A DNA stretch of 64,000 nt, from the sequence record KJ019103.1. One strand, written 5' to 3'. Position numbers and translations under genes: made by a program. The notes under the pieces were generated by a model. It saw only the letters and a list, made by a program, of their open reading frames with translations. It made no database searches and was not told the origin of the DNA. Of the stretch, positions 1 through 64,000 are shown piece by piece; the first letter of the stretch is position 1; each line of letters starts with the position of its first letter.

Positions 1-1
1 A

Positions 2-274
2 CTCAGAAGGGATTATCTTTCTAAGTTAGAACAAACCATCCCCTATTGGGATGAGATGAACGACAACCAACACGGAGCCCTGCTCAGTTTTGGGTATAAT
101 CTAGGAGCCGGTTTCTACGGAAGTCCTGATTTTAACACAATAACCCGTGTTTTGCGAGACAAAGAGTGGAATAAAGTCCCCGACGCGTTATACTTGTATC
201 GTAATCCAGGAACTCCTGTAGAGGAGGGTCTATCTAGACGACGGATTGCAGAAGGAGAACTTTGGGAGAGCTGA
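2..274 (+). CDS. Phage lysozyme/endolysin (GH24-like), 5'-truncated by the window edge
   Basis: Frame is open from position 2 (LRRDYLSKLEQTIPYWDEM...). C-terminal motifs ALLSFGYNLG and GLSRRRIAEGELW are typical of GH24 lysozymes. Confidence 0.8.
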   Translation, partial: LRRDYLSKLEQTIPYWDEMNDNQHGALLSFGYNLGAGFYGSPDFNTITRVLRDKEWNKVPDALYLYRNPGTPVEEGLSRRRIAEGELWES

Positions 275-694
275 ATGATTGCACTTGATATATTCTGTGA
301 CTGGTTCACTGGGAGATGGAACAACCGTGCTCAGGCACATTCCAACCCCAGAGGTCAGGCATATGTGATGGCTAGACATGATAGAATATCAGACACAGAG
401 TTTCGATGTGTTTATCACTACCATAGGGATAAGACCCCTTATAGGGACTTTACCCTGAATATCAACGGACACGATAGTGATATTATTCTGTCTGATAAGG
501 AAACCAGGTTAGTTTATTCTTTATATAACGGAGCGTATACCTGTCACTTTGATAAGATAATCAAAGGAAAAAGATATGTATTTGATTCTGTATTAGCGAA
601 TACTTTCTATAAACTTAATGATCAGTGTTTTGATGGAACCCGACTAGTTCGGGGTCTAGAAACCGGTGAGTTCTATGACTTTAGAAAGGAATAA
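275..694 (+). CDS. cpeT: CpeT/CpcT-like (T-type) phycobiliprotein lyase
   Basis: Motif pattern FCDWFTGRWNNRAQAHSNP...TPYR matches phage CpeT-like proteins. Confidence 0.7.
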   Translation: MIALDIFCDWFTGRWNNRAQAHSNPRGQAYVMARHDRISDTEFRCVYHYHRDKTPYRDFTLNINGHDSDIILSDKETRLVYSLYNGAYTCHFDKIIKGKRYVFDSVLANTFYKLNDQCFDGTRLVRGLETGEFYDFRKE

Positions 695-696
695 TA

Positions 697-882
697 TTAT
701 CTAATCCCCACCCACCATTCGCGAGCACAGTTTGCGATTTGTTCTGCGGTGGGGTTTTCTACGCGGATAATCTCAGAGCACTCATCTATCATTTCCTCTA
801 GATGTTTATTGCAGGTAGCGAGATCGTTCATTTGCTTGTGCCTTGATATTTTCGCAGTCATGAGAATACTAACAATGATCAC
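697..882 (-). CDS. Small hypothetical protein; the only plausible minus-strand gene in the window
   Basis: ORF fills an otherwise empty gap and is divergent from the 1023 gene. The true start may be the internal Met (MNDLATC...). Confidence 0.45.
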   Translation of the reverse strand: MIIVSILMTAKISRHKQMNDLATCNKHLEEMIDECSEIIRVENPTAEQIANCAREWWVGIR

Positions 883-1022
883 ATATAGAGTTATTTAGTT
901 CTCAGAGAACTCTCAGTTGTGAGAAATGTGTAATATGATATAATGTAAATATCTTCATATTTTCTTCATATACATAATGAAGAAACTATTAAGTTTCACA
1001 TTGTCGTTTGTAAATTAAAGTT

Positions 1023-1670
1023 TTGGATTCCAATAAGAGATCGATTATTAGAAAACTAGCAGCTATTGCTGCGATTGGCTTCGTGGGTATTCCCGCTGGA
1101 GCTGGTCTAATCCCTACTCTAGAACAGTTTCAAGAAGAAAATGGATATGGTACTGAGGAAGTAGTAGAGGATACAACTGAAGAGGTAGTAGAAGAAGAAG
1201 TAGCAATGACAAGGCGTTGGGTTCTCCCCAATGGAACACATAATGAGAAGATAGTACTCAGTGCCCTACAGGATAGGGGTATTACTGATAAAGTTGCTCT
1301 AGCAGTTGTTTTAGGTAACATCAAACAGGAGTCACGATTCCATTCCAACATCTGTGAGGGTGGTGCAAGGGTCAACTATCATGGTTGTAGATATGGTGGG
1401 TATGGTCTTATCCAATGGACTACTTCAGATAGATATAGAGGACTTGGACACTACGCTTCTAGGATTGGTGGTGATCCTTCCAGTGTAGAAACTCAGGTTG
1501 GATATATCTTCAGAGAGAGGCAGTGGTTAGACATTGAATCATCCCTCAAAAGAAATGGTCATAGTGTTGGTTACTACATGAATAGGGCATATTACTGGTT
1601 GGGATGGGGTCACCATGGAGCCAGAACCCACTACTCACATGACTATGCTGCTCGTCTCATCTTTAAATAA
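1023..1670 (+). CDS. Secreted/membrane-anchored cell-wall hydrolase (phage tail lysozyme 2-like)
   Basis: N-terminal hydrophobic segment, acidic linker, then VLGNIKQES...GGYGLIQWT lysozyme-like motifs. TTG start. Confidence 0.7.
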   Translation: MDSNKRSIIRKLAAIAAIGFVGIPAGAGLIPTLEQFQEENGYGTEEVVEDTTEEVVEEEVAMTRRWVLPNGTHNEKIVLSALQDRGITDKVALAVVLGNIKQESRFHSNICEGGARVNYHGCRYGGYGLIQWTTSDRYRGLGHYASRIGGDPSSVETQVGYIFRERQWLDIESSLKRNGHSVGYYMNRAYYWLGWGHHGARTHYSHDYAARLIFK

Positions 1671-1684
1671 ATAGATGAAACCCA

Positions 1685-2080
1685 ATGAAAGTCCCAGAGT
1701 TTAAAGTCAGTTTTCAGTTTGGTAAGAAGAAGAAAAACCCCCTACGTCTATACATTATAGGGGCAGTTTTGAGCTTTGTTATCGATATGATACATACTTT
1801 TATGAGGGTTCCCACAAAGGACCTCTGGGCTTTGGTTGACGAATTGGGAAAAGAGCTTAGAATAGAAGATATCAATGAGCTCGTTTTGAATAGTCCCGAA
1901 CTACTACAGGCTAGAATCGAACGAGAAGTTGATGGAGCTATTGAGGACCATCTTAAAGAAACAGGTCACAAAGACCCAGAGATTGAATCAGTATTTACTG
2001 AAACACTAAAGGGAGAAACCCCCTTAGGTGGTGAACTAAGAATCCGTGGTAAGTGGGTTCCTGAAAATAAGGAGGACTAA
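1685..2080 (+). CDS. Hypothetical protein with one transmembrane segment
   Basis: ORF in operon context; hydrophobic stretch LYIIGAVLSFVI. Confidence 0.6.
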   Translation: MKVPEFKVSFQFGKKKKNPLRLYIIGAVLSFVIDMIHTFMRVPTKDLWALVDELGKELRIEDINELVLNSPELLQARIEREVDGAIEDHLKETGHKDPEIESVFTETLKGETPLGGELRIRGKWVPENKED

Positions 2081-2241
2081 TGAAACGACACAACAAAGTG
2101 ATGCACCTTATCCGTGAGTCTCTTCGTAACCCAGAAGCATATTCTGAGGAAGAGATTACATATATGAGAGAGCAACTCAAACTACTGGAGGGTGAGAAGG
2201 AAACTATTAAACGGGAGAAGAATCGTGGATTTGGATCTTAA
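2080..2241 (+). CDS. Small hypothetical protein (53 aa, ends RGFGS); not in the ORF track
   Basis: ATG overlaps the upstream TAA (TAATG) with GGAGG upstream; translation is MKRHNKVMHLIRESLRNPEAYSEEE... Confidence 0.6.
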   Translation: MKRHNKVMHLIRESLRNPEAYSEEEITYMREQLKLLEGEKETIKREKNRGFGS

Positions 2242-2671
2242 ATTCATTGGAGATGAGTGTCTTAGGAAACCATCAGTAAATGTTGAAGATATCACAGAGG
2301 ATGTGGTAACTTTATCCAAGGCAATGAAACAGAAGATGGTTGAGTGTAATGGTATTGGTCTAGCAGCCCCACAGGTTGGTAGGAATATCAGACTTATAGT
2401 TGTGCGACTAATGTGTGGTATGACTGTGGAGATGATTAATCCACGCATCAGTTGGACTTCTGATGACAGATGCATACTTGATGAAGGTTGTCTTAGTATC
2501 CCTGGAAAAACACACCCTGTTGAGAGGTATAAATCCATCAGAGTTAAATTTCAGGACATTACAGGACAACATAAATATTGGAAATTATCTAAGATGGACG
2601 CACGAGTGGTTCTACATGAGTATGATCATTTGGAAGGTTTATTGATGGTTGATTACCAGAAGACTGGTTAA
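2192..2671 (+). CDS. def: Peptide deformylase (probable start GTG 2225)
   Basis: All three PDF motifs are present: GIGLAAPQVG, EGCLS and HEYDHLEG. Confidence 0.95.
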   Translation: MRRKLLNGRRIVDLDLKFIGDECLRKPSVNVEDITEDVVTLSKAMKQKMVECNGIGLAAPQVGRNIRLIVVRLMCGMTVEMINPRISWTSDDRCILDEGCLSIPGKTHPVERYKSIRVKFQDITGQHKYWKLSKMDARVVLHEYDHLEGLLMVDYQKTG

Positions 2672-2879
2672 CTTTATAGTATTAACAATGATTATGAAAA
2701 CGAAGAGAGAGCGTCTTGAAGATGTCATTATGGAATATCTAGATGAAGAATACTCGTCTCGACGTATCTACGAAGAATTCTTATCAGTAATGATGAATGA
2801 ATGTCAAGGTAGGGAGGAGGCATCTAAGAAAGCCTTAGAACTTAGAGACTTGATGTTAGGTGATAGACCTGTATTTTAA
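2649..2879 (+). CDS. Hypothetical protein
   Basis: ORF in operon context; the start is probably a downstream Met. Confidence 0.55.
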   Translation: MITRRLVNFIVLTMIMKTKRERLEDVIMEYLDEEYSSRRIYEEFLSVMMNECQGREEASKKALELRDLMLGDRPVF

Positions 2880-2897
2880 CAAAGGAGATTATCAATT

Positions 2898-3209
2898 ATG
2901 ACTAAAGAAGTTAGCGATTTGAAACTCACACGACTTGAGTGTGTGAAGTGTGGCGCCACTTGGATCAATGGTAATCATGTATGGAAGACTGGTAATACTG
3001 GAAGTGAAACCGATCTAGCTGGGTTAGTTTGCAATAAACTAGGTGATGACGATTGCATCAACCCCCTAAGGGGTGCTGAGACAGGTGACACTTGGGAACA
3101 ACGCCTTGGTGACCTGGATACTGGATTCAATGCAAGGAGAGAGCGTCTAGAAGACCAGAGAGCAAGGTTCAAAGAACAATATGGGGAAGACCCTCACTTT
3201 GATGACTGA
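2898..3209 (+). CDS. Hypothetical protein with CxxC (CVKC)
   Basis: AAGGAG RBS upstream; CVKCG...W motif. Confidence 0.65.
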   Translation: MTKEVSDLKLTRLECVKCGATWINGNHVWKTGNTGSETDLAGLVCNKLGDDDCINPLRGAETGDTWEQRLGDLDTGFNARRERLEDQRARFKEQYGEDPHFDD

Positions 3210-3248
3210 TGGGAAATGAAGCGATTAAATAACCCTAATCGCTTCATC

Positions 3249-3292
3249 AAGTGGCACACCCCCCTAGGCAAACCTATGGGGATGCGTTATAA
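3249..3292 (+). promoter_or_regulatory. Sigma70-type promoter: TAGGCA-17bp-TATAAT with upstream AAGTGGCAC box
   Basis: -35 at 3264-3269, -10 at 3287-3292. Confidence 0.65.
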
Positions 3293-3315
3293 TATGAAGG
3301 TAATCAACCAGAGAG

Positions 3316-3531
3316 ATGACACAGCTTAAAACAAAGTTCCGCAGGTATATCGGTGTTCTCACTGAAGCCGTATCTCGTTCCATCGAGTTAGACTACTCAC
3401 AACCCAAACTCTATAAGAAGGTCCGAAGGTTCTATGAGGAACAGGGAGTCTCCTTCACTGGAGACGAGGTAGATGACTACCAAATTGTTATGGATTGTTT
3501 AACTGAAGATCTAGTAAAGGAGCCAGTATGA
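3316..3531 (+). CDS. Hypothetical protein
   Basis: ORF directly after the promoter; overlaps the next gene by 4 nt. Confidence 0.65.
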   Translation: MTQLKTKFRRYIGVLTEAVSRSIELDYSQPKLYKKVRRFYEEQGVSFTGDEVDDYQIVMDCLTEDLVKEPV

Positions 3532-3764
3532 AGACTATTCTTGAGAGAGAAGGTTTCCGTTTCATTGAGAAAGGTATTATTGAACTCAATGGAATGCCAG
3601 ACTACCGACTACAGAAACAAGATCACTATTCCCAACGATGGAATGATGTTTATCTCTTCGATAACAAGATGCAGTGTCTAACTGCTATGGAAGATATCGA
3701 ATATTGTAAGTGGTTGTGTGGAGAACCCTGTTATGTTCGTGATGTTGTTGGTTCCTATTCATAG
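3528..3764 (+). CDS. Hypothetical protein
   Basis: Translationally coupled ORF (ATGA overlap). Confidence 0.65.
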   Translation: MKTILEREGFRFIEKGIIELNGMPDYRLQKQDHYSQRWNDVYLFDNKMQCLTAMEDIEYCKWLCGEPCYVRDVVGSYS

Positions 3765-3995
3765 ATGAGAACTACATCCTTCCTAAGGTATCTTGGAAAT
3801 ACCTTACTAGTGTTGGGTCATTTCACACTCCTTTGGGGGGATACACAGACCGCCTTGACTATCAAAATCATAGGTGGTCTTTCTTTGTTACCCTTTGCCA
3901 TCTCCTGGAAGTTGTGGGATGTTGTGGCACTTGAGTTAATATTTGGAGGTATGGATGTAACCAAGTTCATCCAGTTACTATTCAGCAACTCCTAG
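3765..3995 (+). CDS. Small membrane protein
   Basis: Hydrophobic, Trp-rich ORF abutting the previous stop codon. Confidence 0.55.
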   Translation: MRTTSFLRYLGNTLLVLGHFTLLWGDTQTALTIKIIGGLSLLPFAISWKLWDVVALELIFGGMDVTKFIQLLFSNS

Positions 3996-4029
3996 CACCA
4001 TAGGGTTTCTTTATTCCCTTACAAAGATG

Positions 4030-4073
4030 AAGTGGCGCACCTGATTGGCAAACCCAAAAATATGTGTTATACT
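4030..4073 (+). promoter_or_regulatory. Promoter TTGGCA-17bp-TATACT (extended -10 TG) with AAGTGGCGC box
   Basis: -35 at 4045-4050, TGT-TATACT at 4065-4073. Confidence 0.65.
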
Positions 4074-4078
4074 GGGTA

Positions 4079-4164
4079 GGTATTGGTAGCGTTTTCAGGG
4101 GTGAATAAACTACCAATACCAATCTAAACTCATAGAAAACCACTCCTCATGGGGTGGTTTTTTT
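4079..4164 (+). ncRNA. Candidate ~85-nt small RNA (long 5' hairpin plus terminator)
   Basis: Lies between a promoter and an intrinsic terminator with no ORF; 11-bp perfect stem ggtattggtag/ctaccaatacc. Confidence 0.45.
4136..4164 (+). terminator. Rho-independent terminator
   Basis: aaaaccactcc-tcat-ggggtggttttttt. Confidence 0.75.
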
Positions 4165-4186
4165 GTGCGCGTATAACTAGTGTAAC

Positions 4187-4495
4187 TTGGGTTACATTAT
4201 GAAAGCCGACGCACAACTAGAACACCACGCCAATTGTTGGAATGCTATTCGAAATAATGATAAGGAATACTTTAAGATAGGAGTTGGTGTTTATAAAACT
4301 ATCAACGCTGATAGGGAATACTATATCAATAGTCGTATTGAAACTGATAAGAATAGTGATATATCAGAGATGGATCAAGTGAAAGAAGCCCACTCCAAAC
4401 ACTTAAGTTATTTTATTGGATACAAATCAGAAGTAACAGTTGAAGCTATCAGTAGTGATTGGAAATCTACCCTATACCGGGTTACTACCTGCTAG
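4187..4495 (+). CDS. Hypothetical protein (probable start ATG 4199)
   Basis: ORF after a TATAAC -10-like element. Confidence 0.55.
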
Positions 4496-4527
4496 GGTGT
4501 GTTATAATAGATGAAATGCATGTTGTG

Positions 4528-5526
4528 ATGAAAGCTTTAATCTCTGGTATAACTGGGCAGGATGGATCCTATCTTGCTGAACTTCTACTGAAGAAGGGGT
4601 ATGAAGTCCATGGTATTATTCGTAGAACCTCCTCGTTTAATACAGGAAGAATCGATCATATCTTCGATCAGTTACACCTCCACTACGGGGATTTGACTGA
4701 CTCCCTGAACATAGTCTCTATCATTAAGGAAGTAGAACCTGATGAGATCTACAACCTAGGGGCACAGAGTCATGTGAAAGTATCTTTCGAGGAACCTGAA
4801 TATACAGCACAGACTGATGCTCTGGGGACCCTAAGAGTATTGGAGGCAGTTCGTCTCCTAGGTATGACAGATAAGGTTCGTATCTACCAGGCATCCACTA
4901 GTGAGTTGTATGGGTTGGTACAAGAGACACCCCAGAAAGAAACAACACCTTTCTACCCACGATCTCCATATGGTGTAGCTAAACTCTATGGATATTGGAT
5001 TGTAAAGAACTATCGTGAGAGTTATGGGATGCACGCCAGTAGTGGTATTCTATTCAACCATGAGTCACCACGACGGGGTGAGACTTTCGTAACCCGTAAG
5101 ATTACTAGGGGACTATCCCGTATTAGTACAGGACTACAGGATTGTCTATACCTAGGTAATCTAAACTCAAGACGAGATTGGGGTCATGCTGAAGACTATG
5201 TGGAGGCTATGTGGTTGATGTTACAACAGGAAACTCCTGATGACTATGTGATTGCCACAGGTAAAGAGTATTCAGTGAAGGACTTTGTAGAGGCATCTGC
5301 TGAATACTTTGGTATGAAGATTGAGTGGCAGGGTGAAGGATTGGATGAAGTGGGTATAGATAGATTTACAAAGAAGGTTGTCGTTCGTGTGAGTGACAAA
5401 TACTTCAGACCAGCAGAGGTTGAAACTCTCTGGGGTGATCCCACTAAGGCTAAAGAGGTATTGGGTTGGAAACCTAATCATACCTTTGCTTCCCTAGTAG
5501 AAGATATGTGTATCTACGGTCAGTAA
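4528..5526 (+). CDS. gmd: GDP-mannose 4,6-dehydratase
   Basis: [39 protein letters not shown] and [18 protein letters not shown]. Start placed at MKALI after the TGTTATAAT promoter. Confidence 0.97.
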
Positions 5527-5528
5527 TT

Positions 5529-6455
5529 ATGGAAAAAGGTGCAACGGTAGCAGTATTTGGTTCGGGTGGATTGGCTGGAAGTGCCATCACCAGGGCACTC
5601 AGGTGTTCTTTTGGGGGGTATAAGATTCTTACTCCTAGGAGTAAAGAACTAGACCTAAGAGAACAAGCAGATGTTCGTAGTTGGTTTAAGCATAACAAAG
5701 TTGATTATGTATTCTTAGCTGCTGCCTTAGTTGGTGGTATCATGGCTAACAAGACTAGAAAGGCAGAGTTCTTACATGACAATCTAATGATGCAGTGTAA
5801 TGTAATTGACTCTGCATACTATAGTGGAGTGAAGAAACTTCTATTCCTAGGTACTTCTTGTATCTATCCAGCAGGAAGGCACCATCCACTAGTGGAACAT
5901 GAACTACTCACAGGACTATTAGAACCAACCAATGACGCATACGCAATCGCAAAGATCGCAGGGATCAAACAATGTGACTTCTACCGAGAACAATATGGAT
6001 TTGATGCTATCTCTATCATGCCTCCTAATCTATATGGTCCTGGAGATAATTTCAATGAGGGATCAGGACATGTCCTCGCCTCATTGATGAATAGGTTTCA
6101 CCTAGCGAAGGAAGCAGGTGCATCTAGAGTTGAATGTTGGGGTGATGGGACACCTATGAGGGAGTTCCTATATGTGGATGACTTAGCAGATGCTTCCTTA
6201 TACTTTATGGATAGTTATAGTGAGTCTGGGCACATTAATACTGGGACTGGTAGGGATGTAACTATCAAACAACTAGCGGAGACTATTGCTGATGTAGTTG
6301 GATACAAAGGTGAGATAGGTTGGGATACAACTAAACCCAACGGAAACCCAAGGAAACTACTTGACAGCAGTAGGGCAAACCTGTTAGGATGGGAACCCAA
6401 GGTTAAATTTGAAGACGGAATCAAACTCACATACAACTGGTATCTAGCACAATGA
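5529..6455 (+). CDS. fcl: GDP-L-fucose synthase / ColC-like GDP-4-keto-deoxysugar epimerase-reductase
   Basis: GSGGLAGSA, LAAALVGGIMAN, FLGTSCIYP, YAIAKIAG and WGDGTPMREFLYVDDLA. Confidence 0.9.
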   Translation: MEKGATVAVFGSGGLAGSAITRALRCSFGGYKILTPRSKELDLREQADVRSWFKHNKVDYVFLAAALVGGIMANKTRKAEFLHDNLMMQCNVIDSAYYSGVKKLLFLGTSCIYPAGRHHPLVEHELLTGLLEPTNDAYAIAKIAGIKQCDFYREQYGFDAISIMPPNLYGPGDNFNEGSGHVLASLMNRFHLAKEAGASRVECWGDGTPMREFLYVDDLADASLYFMDSYSESGHINTGTGRDVTIKQLAETIADVVGYKGEIGWDTTKPNGNPRKLLDSSRANLLGWEPKVKFEDGIKLTYNWYLAQ

Positions 6456-7645
6456 CAAAGATTACAAATGGATATACGTGGCCTCTTATGAAGGACACTG
6501 TGACCAAGAGAGATAGGTTGAGGATGGCAAAGTTTATCCTCACCAGTGATAGACTAACACAAGGTAAAGAAGTTCGTAAGTTTGAGGAGCAGTGGAGTGA
6601 GTGGCTTGGAGTTAAACATTCTCTTTTTGTTAGCAGTGGCAGTACCGCTAACCTACTTCTTGTGTCTGCTTGGAAGGAATTATACGAGATCCCAGACCAG
6701 TCGAAAGTAATTGTACCTGCTTGTACTTGGGTAACTAATGTTGCTCCTATCATTCAGTGTGGTTTGACTCCAATCTTTTGTGACATCAACTTAGAAGACT
6801 ACTCCTTTGATCTGGATAAACTACAGGATATTCGTGATGAATATCACGATGACATCAGAGGTATCTTTGTTACTCACCTCCTAGGATTTCCTGCTAATGT
6901 GGAAAAGTTTCGTGATGTTTTCCCCGACGCTCATATTCTAGAAGATGTATGTGAGAGTCACGGAGCAGTCCTCCCTAGTGGTGATAAGGCGGGAACCTTT
7001 GATGTTGGTGGCACATTTAGTTTCTACTTTGGGCACCACATGACTACCATTGAAGGTGGTATGGTGAGTACTAATGATCCAGAACTCTATGATCTAATGA
7101 GAATGAAGCGTTCTCATGGGTTAGCGAGAGAATCACTATACTTTGAAACATACAAAGAGAAGTATCCTGATGTAAATCCACAGTTTCTCTTCGTTACTGA
7201 GGGATATAACTTCCGTAATACTGATCTAGCTGCTGTATTAGGACAGTCTCAACTGAAGAGACTAGACAGTATGATTGGGATTCGTAACAGGAACTATGAG
7301 TTATACCAACAATTACTAAAGAAACACGAACATGACCTTACACATGAGTATGGTGGTTCTTTCTATATCCCCTCCACACAGGGGGATGTAAGTAGTTTCT
7401 GTTTTCCATTTGTAGTTGATAATATGCACTGCTATCTTAAGTTAAAAGAACTTCTAGAAGAATACTATGTTGAGTATCGACCTATTGTGAGTGGTAACCT
7501 CCTACGACAACCATTCTTGAGAGAATATTCTGCTGAGTGTCCCAAGGCAGATATAGCCCATGAAAAGGGACTATATATTGGGAATAATCACTTTGTAGAT
7601 GAGTCTAACTTTCACATGCTAGATGAGATTTTGAGCCAACTTTGA
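6452..7645 (+). CDS. colD: PLP-dependent GDP-4-keto-6-deoxymannose 3-dehydratase (ColD/WbdK-like, DegT family)
   Basis: VSSGSTANLL, LEDVCES and GTFSFYFGHHMTTIEGG, with His at the position of the usual Schiff-base Lys. Confidence 0.75.
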   Translation: MTKITNGYTWPLMKDTVTKRDRLRMAKFILTSDRLTQGKEVRKFEEQWSEWLGVKHSLFVSSGSTANLLLVSAWKELYEIPDQSKVIVPACTWVTNVAPIIQCGLTPIFCDINLEDYSFDLDKLQDIRDEYHDDIRGIFVTHLLGFPANVEKFRDVFPDAHILEDVCESHGAVLPSGDKAGTFDVGGTFSFYFGHHMTTIEGGMVSTNDPELYDLMRMKRSHGLARESLYFETYKEKYPDVNPQFLFVTEGYNFRNTDLAAVLGQSQLKRLDSMIGIRNRNYELYQQLLKKHEHDLTHEYGGSFYIPSTQGDVSSFCFPFVVDNMHCYLKLKELLEEYYVEYRPIVSGNLLRQPFLREYSAECPKADIAHEKGLYIGNNHFVDESNFHMLDEILSQL

Positions 7646-7646
7646 T

Positions 7647-8441
7647 ATGACATTTTCATTTAATCATATGGGCAACTTGGGGCATCTGGGAAACCAGATG
7701 TTTCAGTATGCCGCACTCATTGGTATGGGGGCTAAGCATGGGAGGAGTATTTGTATCCCCCATAAACAAAGTTTTGGGCAATCATACTACCAGGATCTTC
7801 GTAGTAATATCTACGATGCTTTCAACCTCTCACCCAATGGTGTAGGTATCAGTAGGTTCCCCACAGTTCAGGAAGGTAGTTTCCACTTTGATGAAAACTT
7901 ATTTGAAAACCCACCAGAGGAGAACTGTAACCTCTATGGATTCTTCCAGAGTGAAAAGTGGTTCTCACATATCAAAGAAGGTATTAGGAAAGAGTTCACT
8001 CTAAAGGATGAGTACCGGGAAGTGGCACAACTGATGAGAGACCAACTCTCCGGTCAGGTTGTTGCTATTCATGTTCGTAGAACTGATTACCTATCCAATC
8101 CAAACCACGGAGCATTGGGGTTAGACTACTATGAGAAGGCGCTAGAGTTAGTTCCTAATAACCTCACAGTAGTTGTATTCACTGATGATCCAGAGTGGGC
8201 TAAAGAACAACCACTCTTCCCAGATGATAGGTTCTTTGTATCAGAGACAGACTGTCCCTATACAGACCTTGCTCTTATGAGTATGTGTGATTATCATATT
8301 ATCGCCAACAGTTCATACTCTTGGTGGGGTGCATACTTATCTGATAGTAAGAAAGTAATTGCTCCTAAACAGTGGTTTGGGGAACCACTTAAAACAAATA
8401 ACCTGAAAGATCTTTATTGTGATGGGTGGGTGAAACTATGA
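7647..8441 (+). CDS. GT11 alpha-1,2-fucosyl/colitosyltransferase
   Basis: GHLGNQMFQYA, YGFFQSEKWF, AIHVRRTDY and IIANSSYSWWGAYL are GT11 motifs. Confidence 0.92.
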   Translation: MTFSFNHMGNLGHLGNQMFQYAALIGMGAKHGRSICIPHKQSFGQSYYQDLRSNIYDAFNLSPNGVGISRFPTVQEGSFHFDENLFENPPEENCNLYGFFQSEKWFSHIKEGIRKEFTLKDEYREVAQLMRDQLSGQVVAIHVRRTDYLSNPNHGALGLDYYEKALELVPNNLTVVVFTDDPEWAKEQPLFPDDRFFVSETDCPYTDLALMSMCDYHIIANSSYSWWGAYLSDSKKVIAPKQWFGEPLKTNNLKDLYCDGWVKL

Positions 8442-9061
8442 GTAACTTTGCAAGTGCTAAACAGTTTATCAAGAATGGTATTGATACACAACAGGAGTCT
8501 ATCTCTGGTGGTGGCAGCACTATGGCTTCCACAGTTGCCTTCAGATACTTCCTACCAAAGTATATCAAACAGTATGGTATTGAGAGTATCTTAGACATTG
8601 GGTGTGGTGACTGGCATTGGATGTCTACTATCAGAGAAGAGTTTCCTGATGTAGACTATGAGGGATGGGATGCCTCTGAGGATATGATTAATCCCATGAC
8701 TGAGAAGTATGGAACAGAGAATACCAGGTTTGAGGTAAAGGATATCATTGATAACAAGTATCCCAAAGTGGATTTGGTTATCGCTCGTGATGTTCTATTC
8801 CACCTCAAAGAAGATTACCTAAAGAAGGTTCTCAAGAATATCAGTAAGGCAGGTGTGAAGTATCTACTAGCAACTACCTTCCCAGGTTTACCTAAGAACG
8901 AAGAACTCACTCCTAAGAAATATGACGGTTGGGGATTCAGACCAATCAATCTGGATATCGAGCCTTATAATATGAAAGATTATTGTATCAATGATTTCAA
9001 GGAAACCACAGCCCCCAACAGGGGGTATCATCGTCATGTGTATTTGTATGAGGTAAAATGA
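8438..9061 (+). CDS. Class I SAM-dependent methyltransferase
   Basis: SGGGST..., ILDIGCGDWHW and DLVIARDVLFHL. Confidence 0.85.
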   Translation: MSNFASAKQFIKNGIDTQQESISGGGSTMASTVAFRYFLPKYIKQYGIESILDIGCGDWHWMSTIREEFPDVDYEGWDASEDMINPMTEKYGTENTRFEVKDIIDNKYPKVDLVIARDVLFHLKEDYLKKVLKNISKAGVKYLLATTFPGLPKNEELTPKKYDGWGFRPINLDIEPYNMKDYCINDFKETTAPNRGYHRHVYLYEVK

Positions 9062-9210
9062 AGATCGAAATTGAACTCTCTAAAGATGTAGAATACAAAG
9101 GAGAGAAACTAGGTGAGTATATCTGGAACCTAGAAGAGGGAATTAATCATGTTACTGGTTTTGGTGATTCACTTGAGGAATGTTTTAAGGAAATTGTGAG
9201 GTTTAGATGA
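9058..9210 (+). CDS. Small hypothetical protein (50 aa); not in the ORF track
   Basis: ATGA overlaps at both ends; MKIEIELSKDVEYKGEKLGEYIWNLEEGINHVTGFGDSLEECFKEIVRFR. Confidence 0.65.
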   Translation: MKIEIELSKDVEYKGEKLGEYIWNLEEGINHVTGFGDSLEECFKEIVRFR

Positions 9211-9938
9211 AGAAAGTAGCTATTATCTTTATTGGAACAGGTAGATACCTAGAGTTTCTACCAAAGTATTATGAACAGGCAGAAGCAAACCTCTTCCCTG
9301 ACAGACCCAAACACTACTATGTGTTTACTGATGGTGACTTAGGTAATGAACTACCTGACAATGTAACTGTATACGAACAGGAACATCTCCAATGGCCATA
9401 CATCACCCTCTATCGTTTCGGTATTATCCAGAAACACCTAGAGGAGATTGAGAAGGAGTGTGGTTTCCTACTCTTTATGGATGCTGATACACAGGTAGTA
9501 TCCCCTGTATCGTTCGATGAAGTATTCAGGAAGGGAAAACCCTATACAGGTGTTCATCACCCCTGCCACGCCCTGAATATGCCACCACACAATGAGTTTC
9601 CTGGTAGTCTAGAAACTAATACAGCATCCAAGGCAGCATGTAAACCTGGTGATGACTTCTCTGTATATTGGCAAGGTTGTGTATGGGGTGGAAACATAAA
9701 GGGTGCTCGTAAGATTATTGATACTCTCCACCACAGAACTAAACAAGATGAGGAGAATGGAATCATTGCCAAGTGGCATGATGAAAGTCATATCAATAGA
9801 TACTTCCTTGACAACAAAGATAAGGTGAATACCCTATCACCTAGTTTCGCATACCCAGAGTCCTTCACTGAGTATATGGAAGACTACGAACCTAAGATTG
9901 TACACCTAGCAAAAGAGAATTCTAAGTATCAGGTATGA
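9207..9938 (+). CDS. GT6 family glycosyltransferase (ABO/alpha-1,3-Gal(NAc) transferase-like)
   Basis: KVAIIFIGTGRY, YYVFTD, FMDAD (DxD), GVHHP, YWQGCVWGG and KWHDESHINRY. Confidence 0.9.
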   Translation: MKKVAIIFIGTGRYLEFLPKYYEQAEANLFPDRPKHYYVFTDGDLGNELPDNVTVYEQEHLQWPYITLYRFGIIQKHLEEIEKECGFLLFMDADTQVVSPVSFDEVFRKGKPYTGVHHPCHALNMPPHNEFPGSLETNTASKAACKPGDDFSVYWQGCVWGGNIKGARKIIDTLHHRTKQDEENGIIAKWHDESHINRYFLDNKDKVNTLSPSFAYPESFTEYMEDYEPKIVHLAKENSKYQV

Positions 9939-10558
9939 GTTACTTCACAGATTATGACAACGAATTCACAGTATTCGAGGCACCAAAGAACGGGGGAACT
10001 ACTCTCCGTCTTTGGATATACTACGCAGGAACAGGGGAGTTGGTGAAGTCAGCGGAGTCTGAATACTACGCTGGCACTGGAGAAACATACAAACAACTCC
10101 AAGAGTGGGGTTATGTGAATGGGGAATACGAGAACCCCAAGACCCAGATGGTATGTATCAAGAGAGACCCTGTAGATAGGTTTGTAAGTGCCTTCTATGA
10201 TAAGGTAATCAAAGAGGGGAGAATCAAAGTAACCATCGATGAGTTTCTCTCAAACTATGAAGAGATACTTGATAAGTCTACCCTCAAGATGAATGATGGT
10301 AAGACTAACTTCATGAAGTTTCACTTTGAGTCACAGACATATCACTTTGGTAAAGATAGAGATCTATATCATAAGGTCTTTGATATCTCAGAGGTTGGTA
10401 CTGGTCTGAAGAAGTATCTGGAGAGTAAGTGGAATATAGAACTACCTGATGTCCATGCTAGAAATAGTGGTGGTGGTAGAAAGTTTGATCTCTCCAGGGG
10501 ACAACTGAATAAGGTGAAGGAAATCTACACACAGGACTATTATAATGGCTGGTACTGA
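9935..10558 (+). CDS. Sulfotransferase family 2-like protein
   Basis: PAPS-binding-like motifs APKNGGTT and KRDPVDRFVSAF. Confidence 0.75.
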   Translation: MSYFTDYDNEFTVFEAPKNGGTTLRLWIYYAGTGELVKSAESEYYAGTGETYKQLQEWGYVNGEYENPKTQMVCIKRDPVDRFVSAFYDKVIKEGRIKVTIDEFLSNYEEILDKSTLKMNDGKTNFMKFHFESQTYHFGKDRDLYHKVFDISEVGTGLKKYLESKWNIELPDVHARNSGGGRKFDLSRGQLNKVKEIYTQDYYNGWY

Positions 10559-11330
10559 AGGATATATCCTGATAGGTATTGGTGATAGGTATCTACAGAT
10601 GACAGAGAACCTCACTAAAACTCTAAAGAAACATGGAGATAATAGAGGATCCCTAACTATCACAAGATCGGATAATAGGGAACTCTATAGTGAGTGCAAC
10701 ACTGAGTTTGAGAGGAATGGAACTCTACCTAAGATTACCTTAGATAGATACCTACCTTTTGATCACAATATATTCCTAGATGCTGATATGTTATGTGTAG
10801 GTGATACACAACATGTATGGGATCTATTCAGGAGTAGTGATCAGTTTGTTCAACAGGTAGGATGTTTGGGAAGAGATCCTAACTTCCACGCTCACCAGTA
10901 TGAGAGTGAGTTGGGTTTTGAGATTCCTAGAGTCCATGGTGGTTGTATCTACATCAATAGAGAGAAACTAGACCCAGAGTTCTTTCCCTATATGAGAGAG
11001 TGTTTCCTAAACTATAAACAAATATTTCATAATAGTGGTCTAACCTATAAGAATAGTAGACCAGACCAACCACTATACGCTCTAGCAAATGGTATGTGGG
11101 GATTCAAACCTGTGGATCTATACACTAACCCTATCATGACTATTGTGAATGATAGTACCCCACCCCCACTAGATAGTGTGTTCTTCAATAAGAAGAGGGG
11201 TCCTAAGTTAGATACTCCTGTTCCCTTTGTTCATGTATTCCGTGGAGAAGAGGGTATGTCTAAGGGTTATACTAGAGGTGACCAGAAGATGTTGTTGTCC
11301 CATTATGATTACTACCTGAACTATGAATAA
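10545..11330 (+). CDS. GT-A fold glycosyltransferase (GT8-like)
   Basis: LPKITL...NIFLDADML (DxD) and DQP motif. Confidence 0.6.
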   Translation: MAGTEGYILIGIGDRYLQMTENLTKTLKKHGDNRGSLTITRSDNRELYSECNTEFERNGTLPKITLDRYLPFDHNIFLDADMLCVGDTQHVWDLFRSSDQFVQQVGCLGRDPNFHAHQYESELGFEIPRVHGGCIYINREKLDPEFFPYMRECFLNYKQIFHNSGLTYKNSRPDQPLYALANGMWGFKPVDLYTNPIMTIVNDSTPPPLDSVFFNKKRGPKLDTPVPFVHVFRGEEGMSKGYTRGDQKMLLSHYDYYLNYE

Positions 11331-12111
11331 AACTATATGGATGTGTTGGTTCCAGGGTTGGGATAAGGCACCAGAGATTACAGAGAAGTGTTTAGAGTCC
11401 TGGAAACACTACAATAGTGATTGGGATATTGTTCTACTAGATGAATCCAACTACAAGGATTACATCTCCATTGATAAAGAACTACCAGGACTGAAGACAA
11501 ACTATATCTCACTGGGTGATATCCTTCGTCTCTTTCTACTAAAAGAGCATGGTGGAGTATGGGCAGATGCAACTATCTTCTGCAACAAACCAGTGGATTG
11601 GGTTTTGGATTATGAGGATTCTTTCATCTTCACCAGGAAGGATAAGATGATTGCCTCTTGGTTTGTTGCTGCTCAGAAAGATTCTCATGTTGTAGATGTA
11701 TGGTATAATAAGATGTTAGAGTTCTGGAAGTATCGTATGGAAAATACAGATACTTTCGAGCAACAATATGGTTGGATACACGCTTTGTTCCGTCAGTCCT
11801 ACGCTCAGGATAAGGGGTTCAGGGATATTGTAGATAGTATGGATAAGATTGATTGCATGAGTGATGGTCAATCTAGAGGTAAGGGTCCGCACTTCTTTGC
11901 ACCCTACAGTAAATACTTCTACAACCCTATCAGTGACACGATAAAGAATCGTATAGACTCTAAAGTTGATCCACTATATAAGTTGTCTTACAAGGCAAAC
12001 ACAGACTGGAGAAGTCCAGAGAACAGGGGTATCCACCCAGCAGACCAAAAGATTATGTTGGAATATCCAACTAATAGTGAACTACATTATCTACTCAACA
12101 CATTAAAATGA
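11323..12111 (+). CDS. Capsular polysaccharide synthesis protein (Caps_synth/GT32-like glycosyltransferase)
   Basis: IWMCWFQG..APE...C, DILRLFLLKEHGGVWADAT. Confidence 0.85.
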   Translation: MNKTIWMCWFQGWDKAPEITEKCLESWKHYNSDWDIVLLDESNYKDYISIDKELPGLKTNYISLGDILRLFLLKEHGGVWADATIFCNKPVDWVLDYEDSFIFTRKDKMIASWFVAAQKDSHVVDVWYNKMLEFWKYRMENTDTFEQQYGWIHALFRQSYAQDKGFRDIVDSMDKIDCMSDGQSRGKGPHFFAPYSKYFYNPISDTIKNRIDSKVDPLYKLSYKANTDWRSPENRGIHPADQKIMLEYPTNSELHYLLNTLK

Positions 12112-13013
12112 CAAATAAATCATTGGTTACCGGTGGCGCGGGTTTCATCGGGTCACATATTGTGGACCGACTTATTACACTAGGACATCAAGTCGTAGTG
12201 ATTGACAATGAATCCTCTGATGGTCATGATGAATACCATTGGAACAGAAGCGGACAAGTACAAAACCATAAGGCAGACATTCGTGACTACGATGCAATCA
12301 AACACTTGTTTGGTGGAGTCAATAATGTTTTTCACCTTGCCGCTAAAGCATCAGTACAGGCGTCAGTAGATAACCCCCTACCAACTATTGCCACACAGGT
12401 AATGGGAACCGCCAATGTATTGGAGGCAGCACGACAATCTGGTGTGAGTAAGTTTGTATATTCCTCTACTAGTGCTTGTTATGGTAACAACAACCCCATT
12501 CCTAATGTAGAAACGATGAGAGAAGATCCTCTCAACGCCTATGCTATTGGTAAGTTATCTGGGGAACAACTAGTTCGTGCCTATCACTACCTCTATGGTA
12601 TGAAGACGGTGGCATTCCGTTATACCAATGTATATGGGGAGAGGGCAAGACATGTAGGACACTATGCTCCTGCTGTTAGTAAGTTCCTAAAGATGAGAGC
12701 ACAGGGAGAACCCCTAACTATCTTTGGTGATGGTGCCCAACGCCGGGACTTTATTCATGTATCTGATGTAGTCAACGCTAACTGCTGTATTACCTATGAG
12801 GAACTAGAGCAGTGGGGTGAGACCTATAACATTGGTTATGGTAAGAACTGGAGTATCCAAGAGATCGCAGACTCTATCAGTCAGGAACAGATTCACCTAT
12901 CTGCTCGTACTGGTGAGATGCGTGAGACGCTTGCTGATATTGGGAAGGCAAAGGCAGAGTTGATGTGGAAACCAAAGACTGACATCATGGATTGGATTAG
13001 GGTACAACTCTGA
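12108..13013 (+). CDS. NAD-dependent nucleotide-sugar epimerase/dehydratase (UDP-Glc/GlcNAc 4-epimerase-like)
   Basis: VTGGAGFIGSH, YxxxK (YAIGK) and IFGDGAQRRDFIHVSDVV. Confidence 0.9.
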   Translation: MTNKSLVTGGAGFIGSHIVDRLITLGHQVVVIDNESSDGHDEYHWNRSGQVQNHKADIRDYDAIKHLFGGVNNVFHLAAKASVQASVDNPLPTIATQVMGTANVLEAARQSGVSKFVYSSTSACYGNNNPIPNVETMREDPLNAYAIGKLSGEQLVRAYHYLYGMKTVAFRYTNVYGERARHVGHYAPAVSKFLKMRAQGEPLTIFGDGAQRRDFIHVSDVVNANCCITYEELEQWGETYNIGYGKNWSIQEIADSISQEQIHLSARTGEMRETLADIGKAKAELMWKPKTDIMDWIRVQL

Positions 13014-13630
13014 TGCCAGTATTTCAGAAGGACAACAAGAAAGTTCTATTCATCCATGTTCCCAAGACTGCAGGAAGTTCTGTGAATAAACTCTTTGTGA
13101 ATAATGGATATGAAATGTCCTACTATTCTGAGAGTTCTAAAGATCTATACAATGGATTATGTGGACCACAACATCTGGACTCACTTCTATTGGAAGATGA
13201 GTTCCAAGATTTCTCTCAGTTTGATTATATCTTCTCTATCTTCAGAGACCCAGTAGACAGACATCTATCTGAGTTCACCTGGGCACCCTGGGGACTAATG
13301 GGTAGAAACATCTACACACCAGAAAGATTTGATGAGTGGTGTCCTAAGATATTCAGAGCGTATCAGGACTCACCATATAGGATGGATAATCACATTAGAC
13401 CTCAACATGAGTTCTATGTCAATGGATGTGATGTGTATGACTATGAAAATATCAATACACTCACAGAGAAACTATGTGATAAAATAGGTCTAGATAATAA
13501 AGAGATGCCATATGAAAGGTCTTCACGATATGATAGTGAGGATTATGTCATCTATGAAGATACTTACAATTGTATTACTGAATTTTACAAAGGAGACTAT
13601 CAATGGCAAAAGGATTCAGTCCTGTTGTGA
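13013..13630 (+). CDS. Sulfotransferase family 2 protein
   Basis: LFIHVPKTAGSSV and FSIFRDPVDR. Confidence 0.8.
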   Translation: MPVFQKDNKKVLFIHVPKTAGSSVNKLFVNNGYEMSYYSESSKDLYNGLCGPQHLDSLLLEDEFQDFSQFDYIFSIFRDPVDRHLSEFTWAPWGLMGRNIYTPERFDEWCPKIFRAYQDSPYRMDNHIRPQHEFYVNGCDVYDYENINTLTEKLCDKIGLDNKEMPYERSSRYDSEDYVIYEDTYNCITEFYKGDYQWQKDSVLL

Positions 13631-14481
13631 CTAAGGATAAGAACAAGTCCCAGTTCAAACTACAGGGTGTTCCTAGGATTTACTACATCAGTTTAGATGA
13701 TCATGCTCATCGTCAAGACTATATGGAGTCCCAGTTTGAAGACTGGGGCATCACTAACTTCGAAAGAATCTCTGCTCATGATGGTAGAGGTGATAATGAT
13801 CTGAGTGATATTCTCAAAGGATCTTATCCAAAGATGATGACTTCTGGTGAGGTTGGTTGTGTGACCTCTCACCTAAAGGCACTCAAACACTGGTTAGATA
13901 CTACAGAGGATGAAGAGTTTCTCCTTATGATGGAGGATGATTGTGATATCTCCACTGCTGCCCACTGGGGTTTCTCCTGGAGGGAGTTTGTTGGGAATGT
14001 TCCATCCCATGTAGATTGTGTTCAGTTGGCAGTTATCAATCCAGCAGAACTACACATCAAAATCCATATCAGGTTTGTGAATGATTTCTCCACTGCCTCA
14101 TACCTAATCCGTAGATCACACGCGGAGAAGTTAGTTAGACTCTATTGTAGGGGTGATAAGTATAAACTTGATAGTGATATCAAACCCAGAGCAGTTGCTG
14201 ACGATCTTATCTACAACTCTGGTGTGACTCTTGCTATGCCACTGTTTGCATACAAGATCGCACTAGGTTCCAGTATCCATGATGTCCATATCAATACCTT
14301 CCACAAGAGTAGTCATGATGGTATCTGGGAGTTTTGGAAGAAAACAGCACCAACTATTGATAACTGGAAACCATTCTTCAACTATGATGCCTATCTGGGA
14401 ACCCTACCACCCAATGTTGTGGTTCAACAATGGCAGCAAAAACAGGAATCCAAGGCAAAAGATTCAGGGGCTTCGCAATAG
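13603..14481 (+). CDS. GT25 glycosyltransferase
   Basis: IYYISLD...RQDYM, FERISAHDG, GEVGCVTSHLKA and MMEDD. Confidence 0.85.
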   Translation: MAKGFSPVVTKDKNKSQFKLQGVPRIYYISLDDHAHRQDYMESQFEDWGITNFERISAHDGRGDNDLSDILKGSYPKMMTSGEVGCVTSHLKALKHWLDTTEDEEFLLMMEDDCDISTAAHWGFSWREFVGNVPSHVDCVQLAVINPAELHIKIHIRFVNDFSTASYLIRRSHAEKLVRLYCRGDKYKLDSDIKPRAVADDLIYNSGVTLAMPLFAYKIALGSSIHDVHINTFHKSSHDGIWEFWKKTAPTIDNWKPFFNYDAYLGTLPPNVVVQQWQQKQESKAKDSGASQ

Positions 14482-14525
14482 AACATATATATGTTATAAT
14501 ATTTACATTCACCCATGAGGTTATT

Positions 14526-14645
14526 ATGAAATTTGGTTTTACCCCCGAAGCAGAAATCCTAAACGCTCGTTTGGCAATGTTGGGATTCGTTATCGCCGTA
14601 GGCACTTACTTGACCACAGGTCAGATTATTCCAGGAGTTCTTTGA
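14526..14645 (+). CDS. hli: High-light-inducible protein (HLIP)
   Basis: [22 protein letters not shown] contains the chlorophyll-binding ExxNxRxAMxG motif. Confidence 0.92.
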
Positions 14646-14938
14646 TGGCGTTTTCTGTAACACTTAGATCACCTACTGGTGAAGATAAAGTTGTAACAGT
14701 GGAGGGAGATCAATACATCCTAGATGCCGCAGAGGAAGCGGGTGTAGATCTCCCATATTCATGTAGAGCTGGTGCTTGTTCATCCTGTGCAGGTAAGATT
14801 GTATCTGGAAAGGTGAATCAAGAAGACCAGTCATTCTTAGATGATGATCAGATCGAAGCAGGTTTCGCACTCTTATGTGTATCTTATGCCGAATCTGATT
14901 GTGTGATTGAGACGGAAAAAGAGGAAACCCTTTACTGA
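14645..14938 (+). CDS. petF: Plant-type 2Fe-2S ferredoxin
   Basis: [13 protein letters not shown]...LLC. Confidence 0.97.
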
Positions 14939-14943
14939 GACTG

Positions 14944-15093
14944 ATGTCTAATCCAAACGCTCTATATGAAGATATGGAGAAACTGAATGCCCTCTACGAA
15001 GAACTTTGTTGGGGGCATAACGATGAACTACAATTTTCCCATGACGGGGAGAGCATTATTATTACCAATAAAACCCAGGAGAAACAAAAATGA
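14944..15093 (+). CDS. Small hypothetical protein (49 aa) between petF and hli; not in the ORF track
   Basis: MSNPNALYEDMEKLNALYEELCWGHNDEL...; stop overlaps the hli start (ATGA). Confidence 0.65.
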   Translation: MSNPNALYEDMEKLNALYEELCWGHNDELQFSHDGESIIITNKTQEKQK

Positions 15094-15299
15094 CAGTAAC
15101 AACTGAAGACGGCGGACGCACAAACATGTACGCCACTGAACCCACTATGTTTATTGATCCTTCTTACACTGAGAAGTATGGTTTAGAAACACACGCGGAA
15201 CGAGCTGAAACAGCAAACGGGCGTTGGGCAATGATTGGATTTGTTTCTGGTATTGTATCCTATGTTATTACTGGTAACTTCTTCTTTGGTGTTATCTAA
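15090..15299 (+). CDS. hli: High-light-inducible protein (long type)
   Basis: AETANGRWAMIGF motif. Confidence 0.9.
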   Translation: MTVTTEDGGRTNMYATEPTMFIDPSYTEKYGLETHAERAETANGRWAMIGFVSGIVSYVITGNFFFGVI

Positions 15300-15303
15300 T
15301 ATT

Positions 15304-15334
15304 AGAAGGAGGGTTTGATACCCTCCTTTTTTTG
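15304..15334 (+). terminator. Rho-independent terminator
   Basis: agaaggaggg-tttgata-ccctccttttttt. Confidence 0.8.
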
Positions 15335-15340
15335 TGCTCC

Positions 15341-15348
15341 TATAAATA
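15341..15348 (+). promoter_or_regulatory. T4-type late promoter TATAAATA
   Basis: Exact gp55 consensus upstream of the tail fibre gene. Also at 24353, 25118, 26337, 28475, 46455 and 58658. Confidence 0.75.
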
Positions 15349-15380
15349 CCTTTTAGGCACCCACACACCTTCGTATCAAA

Positions 15381-17795
15381 ATGGCATTTAAGATTAATGG
15401 CGTAGTACGCATTGATAATAGTGGCAACGGTTTTCTGGGAATTGTAACCGCTACCGACGCTAATATCACAGGAGTTCTCACTGCCACTGAGGTGGATGCG
15501 AAAGTATCATCTAAGGCAATAACTGAACAAACAGATGGAACCGTAGATGATGTAACTGGTGCAGATGAACTATTACTATTAGATGCTGAGACTGGTGGAT
15601 TACTAAGAGTATCAATAGATGAGTTCGTGCAGGGTTCAGGCATTGGAACTCTAGTAACGGACTTTGATAACTTAACTGTTACTGGTATCACAACCGTTGC
15701 CACCCTCAAAGGTATTGGATCTAATAACATCAGTGTAGGGAGCACACTTTCCTTTGCTGATGGTACAGAGATCATCATGGGTGACTCTGGTGACTTCAGT
15801 ATTCATCATGATGGTGACCATACTTACCTAGATGAGACGGGGCAGGGTAATCTAAAACTCCGTACAAATAACTTTAGAGTAACAAATATAGCAGAAACAA
15901 AACCAGCTATTACAGCACAGGTTACTTCTGGTGTTGAGTTGTATTTTGATGGTAATAAGAAGATAGAAACTACAAATACTGGTGTTCTTGTGAGTGGTAT
16001 GCTCACTGCTGATAGATTAAGATCAGGTGATATTGCTGCTAGAAATGTAATCACACTGGGTATTACCACTATCCAAGATCATTTGGAAGTGAATGATAGT
16101 ACTGGTTCTGGTACCGAATACAATCTCAATGTTAAGACCAATGGTAGTTCTACCTTTGGTGTCTTAGGTAATGGAAATATTCTACTTGGAAACAGTTCCG
16201 GTGCTCCATTCATGGCGACGAATGATCACCACGCAACTTCCAAGAAGTATGTGGATGATGCTATTGATGATTCCGTCAGCTACATCGGTGCTAGTGCTTG
16301 GGGTTCTTTTAATTCTGACGGGACGACTGAAGGTGCTTTCAACTGTAGTGCAACTAGAGGATCAGCAGGGGAATACGTGGTTACCTTTACCACTGCATTG
16401 TCTGATTCGGATTATGCAGTGAACGCCACTAGTAATGGCTCTAGTAATTATGACGTTTTTATTGATAATAAAGCAACGACAGGTTTTACAGTAAGCACTA
16501 GAAATGCGTTAAGTGCAAACGCCGGTGATCAGGCTTTTTGTGTATCCATCCACGGTGCTAATGCAATTGCACCGCCGTCAGGCGTAGGCGCTGACGCCTG
16601 GGGAACATTCTCTGGAACGACTGGCGACCTGCAAGCTGGGATGAATATCAGCTCAACTACACGTACTGCCCTAGGAGAATATGACGTAGAATTTATAACC
16701 GAGATGCCTTCGGACTCAGAATATGCCGTAACCGCAGTATCTAATGCAAGTCAAGCAAAGTTTATTAATATACGCAATAAGTCTACAAGTGGTTTTAAGG
16801 TTGTAACTAGAGATGGTTCTGGAAATATTTCTGACGGAGCCGTATCCTTTGCCGTCCACGCATCATCAACAGTCACGCCAACCTATACCTGGACACGCGA
16901 CGGCACAACGCTTAAGCCTGCTAATGATGGTGATGATGTAGAGGTGAACGGTCGGGGCCTTTTCGAAAGCAGCCAGCCGGCTGACTATGTTGTGAGAGTA
17001 AAAAACACCGACACAGGTACTATCAATCCCGCATGTTTGCTGCTGGACATGCGAGATGTTGACGCTTCTAATAATTATTCAGCCTTAAGGGTAGTAGGTT
17101 ACAACACTACAACAGGTCTTGATATAAATTCAGACGGCGCTATCACGGCTCAGGGGCAGATAACCGCAAACGTCAGTAACCAAGGCGGAGAGAATAGTGC
17201 AATCAAGGCAATTCAAACCAACTCCAACGGGTATGCGGTATGGGTTGGTGATGGACCTAACTCTACAGATAGAACCGCTTCTATAGGCCCTGATGGAAGA
17301 GCCACGTTTTCCTCCGGCAAAATTTCGCTGGGTCCGACCGGCTCGGGGACGTTTGCAGACAATAACATCTTCCTGCAGTCGGACGGACAAGTCAGATGCA
17401 CGAACGTAATTACATCTTCAGCTTTGGCAGGCTCAGGCACCAGACCATTATATGTCGACTCATCTGGTGGTTTAACTATCAGCTCTTCTGATCGTAGTTT
17501 GAAGACGAACATCACTACTCTTCCTGATCAGATACAAGTAGTCAAAGCATTAAATCCCGTTTCGTTTAATTGGATAGAGAAAGAAAGACTAGGTGCAGGT
17601 CTTGAAATTGGATTTATTGCTCAAGAAGTAGAAGAAATCGTTCCTGAGGTTGTTCGTAGCACTGCCGGAATACTTTCAGTAGATTATGCAAAATTAACCG
17701 CAACTTTAACGTCTGCCCTACAGGCAGCACTCACCCGCATCGAAGCCCTCGAAGCGAAAGTCCAATCACTCGAAGAAGGTGTGACACCTGACTAA
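15381..17795 (+). CDS. Tail fibre protein with C-terminal intramolecular chaperone (peptidase S74)
   Basis: Gly/Thr-rich fibre repeats, two tandem AWGxF...GEYxVxF domains, and SDRSLKTNI...IGFIAQEV...VDYAKL plus a coiled coil. Confidence 0.85.
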   Translation: MAFKINGVVRIDNSGNGFLGIVTATDANITGVLTATEVDAKVSSKAITEQTDGTVDDVTGADELLLLDAETGGLLRVSIDEFVQGSGIGTLVTDFDNLTVTGITTVATLKGIGSNNISVGSTLSFADGTEIIMGDSGDFSIHHDGDHTYLDETGQGNLKLRTNNFRVTNIAETKPAITAQVTSGVELYFDGNKKIETTNTGVLVSGMLTADRLRSGDIAARNVITLGITTIQDHLEVNDSTGSGTEYNLNVKTNGSSTFGVLGNGNILLGNSSGAPFMATNDHHATSKKYVDDAIDDSVSYIGASAWGSFNSDGTTEGAFNCSATRGSAGEYVVTFTTALSDSDYAVNATSNGSSNYDVFIDNKATTGFTVSTRNALSANAGDQAFCVSIHGANAIAPPSGVGADAWGTFSGTTGDLQAGMNISSTTRTALGEYDVEFITEMPSDSEYAVTAVSNASQAKFINIRNKSTSGFKVVTRDGSGNISDGAVSFAVHASSTVTPTYTWTRDGTTLKPANDGDDVEVNGRGLFESSQPADYVVRVKNTDTGTINPACLLLDMRDVDASNNYSALRVVGYNTTTGLDINSDGAITAQGQITANVSNQGGENSAIKAIQTNSNGYAVWVGDGPNSTDRTASIGPDGRATFSSGKISLGPTGSGTFADNNIFLQSDGQVRCTNVITSSALAGSGTRPLYVDSSGGLTISSSDRSLKTNITTLPDQIQVVKALNPVSFNWIEKERLGAGLEIGFIAQEVEEIVPEVVRSTAGILSVDYAKLTATLTSALQAALTRIEALEAKVQSLEEGVTPD

Positions 17796-17837
17796 CTGGC
17801 ACAGGGGGTTGGCACCCTGGGGAATCTGTGTTATAAT
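17794..17837 (+). promoter_or_regulatory. psbA promoter TTGGCA-17bp-TATAAT with ACTGGCAC box, followed by late-like ATAAATA
   Basis: -35 at 17809-17814, TGT-TATAAT at 17829-17837, ATAAATA at 17844-17850. Confidence 0.7.
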
Positions 17838-17883
17838 AAACACATAAATAAGAAATGTAACGTTCTTATTACAACACTTCCAT

Positions 17884-17955
17884 CTAACCGAGACCTACGG
17901 GGAAGTAAAATACGTCTCTAATACCTACACCGGAGGGTGGTGTAGGAATAATACT
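17884..17955 (+). ncRNA. PhotoRC-II-like cis-regulatory RNA in the psbA leader
   Basis: Pairings gagac/gtctc and cctacacc-ggag-ggtggtgtagg in the psbA 5' UTR resemble, from memory, the cyanophage PhotoRC-II motif. Confidence 0.6.
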
Positions 17956-17995
17956 ATCGTCAGCTCCCCCTGGCACTACTTACCCTTTTTACACA

Positions 17996-19075
17996 ATGGC
18001 TTCAACACTTACACGCCGTCAAGGCGCATCTATCTGGGATCAGTTTTGTTCCTGGGTCACATCAACCAACAATCGTCTTTACGTCGGTTGGTTCGGTGTT
18101 CTAATGATTCCTACATTGTTAGCCGCAACTGTATGTTTCATTATCGCTTTCGTGGGTGCTCCCCCAGTGGACATCGACGGAATCCGTGAACCAGTAGCTG
18201 GTTCACTCATGTATGGAAACAACATCATCTCTGGTGCAGTTGTTCCTAGTTCAAACGCAATCGGTCTACACTTCTACCCAATCTGGGAAGCAGCCACACT
18301 CGACGAATGGCTCTACAACGGTGGTCCTTTCCAACTAGTTGTCTTCCACTTCCTTATTGGTATCTACGCCTATATGGGACGTGAGTGGGAACTCTCTTAT
18401 CGTTTAGGTATGAGACCTTGGATCTGTGTAGCATACTCTGCACCAGTTGCAGCAGCTTCAGCAGTATTCCTAGTCTATCCTTTCGGTCAAGGTTCATTCT
18501 CAGACGCGATGCCCTTGGGTATCTCTGGAACATTCAACTACATGTTGGTCTTCCAAGCAGAACATAACATCTTGATGCACCCCTTCCACATGTTGGGAGT
18601 CGCAGGTGTCTTCGGTGGTTCATTGTTCTCAGCGATGCATGGTTCACTTGTTACATCTTCACTCGTAAGAGAGACAACTGAAACAGAATCCCAGAACTAT
18701 GGTTACAAGTTTGGACAAGAAGAGGAGACCTACAACATCGTTGCAGCCCATGGCTACTTCGGTCGTTTGATCTTCCAATACGCCTCATTCAACAACTCAC
18801 GCTCACTCCACTTCTTCTTAGCCGCATGGCCAGTTGTGGGTATCTGGTTCACCGCACTTGGTGTTTCCACAATGGCATTCAACCTCAATGGTTTCAACTT
18901 CAACCAGTCCGTCATTGATGGACAAGGTAGAGTTCTTAACACCTGGGCGGATGTATTGAACAGAGCTGGTCTAGGTATGGAGGTGATGCATGAGAGAAAT
19001 GCACACAACTTCCCACTAGATTTGGCAGCAGCTGAGTCCACACCTGTGGCTCTAATTGCACCATCTGTTGGTTGA
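17996..19075 (+). CDS. psbA: Photosystem II D1 protein (uninterrupted)
   Basis: [29 protein letters not shown] and [15 protein letters not shown]. Confidence 0.99.
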
Positions 19076-19096
19076 TCACTCAACCTGTGATATGAT

Positions 19097-19130
19097 AAAA
19101 GGGGACTTCGGTCCCCTTTCTTTTTCTTTT
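19097..19130 (+). terminator. Rho-independent terminator after psbA
   Basis: aaaaggggac-ttcg-gtcccctttcttttt. Confidence 0.85.
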
Positions 19131-19145
19131 GTAATGTAAAGTTTT

Positions 19146-19376
19146 ATGTCCCACGATCTAATCGAATTGCTCACTTACTATGTGATCGGTGGTGCCCTTA
19201 TCATAGGACCACCCGCTATCTTTCTCATCATTGCTATGATGGCAGCACTCCAAAATACGAAAGGTCGCATGGTTGGATACAAAGATCACAAAACTTATGG
19301 TGATTCATCTATCTACGATCCGGCACCAAAATTGCCAGTAGATCAAACAAAATTCTTCCTGGAACTTAACAACTGA
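19146..19376 (+). CDS. Small single-TM hypothetical protein between psbA and psbD
   Basis: Hydrophobic N-terminal half; ORF fills the intergenic space. Confidence 0.65.
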   Translation: MSHDLIELLTYYVIGGALIIGPPAIFLIIAMMAALQNTKGRMVGYKDHKTYGDSSIYDPAPKLPVDQTKFFLELNN

Positions 19377-19387
19377 GGTAAACAAAA

Positions 19388-20443
19388 ATGACGACAAGTA
19401 CACTTACAACACCACAAAGGGGGTGGTATGATATTTTGGAGGATTGGCTTCAGAGAGATAGGTTTATCTTTATTGGCTGGTCTGGATTACTACTTCTTCC
19501 CACTGCTTATCTTGCCATTGGCGGCTGGCTTACTGGCACAACTTTTGTCACGAGTTGGTACACCCATGGTCTTGCTTCTTCCTATCTTGAGGGTGCTAAC
19601 TTTCTCACGGCGGCTGTCTCGACTCCTGCTGATGCTATGGGTCATTCTCTTCTTCTACTTTGGGGTCCTGAATCTCAGGGCGACTTCCAGCGGTGGCTCC
19701 AACTTGGAGGGCTTTGGTCCTTTGTTGCTCTCCACGGTGCCTTCGCTTTAATTGGATTCATGCTTCGTCAGTTTGAACTGTCACGACTCATTGGTATCCG
19801 TCCCTACAACGCTATTGCATTCAGTGGTCCTATCGCTGTATTTGTCAGTGTGTTTCTTCTATACCCACTAGGTCAATCTTCCTGGTTCTTTGCCCCCTCC
19901 TTTGGTGTGGCAGCAATCTTTAGATTCCTATTGTTTCTTCAGGGTTTCCACAACTGGACACTGAACCCCTTCCATATGATGGGAGTTGCTGGTATACTAG
20001 GTGGAGCACTACTATCTGCAATCCATGGCGTTACTGTTGAAAATACCCTATATGAAGATGGAGAACAGAATAACACCTTCACTGCGTTCGATTCCACCCA
20101 GGAGGAAGAGACCTATTCGATGGTTACTGCGAACCGCTTCTGGTCGCAAATCTTCGGGGTTGCGTTTAGTAATAAGCGTTGGCTTCACTTCTTTATGTTG
20201 TTTGTTCCTGTCATGGGTCTTTGGGTCTCAAGTATTGGGATCATTGGGCTTGCTCTTAATCTTCGTGCTTATGATTTTGTGAGCCAAGAGATTAGAGCAG
20301 CAGAAGATCCTGAGTTTGAAACTTTCTACACAAAGAACATCCTTCTTAACGAAGGACTAAGAGCATGGATGGCACCTGTGGATCAACCACATGAGTCATT
20401 TGTATTCCCAGAAGAAGTTCTACCTAGAGGTAACGCATTGTGA
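19388..20443 (+). CDS. psbD: Photosystem II D2 protein
   Basis: [25 protein letters not shown] and [12 protein letters not shown]. Confidence 0.99.
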
Positions 20444-20685
20444 TTAACGCACTCTTCACTTTTATATTTGCTGCGGTGATGTGGGTGCAAGTCCCACAGT
20501 GGCAGGATGATTGGTCTAAGTGCGCAGTAGATGTACCTGATGTTCAATGTCATTGGTATATCACAGCACCCGATAGCACCATGGGTGAAGGATTTAGTTG
20601 GGCGAATGCCCCTTGGTTCAGTGCTGAAGGTCTCCTTGATATTGGAGAACTTCACAACACAGTTCAATCACTTCAGGAGGCATGA
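20440..20685 (+). CDS. Hypothetical secreted/membrane protein
   Basis: GTGA overlap with psbD; signal-like N-terminus. Confidence 0.6.
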
Positions 20686-20897
20686 TGAATATATTATTTT
20701 TAGTATTATACTTCGTCTGCTTCTGTCTCATTGCAGGTGGTGCCGCAGCTATGATGTATGCAAACATACAATCTATCTGGAACACACCACCCGCTCCACC
20801 TAAACCAATTCATCCTGAGGCACCTGTAGCAGGTGAAGAGGTTATGTATGTCGATCTAACAAGAGAAAAACTGGAAGATTTGTACCATGAACATTGA
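20682..20897 (+). CDS. Small membrane protein (DUF2973-like)
   Basis: TM helix followed by IHPEAP...EVMYVDL; family assignment is from memory. Confidence 0.55.
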   Translation: MMNILFLVLYFVCFCLIAGGAAAMMYANIQSIWNTPPAPPKPIHPEAPVAGEEVMYVDLTREKLEDLYHEH

Positions 20898-21009
20898 ATA
20901 CCTTTTAGGTTGGGTTGCTATTCTTGTTTTGTTTATAGCAACACAGAATACTGATGATGACGATGATCCAGAAGGTGGTATGATGGTTCCTTCCACTCAA
21001 TCTACATAA
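20887..21009 (+). CDS. Small membrane protein (40 aa; DDDDDPEGGMMVP); not in the ORF track
   Basis: TM helix plus acidic tail; ends before the terminator. Confidence 0.55.
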   Translation: MNIEYLLGWVAILVLFIATQNTDDDDDPEGGMMVPSTQST

Positions 21010-21015
21010 CAAAAC

Positions 21016-21047
21016 TACAAGGGGATTGCTAACAATCCTCTTTTTTT
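21016..21047 (+). terminator. Rho-independent terminator
   Basis: aaggggatt-gctaac-aatcctcttttttt. Confidence 0.7.
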
Positions 21048-21131
21048 GTGTCGTTATTTTGTTTGATTGTTATATATTGTGTGTATTCTCACACAAACCA
21101 TATACATAGAGTGTAGAACAAGAGGAGTATT

Positions 21132-21332
21132 ATGTTATCGCATAATCTTATTTCGCATAACCAATTAGAAGGTTGGCGAGAATCTTTTCAGAAGATAGAT
21201 AAATCTACCAATAGAACAACAGACGAACTAAACCTAATTAATGATTACTATGATTGCTTAATAGAGTGTGATGATAACCAATCAGCATGTAAGCGTATCT
21301 GTAAACATGTATTGACATCTCCACCAATTTAA
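21132..21332 (+). CDS. Small protein with CxxxC..CxxxC motif
   Basis: GAGGAG RBS; YYDCLIECDDNQSACKRIC; followed by a terminator at about 21344-21371. Confidence 0.7.
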   Translation: MLSHNLISHNQLEGWRESFQKIDKSTNRTTDELNLINDYYDCLIECDDNQSACKRICKHVLTSPPI

Positions 21333-21371
21333 ATATGTTAGAATGGAGGGTATAACAACCCTCCTTTTTTT

Positions 21372-21539
21372 ATGCGATTCGATTTAACCATGGATGATTA
21401 TGCCATCATCCTCAACGCATTACACTATTATAAGAAAGTAGAGAAGCGTGGCAACTTCAAGCAGTATAATGAGGAGCGAGTTAACGATCTTAGGGACCGA
21501 ATGGCCCACCAAATCGTCTGGGAACAGGGTGAAGAGTAG
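21372..21539 (+). CDS. Small hypothetical protein (55 aa); not in the ORF track
   Basis: MRFDLTMDDYAIILNALHYYKKVEKRG... Confidence 0.55.
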   Translation: MRFDLTMDDYAIILNALHYYKKVEKRGNFKQYNEERVNDLRDRMAHQIVWEQGEE

Positions 21540-21654
21540 CAAATACCACCATTTTCAGGAACCTCTCACCAAACCTTTGGGATACACTATGGGAAAACGG
21601 GTTGTTGATCGCCTATAATAAGGGGGTAGAACACAACTGGAGAGAAAATCCACT

Positions 21655-22038
21655 ATGAAAATCCAACAATCAATGCTTCGTCGTCTTGCCGCTAAGAAGG
21701 GAAAGAAGCAGAACGGATTCACACTAATTGAACTGATGGTGGTTGTTGCTATCGTTGGTGTATTGTCGGCTGTTGGTCTCCCTCAGTTGTTGAAAGCACA
21801 AGACCGAGCAAAGATCTCAGTAGCACAACAGGAAGCAGTCAACTACGCTAAAGAGTGTTCTATCTCCATTCTTACAGGTGGTGATGGTCCTGTCGTTGCT
21901 AACTTTTCAACAGTTCCTGCCGACCAAACCTGTGCCGCTGGTACTGATGTAACCGCTTTATCTGATACTGAGACAGTAGTAACCTGGACAGTAGAAATGG
22001 AAGGCGGCATCCCTGGCGTTCCTTCTTCCGATGAGTGA
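21655..22038 (+). CDS. pilA: Type IV pilin (prepilin with class III signal peptide)
   Basis: Basic leader, then G^FTLIELMVVVAIVGVLSAVGLP; C-terminal Cys pair. Confidence 0.9.
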   Translation: MKIQQSMLRRLAAKKGKKQNGFTLIELMVVVAIVGVLSAVGLPQLLKAQDRAKISVAQQEAVNYAKECSISILTGGDGPVVANFSTVPADQTCAAGTDVTALSDTETVVTWTVEMEGGIPGVPSSDE

Positions 22039-22044
22039 TCTATT

Positions 22045-22608
22045 ATGAACCTAATGTCCACCATGGTGGGACTTAGCATCATGGGGGCTTCTGCCCCCGC
22101 TATGATGAAAATGTCCATGGCACCATATGAAGCACAACTAAGAGCACAAAACCTAGGTGTAGCCGAAACTGCTGCTGTAGTATTCGCCGCTACTTACGAA
22201 GGTAAGCTCGAACTCCCAGAAGATACAGACACCTGTGTATCAAAACTACGTGAAGGTACTGCAAACGCTTTTAGCGTTACCTGTACTGAAGGTGATGGTA
22301 GGTATGTTCAGTCTGTAACTCGTGCATTCCGTCTAGCTGTTCCCGATGAAGGACTAGACGGTGGTAATGCAACTGATACAAGCAGAGAGTTTGCATTTGA
22401 AACTCCTACTCGTTTCTCAGGACACCAATGTCCTGGTTATGATTCCTGGGGAGTCAACGGTTACAATGACAAAAACTACTCTGCCTTAGGTGGAGCTTGT
22501 ATTCCTAACGATGGATGGAATCAAACTAATTATCAGTTCTCTGATCCAGACGCTTGGCTTTATGACATCAACAACCGTAATGGTTGGGGAGCACATCCTG
22601 ACTACTAA
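22045..22608 (+). CDS. Pilin-like/minor pilin-like protein lacking a cleavable leader
   Basis: N-terminal hydrophobic helix MNLMSTMVGLSIMGASAP; Cys pairs; adjacent to pilA. Confidence 0.5.
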   Translation: MNLMSTMVGLSIMGASAPAMMKMSMAPYEAQLRAQNLGVAETAAVVFAATYEGKLELPEDTDTCVSKLREGTANAFSVTCTEGDGRYVQSVTRAFRLAVPDEGLDGGNATDTSREFAFETPTRFSGHQCPGYDSWGVNGYNDKNYSALGGACIPNDGWNQTNYQFSDPDAWLYDINNRNGWGAHPDY

Positions 22609-22790
22609 TGATTGAGTTACTCGCATCTAGCATTATCATTTACGGTAATGCCAACGGGGTGTGGTCTCCCTCACATCCCGATATTTATCCTTATTCAGAA
22701 CCACCTACACGAGTAGAAAAACCTGAAATTCCAAAAACATCTACGACTAGCGGAAATGGAGATATCATTTTCCCTCAACTATTAGAATAA
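22608..22790 (+). CDS. Small hypothetical protein, coupled to the pilin-like gene
   Basis: TAATG overlap; begins MIELLASSIII. Confidence 0.55.
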   Translation: MIELLASSIIIYGNANGVWSPSHPDIYPYSEPPTRVEKPEIPKTSTTSGNGDIIFPQLLE

Positions 22791-22810
22791 CTAAAACTAG
22801 GAAACACACA

Positions 22811-22834
22811 CAGGAGGGAAACCCTCCTTTTTTT
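22811..22834 (+). terminator. Rho-independent terminator closing the pilin operon
   Basis: caggaggg-aaa-ccctccttttttt. Confidence 0.75.
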
Positions 22835-22849
22835 GTGCTATAATTATAA

Positions 22850-23149
22850 GTGAGTTGTGAGATTTCTATGGACGAAAGAATAAGAACTTTATATGTCTTT
22901 CAGTCGGATGATCGTCTTATAACTCATGACGGGCATGTCCAACTAGGTTGTCATAACATGACCATGGAAAAGTTTATGTCTTTCGATAGGGAGAATATCC
23001 GATACATCGAAACCTACTGGTTGCCTGATGTATTTGGAAATAGGTATAAGCGTTCTAACTTCCAAGCACACCAGAGGGTATCTGGGGAGAAGGGTGTATT
23101 AGAACTATCTAATAACCAACCAGGAAACAGACTTGATAGGTCTGTATAA
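22850..23149 (+). CDS. Hypothetical protein
   Basis: ORF after a TGCTATAAT element. Confidence 0.6.
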   Translation: MSCEISMDERIRTLYVFQSDDRLITHDGHVQLGCHNMTMEKFMSFDRENIRYIETYWLPDVFGNRYKRSNFQAHQRVSGEKGVLELSNNQPGNRLDRSV

Positions 23150-23387
23150 GGCACCTATATACACAAAAAGGATTCCTATGGGACCTATAATTGTATTTGC
23201 TTGTTTTCTACCTATAGTTGCTATATTCATTGTAATAAAACTAGCTGTTTGGGTAGAAGCTGTTAACTCCGAAACAAACTATGTCAGAGAAGAATCTTCA
23301 AGACAACGAGGACCTTGGGTGGAAAACCCATATGAGGATATTGATGTTGAGGAAGAGGAGTATGGAGATCGCACAGACTATCGATGA
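23133..23387 (+). CDS. Small membrane protein (probable start 23178)
   Basis: TM helix PIIVFACFLPIVAIFIVI plus acidic tail. Confidence 0.55.
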   Translation: MIGLYKAPIYTKRIPMGPIIVFACFLPIVAIFIVIKLAVWVEAVNSETNYVREESSRQRGPWVENPYEDIDVEEEEYGDRTDYR

Positions 23388-23514
23388 AGCGATTAACGAC
23401 TATTATTCGCTTCATGGACTCCCTGTTCCCGATTGGAAACTGAAAAAGAATCCAGACTGGTGGATTGAATACTTACTTTCTCTTGGATTAACTGATAACA
23501 ATGAACCCCTTTAA
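23281..23514 (+). CDS. Hypothetical protein (probable start at MEIAQT)
   Basis: Overlapping operon arrangement; Trp-rich C-terminus. Confidence 0.5.
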   Translation: MSEKNLQDNEDLGWKTHMRILMLRKRSMEIAQTIDEAINDYYSLHGLPVPDWKLKKNPDWWIEYLLSLGLTDNNEPL

Positions 23515-23671
23515 GATACTCGGACCTTTCCTGAACCTATTGGTGGTGTATAGTCTATGGTATTCTGACTTATACAGTAGGAATCGATACTACGCATATG
23601 GTATTGTACTACTACACATTCTCGTACTGGCATCAATTCCAACCATACCCGCAATTCTATATTGGTATTAA
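23501..23671 (+). CDS. Small two-TM membrane protein (56 aa); not in the ORF track
   Basis: MNPFKILGPFLNLLVVYSLW...LHILVLASIPTIPAILYWY; stop lies 2 nt before the talC start. Confidence 0.5.
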   Translation: MNPFKILGPFLNLLVVYSLWYSDLYSRNRYYAYGIVLLHILVLASIPTIPAILYWY

Positions 23672-23673
23672 TT

Positions 23674-24324
23674 ATGAAGATCTTTTTAGACACTGCTGAC
23701 TTGAATGAGATCAGAGAAGCATCATCCACTGGTTTGATTGATGGGGTGACTACCAACCCAACACTCATTCTAAAGAGTGGTAATGACCTATACTCCACTG
23801 CAAAACTATTACAACTAGAATACCCCACATTTGAGAGTATCTCCACTGAGGTGGTTGCAGACACCGCAGAGGAGATGGTAGAACAGGCACGTCAGTATCT
23901 TAATATTGGATCTGCAATCACTGTTAAGGTTCCTTGTACTGTAGAGGGTCTTAAGGCGTGTAGAACACTCTCAGAGGAGGGTGTGAAGACCAATGTGACC
24001 CTTGTGTTCTCTGTATCCCAGGCTATCCTGGCAGCTAAGTCAGGAGCCACCTACGTGTCTCCCTTTGTTGGTAGGGTGAATGATAACTCCTTCAGTGGAG
24101 TTGCACTTATCCAAGCTATCTCAGAGACCTTCTCCCTACACAGGGTGAAGACAGAGGTATTGGCAGCTTCAGTTCGTGAAGCAAACCAAGTAGGACGTTG
24201 TTTTGCAGCTGGTGCTGACATTTGCACCATCCCAACCAAAGTATTCTGGAAGATGTACGAGCACATTCTCACAGAGAAAGGTTTAGAACTCTTCCAAAAG
24301 GACTGGGAGAACTCAGTACGATAA
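23674..24324 (+). CDS. talC: Transaldolase (TalC/FSA-type)
   Basis: MKIFLDTA, GVTTNPTL, VKVPCT, TNVTLVFS and YVSPFVGR. Confidence 0.97.
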   Translation: MKIFLDTADLNEIREASSTGLIDGVTTNPTLILKSGNDLYSTAKLLQLEYPTFESISTEVVADTAEEMVEQARQYLNIGSAITVKVPCTVEGLKACRTLSEEGVKTNVTLVFSVSQAILAAKSGATYVSPFVGRVNDNSFSGVALIQAISETFSLHRVKTEVLAASVREANQVGRCFAAGADICTIPTKVFWKMYEHILTEKGLELFQKDWENSVR

Positions 24325-24345
24325 AGTGTGAATATTCACACTTTA
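24322..24345. repeat. Perfect 24-bp palindrome
   Basis: taaagtgtgaat|attcacacttta is self-complementary. Confidence 0.9.
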
Positions 24346-24387
24346 AGTATTATATAAATATTAAAGAATACATATTTCTTTGCATAA

Positions 24388-24594
24388 ATGAAACGTCCAG
24401 CCTTTTATTTGGTTGCGAGTGTTGTTATTGTTCAGATGTTAATGGCGGCGGGGGTATTATTTGGTTGTTTTGCACGACCGGATCCCCGTTGTACCGGAGA
24501 TAAGGCATCTGATTTACTGAATAATATTATTGTACAAACTTTCGCACTCTATGCGGCTGAGAAAGTTTCCCATAAAGACGATAAACAAGTATAG
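24388..24594 (+). CDS. Small membrane protein after a late promoter
   Basis: TM helix with LFGC; TATAAATA at 24353. Confidence 0.6.
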   Translation: MKRPAFYLVASVVIVQMLMAAGVLFGCFARPDPRCTGDKASDLLNNIIVQTFALYAAEKVSHKDDKQV

Positions 24595-24633
24595 TGTGGT
24601 AGAATAGGGGAGAACACCTCCACCTATTTTTTT

Positions 24634-25122
24634 ATGCCTATCAATAAAGAGTATTATGATAAATGGTATGGGATATGGAGTTCCCAATCAGAAGATGTAT
24701 TGGAAGTTACTGCCTTAGTTAGAGCTATTGAATGTACTAATGGGTGTATTCAGTGGGCGTTTAGGGACGATGATGACAGGTCACTACCCATTGAGAAGAC
24801 CAGAGAGGCTATGAAACTCTCCATGGGTGTGATGAAGAATAAGGTTTTACCATTCCCTGATGGTGGGAAGTTTGTTATCCCAGAGGATGTAGTTCCCCTC
24901 ATGGATAAGTCCAGAGATATTTACATTAGAGGATTCAAACAAGGTGATGAGGATGCCTACCAAGAGTTTATGGCACTATCCAAGTCACACTTTGTTGTAA
25001 TGGGTAGAGAGAGGATGGATAGAAACTTCCAGAAAGTGAAGGACCATTTCATAGATGTGTTTAGTGACTACTGGATTGAGATGGGTAGGGGATACGTTTA
25101 TGCCCTTGGGGAGTTTGTATAA
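24634..25122 (+). CDS. Hypothetical protein
   Basis: 162-aa ORF with phage codon usage. Confidence 0.7.
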   Translation: MPINKEYYDKWYGIWSSQSEDVLEVTALVRAIECTNGCIQWAFRDDDDRSLPIEKTREAMKLSMGVMKNKVLPFPDGGKFVIPEDVVPLMDKSRDIYIRGFKQGDEDAYQEFMALSKSHFVVMGRERMDRNFQKVKDHFIDVFSDYWIEMGRGYVYALGEFV

Positions 25123-25146
25123 ATATCGGGTATCGCTTCTCCTCCA

Positions 25147-25338
25147 ATGGACGAAAATAGTGCATCACGTATTTTAGATTCAGCGGGAAAGGGTGGGCAT
25201 GTTAATCCTACTGCCCTGGCTGTTGCTATCCGTGCCGCAGTGAAGGAATGTCTAGACCATAATGGTATGGTTAGTATGTCATCCCTCTACGAACTCAGTT
25301 GTCAGTTGGAAAAGAAGGGAAAAGAGTGGTATGATTAG
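25147..25338 (+). CDS. Hypothetical protein
   Basis: ORF after a late promoter. Confidence 0.55.
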   Translation: MDENSASRILDSAGKGGHVNPTALAVAIRAAVKECLDHNGMVSMSSLYELSCQLEKKGKEWYD

Positions 25339-25358
25339 TAAACTTATTTGGTGATGTC

Positions 25359-25559
25359 ATGAGTGAAAAACTTTGGGTGAAGATGGCGGAAGTATTCTAC
25401 AATAAGGATGCCGAGACCGCAGAGCGAATGGGAGTTGAGAACTTCTTCAATAAAGCAGCATCTAGAATGATTACAGTTGTTGCTGAGAGTATTGATGGGG
25501 AGGAGAGACTATACCTAGAAGAGCAATCCAAAATAGCAGAGGCTGAACAACGAGTATGA
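25359..25559 (+). CDS. Hypothetical protein
   Basis: ORF in operon context. Confidence 0.55.
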   Translation: MSEKLWVKMAEVFYNKDAETAERMGVENFFNKAASRMITVVAESIDGEERLYLEEQSKIAEAEQRV

Positions 25560-25783
25560 ACACTTACTATGTGATAGTATACACACTAGTATTCTTTGTT
25601 GGTGTATGTATTATTGAACCCAACCTACTCAAGTGGATAGAACTCCAGTTTAAGTGGGCAGGTATAAACGTTAGAAGAGCTATACTTATAGTTCAATTTC
25701 ATCCACGTAACTTTGTTACCAACTGGATAATTCGTAGGAAGTTTCAGAAGATTATCAGAGAACATAGTCAACCTAAAGAGTAG
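25556..25783 (+). CDS. Small membrane protein
   Basis: ATGA overlap; TM N-terminus. Confidence 0.55.
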   Translation: MNTYYVIVYTLVFFVGVCIIEPNLLKWIELQFKWAGINVRRAILIVQFHPRNFVTNWIIRRKFQKIIREHSQPKE

Positions 25784-25955
25784 GAGTTAGTTGTGATTGA
25801 GACTTTGGCGTTTGTTTTCCTTTCATGCCAAGATGCACGTCAGGTTGCAGATCGTGCAATGAATACTGAGAGTATTACCAAAGAAGTAGCCATAGAAGTT
25901 ATTATTGAACTTGATATAGCTTCTGGCGGCAAATGTAACTTACCTGGAATAACTG

Positions 25956-26345
25956 ATGGGCATGTTTGATACTATAAGATGCTCCTATGATATTGGAGAA
26001 CTAACTGATGTAGAATGTCAGTCTAAGAATATAGATGATTGGGGAGGCACTATGTCTTTCTATTGGGTAGATCCTAATGGGAGGTTGTGGTCTCCCAGTT
26101 ATGCTGGAACCTATGACTTTGTTCCTGAAGAGGGACCCTTCCCTGAGCTCGGAAAGGGGAAGCTTAGTCATGTACAATATTTGGGTACTACACCTAATGG
26201 AACTCATGGGAAGTATCAGTTCGTATCTATGACAAGATGTATAGAGATATATGATACAAAAACACATGCAGATGGGTATGTAGAGTTTGTGACATGTTAT
26301 TTGTCATTCTACCAAGGACTACTGAGAGATTACTTTTATAAATAA
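25956..26345 (+). CDS. Hypothetical phage protein (MGMFDTIRC... family)
   Basis: GMFD...QSK pattern seen in many phage hypotheticals. Confidence 0.65.
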   Translation: MGMFDTIRCSYDIGELTDVECQSKNIDDWGGTMSFYWVDPNGRLWSPSYAGTYDFVPEEGPFPELGKGKLSHVQYLGTTPNGTHGKYQFVSMTRCIEIYDTKTHADGYVEFVTCYLSFYQGLLRDYFYK

Positions 26346-26370
26346 GTCCATATAGAGTTGTTTTTAACCA

Positions 26371-27867
26371 ATGGATCTCCAATCATATATCCAACTTAAA
26401 GAGGCGTACACCAACGTCCACTCCCCAAAGGTAGAAGTCACTAGAGAAGAAGTTGATGCTTTCATTGATGCTCTACTGGAAGAAGGATACGATCTAAGTG
26501 AGTTCACTTGGGAGGAAGTCCGTGATGCTTACCTAGAAGAGGGTGTTGCTAATAATCCTCGTTGGGGAGTTATTGGTCAAGGTGCAAGACTTCTTCAGAA
26601 AGGTTTTGGTAACAAAGAACAGGGAGATGCTGCTAGGGATTATGAGACATCTGTAAATAATATTAATAGTCGTAGAAATCAAAATTCTAGTACATCAACC
26701 GCAACTGCTAACGAGATTGCAGCAGAAACCAAAGGTAGGAAAGCTCAGACAGGTGGTGGATCTAGTTCTAGTGGATCTAGTTCTAGTGGATCTGGTGGAT
26801 CAAGTCTCTCTGATTCTGTTGCTAGAAAACAGAAAGAGGCTGATGCCAAACGCGCAAGACAAAGGGAGACTGGTGGAACTGGAGCCACCGACAATAAGCC
26901 CGCTGGTGGTTCCGGTGGATCCGGTGGTTCCGGTGGATCCGGTGGTTCCGGTGGATCCGGTGGTTCTGGTGGATCCGGTGGCGGCAGTAATAGACCAGTA
27001 GCAAAGGCTAAGCCAGTACAGACAGCACAACAGAAGGCAGACTCTTCTACTAACGCACAGTATGACAAGTTGAGGAAGTCTGATCCAGCTGCCGCTAAGA
27101 AGTTTGGTATGGCTGCATCACAGAAGAAGTTTGGTAATCAACTAAAGCCAAAGACTCCAAATCCATTGATGAGGGGTATGAATACTGCTTCTACTAAGCC
27201 AGCAACTACTCCTAAGCCAGCAACTACTCCTAAGCCAACAACTCCAGTATCAGACTCATCTCCTGTTAGGGCAATGAGTAAGACTACCCCCACACCAGCT
27301 GCCTCCAAGCCAAAGGCAACACCTATCAAGTCAAGTCGCCTAAACAAGGCACTATCCAGTGTTGGTGAAGCAGTGGAATTTGATTCCTTTGATATCATCC
27401 TAGAATACCTAGTTGATTCTGGTTTCCCACAACAGGAAGCTCTCGTCATCATGGCGGAAATGCCTGAAGAGAAACGCGAAGAGATTCTCGAAGCTATGAA
27501 GCATCGTGACGCCAAGACTGGTGAAGTCACAGACAAGCCTGAAATTGGCAAGACATACTACCCCCATGGTGAGCGTCAGAAGTCTTCTGTAGCTCTTCGC
27601 AAAGAGAAGGAGAGGGCAGATGCTAAAAAGAAATCAGTGAAGGAGGATAGAGCTTCCCTCGCAGATGCCTATCGGGCAGTTTATTCTGAGGAAGCTTCCG
27701 ATACTAAAAAGGATAAGCACCTAGAGCGTGGTGGTCACTCTGCTAAGACTGACTATAGTAAGCCACCTTCTACTGGTAACACCTTCGGTAAGAAGCCATC
27801 TATGAGTGAGGAAGATCGTAGTGAGGCTATGGCTAAGATTGTGGCTAGAATGAAAGGTAAGAAATAA
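26371..27867 (+). CDS. Low-complexity late protein, probably virion/internal (GS linkers, PATTPK repeats)
   Basis: Late promoter at 26337; repeated EAYxxVY-type motifs; terminator at about 27880-27911. Confidence 0.7.
   Translation: MDLQSYIQLKEAYTNVHSPKVEVTREEVDAFIDALLEEGYDLSEFTWEEVRDAYLEEGVANNPRWGVIGQGARLLQKGFGNKEQGDAARDYETSVNNINSRRNQNSSTSTATANEIAAETKGRKAQTGGGSSSSGSSSSGSGGSSLSDSVARKQKEADAKRARQRETGGTGATDNKPAGGSGGSGGSGGSGGSGGSGGSGGSGGGSNRPVAKAKPVQTAQQKADSSTNAQYDKLRKSDPAAAKKFGMAASQKKFGNQLKPKTPNPLMRGMNTASTKPATTPKPATTPKPTTPVSDSSPVRAMSKTTPTPAASKPKATPIKSSRLNKALSSVGEAVEFDSFDIILEYLVDSGFPQQEALVIMAEMPEEKREEILEAMKHRDAKTGEVTDKPEIGKTYYPHGERQKSSVALRKEKERADAKKKSVKEDRASLADAYRAVYSEEASDTKKDKHLERGGHSAKTDYSKPPSTGNTFGKKPSMSEEDRSEAMAKIVARMKGKK
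26905..26976 (+). repeat. 18-bp tandem repeat x4 encoding (GGS)n
   Basis: ggtggttccggtggatcc x3 plus one variant copy. A 15-bp x2 repeat is at 26758-26787 and an 18-bp PATTPK repeat is near 27136. Confidence 0.9.
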
Positions 27868-27945
27868 TAGTGTTATAATAACCCCATAGGTCCATTCCCA
27901 TGGGGTTTTTTGTTATGAATACATAAAACTAGATGGACTTACTCC

Positions 27946-28320
27946 ATGAATACATATGGTTCTCCCGAAGGTTATCTCTTTAACCTTCATACCTGCTCAG
28001 CATCAGAAGCGAAGCGAATGTGGAAAGAATCTATAAAGAATGATTGGAAACATAAATGTGCTTATTGTGGATCGGAACATGAAATTACTTTAGATCATAT
28101 AGTACCCAAAGCGAAAGGGGGTACTAGTCATACAACCAATGTCGTAGCTTGTTGTCGTTCTTGTAACGGGAGTAAGGCATATGAGGATTGGATTATCTGG
28201 TATATTCAACAGCCATTCTTCACTGAAGAGAGGAGGGAGGCTATTGAAAAGTGGATGGAGAAGGGCCTCCTCAACAATAACTTAGTTGCATATCCACCCA
28301 GAAGAAATGTCGTTTATTGA
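27946..28320 (+). CDS. HNH endonuclease
   Basis: CAYCG...TLDHIVPKAKGG...NVVACCRSCNGSK. Confidence 0.92.
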   Translation: MNTYGSPEGYLFNLHTCSASEAKRMWKESIKNDWKHKCAYCGSEHEITLDHIVPKAKGGTSHTTNVVACCRSCNGSKAYEDWIIWYIQQPFFTEERREAIEKWMEKGLLNNNLVAYPPRRNVVY

Positions 28321-28326
28321 GTCTTT

Positions 28327-28455
28327 ATGGATTCCTATCACCCGTCTAGGGCAGATCAAGAACTAGAACTAGAACAGCAAGAACTAAAAACAATCATAGG
28401 AGGATCTATACTATCCTTCTTCACTGTACTTATACCTTTTATTATACTTCTCTAA
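28327..28455 (+). CDS. Small C-terminally anchored membrane protein; not in the ORF track
   Basis: MDSYHPSRADQELELEQQELKTIIGGSILSFFTVLIPFIILL. Confidence 0.45.
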   Translation: MDSYHPSRADQELELEQQELKTIIGGSILSFFTVLIPFIILL

Positions 28456-28536
28456 AACCTTTCAGTTCAGGCGATATAAATAAACCTAAGAAGAGTATAT
28501 GCGTTCTTCGTCGGATAGCCTGAATCGACAAAAGAG

Positions 28537-31500
28537 ATGATCTCAACAGCGACTAAGATTAAATTTAAAAGGTCTGGTGTAGCCGGACGTAGACCCTCCT
28601 TAGCTGATCTTCAGTTAGGTGAATTGGGGATCAATTATAACGATGGTAAACTATTTTTCCGACAGGAAAATGAAGTAGTTGGCTCTCGTATCATTGAACC
28701 TGGACAGGGTGATGTAATCGGTAAGACTATTTTCGTATCCACAAAGGGTAACGATAACAATAGTGGTCTTAACGAAAGAGATGCCAAGAGAACTGTTAAA
28801 GCGGCCGCCGCAGTAGCAGAACCTGGTGACTCCATCAAACTGTATCCAGGTCAGTACATCGAAGATAACCCTATCGTATTTAAGGATAGGGTATCTGTAG
28901 AGGGTATGGAGCTTCGTAACGTTCTCGTTACTCCAGCCAACCCCAGTAAAGACTTGTATCAAGTTGGTGAGGCGTTCCACGCTACCAACCATTCCTTTGT
29001 GTCCAATAGGGATTCAACAGATGGTGCCTCTATTATCACCTATCGTCCTCTAGAGGGAACTGCGTCTGACAGGTATTTTGACGCGGCTAGACTCATCAGG
29101 GACAATCTTAGCTTCATTGCTAACGAGACAGTAGGTTTCCTAACCAGTGGATATTCAGGCTTTGCCGCTGGTCAGAGATCACAGGACGCTGCTCGTGCTC
29201 TAGAACTAAACAAGAACTTCATAGTAGAAGAAGCATTTCAATATATCAACTCTCCTGATTATACAGGAGCCACATACTTCAACCCAGACCCAGCACAGTG
29301 TAAGAGAGACCTAGGAAATATCATTGATGGTTGGAGATATGATCTCATCTCTGATGGTAACACCAGATCTACTGGTCTTGGTCTAACCTACTACGCACCT
29401 ATTCCCTTTGTGAATAGTGCTAATGTTGCTGACCTTGTATACAACAGAAATAACGGTGATGTTCTAATTGAAACCGACGTAGATACACAGGTTTCAGTTG
29501 GTGAGAAGATCAAACTACAGGATATCAGACTAGAGTGTGGTTCCTACAATAACGACTTCTTTATCACTGGTTTCAAGTATGATAACACCAGTGGTATTGG
29601 AACAGTTAATCTACCCTTTATCCATAACGTCAAGGTTGGAGACCTTGTTAAGTTTGATGGTTTAGAGTTTGATTGTCCTGCCTATGGTGCCATTGAATAT
29701 GGTATCCAAGACTTCAAGTATAATGAAACTACTGGTGGAAGTGTTGTCACACTCACCGAAGATCATGATCTAAAGATTGGTGACACCATTGAACTAAGAG
29801 ACCTTCAGTTCGATTGTCCCGCCTATGGTGGTGACTTCACTAACATCATCAACCTAGAATACAATAAGACCAGTGGTCAGGGTGTTATCACATATGACAA
29901 ACCCGCCGATCTCAAGTCTGGTGACGTTGTTATCCTCTATGACCTCACACTAACTTGTGATGCTTATGGTAACGCTATCTCAGTTACTGATTTCTCTTAT
30001 GATAACTTCACTGGTATCACTGAAGTAGAAGTAAATAGACCCCACAACCTCCGTCCCGGAGACCTAATCAAACTAGAGAACCTTAAGTTCTCTTGTGATT
30101 CCTACCTTAATGAAACATACAAGGTCTCTAACTTTGTATATAATGAGAGCACTGGTGATAGTGTCCTCACCCTAACTGAACCACATAGTTTAGTTGCTGG
30201 TAAGAACGTCAGACTTGCTGACCTAGTTTTCTCCTGTAACTCCTATGTTCCAACCGCTAAAGCAATCTCTGATTTCCAGTATGATGAAGTAGTTGGTATC
30301 TCTACTATTACTCTAGCATCTCCACACAACTTATCAGTTGGTGAGCAGTTCAGACTAGAGGATTTAGTATTCTCCTGTAACTCATATTCCTTCACTGATA
30401 TTCCTATCATTGATGCACCATATGATAATGTAACTGGTTATGTAACCCTATCGTTCTCTGGTGACCACGGACAACAGGTTGGTGAGAGAGTAAGACTCAG
30501 AGATATTGAGTACTCCTGCCCTGGTGGTTCAGGTATCACTACAACCTTGTTCCCCGATGGAACCTTTGGTTATGAGTTTGAAATCCTAAGTGTTCCAAAC
30601 ACTAAGAAGATGATTCTTAATGTTGGCACCTCCACTATTGAACACTCCTATGTGAGTGGTGGTACTGCTACCGTTGGTATTACAACTACTATCTTCCCTG
30701 ATGGAACACAAGGTTTCGACTTCAATGTATCCAGTGTTAATAGTTCCACTGTTATCGAAGCAAGTGTTGGTATTTCTACCATCGCTCACAACTATGTTTC
30801 TGGTGGATCATTATTCGTTGGTTTCACTACCACAGTATTCCCCGATGGAACACAAGGTGATACCTTCAGAGTTAATTCTATTCCTTCTAGCACTCAAATC
30901 AGTGTTAATGTTGGTGTATCTTCTATCGCCCATACTTTCGTATCCGGTGGTACAGCAACTGACCTAGACTCTTTCATCCCTGTATCTGGTTTCACCTACA
31001 ATGAAGGTGACGGAACTGGACTAGTATCCCTAGACAAGGCACACAACCTAGTGGTTGGTGACTCTTTTGTTCTAGAGGATCTTAAGTTCAACTGTAACTC
31101 CTACAGAACAGGTGGTACTTCTACTATTGATATCACTAACTTTGAGTATGATAAGGTAACCGGACTATCTACAGTCACACTATCTTCTTCACACAACCTA
31201 CATGTTAATGATACCGTAGCACTATATGATATCAAGTTCTCTTGTCCTGGTGGTTCAGGTATTACAACTAATATCTTCCCCGATGGAACCAGAGACAACT
31301 TCTATGATGTAGTTGCTGACCTAAACCCCAACCAGATTATTGTTCGTGTTGGTAAGTCTGACATTACTCACACATACGCTAGTGGTGGTAGTCTATCCGT
31401 TGGTATCACTACTAACATCTTCCCTGATGGAACTAGACCTTCTGGTGACTTCTTCCAGGTTATCTCTGTTCCTTCTACCAAGTCTGTTCTAACTCAGGTT

Positions 31501-34500
31501 GGTCTATCCTCTATCGCTCACTCATACGCAAGTGGTGGTAAGTTCTACACTGGTATCACTACTAATGTATTCCCACAGGTATTCACCGACCCCAACATCA
31601 AGGTAACCAACGCTGTATATGACGAAGTATCTGGTGTTATCACCATTACTACTAACAAGGCACACGGACTTACCGCTACCGCACCTGTTCTACTACAGGA
31701 TCTAAACTTCTCTTGCCTCTCTGGTGGTGTAGGAAACACCCCAGGCAACCTTGTGTTCCCCAGGAACCAGGAAGTTTATGATGTTGTGTCCGTTCTATCT
31801 ACTACACAATATACGATCAATGTAGGTCCTTCTGACTTCGCTCACGCATATGTTGATGGTGGTACTTCTACCACACAGAACATCACTAAGGCATCCTACA
31901 ACAAAGGAACTGGTGATCTAACAGTAACCCTAGACAAGCAACACGGTTATTCAGTTGGTGATCGTGCTAGTGTGGTTGATCTCCTCTTCTCCTGTCAGTC
32001 TGGTGGTCCTAACAACCAACCTGGAACACTTCTATTCCCCAGACCTACTGATGAGTATGAAGTTCTATCTGCAAGTGGTAAGACACTCACAGTTAATGTT
32101 GGAGCGTTCCCATCACTAGTTCATACCTATAAGAATGGTGGATCACTAACCTATAGTTCTACTGTACTTCCTGTAAGTAACGCAGTTTATGATCAATCAA
32201 CTGGAGTTCTAACACTTACCACATCAATTGCACTAGGGGCACCTGTTGGTTCTACCATTAAGATGCAGGGTCTAAACTTCTCCTGTGCCTCTGGTGGTCC
32301 TGGTAATGACGCTGGTGCTATTGTATTTCCAAGACTAGACACTCCTACCTTCAAGGTTAAGGAAGTCAAGAGTGGTGTATCCTATGTTATCAATGTAGGA
32401 ACCTCTACACTCTCACACACATATACATCTGGTGGTTTCTCCTCACTCAAGAAGTTGAAGAACGACCCCAATATTTTCAAAGTTATCGACACCCCAACAC
32501 CTAGTAAGGTTATTACTAATGTAGGTGTCTCATCTATCGCTCATGACTATGTGAGTGGTGGTAATATGTTCGTGGGTATCACCACTAATGTATTCCCTGA
32601 TGGAACTCGCCCTGATGGAAGTAGGTTCGAAGTTATCTCCGCCCTATCACCCAACCAGGCACTCATCAACATCGGTGTTTCTACTATCACCCACAACTAC
32701 GATAGTGGTGGTAGGATGCAGTATGGTACTACCAATGAGAGACCTGTTCTAGACTTCCTATACGATGGTCAGACTGGTATCTCCACTGTAACTATTAGAG
32801 GAACTCATGGTTTGAACCAGGGTGACCTAGTGAAACTCAGAGGTCTTGAGTTCGCTTGTACTAACTCACCTGGTATTACAACTACTATCTTCCCAGATGG
32901 AACTGCCGCTGGTCTCAATATCTACAAGGTTACTGAGATTATTAGTAACAGTACCTTCAAGACAAATGTAGGTAGAGTTGGATTCGATCATACTTACATC
33001 CAAGGTGGTTCCGCTTTCGTTGGTATCACTACTAACATCTTCCCAGATGGAACACAAGGTTACAACTATACAGTTGCCGCCATTCCTAATAAGAATCAGG
33101 TAACAGTTGATGTGGGTATCTCCAGTATCCAACATGATTATATTCGTGGTGGATCACTATTCTCTGGTAAGACTAACGAGAGAGATATCGCAGACTTCAA
33201 GTATGATCACATCTCTGGTGATGCGGTTCTTACCTTCAGAAAGGCACAGAACTTATTCACACAAGATCTAGTAAAACTTAAGAACCTTCAGTTTGATTGT
33301 CCAAACTCTACTGGTATCACTACTACTCTCTTCCCAGACGGAACCAGAAGTAACCTCTTCCTAATCAAGGAGAGACTAAACCCAACACAGTTCAAACTCA
33401 ATGTTGGCACTTCACCATTCGGTCATGACTATGTGAGAGGAACAGGTCAGGCATTCGTTGGTATCACTACTAACATCTTCCCTGATACCAAGACACAACC
33501 AAGTAAGTTATTCAAGGTTGTTGATGTCCCAACTCCTACTACTATCTCCGCCAAGATTGGTGTATCCACTATCTCCCACTCATATGTTAAGGGTGGTAAG
33601 GTATTCGTTGGTATTAACACTGATATCTTCCCTGGAGATGAGCAAGTATCACCACTAGGTGACACATATACAGTTCAGAGTATCACTAAAGATGGTGAGT
33701 TGGTTATCAATGTTGGACTATCTTCTATCAGTCACTCCTATGGTGGCGGTGGTAAGGTTCTATATGGACAGAGTTCTGGTAACAACCTACAACATATCAC
33801 TGGTCCTGGTGTCCTAGATGCAACCATCGCCGCTGTGGACTTCGAGAAACAGGTAGCAATCAACGCACTAAACAACAGACCTTGGGGTTCATTCGTTCCT
33901 GAAGAGACTGCTGTTGTGGAGGCGTTCGCCTATGATAACCAGACTGGTTTCGGAACAGTAACTGCTAGAGGAATCAACGTCAACACTGGTGACACCATCA
34001 GAATGAGTGACATTCAGTTTGTTTGTTCTGAGGAATACGCAGGTGTAACCACTACCTTCTTCCCTGATAATACTAGACCAGAGGGTCAGTACTTTAGAGT
34101 AGAAAGAAGAATCAACATCGATGAGTTTGAAGTTAATATTGGTGTTTCTACTATCAAACACGTATTCAACTACGAAACAGGTGGTAACGTATATCGTTAC
34201 AGACAGTCTATTCTAGATGTTAACTACGATAGATCCAGTGGTATCACTAGTATCCGAGCAACCAAGCATGGTTACAAGGCGAAAGATATCGTGGAACTAG
34301 GTGATATCGAGTTCGATTGTCCCGTATTCAAACCTCAATATGATATTGAGAACTTTGTTTATGATAACACAACTGGTCTATCCACAGTTACTACTACTGT
34401 AGATAACACTATCAAGGTAGGTGACAATGTAAAACTAGCAGACATCAAACTAGAGTGTCCTCCATATGGTAACCAGAGAGTTATTGATAACTTTGTTTAT

Positions 34501-37500
34501 GATAACAAGAGTGGTCTTTCCACCATATCACTAACAGCAGCACACGGACTCAACCTAAGACCTAGACCTTCTGTTTCTATCTCTACCGCCCTCTATGATA
34601 ACCAGACTGGTATCCTAACCGTTACCACCAATGCTGACATCAACTTCACCGATAGAAGTGGTCAGGGTGTTCAACTCAGTGGTCTAAGGTTCTCCTGTGA
34701 CTCCGCTGGTTTCCCTGGAACTCTCACCTACCCTGAAGAGAATCTAGTTTATGATATCCTAGAGATTCAGTCTCCTAGTAAGTTTAAGATTAATGTTGGT
34801 CTCTCCACTATCGCTCACGAGTATGTGAATGGTGGTGCCGCTACTAAGGTTGATAGATTCGATGTGAAACTACAGGGTATCAAGTTTGATTGTCCCGCCT
34901 ATGGAAACACAATCGATGTTACTAACTTCCTATACGATCAGAGAAGTGGTAACTCACTAGTTACCGTAGATAAGGCACACAAACTATCTGTTGGTGATAA
35001 CATCAAACTAGCGGATCTCAAGTTCCAATGTGCTCCATATGGTAACGATTACAATGTTCTAAACGCAGATTACGACAACACAACTGGTATTATTACAGTA
35101 ACCACTAACCAAAACATCAACGGTGTTGGTGTTGGTGATACTATTCGCCTCTCCAGACTACAGTTTGATTGTGTAGGTAGTGGTCCTGAGTATAATATCA
35201 CTAACGTATTCTTCAATACTGGTAACAGATCAGTTATTCTCACAGTTCCTGAAAGACCAATTGGTCTAAACCCAGGTGATGACATTAAACTAACCAATAT
35301 GTCATACCTAGAAGGTGGTAGTGGTAATGTAGTTGCGTATCCAGACGGAAGAGATTCGAGTCTAAACATCTTCCGTATCAATGATGTTCAACCTAACTCC
35401 ATTCTCCCTGGATACTTCGATGTAACCACAGCGTTCCCCAATGTTAAGGATCCTTTCGCGATCTTCAACAATACTGGTAGACTAACCACTGGTATTACTA
35501 CTAACATCTACCCTGAGAATGTAGGTGCTGAAGGTGGTTTCTATGAAGTTATCCGCCTAAGACAAGATAACCAGTTTGAGATTCAGGTAGGAACCTCTAC
35601 TATCACTCACAACTATGTGAGACAAGGACAGATGTTCACTGGTGTAACCACCAACTTCTTCCCTGGTAACCTACAGAACTCACCTAGAGGAAACATCTTT
35701 GAGATTGTGGAAGTTCCCACAGCAACACAGGTGAGAATCAATGTAGGTGTATCTTCTATCTCTCATAGTTATGATAGTGGTGGTCAGATGTTTGTTGGTA
35801 TTACTACTAACATCTTCCCTGATGGAACCAGAGGTAACCTATTCCCAGTTGTTGGAGTGGCAAATACTCTCACCCTAAGAATCGACGCTGGTGTATCCAG
35901 TATTCCTCACAACTATGTTTCTGGTGGAGAACTATTCGTAGGTATTACAACTAATATCTTCCCTGGTAACTCACAGAACTCACCAAGAGGTAGTATCTTC
36001 AAGGTTCTATCTAAGGATAACGAGTGTGGTGCTGATAGATTCACTATCAATGTTGGTGTATCTTCCATCACTCACGGTTATGTTGAGGGTGGAACAGTCA
36101 CCACTGGTGTTACAACTAACAAGTTCCCTGATGGAACACACGGATTCAAGTTCCCTGTTATCGATGTTCTAGATGACAACTACTTCACCGTGAATGTTGG
36201 TACTTCTACTATCACTCACAACTATATCTCTGGTGGTTTCACTAGAAGACTTGAAGTTCCTATCAATAGTTTCGTATATGATAGAGTTTCTGGTCTATCC
36301 ACAGTGGGTATCCAAAGTCACAGAATGAATATCGGTGACCTTGTGAAACTTCGTGATGTGAAGTTCAACTGTGATCCATATGGTGGAGAAAAGACTATCT
36401 CTGGTGTTGTTTATGATAATACCTCTGGTAGAATGACCGTTAACACCACTGGTTCTCATAGTCTAAACATCAATGATGTTGTGAAACTCTCCAATATTCA
36501 GTTGGATTGTTCCCCATATGGTAACGAGAGAACTATTACCGCCGCCACCTACAACAGAAACAATGGAAACCTAAGTGTTCAGGTATCTGAACCTCACAAC
36601 CTCAAGATTAGTGAGAATGTGAAACTTAAAGGTTTAGAGTTCTCCTGTTCCTCAGAACACGCAGGTGTGACAACAACAATCTTCCCAGATTCAACCGCAC
36701 CTTCTCTAAACATCTACGCCATCCAGAGTATCACCAACTCCACAACCTTCATGGTTAATGTTGGAACCTCTACTATCAGTCACAACTATGTTTCTGGTGG
36801 TTCCGCTTTCGTAGGTATCACAACTAACATCTTCCCAGGTGATAGCCAGAACTCCCCCAGAGGTTCTTTCCTCAGTGTGGTAGATATCCCAGCATCAGAC
36901 GCCTTCGTGGTGAATGTAGGGGTTTCTACTATCTCTCACGGGTATGTTAGAGGTGGATTGGTTCAGACAGGTATTACAACTGATGTATTCCCTGATGGAA
37001 CACAGAGTGATTTCTTCAAGATTGAAGATGTCCCTAGTAATAATACAGTTGTAATCAACGCAGGTATCTCTTCTATCATCCATAGATACAACTCTGGTGG
37101 TTTCGCCGCCAAGTATGTTACCTATCAGTCCAATAACTCACAACTACTTGATAGTTCTGTTATTAGAGTGAGTGGTGATTGTATGGCAGTTGGTGAGAGA
37201 GTTGAAGAACTCGCAGGTATTGTTACCTCCATCATCAAGAATGGTCCTTCAATCGCACCTGGTGGTATTCCAGTAGATGTGGTAAGTGCATCCTACGACC
37301 AGTCTGGTGGAGCACTATCAGTCACAGTCAAAGACGCAATTGACCTCACACCAACTAACATAGTTAGAATCGAAGGTCTTATCTTCGAGTGTGAGTCCTC
37401 TGGTGTAACAAACACTCGTGTATATCCTGACAATAAGGTATTCAACTATGAGGTTCTATCAGTTCAGTCTCCAACAACCTTCACTATCAATGTAGGTTCT

Positions 37501-40440
37501 CAGGCAGATATCCCACACACATATGTGAATGGTGGAACTGTAAGACCAGGTAACAAGTTTGATGTGGCAACCGCAACCTACAATACTGAAAATGGTATTG
37601 TTAGAGTTACTACCACTGAAGATAACTACTTGGTTCTTGGTAGAGGAGTTAACCTACAGGGTCTAAACTTCTCCTGTACCTCTGGTGGTCCTAACAACAA
37701 ACCTGGAACACTAACCTTCCCCGACAAAACACCAACCAATGTAACCGCCGCCACATATGATAGTGTGACTGGTGTATTACGTATCACAACCAACAGACCT
37801 CACCAAGCATACAAGGACGCGTTTGTATCCCTAAACGGACTAACCTTCACTTGTGATCCAGGTGGTCCTCTAGTATTCCCTAGAAACCCTGATACTAAGT
37901 CCTTCAGAGTTACTAAGAGAGTTGATGACTACACATATGAGTGTCAGTTGGCACCGACCAATAAGGTTCATACGTATCTAAGTGGTGGTACTTCCTCCAC
38001 AGGAAACGGAAACTTCAGAGTTTCCCGTCTCATTGATACAAAGACCTTCGAAGTCACAATGGTTCCACTAGATCTACCACATACCTATGTGAATGGTGGT
38101 TCCGCCGCTAGTGTATTCACTAGACAGATCATTGATGGAATCAACATCAACACTAGGAAGTGTGCTAGAGACGTTAGACGTATCTACCTCGCAGTGGCAC
38201 ACGATATCACTCGTGGTGGTAACTGGAAGTGTGTTGAAGGAGCGAAACTCTACTACGATAACGTGGGTCAAACCAAGTTTATCTCTGGTGGTGAAGTAAA
38301 TCAAACCGTTGAGGCACTTGACTTCTCCCTAAACATTGTTAGATGTTTAATCAACAACGTAACATGGGGTGGAGTTCCAAGAGGTTATCTCACTAAGGGT
38401 GAGAGAAGTGAACTAAGAATTCCATCTTCAGCTAAGACTTCAGTGGTTGGTTTCAGACAACAACTACTTTCCAACCAATACACTACTCAGAAGAAGAGTA
38501 TTTCTGGTATGGTATACGATAACCTTACGGGTATCGCAACCGTCACCACTAAACTCTCACATGAACTCATCAAGTATGATGGTATTCAACTCTCAGATAT
38601 TGAGATGAGATGTACTGGTAGTCCAAGGATTACCACCAATGTATTCCCTGATGGGACACAAGGTGAGATCTTTGAAGTTATGGAAACTCTAGATGATAGA
38701 GTAGCATACATCGTAACTGACGCGTCATACACCAACACCACTGGTAAGTTGGTAGTAACAACAACAGGAAACAATGATATTCCTGTTGGATCAAGAGCAA
38801 AACTAGATGGTTTACTCTGGACTTGTTCATACGATCCTTCAAAACAACTTAAGTTCCCAGAGAACAGGAAGTTCCGTTATGAGGTTATCGCAAAACCAGA
38901 TGGTACAACACTAGAGTTCAATGTTGGTATCTCTACGATTCCACACACATTTGTTCCAGCTCCTATAGATGTTGAATACACAGTCAAGGAGGATCCAGTT
39001 AAGTTTAAGGTTCATGTTGGTACAGTTTCCTTCCCACACACCTACTTCGGTGGTGGAACAGTATGGCACAAACTACCATTCACTCCACCTTTCACCCAAA
39101 CACAGATCAAAGACGTATCACAACAGAAGGATCCAGTCCAATTCTCCAATAATACTCCTAACGGATGTGCTAATGTATTCTCCGCTATCAGTAATTGTAT
39201 TGGTGTTGTTACTAGTATCGTAGCAGATGGATTAGAAGGATCAGGTATCTCCACAACTTATCCAGGTAACAATGGTAAGGGAGTTCCAACGATGGCAGAG
39301 ATGCCTTCACAGGGTGTTGGTAACATTATCAAGGGTCCATACATCAGAAACTGTACTAACTTCGTTCCCAAGTCTATTGGTATGAGAATGGATGGTTTCG
39401 ACGCAGAACCTGGTGATGAAATCTCCAATGGTGTTCAAGGTTCATCTAACGTTGACTCCTTCACCCAGTTCAACCCTGGTGGTGTTGGTTGTTCCATCTC
39501 TAACGGAACCTACCAACAGTTGGTTTCTATCTTCACTATCTGTTGTGATGAAGCAATCGTATGTGACTCTGGAGCACAACTCGACCTCACTAACTCCAAC
39601 TCTTCCTTCGGTAGATTGGGTCTAGTCGCAAGAGGTATTGGTGATAAACTCTCCAAGTGTATCGACAGATATACTGGTATCGTCGCCAAAGAGGCATCAA
39701 TCGAAGATGACCTAGTTGTTGTGAAGGGTATTGGTGATAAGAGACCCTACGATGGTCAGGGTATTTTCTTCGGAGAACTCTTCAGGGATGTGGTTAGTAT
39801 CGAAGTTCTGGACGGTGGTTCAGGTTACAACGATGATATTCCACCTAACGCGTTTGTCGCAGAACCTACTGGTCCCGCTGGTATTAAGGCGGAAGTTTCA
39901 CCAACAGTCAGAGATGGTGTTGTTGTTTCTATCGAGGTTATCGCAAATGGTAACCAATACAGAGAGAAATTCCCTGAGGTTGTAATATCACCTCCTAAGA
40001 GTCCTCTTGGTAGAACCGCAAAAGCAAGGGCAATTACCGAACCTCTCTACTATAATGTAGAAAGTTCTTCCCCACCTGAAGAGGGTACAACTAGTATCAT
40101 TTTCAAACAGCGTCTAAATAATACCGTATCGGTAGGCACAACTGTATTCTTCTCTAGATTAAGTCTACAGATTGCCTCCTCTCACTCCTTCGAATACATT
40201 GGTGCTGGTAACAGCATTAACGGAGCAAGACCTTCTGAAGGTGGAGTTCCAATTAAGGAAAATGAGATCGTGAAGGAAGACGGTGGTTCAATTGTCTATA
40301 CCTCCACTGACCAGGCAGGTAACTTTAACATTGGTGACGATTTCGTTATCAACCAGTTCACTGGTACTATCACTGGTAGATCGTTCGATCAATCAGTCCT
40401 AAATAAAGTTACTCCACTCATCATCGCCCTAGACAGTTAA
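28537..40440 (+). CDS. Giant virion structural/fibre protein (3967 aa) with a split beta-helix and about 31 nested repeat domains
   Basis: Late promoter at 28475. N-terminal fibre-attachment motif KIKFKRS...LQLGELGINYNDGKLF, DUF1565-like FVSTKGNDNNSG, and C-terminal SSHSFEYIGAG...VYTSTDQAGNF block typical of cyanophage structural proteins. Confidence 0.85.
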   Translation: MISTATKIKFKRSGVAGRRPSLADLQLGELGINYNDGKLFFRQENEVVGSRIIEPGQGDVIGKTIFVSTKGNDNNSGLNERDAKRTVKAAAAVAEPGDSIKLYPGQYIEDNPIVFKDRVSVEGMELRNVLVTPANPSKDLYQVGEAFHATNHSFVSNRDSTDGASIITYRPLEGTASDRYFDAARLIRDNLSFIANETVGFLTSGYSGFAAGQRSQDAARALELNKNFIVEEAFQYINSPDYTGATYFNPDPAQCKRDLGNIIDGWRYDLISDGNTRSTGLGLTYYAPIPFVNSANVADLVYNRNNGDVLIETDVDTQVSVGEKIKLQDIRLECGSYNNDFFITGFKYDNTSGIGTVNLPFIHNVKVGDLVKFDGLEFDCPAYGAIEYGIQDFKYNETTGGSVVTLTEDHDLKIGDTIELRDLQFDCPAYGGDFTNIINLEYNKTSGQGVITYDKPADLKSGDVVILYDLTLTCDAYGNAISVTDFSYDNFTGITEVEVNRPHNLRPGDLIKLENLKFSCDSYLNETYKVSNFVYNESTGDSVLTLTEPHSLVAGKNVRLADLVFSCNSYVPTAKAISDFQYDEVVGISTITLASPHNLSVGEQFRLEDLVFSCNSYSFTDIPIIDAPYDNVTGYVTLSFSGDHGQQVGERVRLRDIEYSCPGGSGITTTLFPDGTFGYEFEILSVPNTKKMILNVGTSTIEHSYVSGGTATVGITTTIFPDGTQGFDFNVSSVNSSTVIEASVGISTIAHNYVSGGSLFVGFTTTVFPDGTQGDTFRVNSIPSSTQISVNVGVSSIAHTFVSGGTATDLDSFIPVSGFTYNEGDGTGLVSLDKAHNLVVGDSFVLEDLKFNCNSYRTGGTSTIDITNFEYDKVTGLSTVTLSSSHNLHVNDTVALYDIKFSCPGGSGITTNIFPDGTRDNFYDVVADLNPNQIIVRVGKSDITHTYASGGSLSVGITTNIFPDGTRPSGDFFQVISVPSTKSVLTQVGLSSIAHSYASGGKFYTGITTNVFPQVFTDPNIKVTNAVYDEVSGVITITTNKAHGLTATAPVLLQDLNFSCLSGGVGNTPGNLVFPRNQEVYDVVSVLSTTQYTINVGPSDFAHAYVDGGTSTTQNITKASYNKGTGDLTVTLDKQHGYSVGDRASVVDLLFSCQSGGPNNQPGTLLFPRPTDEYEVLSASGKTLTVNVGAFPSLVHTYKNGGSLTYSSTVLPVSNAVYDQSTGVLTLTTSIALGAPVGSTIKMQGLNFSCASGGPGNDAGAIVFPRLDTPTFKVKEVKSGVSYVINVGTSTLSHTYTSGGFSSLKKLKNDPNIFKVIDTPTPSKVITNVGVSSIAHDYVSGGNMFVGITTNVFPDGTRPDGSRFEVISALSPNQALINIGVSTITHNYDSGGRMQYGTTNERPVLDFLYDGQTGISTVTIRGTHGLNQGDLVKLRGLEFACTNSPGITTTIFPDGTAAGLNIYKVTEIISNSTFKTNVGRVGFDHTYIQGGSAFVGITTNIFPDGTQGYNYTVAAIPNKNQVTVDVGISSIQHDYIRGGSLFSGKTNERDIADFKYDHISGDAVLTFRKAQNLFTQDLVKLKNLQFDCPNSTGITTTLFPDGTRSNLFLIKERLNPTQFKLNVGTSPFGHDYVRGTGQAFVGITTNIFPDTKTQPSKLFKVVDVPTPTTISAKIGVSTISHSYVKGGKVFVGINTDIFPGDEQVSPLGDTYTVQSITKDGELVINVGLSSISHSYGGGGKVLYGQSSGNNLQHITGPGVLDATIAAVDFEKQVAINALNNRPWGSFVPEETAVVEAFAYDNQTGFGTVTARGINVNTGDTIRMSDIQFVCSEEYAGVTTTFFPDNTRPEGQYFRVERRINIDEFEVNIGVSTIKHVFNYETGGNVYRYRQSILDVNYDRSSGITSIRATKHGYKAKDIVELGDIEFDCPVFKPQYDIENFVYDNTTGLSTVTTTVDNTIKVGDNVKLADIKLECPPYGNQRVIDNFVYDNKSGLSTISLTAAHGLNLRPRPSVSISTALYDNQTGILTVTTNADINFTDRSGQGVQLSGLRFSCDSAGFPGTLTYPEENLVYDILEIQSPSKFKINVGLSTIAHEYVNGGAATKVDRFDVKLQGIKFDCPAYGNTIDVTNFLYDQRSGNSLVTVDKAHKLSVGDNIKLADLKFQCAPYGNDYNVLNADYDNTTGIITVTTNQNINGVGVGDTIRLSRLQFDCVGSGPEYNITNVFFNTGNRSVILTVPERPIGLNPGDDIKLTNMSYLEGGSGNVVAYPDGRDSSLNIFRINDVQPNSILPGYFDVTTAFPNVKDPFAIFNNTGRLTTGITTNIYPENVGAEGGFYEVIRLRQDNQFEIQVGTSTITHNYVRQGQMFTGVTTNFFPGNLQNSPRGNIFEIVEVPTATQVRINVGVSSISHSYDSGGQMFVGITTNIFPDGTRGNLFPVVGVANTLTLRIDAGVSSIPHNYVSGGELFVGITTNIFPGNSQNSPRGSIFKVLSKDNECGADRFTINVGVSSITHGYVEGGTVTTGVTTNKFPDGTHGFKFPVIDVLDDNYFTVNVGTSTITHNYISGGFTRRLEVPINSFVYDRVSGLSTVGIQSHRMNIGDLVKLRDVKFNCDPYGGEKTISGVVYDNTSGRMTVNTTGSHSLNINDVVKLSNIQLDCSPYGNERTITAATYNRNNGNLSVQVSEPHNLKISENVKLKGLEFSCSSEHAGVTTTIFPDSTAPSLNIYAIQSITNSTTFMVNVGTSTISHNYVSGGSAFVGITTNIFPGDSQNSPRGSFLSVVDIPASDAFVVNVGVSTISHGYVRGGLVQTGITTDVFPDGTQSDFFKIEDVPSNNTVVINAGISSIIHRYNSGGFAAKYVTYQSNNSQLLDSSVIRVSGDCMAVGERVEELAGIVTSIIKNGPSIAPGGIPVDVVSASYDQSGGALSVTVKDAIDLTPTNIVRIEGLIFECESSGVTNTRVYPDNKVFNYEVLSVQSPTTFTINVGSQADIPHTYVNGGTVRPGNKFDVATATYNTENGIVRVTTTEDNYLVLGRGVNLQGLNFSCTSGGPNNKPGTLTFPDKTPTNVTAATYDSVTGVLRITTNRPHQAYKDAFVSLNGLTFTCDPGGPLVFPRNPDTKSFRVTKRVDDYTYECQLAPTNKVHTYLSGGTSSTGNGNFRVSRLIDTKTFEVTMVPLDLPHTYVNGGSAASVFTRQIIDGININTRKCARDVRRIYLAVAHDITRGGNWKCVEGAKLYYDNVGQTKFISGGEVNQTVEALDFSLNIVRCLINNVTWGGVPRGYLTKGERSELRIPSSAKTSVVGFRQQLLSNQYTTQKKSISGMVYDNLTGIATVTTKLSHELIKYDGIQLSDIEMRCTGSPRITTNVFPDGTQGEIFEVMETLDDRVAYIVTDASYTNTTGKLVVTTTGNNDIPVGSRAKLDGLLWTCSYDPSKQLKFPENRKFRYEVIAKPDGTTLEFNVGISTIPHTFVPAPIDVEYTVKEDPVKFKVHVGTVSFPHTYFGGGTVWHKLPFTPPFTQTQIKDVSQQKDPVQFSNNTPNGCANVFSAISNCIGVVTSIVADGLEGSGISTTYPGNNGKGVPTMAEMPSQGVGNIIKGPYIRNCTNFVPKSIGMRMDGFDAEPGDEISNGVQGSSNVDSFTQFNPGGVGCSISNGTYQQLVSIFTICCDEAIVCDSGAQLDLTNSNSSFGRLGLVARGIGDKLSKCIDRYTGIVAKEASIEDDLVVVKGIGDKRPYDGQGIFFGELFRDVVSIEVLDGGSGYNDDIPPNAFVAEPTGPAGIKAEVSPTVRDGVVVSIEVIANGNQYREKFPEVVISPPKSPLGRTAKARAITEPLYYNVESSSPPEEGTTSIIFKQRLNNTVSVGTTVFFSRLSLQIASSHSFEYIGAGNSINGARPSEGGVPIKENEIVKEDGGSIVYTSTDQAGNFNIGDDFVINQFTGTITGRSFDQSVLNKVTPLIIALDS

Positions 40441-40444
40441 GATC

Positions 40445-40795
40445 ATGGCAGCAGTTGCTTTAAATACGTTCAAAACGGTCAGGCATTTAGTTTCTGATTC
40501 CAATGTGGGGATTTATACATCCCCCATTGGTGTTGCCTCTATTGTCCTATACGCTCAGGCGACACACGTTGCGAACGATGAAAGTGTATATTTCATTAAC
40601 TTTTCACATGCTCGTCCCGACGAGGATCCTGTGCAGTTTGAAATCATTAAGGATGGTCCAGTTATCCCTAATGACGCACTAAACCTATTAACAGGTAGAT
40701 TAGTTCTCGAAACTGGAGACGAACTTAGAGTATCAGGAAATACGACCGGAGATGTGAAGGTTGTTGTTTCTATTCTAGAGACTGCAAAGTCTTAA
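40445..40795 (+). CDS. Small structural partner protein of the giant gene
   Basis: LNTFKT...IYTSP...SIVLYAQ...GRLVLETGD...SILET pattern typical of cyanophage virion accessory proteins. Confidence 0.7.
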   Translation: MAAVALNTFKTVRHLVSDSNVGIYTSPIGVASIVLYAQATHVANDESVYFINFSHARPDEDPVQFEIIKDGPVIPNDALNLLTGRLVLETGDELRVSGNTTGDVKVVVSILETAKS

Positions 40796-40827
40796 TAGCA
40801 TAACACACACACCCAAAGCGTAGACCA

Positions 40828-43800
40828 ATGCCTCTAAATTATCTTACCGGAAGAGTAAGTAGATTACAAGTTGGATTTCCAGGGTTTTCAACAGCAAAGG
40901 ACCTTACAGTTGATGTAGCAGGTGCCATTGGTATTGATACCCAAAACCCAAGAGCAGCTGCCGACTTCCCAGATGTCAGTATCCGTGGTGATATTGTTGA
41001 CTCTGTTGGATTTACCGGTGGTATTGGGTATTTTCTAGCGCAAGATGTTCAGGGTGTTCGGTGGGTAGAGGCTCCACCTATCAACTCTAACGCCATCTTA
41101 GTGTTAGACAATGGAGTTATCGTTGGTGCTGGATCATTCATTGGTCTAAACTTTGACTCTGGTAAGGATGAGGACTTCCTCTCGGTTGTTCCTGACCCAC
41201 TAAACCCACAGATTGCAAAGATTGCATATGATGTTCGTTGGGTAAGATATAATTACGGTAATAATAAAGGTATCTCCACAGGTTTTGGAGATAATGGTGA
41301 CTACTCCTCTATCCCTGGTTATGGAACCACAGAGGCAGTTGGTGTTACCTCAGTTGGTATTGGTACTAACCAACCACTAGATGACTTCCAAGTTGGTATT
41401 GGATCTACTGGTGTTACTATCAACGGACCTCTAGGTCTAGTTGATGCAGAAATTATTAAAGCAAAATCAATCTCGGTTGAAGGAAACCTAGAGGTTGAAT
41501 CACTTATTGTTAGACCTGGTGTTGCCACTCTAACCACTCTAGATGTATTGAACGAGGCGTTCATACCAGTAGAGTATGTTGGTTTCTCCAGCATTCAAGA
41601 TGCAAATATTGATGCTCTCTTTGCTAATCAGTTACTAGCAGGTATTACTACCCTAGGTTTCGGTGGTGAAGATGTATTCATCCTCAACGACTTATATGTT
41701 CAGGGTGGTTTAGGTACCTTCGATGGCGACGTATTCGTTGGTGGAGACCTAACTGTTAAGGGTGAGACGTTCTTCAACCAGATTAACGCAGTCAACTTAT
41801 CAGTATCTGGTATTGCCACTATCGTCCAAGCGGAGATAGCTGTTGGTTTAGTTACCGATCTAAAAGTATCTGGTTTCTCTACACTATCAGATTTCTCATT
41901 CAACATTGGTGTTGGTACATACCTAGAACTAGAAGATCTAGATGTATCTGGTGTTGGTAGTTTTGGTGTTGTCAACTCTGGTGATATTAATGTTAGTGGT
42001 GGTTTAACCGCTAGTGAGATTGATGCAGATAAGGGATACATTGGTATTCTCACAGCAGACTCTATTGTATCTGGTGCAGGTACTATTGGTTCTATCGAGT
42101 CTGATGGGAACCTAACAACACTTAATGATATTATTGTTGGTGGTGCTTCAACCTTCGTTGGTTTGGGTACTTTCCAAGACGATCTCTTTGTTGGTGGTGA
42201 CCTCTTTGTTAGAGGTGATGTTACCTTTAAGAATATTAATGGTGAACAACTACTAATCAGTGGTATTGGTACCATCAAGGAACTAGTCTTTGATAGTGGT
42301 ATTGGAACCTCACTAGAAGTGAGAGATCAGATTACGACTGGTATATCTACGATCAATGAAGCAGATATTCAAGATGCCGCTGTTGAGAGACTCACTGTTG
42401 GTGATGCAGAGATCATCGGTATCGCAACTATTACCGAGATTGATGTAGATAGGGGTAGAGTTGGTATCCTAACTGGTACAGACCTCTCCTATGCTGGTAT
42501 CGGTACTATCACGGAGATTGATGTTGACCAGGGTAGAGTTGGTCTAGTCACTGGTGACACACTACTATACTACGAACAGTCTAGGATCAATAGAGTTACC
42601 TTCTTTGATAACTACCTATCAGTTAATCAGAGTCTAAGAGTTTCTGGTCTCTCCACCTTTGTTGGAACAGGTACATTCTTTAATGACTTGTATGTTGGTG
42701 GTGACCTATATGTTGCTGGTGAACTAAACTTCAAACAACTCAATGGTGAGAACCTATACCTAACTGGTGTTGGTACCATCTATGATTTACGTAACACTGT
42801 TGGTTTCATTACTAACCTCTACGTAGAAGAGTCTGTAACTGGTTTAGCAACCATCAGTAGTCTAGTTGGTTCTTCCGCTACCATCACAGACTTCACTGGA
42901 CAGTCACTACTCATCCAGAATCCATTCAACCCAATGCCTTTGGATCCAACTGGGATCCCAGGACAGGGTGTTATTGATAGTCTCCTAGTTAGAAACCTAA
43001 CTTCTTCTAACAACATTCTAGCCAATGACATTGATGCCAACTTCGTTGACACCGATGATCTAAAGGCTGGTGTTGGTACTATCACTGACCTAGAGTGGAC
43101 TACCGCTGTTGGTGATGACACTACTACCAATACTCTACAGGTTACTGATACAGCAACCATCAATATCATCGATGCCAATCAGATCGATGCCGAAGATGCC
43201 AACATTGGAGTTGCCACCCTCTCTAGTCTCCTAGTAACTGGTGTCACTACCTTCAAGGGTCAGGTTGATATTGAGGATATTGAGTTCGTTGACCAGAGTG
43301 TCACCGGTATTTCCTCCATCAACATTCTCAAGTTTAATGTTGGTTATGGAACTTACCTAGAGGTCACTGACTCAGTAACTGGTGTTGGAACTATTGGTCT
43401 TGCCAGTATCACAACCGCTCAGGTATCCTTCCTAGATGTAAGAGATGAGGTAGTTGGAGCATCCACTATTGGTGTTCTATCAGTAACTGAAGGATTTGCA
43501 GTATCTGGTTTCTCCACCTTTGTTGGTTTCACTACCTATAAAGGAGATGTATTTGTTGATGGTAACTTAACTGTTACTGGTTTCGTTAGTTTCACACAAC
43601 TAAACGCCGATCAATCACAGATTGGTATCCTAACTGTATTCGATGCGTTAGACGCTAGAACGGGTGTTGGTACATTCAAACACCTAGAGACAGTAGATAG
43701 TGCAGTTCTATCAGGTGTATCTACCATTGGACTCACAACCTTCAAGAATGGTGATGTTAATATCAACCGCAACTTAACAGTTGGTGGTATCACTACCTTC

Positions 43801-46434
43801 ATTGGTAATGTTTTCATTGAAGATACTGAGTTTGTAGAACTAAGTGTTACCAATCAGGCTAACATTAACAAACTATTTGTAAACTCTGGTGTTGCAACTC
43901 AGTTCAGTATCGGTGTTGCCACTATCACCCAGTCACTAACAGGTATCGCCACTATTGGTGACCTCAATGTAACTGGTCTTTCTACCTTCGTTGGTCTCGC
44001 TACCTTCCAGGGTGATGTTTATGTTGATAGTTACCTAGAAGTATCTAAGGATGTTGTAGTTGGTTCATCACTAACAGTTCCTAACCTTACATTCACTGAT
44101 GGTGATGGACAGTTCCTCAATATTCAGGAAGAGGTTGTTGGTGTATCCACTATTGGTTTCGCTAGTATTACAGATGAGATAGTAGGAACTTCCACTATCT
44201 TTAGATCCAATATTCGTGACCTAGCAGTATCCGGTCTCTCCACCTTTATTGGTGATGTGTTGATGGGTTCCAACCTAGATGTGGTTGGTGATATATCTGG
44301 AACTAATATATCAATTGCACAATCAGTAACTTCTGACACCCTATTCACTAGGTTTGCTGATATTGAGGGATCCAATACTGGTGTTGCTACTATTGGTTTC
44401 GCCACTATAACCGAACTCTTCACTGAGGATCTAACGGTTGTAGGAACCTCCACCTTCGTTGGTTTCACAACGATGACGGGAGACCTAAACATTGAGGGTA
44501 ACCTTAATGTAACTGGTGTTGTTACCTTCCAACAGTTAGACGCAACTCAGTCACAGATTGGTATCCTAACGGTATTCAACTACCTAGACAACCAAGGAGA
44601 CCTAAGAGTAGTTGGTTTCTCCACACTCGGTGACTTCTCAGCCAACTCCGGTATCCTTACCAGTATTGAATCTGGTGAGATTGATGTAACCGGTGATGTT
44701 TCTATCGGTGGAACACTAGGTGTTGCCGGTGAAGTTGGTTTCTCCAGTAACTTCTATACCGTTGGTATTACTACCCTCGCTTCTGGAACTGGTATTGTTA
44801 CTACTGGTGGTGACCTCTATGTTGGTGGTAACCTATTCGTATATAACGATATTGTATATGATGAAATCATTGGTCGTAACCTAGACATTAGTGGTATTGG
44901 TACTATCGCAGACCTCAGAGTGGGTCTTGGTAGTATCGCAGACCTTAGAGGTACAACACTCAGGTATCAGACTGGTATTATTACTTCACTCAGAGCAGAA
45001 GATTCTGAAGTTGGAAGACACATTGGTACTTCAGTTGTTGTAGAGAACATAACTGCTACTGGTCCTTCTACTTTCGTTGGTGTTGTTACTACTACTAACG
45101 AACTCTTTGTTGGAACTAACCTATTCGTAGGCAACAACGCAGATATCCAAGGTGATATCTTCGGTAGAAACCTAACACTCGAACTAAACGCCTCTGGTAC
45201 TACACTAGACTTCGATTCAGGTCAGATTGATGACCTCATCTCACAGTATATACTCTCTGATGACTTGTTTGTCACTGGTATTACTACTTCAGTTGCGGCA
45301 CAAATCAACTTCCTGAATGTATCTGGTGTAACTACTTCACCTATCATTAACTCCACACTACTAACCAACTCTGGTTTAGTTACAACTGGTAGTCTATATG
45401 TTCAGGGTCTAGCACAGGTAGAAACAACTCTACTTGTAGATGGTAACTCCATCTTCAATGGTCCAGCACTCTTCAATGATACAGTTACAGTCAATGACGA
45501 CATTAATGTAACAGGTGATATCACCTTCAACGATATCAGTGGTATTAATGGTAACTTCGCTGGTATTGTTACCGCAACGAAACTCAAGTCTAACTTCCTA
45601 GAGGTTAATGGTCAAACAGCCATTACTGGTTTAGCAACCTTCTTCAGTGGATTGAATGTAAGAGGTGGTCCTCTAGTAGTAGATAATCAGATCTTCGCTA
45701 ACTCTGGTTTCGTTACTACCATTCAGGGTACTGACTTAACATATACTGATGGTATTTTCTTAGGTGATCTACAGGTCAATAAGGATACAACCATCAACCA
45801 GAACCTAAGAGTTGTTGGTATCACTACCTCAACCAACTTAGATGTATCAGCACAAACTGAAACCTCACTACTAAGTGTAACGGGTGTAGGTACTATTCCA
45901 ATCTTATACTCCACCAATGGTGAGTTTAAGACTTCACTCAAGACGGATCAACTCTTCTTTAATACTGGTTTAGGTACATACCTCAGTGTTACTGATCTAA
46001 ATGTTGTTGGTGTTGCTACTATCCCAACACTAGACATTGAATTCCTAGAAGCTGACAGAGCTGAAATTGGTATTCTAACCGTCACAAATAGAACTGATAT
46101 CAGTGATACTTCCAGTATCTTTAGTTACAGACTAACTACATCTGGATCAGCCACCAACGTAACTCTCTACGACTCCTCAGTTTATAGAAGTTTCGAGGCA
46201 AATATCCAAGTATCCACTGGTAGTAGTTTCCAATCTAGTAAGATGCATGGTTTGAGTGATGATAACTCTACACCAAATGTACTCTTCAATGAAACTTCTT
46301 ACCTCTCTAATGGTGGTGAGTTGGCTGAGTTTGATGTATCAGGTTCCGCTGGTAACAATGTTATCCTAACAGTTACTCCATATACAGTTGGAATTACAAC
46401 CTATATACTTTCAGTAACCGCGGTAAGGGTCTAA
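40828..46434 (+). CDS. Long repetitive fibre-like protein (1868 aa; GxxTF/GIGTI repeats)
   Basis: Recurrent STFVGxxTFxxDLFVGGDL and GIxTI units; acidic and Gly/Thr/Val-rich. Confidence 0.75.
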   Translation: MPLNYLTGRVSRLQVGFPGFSTAKDLTVDVAGAIGIDTQNPRAAADFPDVSIRGDIVDSVGFTGGIGYFLAQDVQGVRWVEAPPINSNAILVLDNGVIVGAGSFIGLNFDSGKDEDFLSVVPDPLNPQIAKIAYDVRWVRYNYGNNKGISTGFGDNGDYSSIPGYGTTEAVGVTSVGIGTNQPLDDFQVGIGSTGVTINGPLGLVDAEIIKAKSISVEGNLEVESLIVRPGVATLTTLDVLNEAFIPVEYVGFSSIQDANIDALFANQLLAGITTLGFGGEDVFILNDLYVQGGLGTFDGDVFVGGDLTVKGETFFNQINAVNLSVSGIATIVQAEIAVGLVTDLKVSGFSTLSDFSFNIGVGTYLELEDLDVSGVGSFGVVNSGDINVSGGLTASEIDADKGYIGILTADSIVSGAGTIGSIESDGNLTTLNDIIVGGASTFVGLGTFQDDLFVGGDLFVRGDVTFKNINGEQLLISGIGTIKELVFDSGIGTSLEVRDQITTGISTINEADIQDAAVERLTVGDAEIIGIATITEIDVDRGRVGILTGTDLSYAGIGTITEIDVDQGRVGLVTGDTLLYYEQSRINRVTFFDNYLSVNQSLRVSGLSTFVGTGTFFNDLYVGGDLYVAGELNFKQLNGENLYLTGVGTIYDLRNTVGFITNLYVEESVTGLATISSLVGSSATITDFTGQSLLIQNPFNPMPLDPTGIPGQGVIDSLLVRNLTSSNNILANDIDANFVDTDDLKAGVGTITDLEWTTAVGDDTTTNTLQVTDTATINIIDANQIDAEDANIGVATLSSLLVTGVTTFKGQVDIEDIEFVDQSVTGISSINILKFNVGYGTYLEVTDSVTGVGTIGLASITTAQVSFLDVRDEVVGASTIGVLSVTEGFAVSGFSTFVGFTTYKGDVFVDGNLTVTGFVSFTQLNADQSQIGILTVFDALDARTGVGTFKHLETVDSAVLSGVSTIGLTTFKNGDVNINRNLTVGGITTFIGNVFIEDTEFVELSVTNQANINKLFVNSGVATQFSIGVATITQSLTGIATIGDLNVTGLSTFVGLATFQGDVYVDSYLEVSKDVVVGSSLTVPNLTFTDGDGQFLNIQEEVVGVSTIGFASITDEIVGTSTIFRSNIRDLAVSGLSTFIGDVLMGSNLDVVGDISGTNISIAQSVTSDTLFTRFADIEGSNTGVATIGFATITELFTEDLTVVGTSTFVGFTTMTGDLNIEGNLNVTGVVTFQQLDATQSQIGILTVFNYLDNQGDLRVVGFSTLGDFSANSGILTSIESGEIDVTGDVSIGGTLGVAGEVGFSSNFYTVGITTLASGTGIVTTGGDLYVGGNLFVYNDIVYDEIIGRNLDISGIGTIADLRVGLGSIADLRGTTLRYQTGIITSLRAEDSEVGRHIGTSVVVENITATGPSTFVGVVTTTNELFVGTNLFVGNNADIQGDIFGRNLTLELNASGTTLDFDSGQIDDLISQYILSDDLFVTGITTSVAAQINFLNVSGVTTSPIINSTLLTNSGLVTTGSLYVQGLAQVETTLLVDGNSIFNGPALFNDTVTVNDDINVTGDITFNDISGINGNFAGIVTATKLKSNFLEVNGQTAITGLATFFSGLNVRGGPLVVDNQIFANSGFVTTIQGTDLTYTDGIFLGDLQVNKDTTINQNLRVVGITTSTNLDVSAQTETSLLSVTGVGTIPILYSTNGEFKTSLKTDQLFFNTGLGTYLSVTDLNVVGVATIPTLDIEFLEADRAEIGILTVTNRTDISDTSSIFSYRLTTSGSATNVTLYDSSVYRSFEANIQVSTGSSFQSSKMHGLSDDNSTPNVLFNETSYLSNGGELAEFDVSGSAGNNVILTVTPYTVGITTYILSVTAVRV

Positions 46435-46505
46435 AACACCTCTCCCACTCCCTCTATAAATATCTGTATATCTAACACTGCAGACTATAGGGGGAATGTG
46501 AACCC

Positions 46506-49500
46506 GTGGCGAATCAGAATTTTCGTGTCAAAAAAGGTATAGAAGTTGGCTTAGGTGCCACCTTTCTATACGCAGACGACAGTGGAGTTGGCATTAATAG
46601 TGCTAGCCCACGATCAAACCTAGACGTTCGAGGTAGATCCCAAACAGAGGAACTACTGGTAGACAACTATGCAGAGGTGCAAGGACCCTCTACATTCGTT
46701 GGACTAGGTACCTTTGGGGGTGATCTATATGTTGGGAATGATCTATATGTAAAGGGCAACCTATCATTCACCAGTTTTGAATCTGAGACTGGTAATGTAA
46801 CAGGTGTTCTTACCACAAGAGACTTTAATGTAACCGGATTATCTACGTTTGCGGGAGACGCCACCTTCCAAAGTGACGTAAATATCTCTGGTGCTTCTTC
46901 AATTACTGGAAACTTAGTAGTTTCTGGTGCCTCTACGCTCACAGGTATCGTCACAACTGGCGATGACCTCTATGTGGGTGGTAGTTTATATGTATTCAAT
47001 GATATCTTCTATGATGAGATTACTGGTAGAAACCTCAGTATCTCTGGTATTGCCACACTCAGACAGTTAGAAATCCAACAGGACCTAGAAGTTGCAGGTC
47101 TCTCCACATTTGTTGGTTTAGTATCGTTCAGAGATGCAGTAGGTACAAACCTCACAGTTTATAATCTTTCCGCCAATACTGGTAACTTCGTAGAGATTAA
47201 CGTCGATGGTGGAGGAGGCGGCGGTGGCGGTACTGGTATCGATAGTACCTCCGTCAATACCGAGTTCTTAAACGTCACTGGTGTTGCAACATTTAACAAT
47301 GGTATTGCCACCAACTTCAGTGCAGAGTTTATTGACGCTGGTGTAACCACAACTACCGACCTCCACTTCACTAATGGTTACGGTGTCAATCTCAATATGA
47401 GTGGCATCACAACTGTTGGTATTCTAACAGTCTATGAGAATATCTATGACTCTAGAAACCAAGTTGGCTATGGTGACTCACTACTAGTCACACAGGGTGG
47501 GAAACTAGTATGGACTAGACCTGATATTGCAGGTATTGCCACTTCATTCCAACCAGGTTCTACCTTCTATGTAAGTGAGAATGGTAGTAATACCAATGAT
47601 GGTAGAAGTCCAGAGAAAGCATGGAGTTCTATTGCATATGCCGTATCACAGATTGGAGATACTTCTCACGATATTCTAGAGGTTACTGCTGGTGAATACA
47701 CAGAAACCTTCCCTATCACAGTCCCTAAAGGTCTAACCATTTCTGGTGCTGGACAAAGGGCAACCATTGTCAGACCGTCACAGGCAACCGAAACCAATGA
47801 TGGTTTCCTACTAAACGATAGATCCACTATCCATAACATCACAGTTACTGGATTCTACAAACCACAAGGTTCTATCAACTACGCCTTCAAGTTTAGTGTT
47901 GGAGCAGCAATCACCAGTAGAAGTCCTTATGTTGATAAGGTCACGGTCATCAACAAAGGTACTCAGACAAGTGCCAGTGACCCATATGGTTATGGTTCAG
48001 CTGACTCCTACCCAACCACAGCACCTGGTGGTGCTGGTGTTTTAGTTGATGGTAGTGTAGTTGCAACCAACTCACTAGAAGCAGCAATTCTCCTCAATGA
48101 GGTTACACTATTCACTGCTGGCAACCAAGGTATTAAGATTACCAATGGTGGTAGGGTAGAGTGGTTGAATGGTTTCATCTACTTCGCTTCTGAAGCACTT
48201 GTAGGTCTTAGTGATAAGACTACTGGTTTAGCGGGTGCTGGTAAGGCAAGACTAACCCTAGAGAACGCCTCTGGTGGATTGGTTGGTGGTAATACCGTTC
48301 AATACTATGATAGTGATGGAACCACAGTTCTTGCTTCTGGTACCATTGATAATGTATCTGGTAGTTATGTAACACTAACCAACGCTGGTGTTGGTACATT
48401 CACAACTCCTAGAAATAGAACAGCCAAGAAGGTTGACTTTGTTAATGGAGCACAACTATCCACAGCACAGGCAAGGTTCGGTACATCCTCACTAGATGTA
48501 ACTGGTGCCGGAACTGATAACATCACAGTTGATTCCACTTCAGACTTTGGGTTTGGAACTGGAGACTTCACCGTTGAATTCTGGATATACAGAACTGGTA
48601 ATATTAATGGTAAGGTAATCTGTGACTTCAGAGATACCGCCGCTACAGATCAGGCAATTACTATCCAAGGTGATGGTGGTAATGAGACTGATGTTTATAT
48701 TGGTACTACATCCGTTGTCACTGGTACAGTTCCTACCACACTGAATGCTTGGAACCATATCGCTGTTTGTAGAGTTGGTTCTACCATCACTCAGTATATT
48801 GATGGTGCTGTTTCTGGTAGTGGAACTGCTGCTACTGATCTAGGTGTTGCTAGACAACTAACCTTTGGTGATAGGTACGACAATAGTAACAACGGTCCTA
48901 CAGCATACCTAGATGAACTTCGTGTCACTAAGGGGGCAGCAAAATACACAGGAGCATTCACTTCACCTTCAGTAGCACTCACAGGTGATAAGGATACTTC
49001 TATCCTACTACACTTTGATGGTATCAATGGAGCAACCTCCACTACAGATGATATCATTGTCCTCCAGGATATTCGTATCACTGGTGGCAACACAGCAGAT
49101 AAAGTTACCCTAGCAGACTACAGTCAGTTTGGTGCTGACCTCAGGTCTATCGCTTGTGCCATTGAATATGGTAACCAGGGTATGATTGGTGATGGTGATG
49201 GAGTAACTCTCCGTGCTATCTCTATCAACTTCAACCATGTAGGTGCTCTTGGTGATATCACTAACGATCCTAACCTAGCGATTCAATCGAACGAGGTTAT
49301 CGAACTCAATGGTGGTCAAGTATCCTATGTAAGTATTGACCAGAAGGGTGACTTCCGTGTTGGTGAATCCTTCTATGTTAACCAGGAAACTGGTGATGTA
49401 TCATTCAACAACACAACAACTGATCTAACCTCACTATCTAGTCTAACCATCACTGATGGTACTAACAACTCACTTATCACTCCTACCTCTGGTAGATTTG

Positions 49501-52500
49501 GTAATGTTCAGATCTCTGGACAGCAAGTTGCTTCTGTATCTGGTGACCTAGACCTAGTAACCGCTGGTGGTGGTGAAGTTAACATCTACGGTAATACTAA
49601 CGTTGTTGGTATTCTAACCGCACAGGTTGTTGAGATCAACGCTATCCAGAAGGGTGATACTTCTATCGCTCTAGATGATACCGGTACTGATGGTACTATC
49701 CGGTTTAACACCGATGGTTCTGAGGCAGGTAGATTCACTAAGGATAACGACCTTGCAGTAACACACAACTTCCGCGTTGGTGGAATTGGTACTATTCCAA
49801 ACTTGGTAAGTACTACTGCGACCATCACAACTCTAAATGTTGAGAACCTTGTCAGTAGTGGTAGCACTAGTGGCGGTGGCGGAACTGGTATCGGTTCTAC
49901 CGCTATCAATTCACCTAACCTTAATATTTCTGGTCAGGCAAACTTCAACAACGTCAACGTTTCTGGTGTTGCCACGGTTCCTGATCTAACTGTAACCAAC
50001 TCCTTTACTAATACTGGTTATTCAACCATCACTGGTGACGCCGAAGTTGGTGGAAATCTATGGTTGAAGGGTGACCTCAATGTTATCGGTTCCCAGAATG
50101 TTAGCGAGTTCTTCGCTACCAATATGGAGATCTCTGGTATCGCTACCTTCGGTACCGTAAAGGTCAACAGTAATGTCCATTGTGACGATACTGTATTTGT
50201 TGGCGGTGCTGTAACAATCACTGGTCCAATCACAGCAGTGGATATCCTTGCCACTGGTATTGGAACCATTCCTGTAGCAGATGTTGGACATGCTGATGTT
50301 GATTCTATCAATGTCACTGGTATCTCTACTATCTCTCAGGTTGATATCGGTAAGATTACCGTAGGTGACTTCACTGTAACTGGATTTGCAACTGTCACTG
50401 ACGGACTTGAAGTTATCGGTCCTGTCTCATTTGGTGGTTCTATCACACAACTACCTCTACCAACTGGTCAAGGTGGTGTTTGGTTTGACAACTCTGTTGT
50501 GGGTGTCGGCACACTACTCGCCACTAATGCATCAATTAGCGGACTCCTCGGAGTTGGTAATTCATTGGGTGTTGCTGGTGATGCCTACATCGATGGAAAC
50601 ATCATTGGTTCTGGTGGTACTATCTCTAATTACAACGAGATTATTACACCTCTCCTAACCGCAACTGATATCGATGCAGCTACACTCGATGTTAGTGGTA
50701 ACGTAACCATTGATGGAAACGTAGACCTTGGTGACACATCTGCCGACTTCGTTAGAATCAACGGTAGAGTAAGTACTTCCTTTATTCCTTCTACTGATAG
50801 TGCAACTGACTTAGGTAGCAATGGTCTCAGGTGGAAAGAACTCTTCGTTGATAAACTCACCCTCACAGATGATGCTGCTATTGGTGGTGATCTATCTGTT
50901 GGTGGTAGTGTATCTGCCGATTATGTAGATACTACTGAACTCAATGTCAGTGGTGTTGCAACCTTCGCTCAGATTTCAATTGGTGGTGGCGGCGGTGGTA
51001 TTAGTACCAACGGCGTTATTATTAACAATGTTACTGTTACTGACCAGAGTACTCTTAACAACCTCATTGTTTCTGGTGTATCAACCTTCGTTGGTGTTTC
51101 TACCTTCAAGGGTGATGTCTATATCGATGGTAACCTAATCATTGATGGTGATAACAGTCAGGATCTAATCAGTGGTACTAACCTACTCGTCAGTGGTATT
51201 GCTACCATCGGCACACTAGGTGTAACTACAAACTTAACTGTTGGTGGTGATGTACTTGTCAGTGGTGCTATGACCGCTGGTTCATACAATGGTGATGGTT
51301 CTCAGTTAGATAATCTACCTGCAGCATCAATCACAACCTCCATAACACCTACAACTAGGGTGAATGGTGATACACTACAGACTGGTGATCTATGGTATGA
51401 CTCTTCTGAGTTACGCCAGTATACTTACTATGATGATGGTGGATCCGTTCAGTGGGTACCTTCAGCCCCAGAACCTACTATTCCTGATTTTACCTACGCA
51501 GGTAACACAGGTATTGGTACTCTATCCTTAGGGGATGATACTTTCTCTGTTGTTGGTGATAATACAAACGTAGTCACTACTGCAAGTGGTGTAACTACTA
51601 CCGTAACCATTTCACTATCCGATAGTGTGGCAATCGCCGGTTCTATGACCGCTGGTAGCTTCCTTGGTGAGAACCTCAATGTTTCTGGTGTATCAACCTT
51701 CGTTGGCGTTACAACCTTCAGAGGTGATGTCTTCATCGAAGGTAACCTAATCATTGATGGTGATGAGAGTCAGGATCTAGTCAGTGGTACTAACCTAATT
51801 ATTACTGGTATTGCTACCATTGGTACATTAGGAGTAACTACTACTACTACCAATACTCTCACCGTACTCGATACCTTCACTCTAGATAACCCAGTCAATT
51901 CTATCGGAATTAGTTCTGATCTAGGTGGTGCCGGTGCTGCTCACACAGCTCTTGCTTCCCAGTTAGCAATCAAACAATACATTGATGCTAATAACTCAGA
52001 TCAAAACCTAAACTTCACTGGTGATACTGGTTCTGGCTCGATTGGTCTTGGTACTGAATTCCTAGAGGTTCGTGGTACAGCACAACAGGTTACAACCATT
52101 GGTGTTGGTAACAGTGTTGTTATTGGACTACCTAACACAGTAAGAGTACCACAGAGACTATATGTTGGTGGTGGTGCCTTTACTCAGGTTATGGATGCCA
52201 ACTCCGCTTCTGGTGTGGTATTTGCCAATAAGATTGTTACGATCAACAAAGGTCTAACCCTCAGTAGTAGTGACCTAACCGGAGTTCGTAACCTAGTTCA
52301 GACTGGTATTGCAACTCTTGGTACAGTTAACTTCTCTGGTGTAACAACCACTGTAGGTAACGCATTCGTTGGTAATGACTTAAGTGTCTTAGGCACAGTC
52401 AACGCTAATGACTTCAACTCTACTTCTGACGCTACTAGAAAAGAAGACGTAGTTGAGATTGAAGATGCACTCGCTAAGGTCCTAGACCTACGTGGTGTAA

Positions 52501-52715
52501 CATTCAACTGGAAGAATGGTGAAGGATCATCTGCTGGTGTTCTTGCACAAGAAGTTCAGATGGTTCTACCTGAGATTGTTAAGGGTGACGTAGGCAATAT
52601 GTCCGTTCAGTATAACGGTATTATAGCACTTCTCGTCCAAGCAGTCAAGGAACTCTCTTCTGAAGTTGAAGAACTCAAGAGAACCAAAAGTGACAAGAGA
52701 AGGAAGAAATCCTGA
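46506..52715 (+). CDS. Long tail fibre (2069 aa) with beta-helix, LamG/ConA-like domain and C-terminal S74 chaperone
   Basis: MANQNFRVKKG start after a late promoter; YVSENGSNTNDG; GTGDFTVEFWIY...WNHIAVCR...YLDELRVTKG; SDATRKEDV...GVLAQEV. Confidence 0.85.
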   Translation: MANQNFRVKKGIEVGLGATFLYADDSGVGINSASPRSNLDVRGRSQTEELLVDNYAEVQGPSTFVGLGTFGGDLYVGNDLYVKGNLSFTSFESETGNVTGVLTTRDFNVTGLSTFAGDATFQSDVNISGASSITGNLVVSGASTLTGIVTTGDDLYVGGSLYVFNDIFYDEITGRNLSISGIATLRQLEIQQDLEVAGLSTFVGLVSFRDAVGTNLTVYNLSANTGNFVEINVDGGGGGGGGTGIDSTSVNTEFLNVTGVATFNNGIATNFSAEFIDAGVTTTTDLHFTNGYGVNLNMSGITTVGILTVYENIYDSRNQVGYGDSLLVTQGGKLVWTRPDIAGIATSFQPGSTFYVSENGSNTNDGRSPEKAWSSIAYAVSQIGDTSHDILEVTAGEYTETFPITVPKGLTISGAGQRATIVRPSQATETNDGFLLNDRSTIHNITVTGFYKPQGSINYAFKFSVGAAITSRSPYVDKVTVINKGTQTSASDPYGYGSADSYPTTAPGGAGVLVDGSVVATNSLEAAILLNEVTLFTAGNQGIKITNGGRVEWLNGFIYFASEALVGLSDKTTGLAGAGKARLTLENASGGLVGGNTVQYYDSDGTTVLASGTIDNVSGSYVTLTNAGVGTFTTPRNRTAKKVDFVNGAQLSTAQARFGTSSLDVTGAGTDNITVDSTSDFGFGTGDFTVEFWIYRTGNINGKVICDFRDTAATDQAITIQGDGGNETDVYIGTTSVVTGTVPTTLNAWNHIAVCRVGSTITQYIDGAVSGSGTAATDLGVARQLTFGDRYDNSNNGPTAYLDELRVTKGAAKYTGAFTSPSVALTGDKDTSILLHFDGINGATSTTDDIIVLQDIRITGGNTADKVTLADYSQFGADLRSIACAIEYGNQGMIGDGDGVTLRAISINFNHVGALGDITNDPNLAIQSNEVIELNGGQVSYVSIDQKGDFRVGESFYVNQETGDVSFNNTTTDLTSLSSLTITDGTNNSLITPTSGRFGNVQISGQQVASVSGDLDLVTAGGGEVNIYGNTNVVGILTAQVVEINAIQKGDTSIALDDTGTDGTIRFNTDGSEAGRFTKDNDLAVTHNFRVGGIGTIPNLVSTTATITTLNVENLVSSGSTSGGGGTGIGSTAINSPNLNISGQANFNNVNVSGVATVPDLTVTNSFTNTGYSTITGDAEVGGNLWLKGDLNVIGSQNVSEFFATNMEISGIATFGTVKVNSNVHCDDTVFVGGAVTITGPITAVDILATGIGTIPVADVGHADVDSINVTGISTISQVDIGKITVGDFTVTGFATVTDGLEVIGPVSFGGSITQLPLPTGQGGVWFDNSVVGVGTLLATNASISGLLGVGNSLGVAGDAYIDGNIIGSGGTISNYNEIITPLLTATDIDAATLDVSGNVTIDGNVDLGDTSADFVRINGRVSTSFIPSTDSATDLGSNGLRWKELFVDKLTLTDDAAIGGDLSVGGSVSADYVDTTELNVSGVATFAQISIGGGGGGISTNGVIINNVTVTDQSTLNNLIVSGVSTFVGVSTFKGDVYIDGNLIIDGDNSQDLISGTNLLVSGIATIGTLGVTTNLTVGGDVLVSGAMTAGSYNGDGSQLDNLPAASITTSITPTTRVNGDTLQTGDLWYDSSELRQYTYYDDGGSVQWVPSAPEPTIPDFTYAGNTGIGTLSLGDDTFSVVGDNTNVVTTASGVTTTVTISLSDSVAIAGSMTAGSFLGENLNVSGVSTFVGVTTFRGDVFIEGNLIIDGDESQDLVSGTNLIITGIATIGTLGVTTTTTNTLTVLDTFTLDNPVNSIGISSDLGGAGAAHTALASQLAIKQYIDANNSDQNLNFTGDTGSGSIGLGTEFLEVRGTAQQVTTIGVGNSVVIGLPNTVRVPQRLYVGGGAFTQVMDANSASGVVFANKIVTINKGLTLSSSDLTGVRNLVQTGIATLGTVNFSGVTTTVGNAFVGNDLSVLGTVNANDFNSTSDATRKEDVVEIEDALAKVLDLRGVTFNWKNGEGSSAGVLAQEVQMVLPEIVKGDVGNMSVQYNGIIALLVQAVKELSSEVEELKRTKSDKRRKKS
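51069..51839 (+). repeat. Internal ~159-bp duplication within the tail fibre (51069-51227 and 51681-51839)
   Basis: VSGVSTFVGVxTFxGDVxIxGNLIIDGDxSQDLxSGTNL...GTLGVT occurs twice. Confidence 0.8.
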
Positions 52716-52781
52716 TAACTTGCCATACTCCTTCTGATCCTGTATAATACCTTTGTGGAGGATCAGAAGTTGGCTCTAAGC

Positions 52782-52805
52782 TTAGACCCCTTATGGGGTC
52801 TTTTC
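52782..52805 (+). terminator. Rho-independent terminator
   Basis: agacccc-ttat-ggggtcttttt. Confidence 0.7.
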
Positions 52806-52846
52806 TTATGCCATAATAAATAGAAGTGATAACTCCATGAAGACAC

Positions 52847-53215
52847 ATGTCTCTTTCAATTACTACTGCCACTACTACACATGATGGTGTAGTTACTGAT
52901 GTACAATGGGCTTATACTACATCTGAAGGTATTATCTCAGGTGGTCACACAATGCAAGGAACACCTGGTAGTGTTTCATTAGAAAATGTTAATGAATCTG
53001 TTATATCTGGTTGGTTAGAAGAACAGATGGATACCTCACACTTTGATAGACTTTGTTCTGAAAGAGGTTTTCCAACAGAAGAGGAAGAAGAAGACAGAAC
53101 CTTCAACTTCTCAGAAACAGGTACAATGGAAGAAGTAGTTGCACCTGAGCCTGAGCCTGAGCCTGAAGATAATGTTGGTATTGCAACCGATGGTTCATCT
53201 GGTATTTCAACTTAG
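52847..53215 (+). CDS. Putative tail fibre assembly/accessory protein
   Basis: VQWAY...SLENVNESVISGWL pattern; follows the fibre gene; acidic EP-repeat tail. Confidence 0.5.
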   Translation: MSLSITTATTTHDGVVTDVQWAYTTSEGIISGGHTMQGTPGSVSLENVNESVISGWLEEQMDTSHFDRLCSERGFPTEEEEEDRTFNFSETGTMEEVVAPEPEPEPEDNVGIATDGSSGIST

Positions 53216-53251
53216 AAACTTTTAATCTTCCAAAAGAACAAAATTATTCTA

Positions 53252-53926
53252 ATGTCTCAAATCAATTTCCCAAATATCCCATCAGATGGTGATGAGTTTT
53301 TGGCACCCAATGGTACAACTTACCAATATGATTCCGACACAGGTCAGTGGAAGATTCTATTAGGTCCTGGTGCCGATGGTCCCAAGGGTCCTATAGGTCC
53401 TGAAGGTGCTACTGGATCCACAGGTCCCGATGGTCCTACTGGTGCTACTGGAACGGATGCTACAAGAATAACTGGTGAGATTATTGCATTTGGTGGAACT
53501 ACTGTTCCATCTGGTTGGCTTGAATGTAATGGTCAAGCTGCTCCTAGTGCTCTTGCTGCTGTATTAGGTATATCTAATGTACCAGACTTACGTGGTGAGT
53601 TTATAAGAGGATTTGATAACGGTAGAGGTGTTGATAGTGGCCGTGCCATTCTCACCGCTCAGGGTGATGAATTTGAGAGTCACACACACATTCAAAATTC
53701 CCATAACCATACACAAAATCCACACACTCACCAAGCAAATTACACACCCTTAACCTATGTGGCGGGGCAACCACAAGCAAATGGATTGGTTACCGCGGTA
53801 ACAGCTCTAACAAACATTTCCACAAACACAGCAACTAATATTGCAAACACAGCAACCAACCAAAGCACAGGTGGCACTGAAACCCGTCCACGCAACATAT
53901 CTCTGATGTACATCATTAAAACCTAA
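53252..53926 (+). CDS. Phage tail collar domain protein (paralog 1)
   Basis: GEIIAFGG...GWLECNGQ...PDLRGEFIRG...ETRPRNISLMYIIK; short collagen-like GPx linker. Confidence 0.9.
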   Translation: MSQINFPNIPSDGDEFLAPNGTTYQYDSDTGQWKILLGPGADGPKGPIGPEGATGSTGPDGPTGATGTDATRITGEIIAFGGTTVPSGWLECNGQAAPSALAAVLGISNVPDLRGEFIRGFDNGRGVDSGRAILTAQGDEFESHTHIQNSHNHTQNPHTHQANYTPLTYVAGQPQANGLVTAVTALTNISTNTATNIANTATNQSTGGTETRPRNISLMYIIKT

Positions 53927-53930
53927 ACCC

Positions 53931-54578
53931 ATGTCTCAAATTAATTTCCCAAATAGCCCATCCGATGGTGAAGAGTTTCTAGCATCTAATGGAACTACGT
54001 ATCGATACGATAGTTCTACGGGTCAGTGGAAGATTCTATCAGGTCCTGGTGTTCAGGGACCCGCTGGTAATACAGGTCCTACTGGATCTATTATTATGTG
54101 GGGAACTTCAACACTACCAGAGGGATATATCGAATGTAATGGTCAATCTACTTCTGGATATACAGCTTTAGCTGCGTTATATGGTTCCAATGTCCCAGAT
54201 CTTCGTGGTGAGTTTGTAAGGGGTTGGGATAACGGTAAGGGTACTGATAGTGGTCGGGCTCTATTGGGTAGTCAAGGCGAATCGTTTAAAAGCCACACAC
54301 ACACTCAGAATTCACACAATCACAGTCAGAATTCACACAATCACACACAGAATCCCCACAAACACACGCAACAACTGGGTGGAACTATTTCATCTGACCT
54401 TTTGCAATCCGGGAGCTATCGGATTGGTAACGCAAATTCTGCATCAGTTAGTAATACCACAGCAACCAATAAATCTACTACAGCAACCAATAATGCAGCC
54501 ACAGCAACCAACCAAAGCACAGGTGATACTGAAACCCGTCCACGCAACATATCTTTGATGTATATTATTAAGACCTAG
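53931..54578 (+). CDS. Phage tail collar domain protein (paralog 2)
   Basis: GSIIMWG...GYIECNGQ...PDLRGEFVRG...ETRPRNISLMYIIK. Confidence 0.9.
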   Translation: MSQINFPNSPSDGEEFLASNGTTYRYDSSTGQWKILSGPGVQGPAGNTGPTGSIIMWGTSTLPEGYIECNGQSTSGYTALAALYGSNVPDLRGEFVRGWDNGKGTDSGRALLGSQGESFKSHTHTQNSHNHSQNSHNHTQNPHKHTQQLGGTISSDLLQSGSYRIGNANSASVSNTTATNKSTTATNNAATATNQSTGDTETRPRNISLMYIIKT

Positions 54579-54614
54579 TGTGATATAATAAATACACTGT
54601 AAGAATACTATATT

Positions 54615-54848
54615 ATGTACACCCTATACTCCAAACTAAACTGTTCTCATTGTAAAGCAATTGAGAATGTATTTGATCTAAAGAACATTCCATACACCAA
54701 GAAAACACTAGGTCTAGACTTCACTAAGGTGGAGTTTATGGAACAATTTGGTAGAACTACTTTCCCCAGAGTAGTCAGTAATGAAGGAGTGGTATTGGGT
54801 GGTGCTAGTGAAACTGTTAAAATCCTAAAAGAACAAGGTATCCTTTAA
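54615..54848 (+). CDS. nrdC: Glutaredoxin
   Basis: CSHC active site, TFPRV and LGG. Confidence 0.85.
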   Translation: MYTLYSKLNCSHCKAIENVFDLKNIPYTKKTLGLDFTKVEFMEQFGRTTFPRVVSNEGVVLGGASETVKILKEQGIL

Positions 54849-55060
54849 TGTCTCAAATTAATTTTCCAAGTTCACCAGATAATGGTGATGAGTTTTTAGC
54901 CGGTAATGGCACAACATATCAATATGACAGTGCAACAGGTCAGTGGAAGATTCTATCAGGTCCTGGATCTCAAGGTCCTATAGGTCCTGCAGGTCCTCTT
55001 GGATCTACAGGTGCTACTGGACCTACCATTGATATTGGTGCTCTACCAGAACTTAGTTGA
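54848..55060 (+). CDS. Short collagen-like protein sharing the N-terminal module of the collar paralogs
   Basis: MSQINFPSSPDNGDEFLAGNGTTYQYDSATGQWKILSGPG plus GPx repeats; no collar domain. Confidence 0.7.
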   Translation: MSQINFPSSPDNGDEFLAGNGTTYQYDSATGQWKILSGPGSQGPIGPAGPLGSTGATGPTIDIGALPELS

Positions 55061-55094
55061 TATGTTATAATGTATCATAGTAACTCTATGATAT

Positions 55095-55853
55095 ATGGCT
55101 GCCCCTGTTGTTAAGATTTTGACTCCTGCATATATGGGTCAAGTGACCACACAATATATGCACAGTCTTATTGAATTTATACCATATGCTATGAGTAATG
55201 GTATAAATGTAACCTTTGAGACAATGCCCAACTGTTCTCTCATCAGTTTGGGTAGGAATGTGATGCAGTCTAGAGCACTCAGAGATCCCACATGGACTCA
55301 TCTAATGTGGATTGATTCTGATATTAGATTTCCAAAGGAAGCTATTATCAGTATGTTATTTGATGATAAACCTATTATGGGTGGTTTCTATCCAAAGAAG
55401 TCACTACCCATTGACATGGCAAGTTCTCCCATGCCTGGTGGTGAAGAAACTGAGCAACTATTTGAAACTGATTATGTTGCCACTGGTTTCATGTTAATTA
55501 AACGTGAAGTCATTGAGAAGATGCAAGATTCATACCCTGAACGTAAGTTTTTCTATCAGGGTAGTGACGAATATTATGATCTATATGCACCTTACATCGA
55601 TGAAGATTCACCTAATAGATTATTTCTCACTGAAGACTACGCCTTCTGTCGTCTAGCACGTAAGATAGGTTATAAGTCATACATGTCCAAGAGATTTACT
55701 CTAGGTCATATTGGTGTCTATGAGTTTAATTGGAATACAGAAAAGAATCTATCACAAGCATATATTCAGAAGTATGCACAACCAAAACAAAAACTAGAAA
55801 AGGTTGAAGGTGATAGTGAAGATTACAATAAACTAGATGATCTTCCACAATAA
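55095..55853 (+). CDS. GT-A fold glycosyltransferase-like protein (GT2-like)
   Basis: ILTPAY, SLISLGRN, HLMWIDSD (DxD), TGFMLIKR and LTEDYAFC. Confidence 0.75.
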   Translation: MAAPVVKILTPAYMGQVTTQYMHSLIEFIPYAMSNGINVTFETMPNCSLISLGRNVMQSRALRDPTWTHLMWIDSDIRFPKEAIISMLFDDKPIMGGFYPKKSLPIDMASSPMPGGEETEQLFETDYVATGFMLIKREVIEKMQDSYPERKFFYQGSDEYYDLYAPYIDEDSPNRLFLTEDYAFCRLARKIGYKSYMSKRFTLGHIGVYEFNWNTEKNLSQAYIQKYAQPKQKLEKVEGDSEDYNKLDDLPQ

Positions 55854-55881
55854 ATACTAACACTAGAACTACCACAAACAA

Positions 55882-57036
55882 ATGTCTATAAGAACTGCTT
55901 ATTACTTAATGCAAAGAAGTGGCGTTAATTATAAGGTTTCGGGATTAGATCTTATAAACAGAGACACTTCTATACTTAATGCTGGTGATGTATTTTTGGT
56001 TGAAAGGAGTGGAACTGCATACAAATTTACAGTATCACTTGATGCAGGAGGGGATGTAGATACATCTAGCATTCAAGATGATGATCTGTTTGTTTGTTTT
56101 ATTGATGGATCTGAAAAGAAAATTAATGGATTAGAGTTTAGTGCTCTAGTTAGTCCGAACGTATGGGAAACCAAAGACAGTTGGACTCATATTATTACAG
56201 ATATAGAATACGAATGGCAAAGCGTATATGGTTATGATCATGATGGTGTCTATCGATTAGATGGAACATTAATAGCTGCTGCTGCTTCCAGCACCGAGCT
56301 CACGACTGAATCAGAATTTGTGATCACTGGTAATAGTTCTACTGTGAGTGCAGGCGGCATTGATGTTAGAGTAGCGTGGCTTAGTAACATAGGCACAAGA
56401 ACAGACTTAAGTCGTGCGTTCCAAGATCTACCCGATCTGACTTTATTTGATGGGTATTGGGATATGACCAACGTTACAAACATGGCACAGATGTTCTACA
56501 ACGTTGGACCTTTTACAGCTGACGTTAGTAGTTGGAATACATCTAATGTGACTAATATGTCGGATATGTTCTATCGCTCGGGTTGGGGTGATTACACCTT
56601 CAATGTTACAGGGCTTTCTTCCTGGGATACAACGAATGTCACATGTATGTCGTTTATGTTTGAAGGCATTGATCTAACTGAAGATATTACTGGTTGGGAT
56701 GTTTCTAATGTAACTAATATGGCGGGTATGTTCGAGTTCGGTATCTTCAACCAAAACATTGGTGGTTGGGATGTTTCTAATGTAACTAATATGAGTTATA
56801 TGTTCCACGAGAGTAACACCTTCAATCAAAACATTGGTGGTTGGGATGTTGCTAATGTAACTAATATGGATGCTATGTTCTATTACTATAGTGGTGGACA
56901 ATTTGCTGGACAATTCAACCAAAACCTAAGTGGATGGTGTGTAACTAACATTGGATCTAAACCTAATGACTTCGATACTAATTCTGGTTTCGCAGGTCAG
57001 ACCGCCCTACAACCACAGTGGGGTACTTGCCCATAA
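55882..57036 (+). CDS. DUF285/BspA-like leucine-rich repeat surface protein
   Basis: About five WDVSNVTNMxxMF...FNQNI repeats. Confidence 0.85.
   Translation: MSIRTAYYLMQRSGVNYKVSGLDLINRDTSILNAGDVFLVERSGTAYKFTVSLDAGGDVDTSSIQDDDLFVCFIDGSEKKINGLEFSALVSPNVWETKDSWTHIITDIEYEWQSVYGYDHDGVYRLDGTLIAAAASSTELTTESEFVITGNSSTVSAGGIDVRVAWLSNIGTRTDLSRAFQDLPDLTLFDGYWDMTNVTNMAQMFYNVGPFTADVSSWNTSNVTNMSDMFYRSGWGDYTFNVTGLSSWDTTNVTCMSFMFEGIDLTEDITGWDVSNVTNMAGMFEFGIFNQNIGGWDVSNVTNMSYMFHESNTFNQNIGGWDVANVTNMDAMFYYYSGGQFAGQFNQNLSGWCVTNIGSKPNDFDTNSGFAGQTALQPQWGTCP
56689..56880 (+). repeat. 72-75-bp DUF285 repeats, near-identical at DNA level
   Basis: ggttgggatgtttctaatgtaactaatatg recurs at about 56692, 56764 and 56839 (one substitution in the third copy). 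Confidence 0.8.
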
Positions 57037-57653
57037 TGAGTAAGGTTGATATTGTTATTCCTTGTCATGAGTTATATGAAATTCTTGGAGAATGTATTGA
57101 ATCAGTTTTAGAAACCAAATCTCACAATCCAAATACCTTCGGTCAAGTTATTCTAGTTGATGATGACTCCTCATCAGAGGGAACACTAGAAGAATACTTC
57201 AGTGACAAATATCCTGATGTTAAATACGTCAGGAATCCAAACAGGATGTATTTTAGTGGAACTGTTAATCATGGTTCTGACTATGTTACATCCAAATACT
57301 TTATGATGCTAAATTCTGATACTCTAATTGAAACTCCAAATTGGTTGGAGGTTATGGTAGAGGAATATAACTCTGATGATAAGATTAAGATTATTAGTGC
57401 AAACTTTAATGATCGCAAACCATACTTTTCTGGAGGACCATTTGTGTGTGGTGTTTGTCTTATGATGGAGATTGATTTGTTCAGACAAATAGGAAAGTTA
57501 AAATCTGATGGTAAATTCATTCACTGGCATAGTGATAAGAAATTACAGAATGATGTACGTCGTATGGGATATTTGAATGCTTTATCCACTGCTAAGATAA
57601 AACATTTGGGAGGCAGATCCCGCGGATATATTCCTACTGAATTGGAAAGATGA
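57036..57653 (+). CDS. GT2 family glycosyltransferase
   Basis: DIVIPCH, VILVDDDS, FSGTVNHG and MLNSD. Confidence 0.8.
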   Translation: MSKVDIVIPCHELYEILGECIESVLETKSHNPNTFGQVILVDDDSSSEGTLEEYFSDKYPDVKYVRNPNRMYFSGTVNHGSDYVTSKYFMMLNSDTLIETPNWLEVMVEEYNSDDKIKIISANFNDRKPYFSGGPFVCGVCLMMEIDLFRQIGKLKSDGKFIHWHSDKKLQNDVRRMGYLNALSTAKIKHLGGRSRGYIPTELER

Positions 57654-58642
57654 AAAGAGTTCTTGTGACAGGTGGTGCTGGTTTCATCGCTCACCATCTA
57701 ATCTTAATGATATTAGAAACTACAGACTGGGAGATTATTAGTTTAGATAGATTAGACTTCAGTGGTAATTTGAATAGGTTATATGATATTCTATTAGAAT
57801 CTCCTCATAAGTCTAGAGTTAAGATAGTATATCATGACCTAAAGGCACCTATCAATCCATTGGTGGCATCAGATATTGGAAAGGTAGATTATATTCTACA
57901 CCTTGCTGCTGGATCACATGTTGATCGTAGTATTGAGTATCCTTTAGAGTTTGTTATGGATAATGTTGTGGGAACCTGCAACATATTAGACTTTGCTAGA
58001 ACACAGGATCTGATTCGGTTTATCTACTTTGGAACTGATGAAGTGTTCGGTCCCGCTCCTACAGGTGTAAGTTATAAGGAGAATGATAGATACAACTCAA
58101 CCAATCCATATAGTGCCAGTAAGGCAGGTGGTGAGGAACTAGCAGTATCATTTCAAAATACCTATGGTGTTCCAGTGTATATCACACACACTATGAATGT
58201 ATTTGGACAGAGACAACACCCAGAGAAGTTCATACCTATGTGTATTAAACGCATCAGGGATGGTCAAGTTGTAACTATTCATAGTGATGAGACTAAAACC
58301 ATACCAGGATCTAGACACTACATTCATGCGGAGGATGTATCTGATGCTATTATGTTCCTCCTATCCTATGAGAGTGATGAGAAGTGTCCCAAGTTTAATA
58401 TTGTAGGAACAGAAGAGTTGAATAACCTACAACTAGCACAGATCATTGCTGAAATTCAAGGAAAGGAATTGAACTATGAGATGGTTGATTTCCACACATC
58501 AAGACCGGGACATGATCTCCGATACTCATTGTGTGGGGAGAAGATGAAGTCATTGGGTTGGGAACCAAAGAATATAAGAGATAGGATTGAAGAAGTTGTT
58601 GATTGGACACTTGATAATGAACGTTGGATTAGTGTGTTATAA
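57650..58642 (+). CDS. rfbB: dTDP-glucose 4,6-dehydratase
   Basis: VTGGAGFI, HLAAGSHVDRSI, GTDEVFG, PYSASKA and RPGHDLRY. Confidence 0.88.
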   Translation: MKRVLVTGGAGFIAHHLILMILETTDWEIISLDRLDFSGNLNRLYDILLESPHKSRVKIVYHDLKAPINPLVASDIGKVDYILHLAAGSHVDRSIEYPLEFVMDNVVGTCNILDFARTQDLIRFIYFGTDEVFGPAPTGVSYKENDRYNSTNPYSASKAGGEELAVSFQNTYGVPVYITHTMNVFGQRQHPEKFIPMCIKRIRDGQVVTIHSDETKTIPGSRHYIHAEDVSDAIMFLLSYESDEKCPKFNIVGTEELNNLQLAQIIAEIQGKELNYEMVDFHTSRPGHDLRYSLCGEKMKSLGWEPKNIRDRIEEVVDWTLDNERWISVL

Positions 58643-58688
58643 TAATGAGGTTAGGGGTATAAATAACTAAAAATAGGAGGCTATTAAG

Positions 58689-58919
58689 ATGCTTACCGTA
58701 TCAATTGTGTTTGGGGTTATCCTACTCCAAATGTTCCTCCTCCTAGGTGGTGTTATCGGGTACCTAGCTTATGGGTACCTATCAATACAAGCCTCCCAGC
58801 TACCCAATCATCCTGAATTCTACGATGAAGAAGGAAACGTACTACCAGATGAAATTCTTGCTATTCGTTTTGAGCATAGCTATGGTCAGGATGGAGAGTG
58901 GATTGGTGAAGAGGATTAA
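58689..58919 (+). CDS. Small membrane protein
   Basis: Late promoter at 58658, AGGAGG RBS, TM helix and HPEFYDEEG motif. Confidence 0.7.
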   Translation: MLTVSIVFGVILLQMFLLLGGVIGYLAYGYLSIQASQLPNHPEFYDEEGNVLPDEILAIRFEHSYGQDGEWIGEED

Positions 58920-58942
58920 ACTATTACTTTTTGGAAAACATT

Positions 58943-59548
58943 ATGACAGAAGCGACAGAAACCAAGAAACCGCGTAGCGCACGAAAGGCACGCAAACCAG
59001 CGGCACCCAAAGTCCCTACCTCCCTACCAAACAATCCTTTGATGTTTGAGATTCTTGACATGGCATCCCGTACTAGGGGTACTGAAAAGAAGGTAGATGT
59101 TCTCAAGAGATACGGGTGTGGTGCTCTAAAGGCACTATTCATCTGGAACTTTGATGAAACTGTAGAGTCTGCTCTACCACCAGGTGAGGTTCCCTACTCT
59201 GGATATGAAGAACAGCATGTATACAGTGGAACACTAACTGATAAGATTGAAGAGTCTTCACGTCAGATGTATGAGAATGGAAGTTTCTCATTGGGTTCTA
59301 CTGATGCCAACGCTAAGACTACACTAAGAGCACAATGGAAGAACCTCTATCACTTTGTTGAGGGTGGTAATGGTGGTCTATCTAAAACACGTCGTGAGAT
59401 GATGTTTATCAACCTCCTAGAATCTGTTCATCCCCTGGAAGCAGAGATCCTCATCCTAGTCAAGGATAAGGAACTTGACACCAAGTATAAGGTTCCCTTT
59501 GAGGTGGTAGAAGCGGCATTCCCAGAGATCCAATGGGGAGGACGTTGA
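58943..59548 (+). CDS. Conserved T4-like cyanophage hypothetical protein (DUF6433-like)
   Basis: ALFIWNFD...LPPGEVPY...RREMMFINLLESVHPLEAEIL. Confidence 0.7.
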   Translation: MTEATETKKPRSARKARKPAAPKVPTSLPNNPLMFEILDMASRTRGTEKKVDVLKRYGCGALKALFIWNFDETVESALPPGEVPYSGYEEQHVYSGTLTDKIEESSRQMYENGSFSLGSTDANAKTTLRAQWKNLYHFVEGGNGGLSKTRREMMFINLLESVHPLEAEILILVKDKELDTKYKVPFEVVEAAFPEIQWGGR

Positions 59549-59574
59549 CATAAATACAAAGGATATGTTATAAT
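59545..59574 (+). promoter_or_regulatory. Consensus sigma70 promoter TTGACA-18bp-TATAAT (extended -10), overlapping ATAAATA
   Basis: TTGACA at 59545-59550, TATAAT at 59569-59574. Confidence 0.8.
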
Positions 59575-59581
59575 ATCCACA

Positions 59582-59669
59582 CGTTCAACTCACTTCGGTG
59601 GGTCGCAAGTAAGTCGCGGAACGGATTCGTTCATCCAGGAAACTGGACGCAAACGACTGAAGGAACGGG
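59582..59669 (+). ncRNA. Tandem glutamine (glnA-type) riboswitch aptamers
   Basis: Two CGTTCA-[hairpin]-CGCAA-...-GGAACG units, with hairpins actcac-TTCG-gtgggt and tccag-GAAA-ctgga, in the leader of a DUF4278 gene. Confidence 0.75.
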
Positions 59670-59701
59670 TTTTAACTAACCTCAACTTCAGGAGTACTAC
59701 T

Positions 59702-59869
59702 ATGAACACTCTCGCACTCATCAAAAAGCAGATCAACAAAGCTGCCGCACTTCACAACGCTCAGATCTCTCACACCGCCTATCGTGGTGTTGAGTATGAT
59801 ACTCATTGTGTAGAGTCTTCCGAGACACACGGCACTTTCTGCTACCGCGGACGCACTTATAACAAGTGA
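59702..59869 (+). CDS. DUF4278 family small protein (55 aa); not in the ORF track
   Basis: AGGAG RBS; two YRGxxY motifs (AYRGVEY and CYRGRTY). Confidence 0.8.
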   Translation: MNTLALIKKQINKAAALHNAQISHTAYRGVEYDTHCVESSETHGTFCYRGRTYNK

Positions 59870-59890
59870 GTCCTAACTGAATAGTGTAGG

Positions 59891-59921
59891 AAAGGGAAGG
59901 ACTTGTTTCTTCCCTTTTTTT
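59891..59921 (+). terminator. Rho-independent terminator
   Basis: aaagggaag-gacttgttt-cttcccttttttt. Confidence 0.75.
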
Positions 59922-59952
59922 GTGCTATAATATAAACAAGTATTCTATCATC

Positions 59953-60132
59953 ATGGACACAGACAAAGTAAAGTTTCTCATTCAATCCATAGAGGTTCTC
60001 ATTGATGAACTAAAATCAGAAGTATATGCTGAGGGTGAAACTTTTAAAGTAAGTGAAACCCAGTACTCAGAGGAATCAGAAATTCCAACGACTATAACAA
60101 ACTTTTATCCTGAAGTGACGGACGATCTATGA
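59953..60132 (+). CDS. Hypothetical protein
   Basis: MDTDKVKFLIQSIEVLIDELKSEVY...; follows TGCTATAAT. Confidence 0.6.
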   Translation: MDTDKVKFLIQSIEVLIDELKSEVYAEGETFKVSETQYSEESEIPTTITNFYPEVTDDL

Positions 60133-60881
60133 AACCAGTCAAGGCAGATACACTCCTCAAACTAGATCCTCACCAGAAGGTTGAGATGATCCGTTGTACT
60201 CCCAACCCACAGCAACTTGTGTTTATGGGTGGTAAGAATGACTATAGTGAACTACCCATTGAAGACACAGACATTCCTCAAGAGAAAGAGTGTGGAGCGT
60301 GGGTTATTGAGCAACTCTTAGCGAACGAGAGGGGACACTGGGGACCCCTAGAACACCCCTCTATCACCTTCTCCTGTAGTGGGTTCGTTCATAATGTTAT
60401 CGTTCAGGCAAGAACCCATAGAGTAGGTATTAGTTTTGATGTACAATCACAACGATATACCTGCAAGAGAATCATAAAGGTAGCAGAGGGGAAACTATCA
60501 CCCCAGTCAGTATTCTATGTGAGACCTCCTGGTTTCTATACTAATAGGAAGGGGAAGAAGTACGAATGGATAGACGCAGACTATCAAACTCAGTTAGGTC
60601 TCTGTCAGGCTGCAGCTGAACGATTTGCTCGTCAGTTTGAGAATGGTGTATCTGAAGAACACGCTCGTGATTATCTACCACAGAATATTCGTCAGAACTT
60701 TGTAGTCACCTTTAGTCTTCGTTCTCTCCTACACTTCCTAGATCTTCGAGCTAAACTAGATGCTCAGTTGGAAATCCAAGCTCTATGTGAGGCTATGATT
60801 GAACCTACTAAGACCTGGATTCCTGAAATCTTTGAATACTACTCAGAGAAAAGACTACACAGGGCAAGACTTGCCCCCTAA
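60129..60881 (+). CDS. thyX: Flavin-dependent thymidylate synthase
   Basis: GHWGPLEH, RTHRVGISFDVQSQRY (ThyX motif) and EHARDYLP. Confidence 0.9.
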   Translation: MKPVKADTLLKLDPHQKVEMIRCTPNPQQLVFMGGKNDYSELPIEDTDIPQEKECGAWVIEQLLANERGHWGPLEHPSITFSCSGFVHNVIVQARTHRVGISFDVQSQRYTCKRIIKVAEGKLSPQSVFYVRPPGFYTNRKGKKYEWIDADYQTQLGLCQAAAERFARQFENGVSEEHARDYLPQNIRQNFVVTFSLRSLLHFLDLRAKLDAQLEIQALCEAMIEPTKTWIPEIFEYYSEKRLHRARLAP

Positions 60882-60909
60882 ATATTTTTATGTCTAATGG
60901 AGGACTATT

Positions 60910-61152
60910 TTGGCGAAATTTGATGTGATCAATAAAGACACTGGGGAGACTAAAATCATTGATGTTAGTGTCCATGAAATCACCCAGTGGTATGAAGATA
61001 ATAAACCTTGGGTTCGTGACTGGTCACAGGGATGTGCTGGTGGAGGTGAGATTGGTGACTGGAGAGACACTCTAAGAAAGAAAGCACCAGGTTGGAATGA
61101 TGTATTGGGTGTAGCCGCCTCACAGAGAGGCTCCCGAGTCAAGAAGCTCTGA
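60910..61152 (+). CDS. Conserved hypothetical protein upstream of phoH
   Basis: TTG start after GGAGG; GWNDVL motif; T4-like cyanophage synteny. Confidence 0.65.
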   Translation: MAKFDVINKDTGETKIIDVSVHEITQWYEDNKPWVRDWSQGCAGGGEIGDWRDTLRKKAPGWNDVLGVAASQRGSRVKKL

Positions 61153-61177
61153 TTTTTAGTATTATTGTATAGTTATT

Positions 61178-61945
61178 ATGGCCGCTAGAAAGAAAAGAAC
61201 ATCTGCGAACTCCAACATTGGGGTGGGACTTACTACCAAGCAGATGAAGAGGAAGAAACCAATCAATAGTGACTTCCTCACCCGGATTGAACCCATGACG
61301 GATAATCAGAAGTTGTTATTCGATGAGTACGACAAGGGACAACACATTGTTGCCTATGGTTCTGCTGGTACTGGTAAGACCTTTGTAACCCTCTACAAGG
61401 CGTTGAAAGAGGTTTTGGATGAGAGATCCCCGTATGAGAAAGTATATCTCGTCAGGTCTCTTGTAGCAACCAGAGAGATTGGTTTCCTTCCTGGTGACCA
61501 TGATGATAAGGTAGCTATCTATCAGATTCCATATAAGAATATGGTGAAGTATATGTTTGCAATGCAGACAGACTCTGACTTTGAAATGTTATATGGAAAC
61601 CTAAAGTCACAAGAGACTCTAAGTTTCTGGAGTACCTCATTCCTTCGTGGTACTACACTAGACAAGGCAGTTATCATCGTAGATGAGTTCCAGAACCTCA
61701 ACGCACACGAACTTGATTCCATCATGACTCGTGTTGGTGAGGATACTAAGATTCATTTCTGTGGTGATGCAACTCAGTCTGACCTTACCAAGGCGTCAGA
61801 AAGAACAGGTATCATGGACTTCATGGCTATTCTAGAAAGAATGCCCTCTATCAGTAAGATTGAGTTTGGTCTAGATGATATTGTTAGATCTGGTTTGGTT
61901 AAAGAATACCTAACTGCTAAGGCAGAGTCTGGTATTGAGATCTGA
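61178..61945 (+). CDS. phoH: PhoH family ATPase
   Basis: GSAGTGKT, IGFLPG, FLRGTT, IVDEFQN and FCGDATQSD. Confidence 0.95.
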   Translation: MAARKKRTSANSNIGVGLTTKQMKRKKPINSDFLTRIEPMTDNQKLLFDEYDKGQHIVAYGSAGTGKTFVTLYKALKEVLDERSPYEKVYLVRSLVATREIGFLPGDHDDKVAIYQIPYKNMVKYMFAMQTDSDFEMLYGNLKSQETLSFWSTSFLRGTTLDKAVIIVDEFQNLNAHELDSIMTRVGEDTKIHFCGDATQSDLTKASERTGIMDFMAILERMPSISKIEFGLDDIVRSGLVKEYLTAKAESGIEI

Positions 61946-61975
61946 TGTGGTATAATAGTATTGTCTTTACTATAG

Positions 61976-62656
61976 ATGATGCCATTTATTCACAGCCCTA
62001 TTGATCTACCAAACCTTGAGAGGTACCCTATCAACGGGGTTCGGTATTATAAAGTACCAGATGGAGATACACTACACACTCTAGTGTCAGTAACCTCTGT
62101 AACTTCACACTGGAAGGCAGACTTCTTCCGTAAGTGGAGAGCAAAGGTTGGTGAAGAGGAAGCTAATCGTATAACAAATAGAGCAACAACTAGGGGTACA
62201 GACATGCACCTACTAACTGAACACTATTTGAGGAACGAGACTCTACCAAAGGCAAAGGTTCCTATTGCCGATCTCCTATTCAAAATAGCCAAACCAGAGT
62301 TAGATAGGATCAATAACATCATTGTTCAAGAACAGGCAATGTATAGTTTGAAACTCGGTATTGCTGGTACTCCTGATTGTATTGCCGACTACAACGGAGA
62401 GTTATCTATTATTGACTTTAAGACATCTGCTAAACCCAAACCCAGAGCGTGGATTGAAGGTTACTTTGTTCAGGCATCAGCATACGCTTGTATGTTGTAT
62501 GAACTCACAGGACTAAAGGCTAAGAACCTAGTTATTATTATGGCGTGTGAAGATGGTGAGTGTGTGGTATATGAAGAGCGTGATATAATGAAGTACGCAA
62601 GACTACTTCACCAATACATTACCAAATTTGTAAACGACAAACTAGAGGAACTATGA
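61976..62656 (+). CDS. PD-(D/E)xK exonuclease (Cas4-like fold, T4-like cyanophage core)
   Basis: SVTSV, RGTDMH, AGTPDCIA...IIDFKTS and YFVQASAYA. Confidence 0.88.
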   Translation: MMPFIHSPIDLPNLERYPINGVRYYKVPDGDTLHTLVSVTSVTSHWKADFFRKWRAKVGEEEANRITNRATTRGTDMHLLTEHYLRNETLPKAKVPIADLLFKIAKPELDRINNIIVQEQAMYSLKLGIAGTPDCIADYNGELSIIDFKTSAKPKPRAWIEGYFVQASAYACMLYELTGLKAKNLVIIMACEDGECVVYEERDIMKYARLLHQYITKFVNDKLEEL

Positions 62657-62916
62657 GCAAAGAAGAGTTTAATAAAGTATTGGAGGAGAAGTTTATCACC
62701 CCCATTCATTTCTCCTATGAGGTGGAGAAGATTGTATTGAAGGAAAAGGTTAACTATATTGATGGTATCCTCCTCTATTGTGAGAGGGAAAGTATTGAAG
62801 TAGAAGCTATTCCCAAACTGATGACTAAACCCCTCAAGGAGAAGCTGAAAATTGATGCCAATCGCTTGAACTTTATGAAGTCCAGAAACTTCTCTATGGC
62901 AAAGTTACCACTCTGA
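62653..62916 (+). CDS. gp33: Late promoter transcription coactivator
   Basis: FSYEVEKIV...YIDGILLYC...PKLMTKPLKEKLKIDA..LNF; synteny. Confidence 0.85.
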   Translation: MSKEEFNKVLEEKFITPIHFSYEVEKIVLKEKVNYIDGILLYCERESIEVEAIPKLMTKPLKEKLKIDANRLNFMKSRNFSMAKLPL

Positions 62917-62929
62917 TCTTTATTATTAT

Positions 62930-63544
62930 ATGATGTACATTCGAGGAACAGGTACAGTGAAACCATTTGAAGTTTATACAACATACCTGGCTCTGAAACG
63001 CCATTTTAGTAGTTCCTACGATTATTTTAAGTATAGGGGAAAAACAAGGTGTTCTGAATCTTCCTTCTACTCCCGCAAAGACCGATACTTCTTCGAGCGT
63101 ATGAGTAGGAAACTTAGCGATGAAGAAGTGAAACTCTACTTCCTCTCTTGTTTCTTAGCAACTGATAACCCCTCTTCTATTTGGGTTGGTGAGATCATTA
63201 GGAATGGTGAGGATAACTTTAGAGAACTAGTTAAGAGACACCAATCTTTATCATACATATTCACACAGGAGTGTGAGACAATTTTTTCGGAACATAAGCT
63301 CCCAGAGGCATTCGACGCCACAATGGGTCACCCCCCAATTTTGAAGGGATATCTACGGGGAGAGGTGAGTATTGAGACTTTAGTGATACTCGAAATGATC
63401 TTTGGGTTCTCCAAGAACTTAGATCGTAAACTAAAAGATCCTGTATGGGACATAGTGTGTATGAAAATGAAGAAATATACACCCTTTCTAAATATAGAGT
63501 TAGACAAGTTTAAGAAGATTCTAAGGAATATAGTGTATGTCTGA
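62930..63544 (+). CDS. gp59: Loader of DNA helicase
   Basis: YLALKRHF...YDYFKYRGK...RKDRYFF...HPPILKGYL...ISIETL-like; synteny. Confidence 0.85.
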   Translation: MMYIRGTGTVKPFEVYTTYLALKRHFSSSYDYFKYRGKTRCSESSFYSRKDRYFFERMSRKLSDEEVKLYFLSCFLATDNPSSIWVGEIIRNGEDNFRELVKRHQSLSYIFTQECETIFSEHKLPEAFDATMGHPPILKGYLRGEVSIETLVILEMIFGFSKNLDRKLKDPVWDIVCMKMKKYTPFLNIELDKFKKILRNIVYV

Positions 63545-63905
63545 GTTTTTCGATTCCGAACAAGTACAGAAAGCTCTAAGCGAAATAGCTTTCCTACAGA
63601 ATAAGGTGATGGCATTCACAGTTGTTGCTGCCTTCGCTGATGAAGAAGAACAGAGAGAGAATATCATGACACTCAGATTACTTCTGAGTAAACAGGAAAA
63701 CATGTATAACAGATGTGCTCTGAGCGATAGTGAAGAAGCTAAAGAGTTAATGATAGAAGTGATGAAACACTTCTCTGAGCATGATATTCCTACAAATCAA
63801 CCAATGGGTGAAGTATTCAAAGCAATCCGTGAAAGGGTTGATGATATTGAAAACGATCTCAACCGGTTCATAGAAGAAGGAGAAACAGATCCCTGGTTCT
63901 TCTGA
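63537..63905 (+). CDS. DUF1825-like protein
   Basis: MSEFFDSEQVQ...LLSKQENMYNRCALSDSEEA; usual position between gp59 and gp32. Confidence 0.65.
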   Translation: MSEFFDSEQVQKALSEIAFLQNKVMAFTVVAAFADEEEQRENIMTLRLLLSKQENMYNRCALSDSEEAKELMIEVMKHFSEHDIPTNQPMGEVFKAIRERVDDIENDLNRFIEEGETDPWFF

Positions 63906-63915
63906 CCAGATAACT

Positions 63916-63960
63916 AAGTGGTCCATGGGGCTTGGCAACCCCGGTGTTATATGCTATAAT
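63916..63960 (+). promoter_or_regulatory. Promoter TTGGCA-17bp-TATAAT, probably for the next gene (gp32 by synteny)
   Basis: -35 at 63932-63937, TGC-TATAAT at 63952-63960, AAGTGGTCC box upstream. Confidence 0.65.
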
Positions 63961-64000
63961 ACTAAAGTTCAGCCGTTATCCAACGAATCCAAACAATCCT

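What the first reader, a model, noticed from the sequence alone, without database searches (positions are those of the whole stretch)
29419..39066. Matryoshka protein: about 31 copies of one domain inserted recursively into each other (balanced brackets, depth 8)
Seen in sequence: the repeat unit has two halves. Half A is roughly I.xF.YD..TG...VT....H.L..GD.V.L.xL.F.C and half B is roughly GITT.IFPDGT....F.V.......vNVG.S.I.H.Y..GG. Intact AB units exist (e.g. 31597-31870), but most halves are separated and the order parses like nested parentheses. Block 1 (29419-33770) reads AAAAAAAA BBB AA BB B[AB AB AB] B A B B A B B B, giving 12 A and 12 B, never negative and closing to zero. Block 2 is AB. 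Block 3 (34200-36249) is AA A[AB] AAA BBBBBB. Block 4 (36250-37113) is AAABBB. Blocks 5 and 6 contain AB units inserted inside B halves. Every block balances by my manual count. Inference: a new domain copy repeatedly inserted into the loop after the conserved Cys of an existing copy, so the chain runs out through the A halves and back through the B halves, forming telescopic, branched stalks rather than beads on a string. The unit resembles E1-FCCH-like beta domains (from memory). I know of no described virion protein with this tree-like topology; it could be a branched capsid/tail appendage or a glycan-binding array.
Basis: partly seen in the sequence, partly recalled or inferred. Interest (0 to 1): 0.92.

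Follow-up and report, generated by a model that had tools for sequence, protein, structure and literature searches.

The report
Self-nested domain stalks in cyanophage protein
A 3,967-residue tail-fibre-like protein of a marine cyanophage is built from about 31 copies of one small beta domain inserted inside each other up to eight deep, a rare way to build a protein that was already known from cyanobacterial RNA polymerase but is larger and branched here.

Summary
The finding lies inside one intact ORF (28537-40440, 3,967 aa) of Synechococcus phage ACG-2014f. Profiles trained on the protein itself find 31 A-half and 32 B-half hits. These parse as 30 bracket-matched pairs plus one degenerate unit. 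The parse closes to zero in seven blocks and reaches depth 8. One A half and three B halves are split by inserted AB units.

A contiguous AB unit folds as one 8-strand beta domain (AF2 pLDDT 92, pTM 0.81). Bracket-matched halves 95-1,436 residues apart covary at specific columns (A35-B5 0.35). This signal is absent under shifted (-0.01) or first-in-first-out (0.00) pairing. Diverged orthologues differ by whole matched A+B sets. Syntenic orthologues in S-T4 and S-SKS1 are 836-928 aa "tail fibre" proteins with only 1-2 AB units.

So the nested topology is well supported. I had no model coordinates, so direct contacts were not seen. The AAABBB model is only moderate (pLDDT 76). The FCCH likeness is sub-threshold. 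The function is inferred: stiff, branched virion appendages.

Recursive self-insertion is already described for the cyanobacterial RNA polymerase Si3 region (six levels). I therefore rate this a new variant of a known kind. One near-identical relative carries a large in-frame deletion that leaves unmatched A halves.

The parts
28537..40440 (+). Whole gene: 3,967-aa tail-fibre-like giant protein (annotated 'hypothetical protein' in KJ019103.1)
   Evidence: Single ORF without stops. 100% identical to ACG-2014f. PHROG 3442 over the full length, plus tail-fibre PHROGs 17885 and 5342.
28537..29424 (+). N-terminal non-repeat region (aa 1-296), with a sub-threshold beta-helix-like start (aa 70-126)
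   Evidence: Aligns collinearly with the N-termini of the small S-T4 and S-SKS1 orthologues. DUF1565 scores 17.4 bits against a cut-off of 20.3.
29425..33753 (+). Block 1 (aa 297-1739): 15 AB domains, depth 8. Order: A8 B3 A2 B2 B[ABABAB] B A BB A BBB
   Evidence: HMM map. The stack parse closes to zero here.
31552..32562 (+). B half split into an N part (31552-31596) and a C part (32464-32562) by three contiguous AB units (31603-32436)
   Evidence: Complementary profile coordinates 1-14 and 12-44.
33754..33915 (+). Depth-0 linker (aa 1740-1793), paralogous to the other depth-0 linkers
   Evidence: S-T4 residues 250-383 align to giant 1750-1889, and also to the regions before blocks 5 and 6.
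33916..34185 (+). Block 2 (aa 1794-1883): one contiguous AB domain
34210..36237 (+). Block 3 (aa 1892-2567): 7 domains, depth 6. One A half (34483-34554 and 34864-34893) is split by an AB unit (34579-34836). A degenerate AB unit lies at 35197-35490.
36262..37101 (+). Block 4 (aa 2576-2855): AAABBB, three domains nested
   Evidence: AF2 model of aa 2570-2860: pLDDT 76.3, pTM 0.58. It superposes on an independent BFVD model of a paralogous nest at TM 0.62.
37102..37284 (+). Depth-0 linker (aa 2856-2916)
37285..38100 (+). Block 5 (aa 2917-3188): AB, then A B[AB]. The inserted AB lies at 37741-37989 and the C part of the split B at 38005-38100.
   Evidence: The weak N part of the split B is found at iE 0.38.
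38101..38499 (+). Depth-0 linker (aa 3189-3321), homologous to the pre-AB region of the small orthologues
38500..39057 (+). Block 6 (aa 3322-3507): A B[AB]. The B half (38629-38700 and 38977-39057) is split by an AB unit (38713-38955).
   Evidence: Complementary profile coordinates 2-25 and 16-44.
39058..40440 (+). C-terminal non-repeat domain (aa 3508-3967 plus stop), shared with many cyanophage 'tail fibre' proteins
   Evidence: tblastn finds 162 phage records, including S-SKS1 tail fibre protein (56%), S-T4 (52%) and P-SSM2 tail fibre-like protein. No Pfam or PDB sequence hit.
31126..31395 (+). Reference contiguous AB unit (aa 864-953) used for the single-domain model
   Evidence: AF2 pLDDT 91.7, pTM 0.81, eight strands.
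40445..40795 (+). 116-aa ORF immediately downstream. It sits in the same position in S-CAM7, S-T4 and S-SKS1. It may be a partner or assembly factor (inference).
   Evidence: PHROG 1276. Synteny.

Best explanation
The ORF 28537-40440 encodes a tail-fibre-like structural protein of the T4-like cyanophage ACG-2014f. It is an expanded version of an 830-930-aa protein that sits at the same genome position in S-T4 and S-SKS1.

The expansion consists of about 31 copies of one roughly 90-residue all-beta domain. The N-terminal half (A, 38 aa, four strands) ends in a Cys conserved in about 100% of copies. The C-terminal half (B, 44 aa, four strands) starts G-x-T-T...F-P and ends H-x-Y-x-x-G-G.

Most copies are interrupted by other copies. 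The interruption usually lies at the hairpin between the last A strand and the first B strand. Three insertions lie inside B and one inside A. The chain therefore runs outward through a series of A halves and back through the matching B halves. Each level re-forms one domain from pieces up to about 1,400 residues apart.

This gives seven closed blocks. The largest has 15 domains, is 8 deep and carries side branches. The blocks are strung between an N-terminal and a C-terminal non-repeat domain.

Shown here: the A/B map, the balance, the single-domain fold of AB, the last-in-first-out pairing by covariation, and matched-set changes between orthologues.

Inferred: neighbouring domains are joined by two chain crossings instead of one, so each block should be a stiff rod or antler. 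These would project small beta-barrel binding modules from the baseplate or tail to increase reach and avidity for host surface structures.
For: - Gene and context.
- A/B map and complementary split hits.
- Balanced stack parse, 30 pairs, depth 8. The 31st, degenerate unit.
- AB is one domain: AF2 pLDDT 91.7, pTM 0.81.
- A and B are not homologous to each other, so they are two different halves: hhalign probability 5.7%.
- Mantel tests favour bracket pairing: r = 0.433 against 0.261 for first-in-first-out pairing, with 0 of 5,000 permutations reaching it. Non-contiguous pairs alone give r = 0.495, p = 1e-4.
- Covariation was measured on 331 non-contiguous pairs from 57 proteins. The top-10 MI-APC is 0.183, against 0.098 (shifted one level), 0.102 (first-in-first-out) and 0.067 (random).
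- The covariation map correlates with the map from contiguous units at r = 0.24, against 0.04, 0.02 and 0.10.
- Column pair A35-B5 scores 0.350 against -0.009, 0.004 and 0.021. Pairs linking A strand 2 to B strand 7, and A strand 4 to B strands 5 and 8, behave the same way.
- AAABBB model: pLDDT 76.3, pTM 0.58, with half cores at 80-94. It superposes on an independent model of a paralogous nest at TM 0.62.
- S-CAM7 has two extra AB units, each placed right after the Cys of an A half.
- Metagenomic orthologues differ by 3 or 4 inserted AB units, AABB or AAABBB, and a depth-5 or depth-8 block 1. All of these remain balanced.
- Across 67 distinct architectures nA and nB correlate at r = 0.99. Unmatched tokens are 4.5%, against 20.1% after shuffling.
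- Small syntenic orthologues carry 1-2 AB units and collinear termini.
Against: - No model coordinates were available, so A(i)-B(j) contacts were never seen directly.
- The AAABBB model is only moderately confident. The B-start segments that should zip onto the A halves fall below pLDDT 50.
- Covariation cannot separate intra-chain from inter-chain pairing.
- The near-identical relative ACG-2014f_Syn7803US26 carries one large in-frame internal deletion. It leaves 8 A halves with only 3 closings. Either balance is not essential in culture, or the protein is dispensable, or that assembly is wrong.
- In a wider, more diverged sample (145 representatives, many of them fragments) only 26 parse perfectly. 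There 21.8% of tokens are unmatched, against 37.6% after shuffling, with an excess of A. Weak detection of diverged B halves is a likely cause but is not proven.
- Presence in virions, oligomeric state and ligand are all untested.
Confidence: 0.75

Rival explanations
1. A and B are two separate small domains that fold on their own. The protein would then be ordinary beads on a string with alternating tandem arrays of A and of B, and the equal counts and bracket order would be coincidence or a by-product of block duplication.
For: - Long uninterrupted A runs and B runs exist.
- A and B are not homologous to each other.
- The wider family shows many strings with a surplus of A.
- US26 is unbalanced.
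Against: - A contiguous AB unit is predicted as one compact domain with pTM 0.81.
- 38 and 44 residues are very small for independent four-strand domains.
- Counts match in every block and across 67 architectures (r = 0.99).
- Split halves have complementary coordinates.
- Strand-level covariation between A and B columns appears only under bracket pairing.
Confidence: 0.05
2. The register is the same (outer A with outer B), but the halves pair between chains. In a dimer or trimer the A run of one chain would zip onto the B run of another, giving a domain-swapped fibre rather than a self-closed hairpin stalk.
For: - Phage fibres are usually trimers (established knowledge).
- Covariation and balance cannot tell intra-chain from inter-chain pairing.
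- AF2 leaves the zipping strands at low confidence in a monomer model.
Against: - The innermost A and B are joined by only 4-6 residues and are predicted to form a monomeric domain. The hairpin turn therefore forces the next level to be adjacent in the same chain.
- The monomer AAABBB model still reaches pTM 0.58.
Confidence: 0.12
3. The topology is real, but the expansion is largely neutral repeat growth in a dispensable accessory protein. It would be tolerated rather than selected, with no special mechanical or binding role.
For: - The copy number of inserted units varies among orthologues.
- Orthologues with only 1-2 units serve other cyanophages.
- US26 appears to carry a large internal deletion.
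- A preprint reports that deletions are frequent in evolved S-CAM7 lines, in strain-specific regions (bioRxiv 10.64898/2026.10.08.757702).
Against: - The overall architecture, including depth 8, split halves and block order, is kept between ACG-2014f and S-CAM7-like proteins at only 50-60% identity.
- Key columns are 94-100% conserved over more than 1,000 distinct halves.
- More than 40 isolates keep the intact 11.9-kb ORF.
Confidence: 0.08

Closest known systems
Si3 insertion of cyanobacterial RNA polymerase beta' (RpoC2): recursively nested hybrid-motif (SBHM) domains
   Same: One small beta domain type is inserted into copies of itself. This gives A1-B1-C-B2-A2 patterns with branching. Six levels and 8-10 domains are reported (PMC13114784). 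The chain runs out and back in the same way.
   Different: - The domain family differs. The profile search of PDB sequences found no hit, and no cyanobacterial RNAP appears among the top 50 Foldseek hits.
- The protein class differs: a phage tail-fibre-like protein rather than an enzyme loop.
- The scale is larger: 31-35 copies, seven blocks, depth 8 here and 10-11 in relatives by automatic parse.
Small syntenic orthologues: S-T4 gp074 (836 aa, 'putative major tail protein') and S-SKS1 SWZG_00012 (928 aa, 'tail fiber protein')
   Same: - Same genome position: S-SKS1 has the same HNH gene upstream, and in both phages a roughly 115-aa ORF and then a giant protein follow (annotated baseplate wedge in S-SKS1).
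- Collinear N- and C-terminal domains at 33-54% and 41-46% identity.
- Same AB domain.
   Different: They hold only 1 (S-T4) or 2 (S-SKS1) contiguous AB units and no nesting.
E1 FCCH-type beta-barrels, including FCCH-like decoration domains on siphovirus tail-tube proteins (PMC13576161)
   Same: A small all-beta barrel used as an exposed add-on or insertion domain. Likeness is weak: Pfam E1_FCCH E = 0.047, UBA6 TM 0.50-0.53. Two homologues carry a precomputed PF16190 flag.
   Different: The Pfam score is far below the cut-off. The model has eight strands, against six described for FCCH. Foldseek matches P22 coat I-domain, the F1-ATPase N-terminal barrel and phi92 endosialidase equally weakly.
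Nested heterologous domains in T4 sheath gp18, flagellin and hook proteins, and GroEL (from my own knowledge, not tested here)
   Same: Each domain is an insertion in the previous one, so both chain ends lie at the base and the tip domain is contiguous.
   Different: Those nests use different domains at each level and are only 3-4 deep. Here one domain family is reused recursively.

Membership tests
E1_FCCH (Pfam PF16190) | Score at or above the Pfam gathering threshold (29.5 bits) | tested here: not met
   The whole protein has no Pfam hit. Block 4 scores 14.2 bits, E = 0.047. A single AB unit has no hit.
E1_FCCH (Pfam PF16190) | Six-stranded closed antiparallel barrel with Greek-key topology (as described in PMC13576161) | tested here: inconclusive
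   The AF2 unit has eight strands. Foldseek matches UBA6 at TM 0.50-0.53, E 0.18-0.28, no better than unrelated barrels.
Recursive self-insertion architecture (RNA polymerase beta' Si3 type) | A domain hosts a copy of its own family, repeated over three or more levels | tested here: met
   Stack parse reaches depth 8. Pairing is supported by covariation. Split halves are complementary.
Recursive self-insertion architecture (RNA polymerase beta' Si3 type) | The repeated unit is a sandwich-barrel hybrid motif homologous to Si3 domains | tested here: not met
   A profile of 13 AB units finds no RNA polymerase among PDB sequences at E up to 10. Only one weak T. thermophilus transcription initiation complex chain (9ujl_D) appears in Foldseek, at TM 0.31.
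T4-like cyanophage tail-fibre or baseplate-associated structural protein | Sits in the baseplate/tail-fibre gene cluster and is homologous to proteins annotated as tail fibre | tested here: met
   Neighbours match baseplate-wedge PHROGs. The C-terminal domain matches tail-fibre proteins in 162 phage records. Small orthologues are syntenic. These are annotations, not experiments.
T4-like cyanophage tail-fibre or baseplate-associated structural protein | Protein is present in the virion | not tested
   I found no proteomic data for ACG-2014f or S-CAM7.
Right-handed beta-helix start (DUF1565, PF07602) | Pfam score at or above 20.3 bits | tested here: inconclusive
   17.4 bits, E = 0.003, at aa 70-126.
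Ordinary tandem-domain (beads-on-a-string) fibre or adhesin | Each repeat unit is contiguous in the sequence | tested here: not met
   Only 13 of about 31 units are contiguous. The others are split by 95 to about 1,360 residues.

The most novel reading that the evidence does not exclude
This family may be the deepest and most branched natural case of a domain recursively inserted into itself: 31-35 copies, depth 8 here and 10 or more in relatives. It may represent a general, so far undescribed way for phages to build stiff, doubly connected, antler-like virion appendages from a single chain. Copy number and branching could then be tuned by adding or removing matched half-pairs. The appendages might serve first contact with host surface filaments or glycans. 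S-CAM7, which carries the 4,168-aa orthologue, is reported to bind type IV pili more often than two other cyanophages (bioRxiv 10.1101/2025.09.20.677514), but no link to this protein has been shown.
Probability: 0.35. Interest if true: 0.8.

Novelty: new variant of a known kind. Interest (0 to 1): 0.62.

Why it matters
Domain insertion is common, but reuse of one domain as both host and guest over many levels is rare. The one described case found here (RNA polymerase Si3) has 8-10 domains.

This protein family has at least 620 representative clusters at 50% identity in public data. It spans a series of architectures from 1 unit to 35 units. That makes it a good system for three questions:
- How do such nests grow, given that each step must keep A and B balanced?
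- How does a chain fold when the two halves of a domain are made more than 1,000 residues apart?
- What mechanical benefit does double connection give?

For phage biology, it assigns a structure-based reading to the largest gene of a whole group of marine cyanophages, which is currently annotated 'hypothetical protein'. It also shows that standard domain and repeat annotation would misread such proteins as two unrelated repeat types.

Tried and rejected
- Discontinuous hub idea. I first thought the depth-0 linkers plus the two termini might form one discontinuous hub with the stalks inserted in its loops. Alignment to the small S-T4 orthologue shows instead that the linkers are paralogues of one pre-AB segment. 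At depth 0 the protein is therefore a tandem of [linker + stalk] modules between two terminal domains. I dropped the hub idea.\n- A and B as duplicates of one half-barrel. hhalign finds no relation between them.\n- Sequence searches. The AB profile and the N- and C-terminal domains gave nothing useful against PDB sequences. Pfam gave only sub-threshold hits.\n- Foldseek against PDB gave only weak barrel matches.\n- Other large ORFs in the window hold no real A/B units.\n- Literature searches for nested insertion in phage fibres, giant cyanophage proteins and 'matryoshka' proteins found no description of this protein. The supplement of the S-CAM7 evolution preprint was not held.\n- The wider representative set was too fragmentary and too diverged for my window-trained B profile to give a clean balance test.\n- Two calls failed on size limits and one on a file path (17).\n- Consensus lines printed by the alignment and HMMER tools themselves were not used.\n- Possible slip. 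The outputs, and notebook entries 2 and 3 (entry 3 only refers back to it), show the alignment bounds and the junction of the internal deletion in the US26 relative. This report gives only its kind and count.
Full report
**What is there.**
The window is 100% identical to Synechococcus phage ACG-2014f (KJ019103.1), a T4-like cyanomyovirus. More than 40 isolates carry the same 11.9-kb stretch at 99% identity or more. The finding lies inside one ORF, 28537-40440 on the + strand, 3,967 codons with no stop. GenBank calls it a hypothetical protein.

Pfam finds nothing in it. PHROGs gives its own family (3442) over the full length and two 'tail fiber' families, 17885 and 5342. An HNH endonuclease gene lies upstream (27946-28320). 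A 116-aa ORF (40445-40795) and two giant baseplate-wedge-like genes (40828-46434, 46506-52715) lie downstream.

**Checking the observation.**
I seeded two profiles from this protein's own residues (aa 866-903 for A, aa 908-951 for B) and iterated them on the protein alone. They converge on 31 A hits and 32 B hits. Full-length hits have E-values of 1e-10 to 1e-22.
- Block 1: A8 B3 A2 B2 B[AB AB AB] B A BB A BBB
- Block 2: AB
- Block 3: A A A[AB] A A ... B5
- Block 4: AAABBB
- Blocks 5 and 6: AB, A B[AB], A B[AB]

The square brackets are real. The flanking partial hits cover complementary profile columns (B 1-14 with 12-44, A 1-24 with 29-38, B 2-25 with 16-44).

A stack parse gives 30 matched pairs, nothing left over, depth 8. 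A broader profile also finds the degenerate 31st unit at aa 2221-2318, and a weak N part of the fourth split half.

Linkers are stereotyped: A>A 8-9 aa, B>B 4 aa. Apart from one 106-aa gap that holds the degenerate unit, the long non-repeat gaps (54, 61, 133 aa) all fall where the bracket count is zero. By my arithmetic, a random order of 30 A and 30 B is balanced with probability 1/31. Three gaps falling on the 6 zero positions out of 59 has probability about 6e-4.

**Is AB one domain?**
I aligned the 13 naturally contiguous AB units of the window and modelled one of them. AlphaFold2 gives an eight-strand all-beta domain, pLDDT 91.7 and pTM 0.81. The lowest confidence is at the A|B junction. 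A and B are not detectably related to each other (hhalign probability 5.7%).

Over 1,375 distinct A halves and 1,064 distinct B halves from homologues, a few columns are almost fixed:
- A: Tyr6 98%, Gly11 98%, Cys38 100%
- B: Gly1 100%, Pro8 100%, His38 98%, Tyr40 94%, Gly43 and Gly44 100%

**Do distant halves pair as the brackets say?**
I could not see model coordinates, so I used three indirect tests.

1. Similarity matrices. The A-half similarity matrix and the B-half similarity matrix agree best under bracket pairing. Mantel r = 0.433, and none of 5,000 permutations reaches it, whether global or within blocks. First-in-first-out pairing gives 0.261. With the 13 non-contiguous pairs alone, r = 0.495 and p = 1e-4.

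2. Column covariation. I used 120 homologues from the protein database and collected 331 non-contiguous bracket pairs from 57 proteins. The two halves lie 95-1,436 residues apart, median 208.
   - The top-10 mutual information (APC-corrected) is 0.183 under bracket pairing. It is 0.098 when shifted by one level, 0.102 for first-in-first-out and 0.067 for random pairing.
   - The map correlates with the map from contiguous units at r = 0.24, against 0.04, 0.02 and 0.10.
   - Single column pairs are sharp. A35-B5 scores 0.350 against -0.009, 0.004 and 0.021. A17-B27, A35-B42, A29-B29, A30-B14/15 and A14/16-B26 behave alike.
   - Mapped on the model's strands, these pairs link A strand 4 with B strands 5 and 8, and A strand 2 with B strand 7. 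The two halves therefore share sheets, and the usual insertion point is the tip of the strand 4/strand 5 hairpin.

3. The AAABBB model. I modelled block 4 with an alignment of 28 orthologous segments. It gives pLDDT 76.3 and pTM 0.58. The cores of all six halves score 80-94, but the B-start segments fall below 50. The model superposes on an independent BFVD model of a paralogous nest at TM 0.62 over 299 columns. This is consistent with a defined three-domain rod, but it is not proof.

**Relatives.**
- S-CAM7 (4,168 aa, about 55-60% identical) keeps the whole plan and has two extra AB units. Each sits directly after the Cys of an A half.
- Metagenomic orthologues vary by matched sets and stay balanced. 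They have three or four AB units in the split B, AABB or AAABBB in block 5, and a depth-5 block 1 with 7 pairs instead of a depth-8 block with 15.
- Over 67 distinct architectures, nA and nB correlate at r = 0.99. Unmatched tokens are 4.5%, against 20.1% after shuffling.
- Other giant proteins (4,400-5,700 aa, flagged PF14240) carry clean runs such as A6B6, and nests 10-11 deep by automatic parse.
- A profile search of 1.84 billion representatives finds 620 clusters with the domain. In that wider, partly fragmentary set my profiles leave 21.8% of tokens unmatched, against 37.6% after shuffling, with a surplus of A. The most unbalanced proteins show partial B hits and long unexplained gaps. This points to poor detection of diverged B halves, but I could not prove it.
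- One isolate (ACG-2014f_Syn7803US26) is more than 99% identical and has a 1,365-aa gene with one large in-frame internal deletion. The product has 8 A halves and only 3 closings.
- Another isolate (Syn7803C16) has the gene annotated as two overlapping CDS, which is one break.

**Origin.**
The C-terminal 460 residues match 'tail fibre' proteins in 162 phage records. At the same genome position, S-T4 has an 836-aa protein with one AB unit, and S-SKS1 has a 928-aa 'tail fiber protein' with two. Both the N- and the C-terminal domains of the giant align collinearly with them. The depth-0 linkers of the giant are paralogues of the segment that precedes AB in those proteins. The giant is therefore a small tail-fibre-like protein expanded by duplication of [linker + AB] modules and by repeated insertion of AB units into AB units.

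**How it most likely works.**
Shown: the chain passes out through A halves and back through B halves, and each level is one domain.

Inferred:
- Every pair of neighbouring domains is joined by two short crossings (8-9 aa and 4 aa), so each block should be a stiff rod.
- Insertions at the other three sites create side branches.
- Both ends of every block return to the base.
- Given the synteny and the tail-fibre-like termini, I take the protein to be a baseplate- or tail-attached appendage that projects many small barrels.
- A role in first contact with host surface structures is plausible but untested.

**Comparison with what is known.**
The closest precedent for the topology is the Si3 region of cyanobacterial RNA polymerase beta'. 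Hybrid-motif domains are nested there in a six-level recursive insertion with 8-10 domains (PMC13114784). The principle is the same. The domain is different and apparently unrelated, the protein class is different, and the scale is smaller.

- Pfam gives 14.2 bits against a cut-off of 29.5.
- Foldseek matches UBA6 at TM 0.50-0.53. P22 coat I-domain, the F1-ATPase N-terminal barrel and phi92 endosialidase match equally weakly.
- Two homologues carry a precomputed PF16190 flag.

FCCH-like barrels are known as decorations of siphovirus tail tubes (PMC13576161). In BFVD the AB model matches cyanophage fibre and baseplate proteins at TM 0.85-0.92. Nested heterologous domains in T4 sheath protein, flagellin and GroEL are analogies from my own knowledge.

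**Novelty and verdict.**
I found no description of this protein or of this topology in a virion protein. Because recursive self-insertion is already described, I rate the finding as a new variant of a known kind. It has the largest copy number and depth I could find. Interest is 0.62.

- No coordinates, no virion data, and the oligomeric state is unknown.
- The outputs, and notebook entries 2 and 3 (entry 3 only refers back to it), show the bounds and junction of the US26 deletion. I stopped, deleted nothing, and give only kind and count here.
- Consensus lines printed by the tools themselves were not used.

Noticed in passing
L004 9218-13315 (ACG-2014f_Syn7803US26, NC_047714.1): The orthologous gene is only 1,365 aa. 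It is more than 99% identical to the two ends of the window protein and has one large in-frame internal deletion. This leaves 8 A halves with 3 closings, which is unbalanced. It may be a real deletion in a viable isolate or an assembly error.
   Followed up: partly
L003 9254-21252 (ACG-2014f isolate Syn7803C16, KJ019146.1): The orthologous gene is annotated as two overlapping CDS, which is one break. Taken together, the two parts carry the same A/B order as the window.
   Followed up: partly
window 28537-40440, every AB unit: Each domain has exactly one strictly conserved Cys (last column of A, about 100% of 1,375 halves) and one His near the end of B (98%). This is unusual for an extracellular marine protein. 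It could be a metal site, a covalent link, or just core packing.
   Followed up: no
window 40445-40795: A 116-aa ORF directly follows the giant gene. It holds the same position in S-CAM7 (MT586120), US26, S-T4 and S-SKS1. It matches PHROG 1276, whose profile also matches parts of the giant. It may be a partner or assembly factor.
   Followed up: partly
window 27946-28320: An HNH endonuclease gene sits directly upstream of the giant gene, and likewise in S-CAM7, US26, C16 and S-SKS1. This is a conserved neighbour of a highly repetitive gene.
   Followed up: no
P0033, P0034 and other 4,400-5,700-aa proteins: A second class of giant proteins (precomputed PF14240) carries the same A/B halves, with single nests 10-11 deep and clean runs such as A6B6. 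The nesting habit is therefore not confined to this gene.
   Followed up: partly
P0137, P0146, P0150 and many others: Many smaller family members end their A/B string with a lone trailing A (for example ABABABA). Either a diverged B-like partner follows, or A can pair with something else.
   Followed up: no
window aa 207-296, 1750-1793, 2895-2916, 3202-3321 of the giant: The non-repeat linkers before the blocks are paralogues of one another and of the pre-AB segment of S-T4. Two of them (aa 254-287 and 3208-3241) share a C-x-R-D ... Y-Y motif.
   Followed up: partly
window 16001-20000: GC content rises to 0.45-0.46 and GC skew turns negative around the psbA gene (17996-19075) and a neighbouring 351-aa ORF, which I did not identify. 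This is consistent with host-derived photosystem genes.
   Followed up: no
S-CAM7 literature (bioRxiv 10.1101/2025.09.20.677514; 10.64898/2026.10.08.757702): S-CAM7, which carries the 4,168-aa orthologue, is reported to attach to type IV pili more often than S-PM2 or S-RSM4. It is also reported to accumulate many deletions in strain-specific regions during experimental evolution. No link to this gene is shown.
   Followed up: partly
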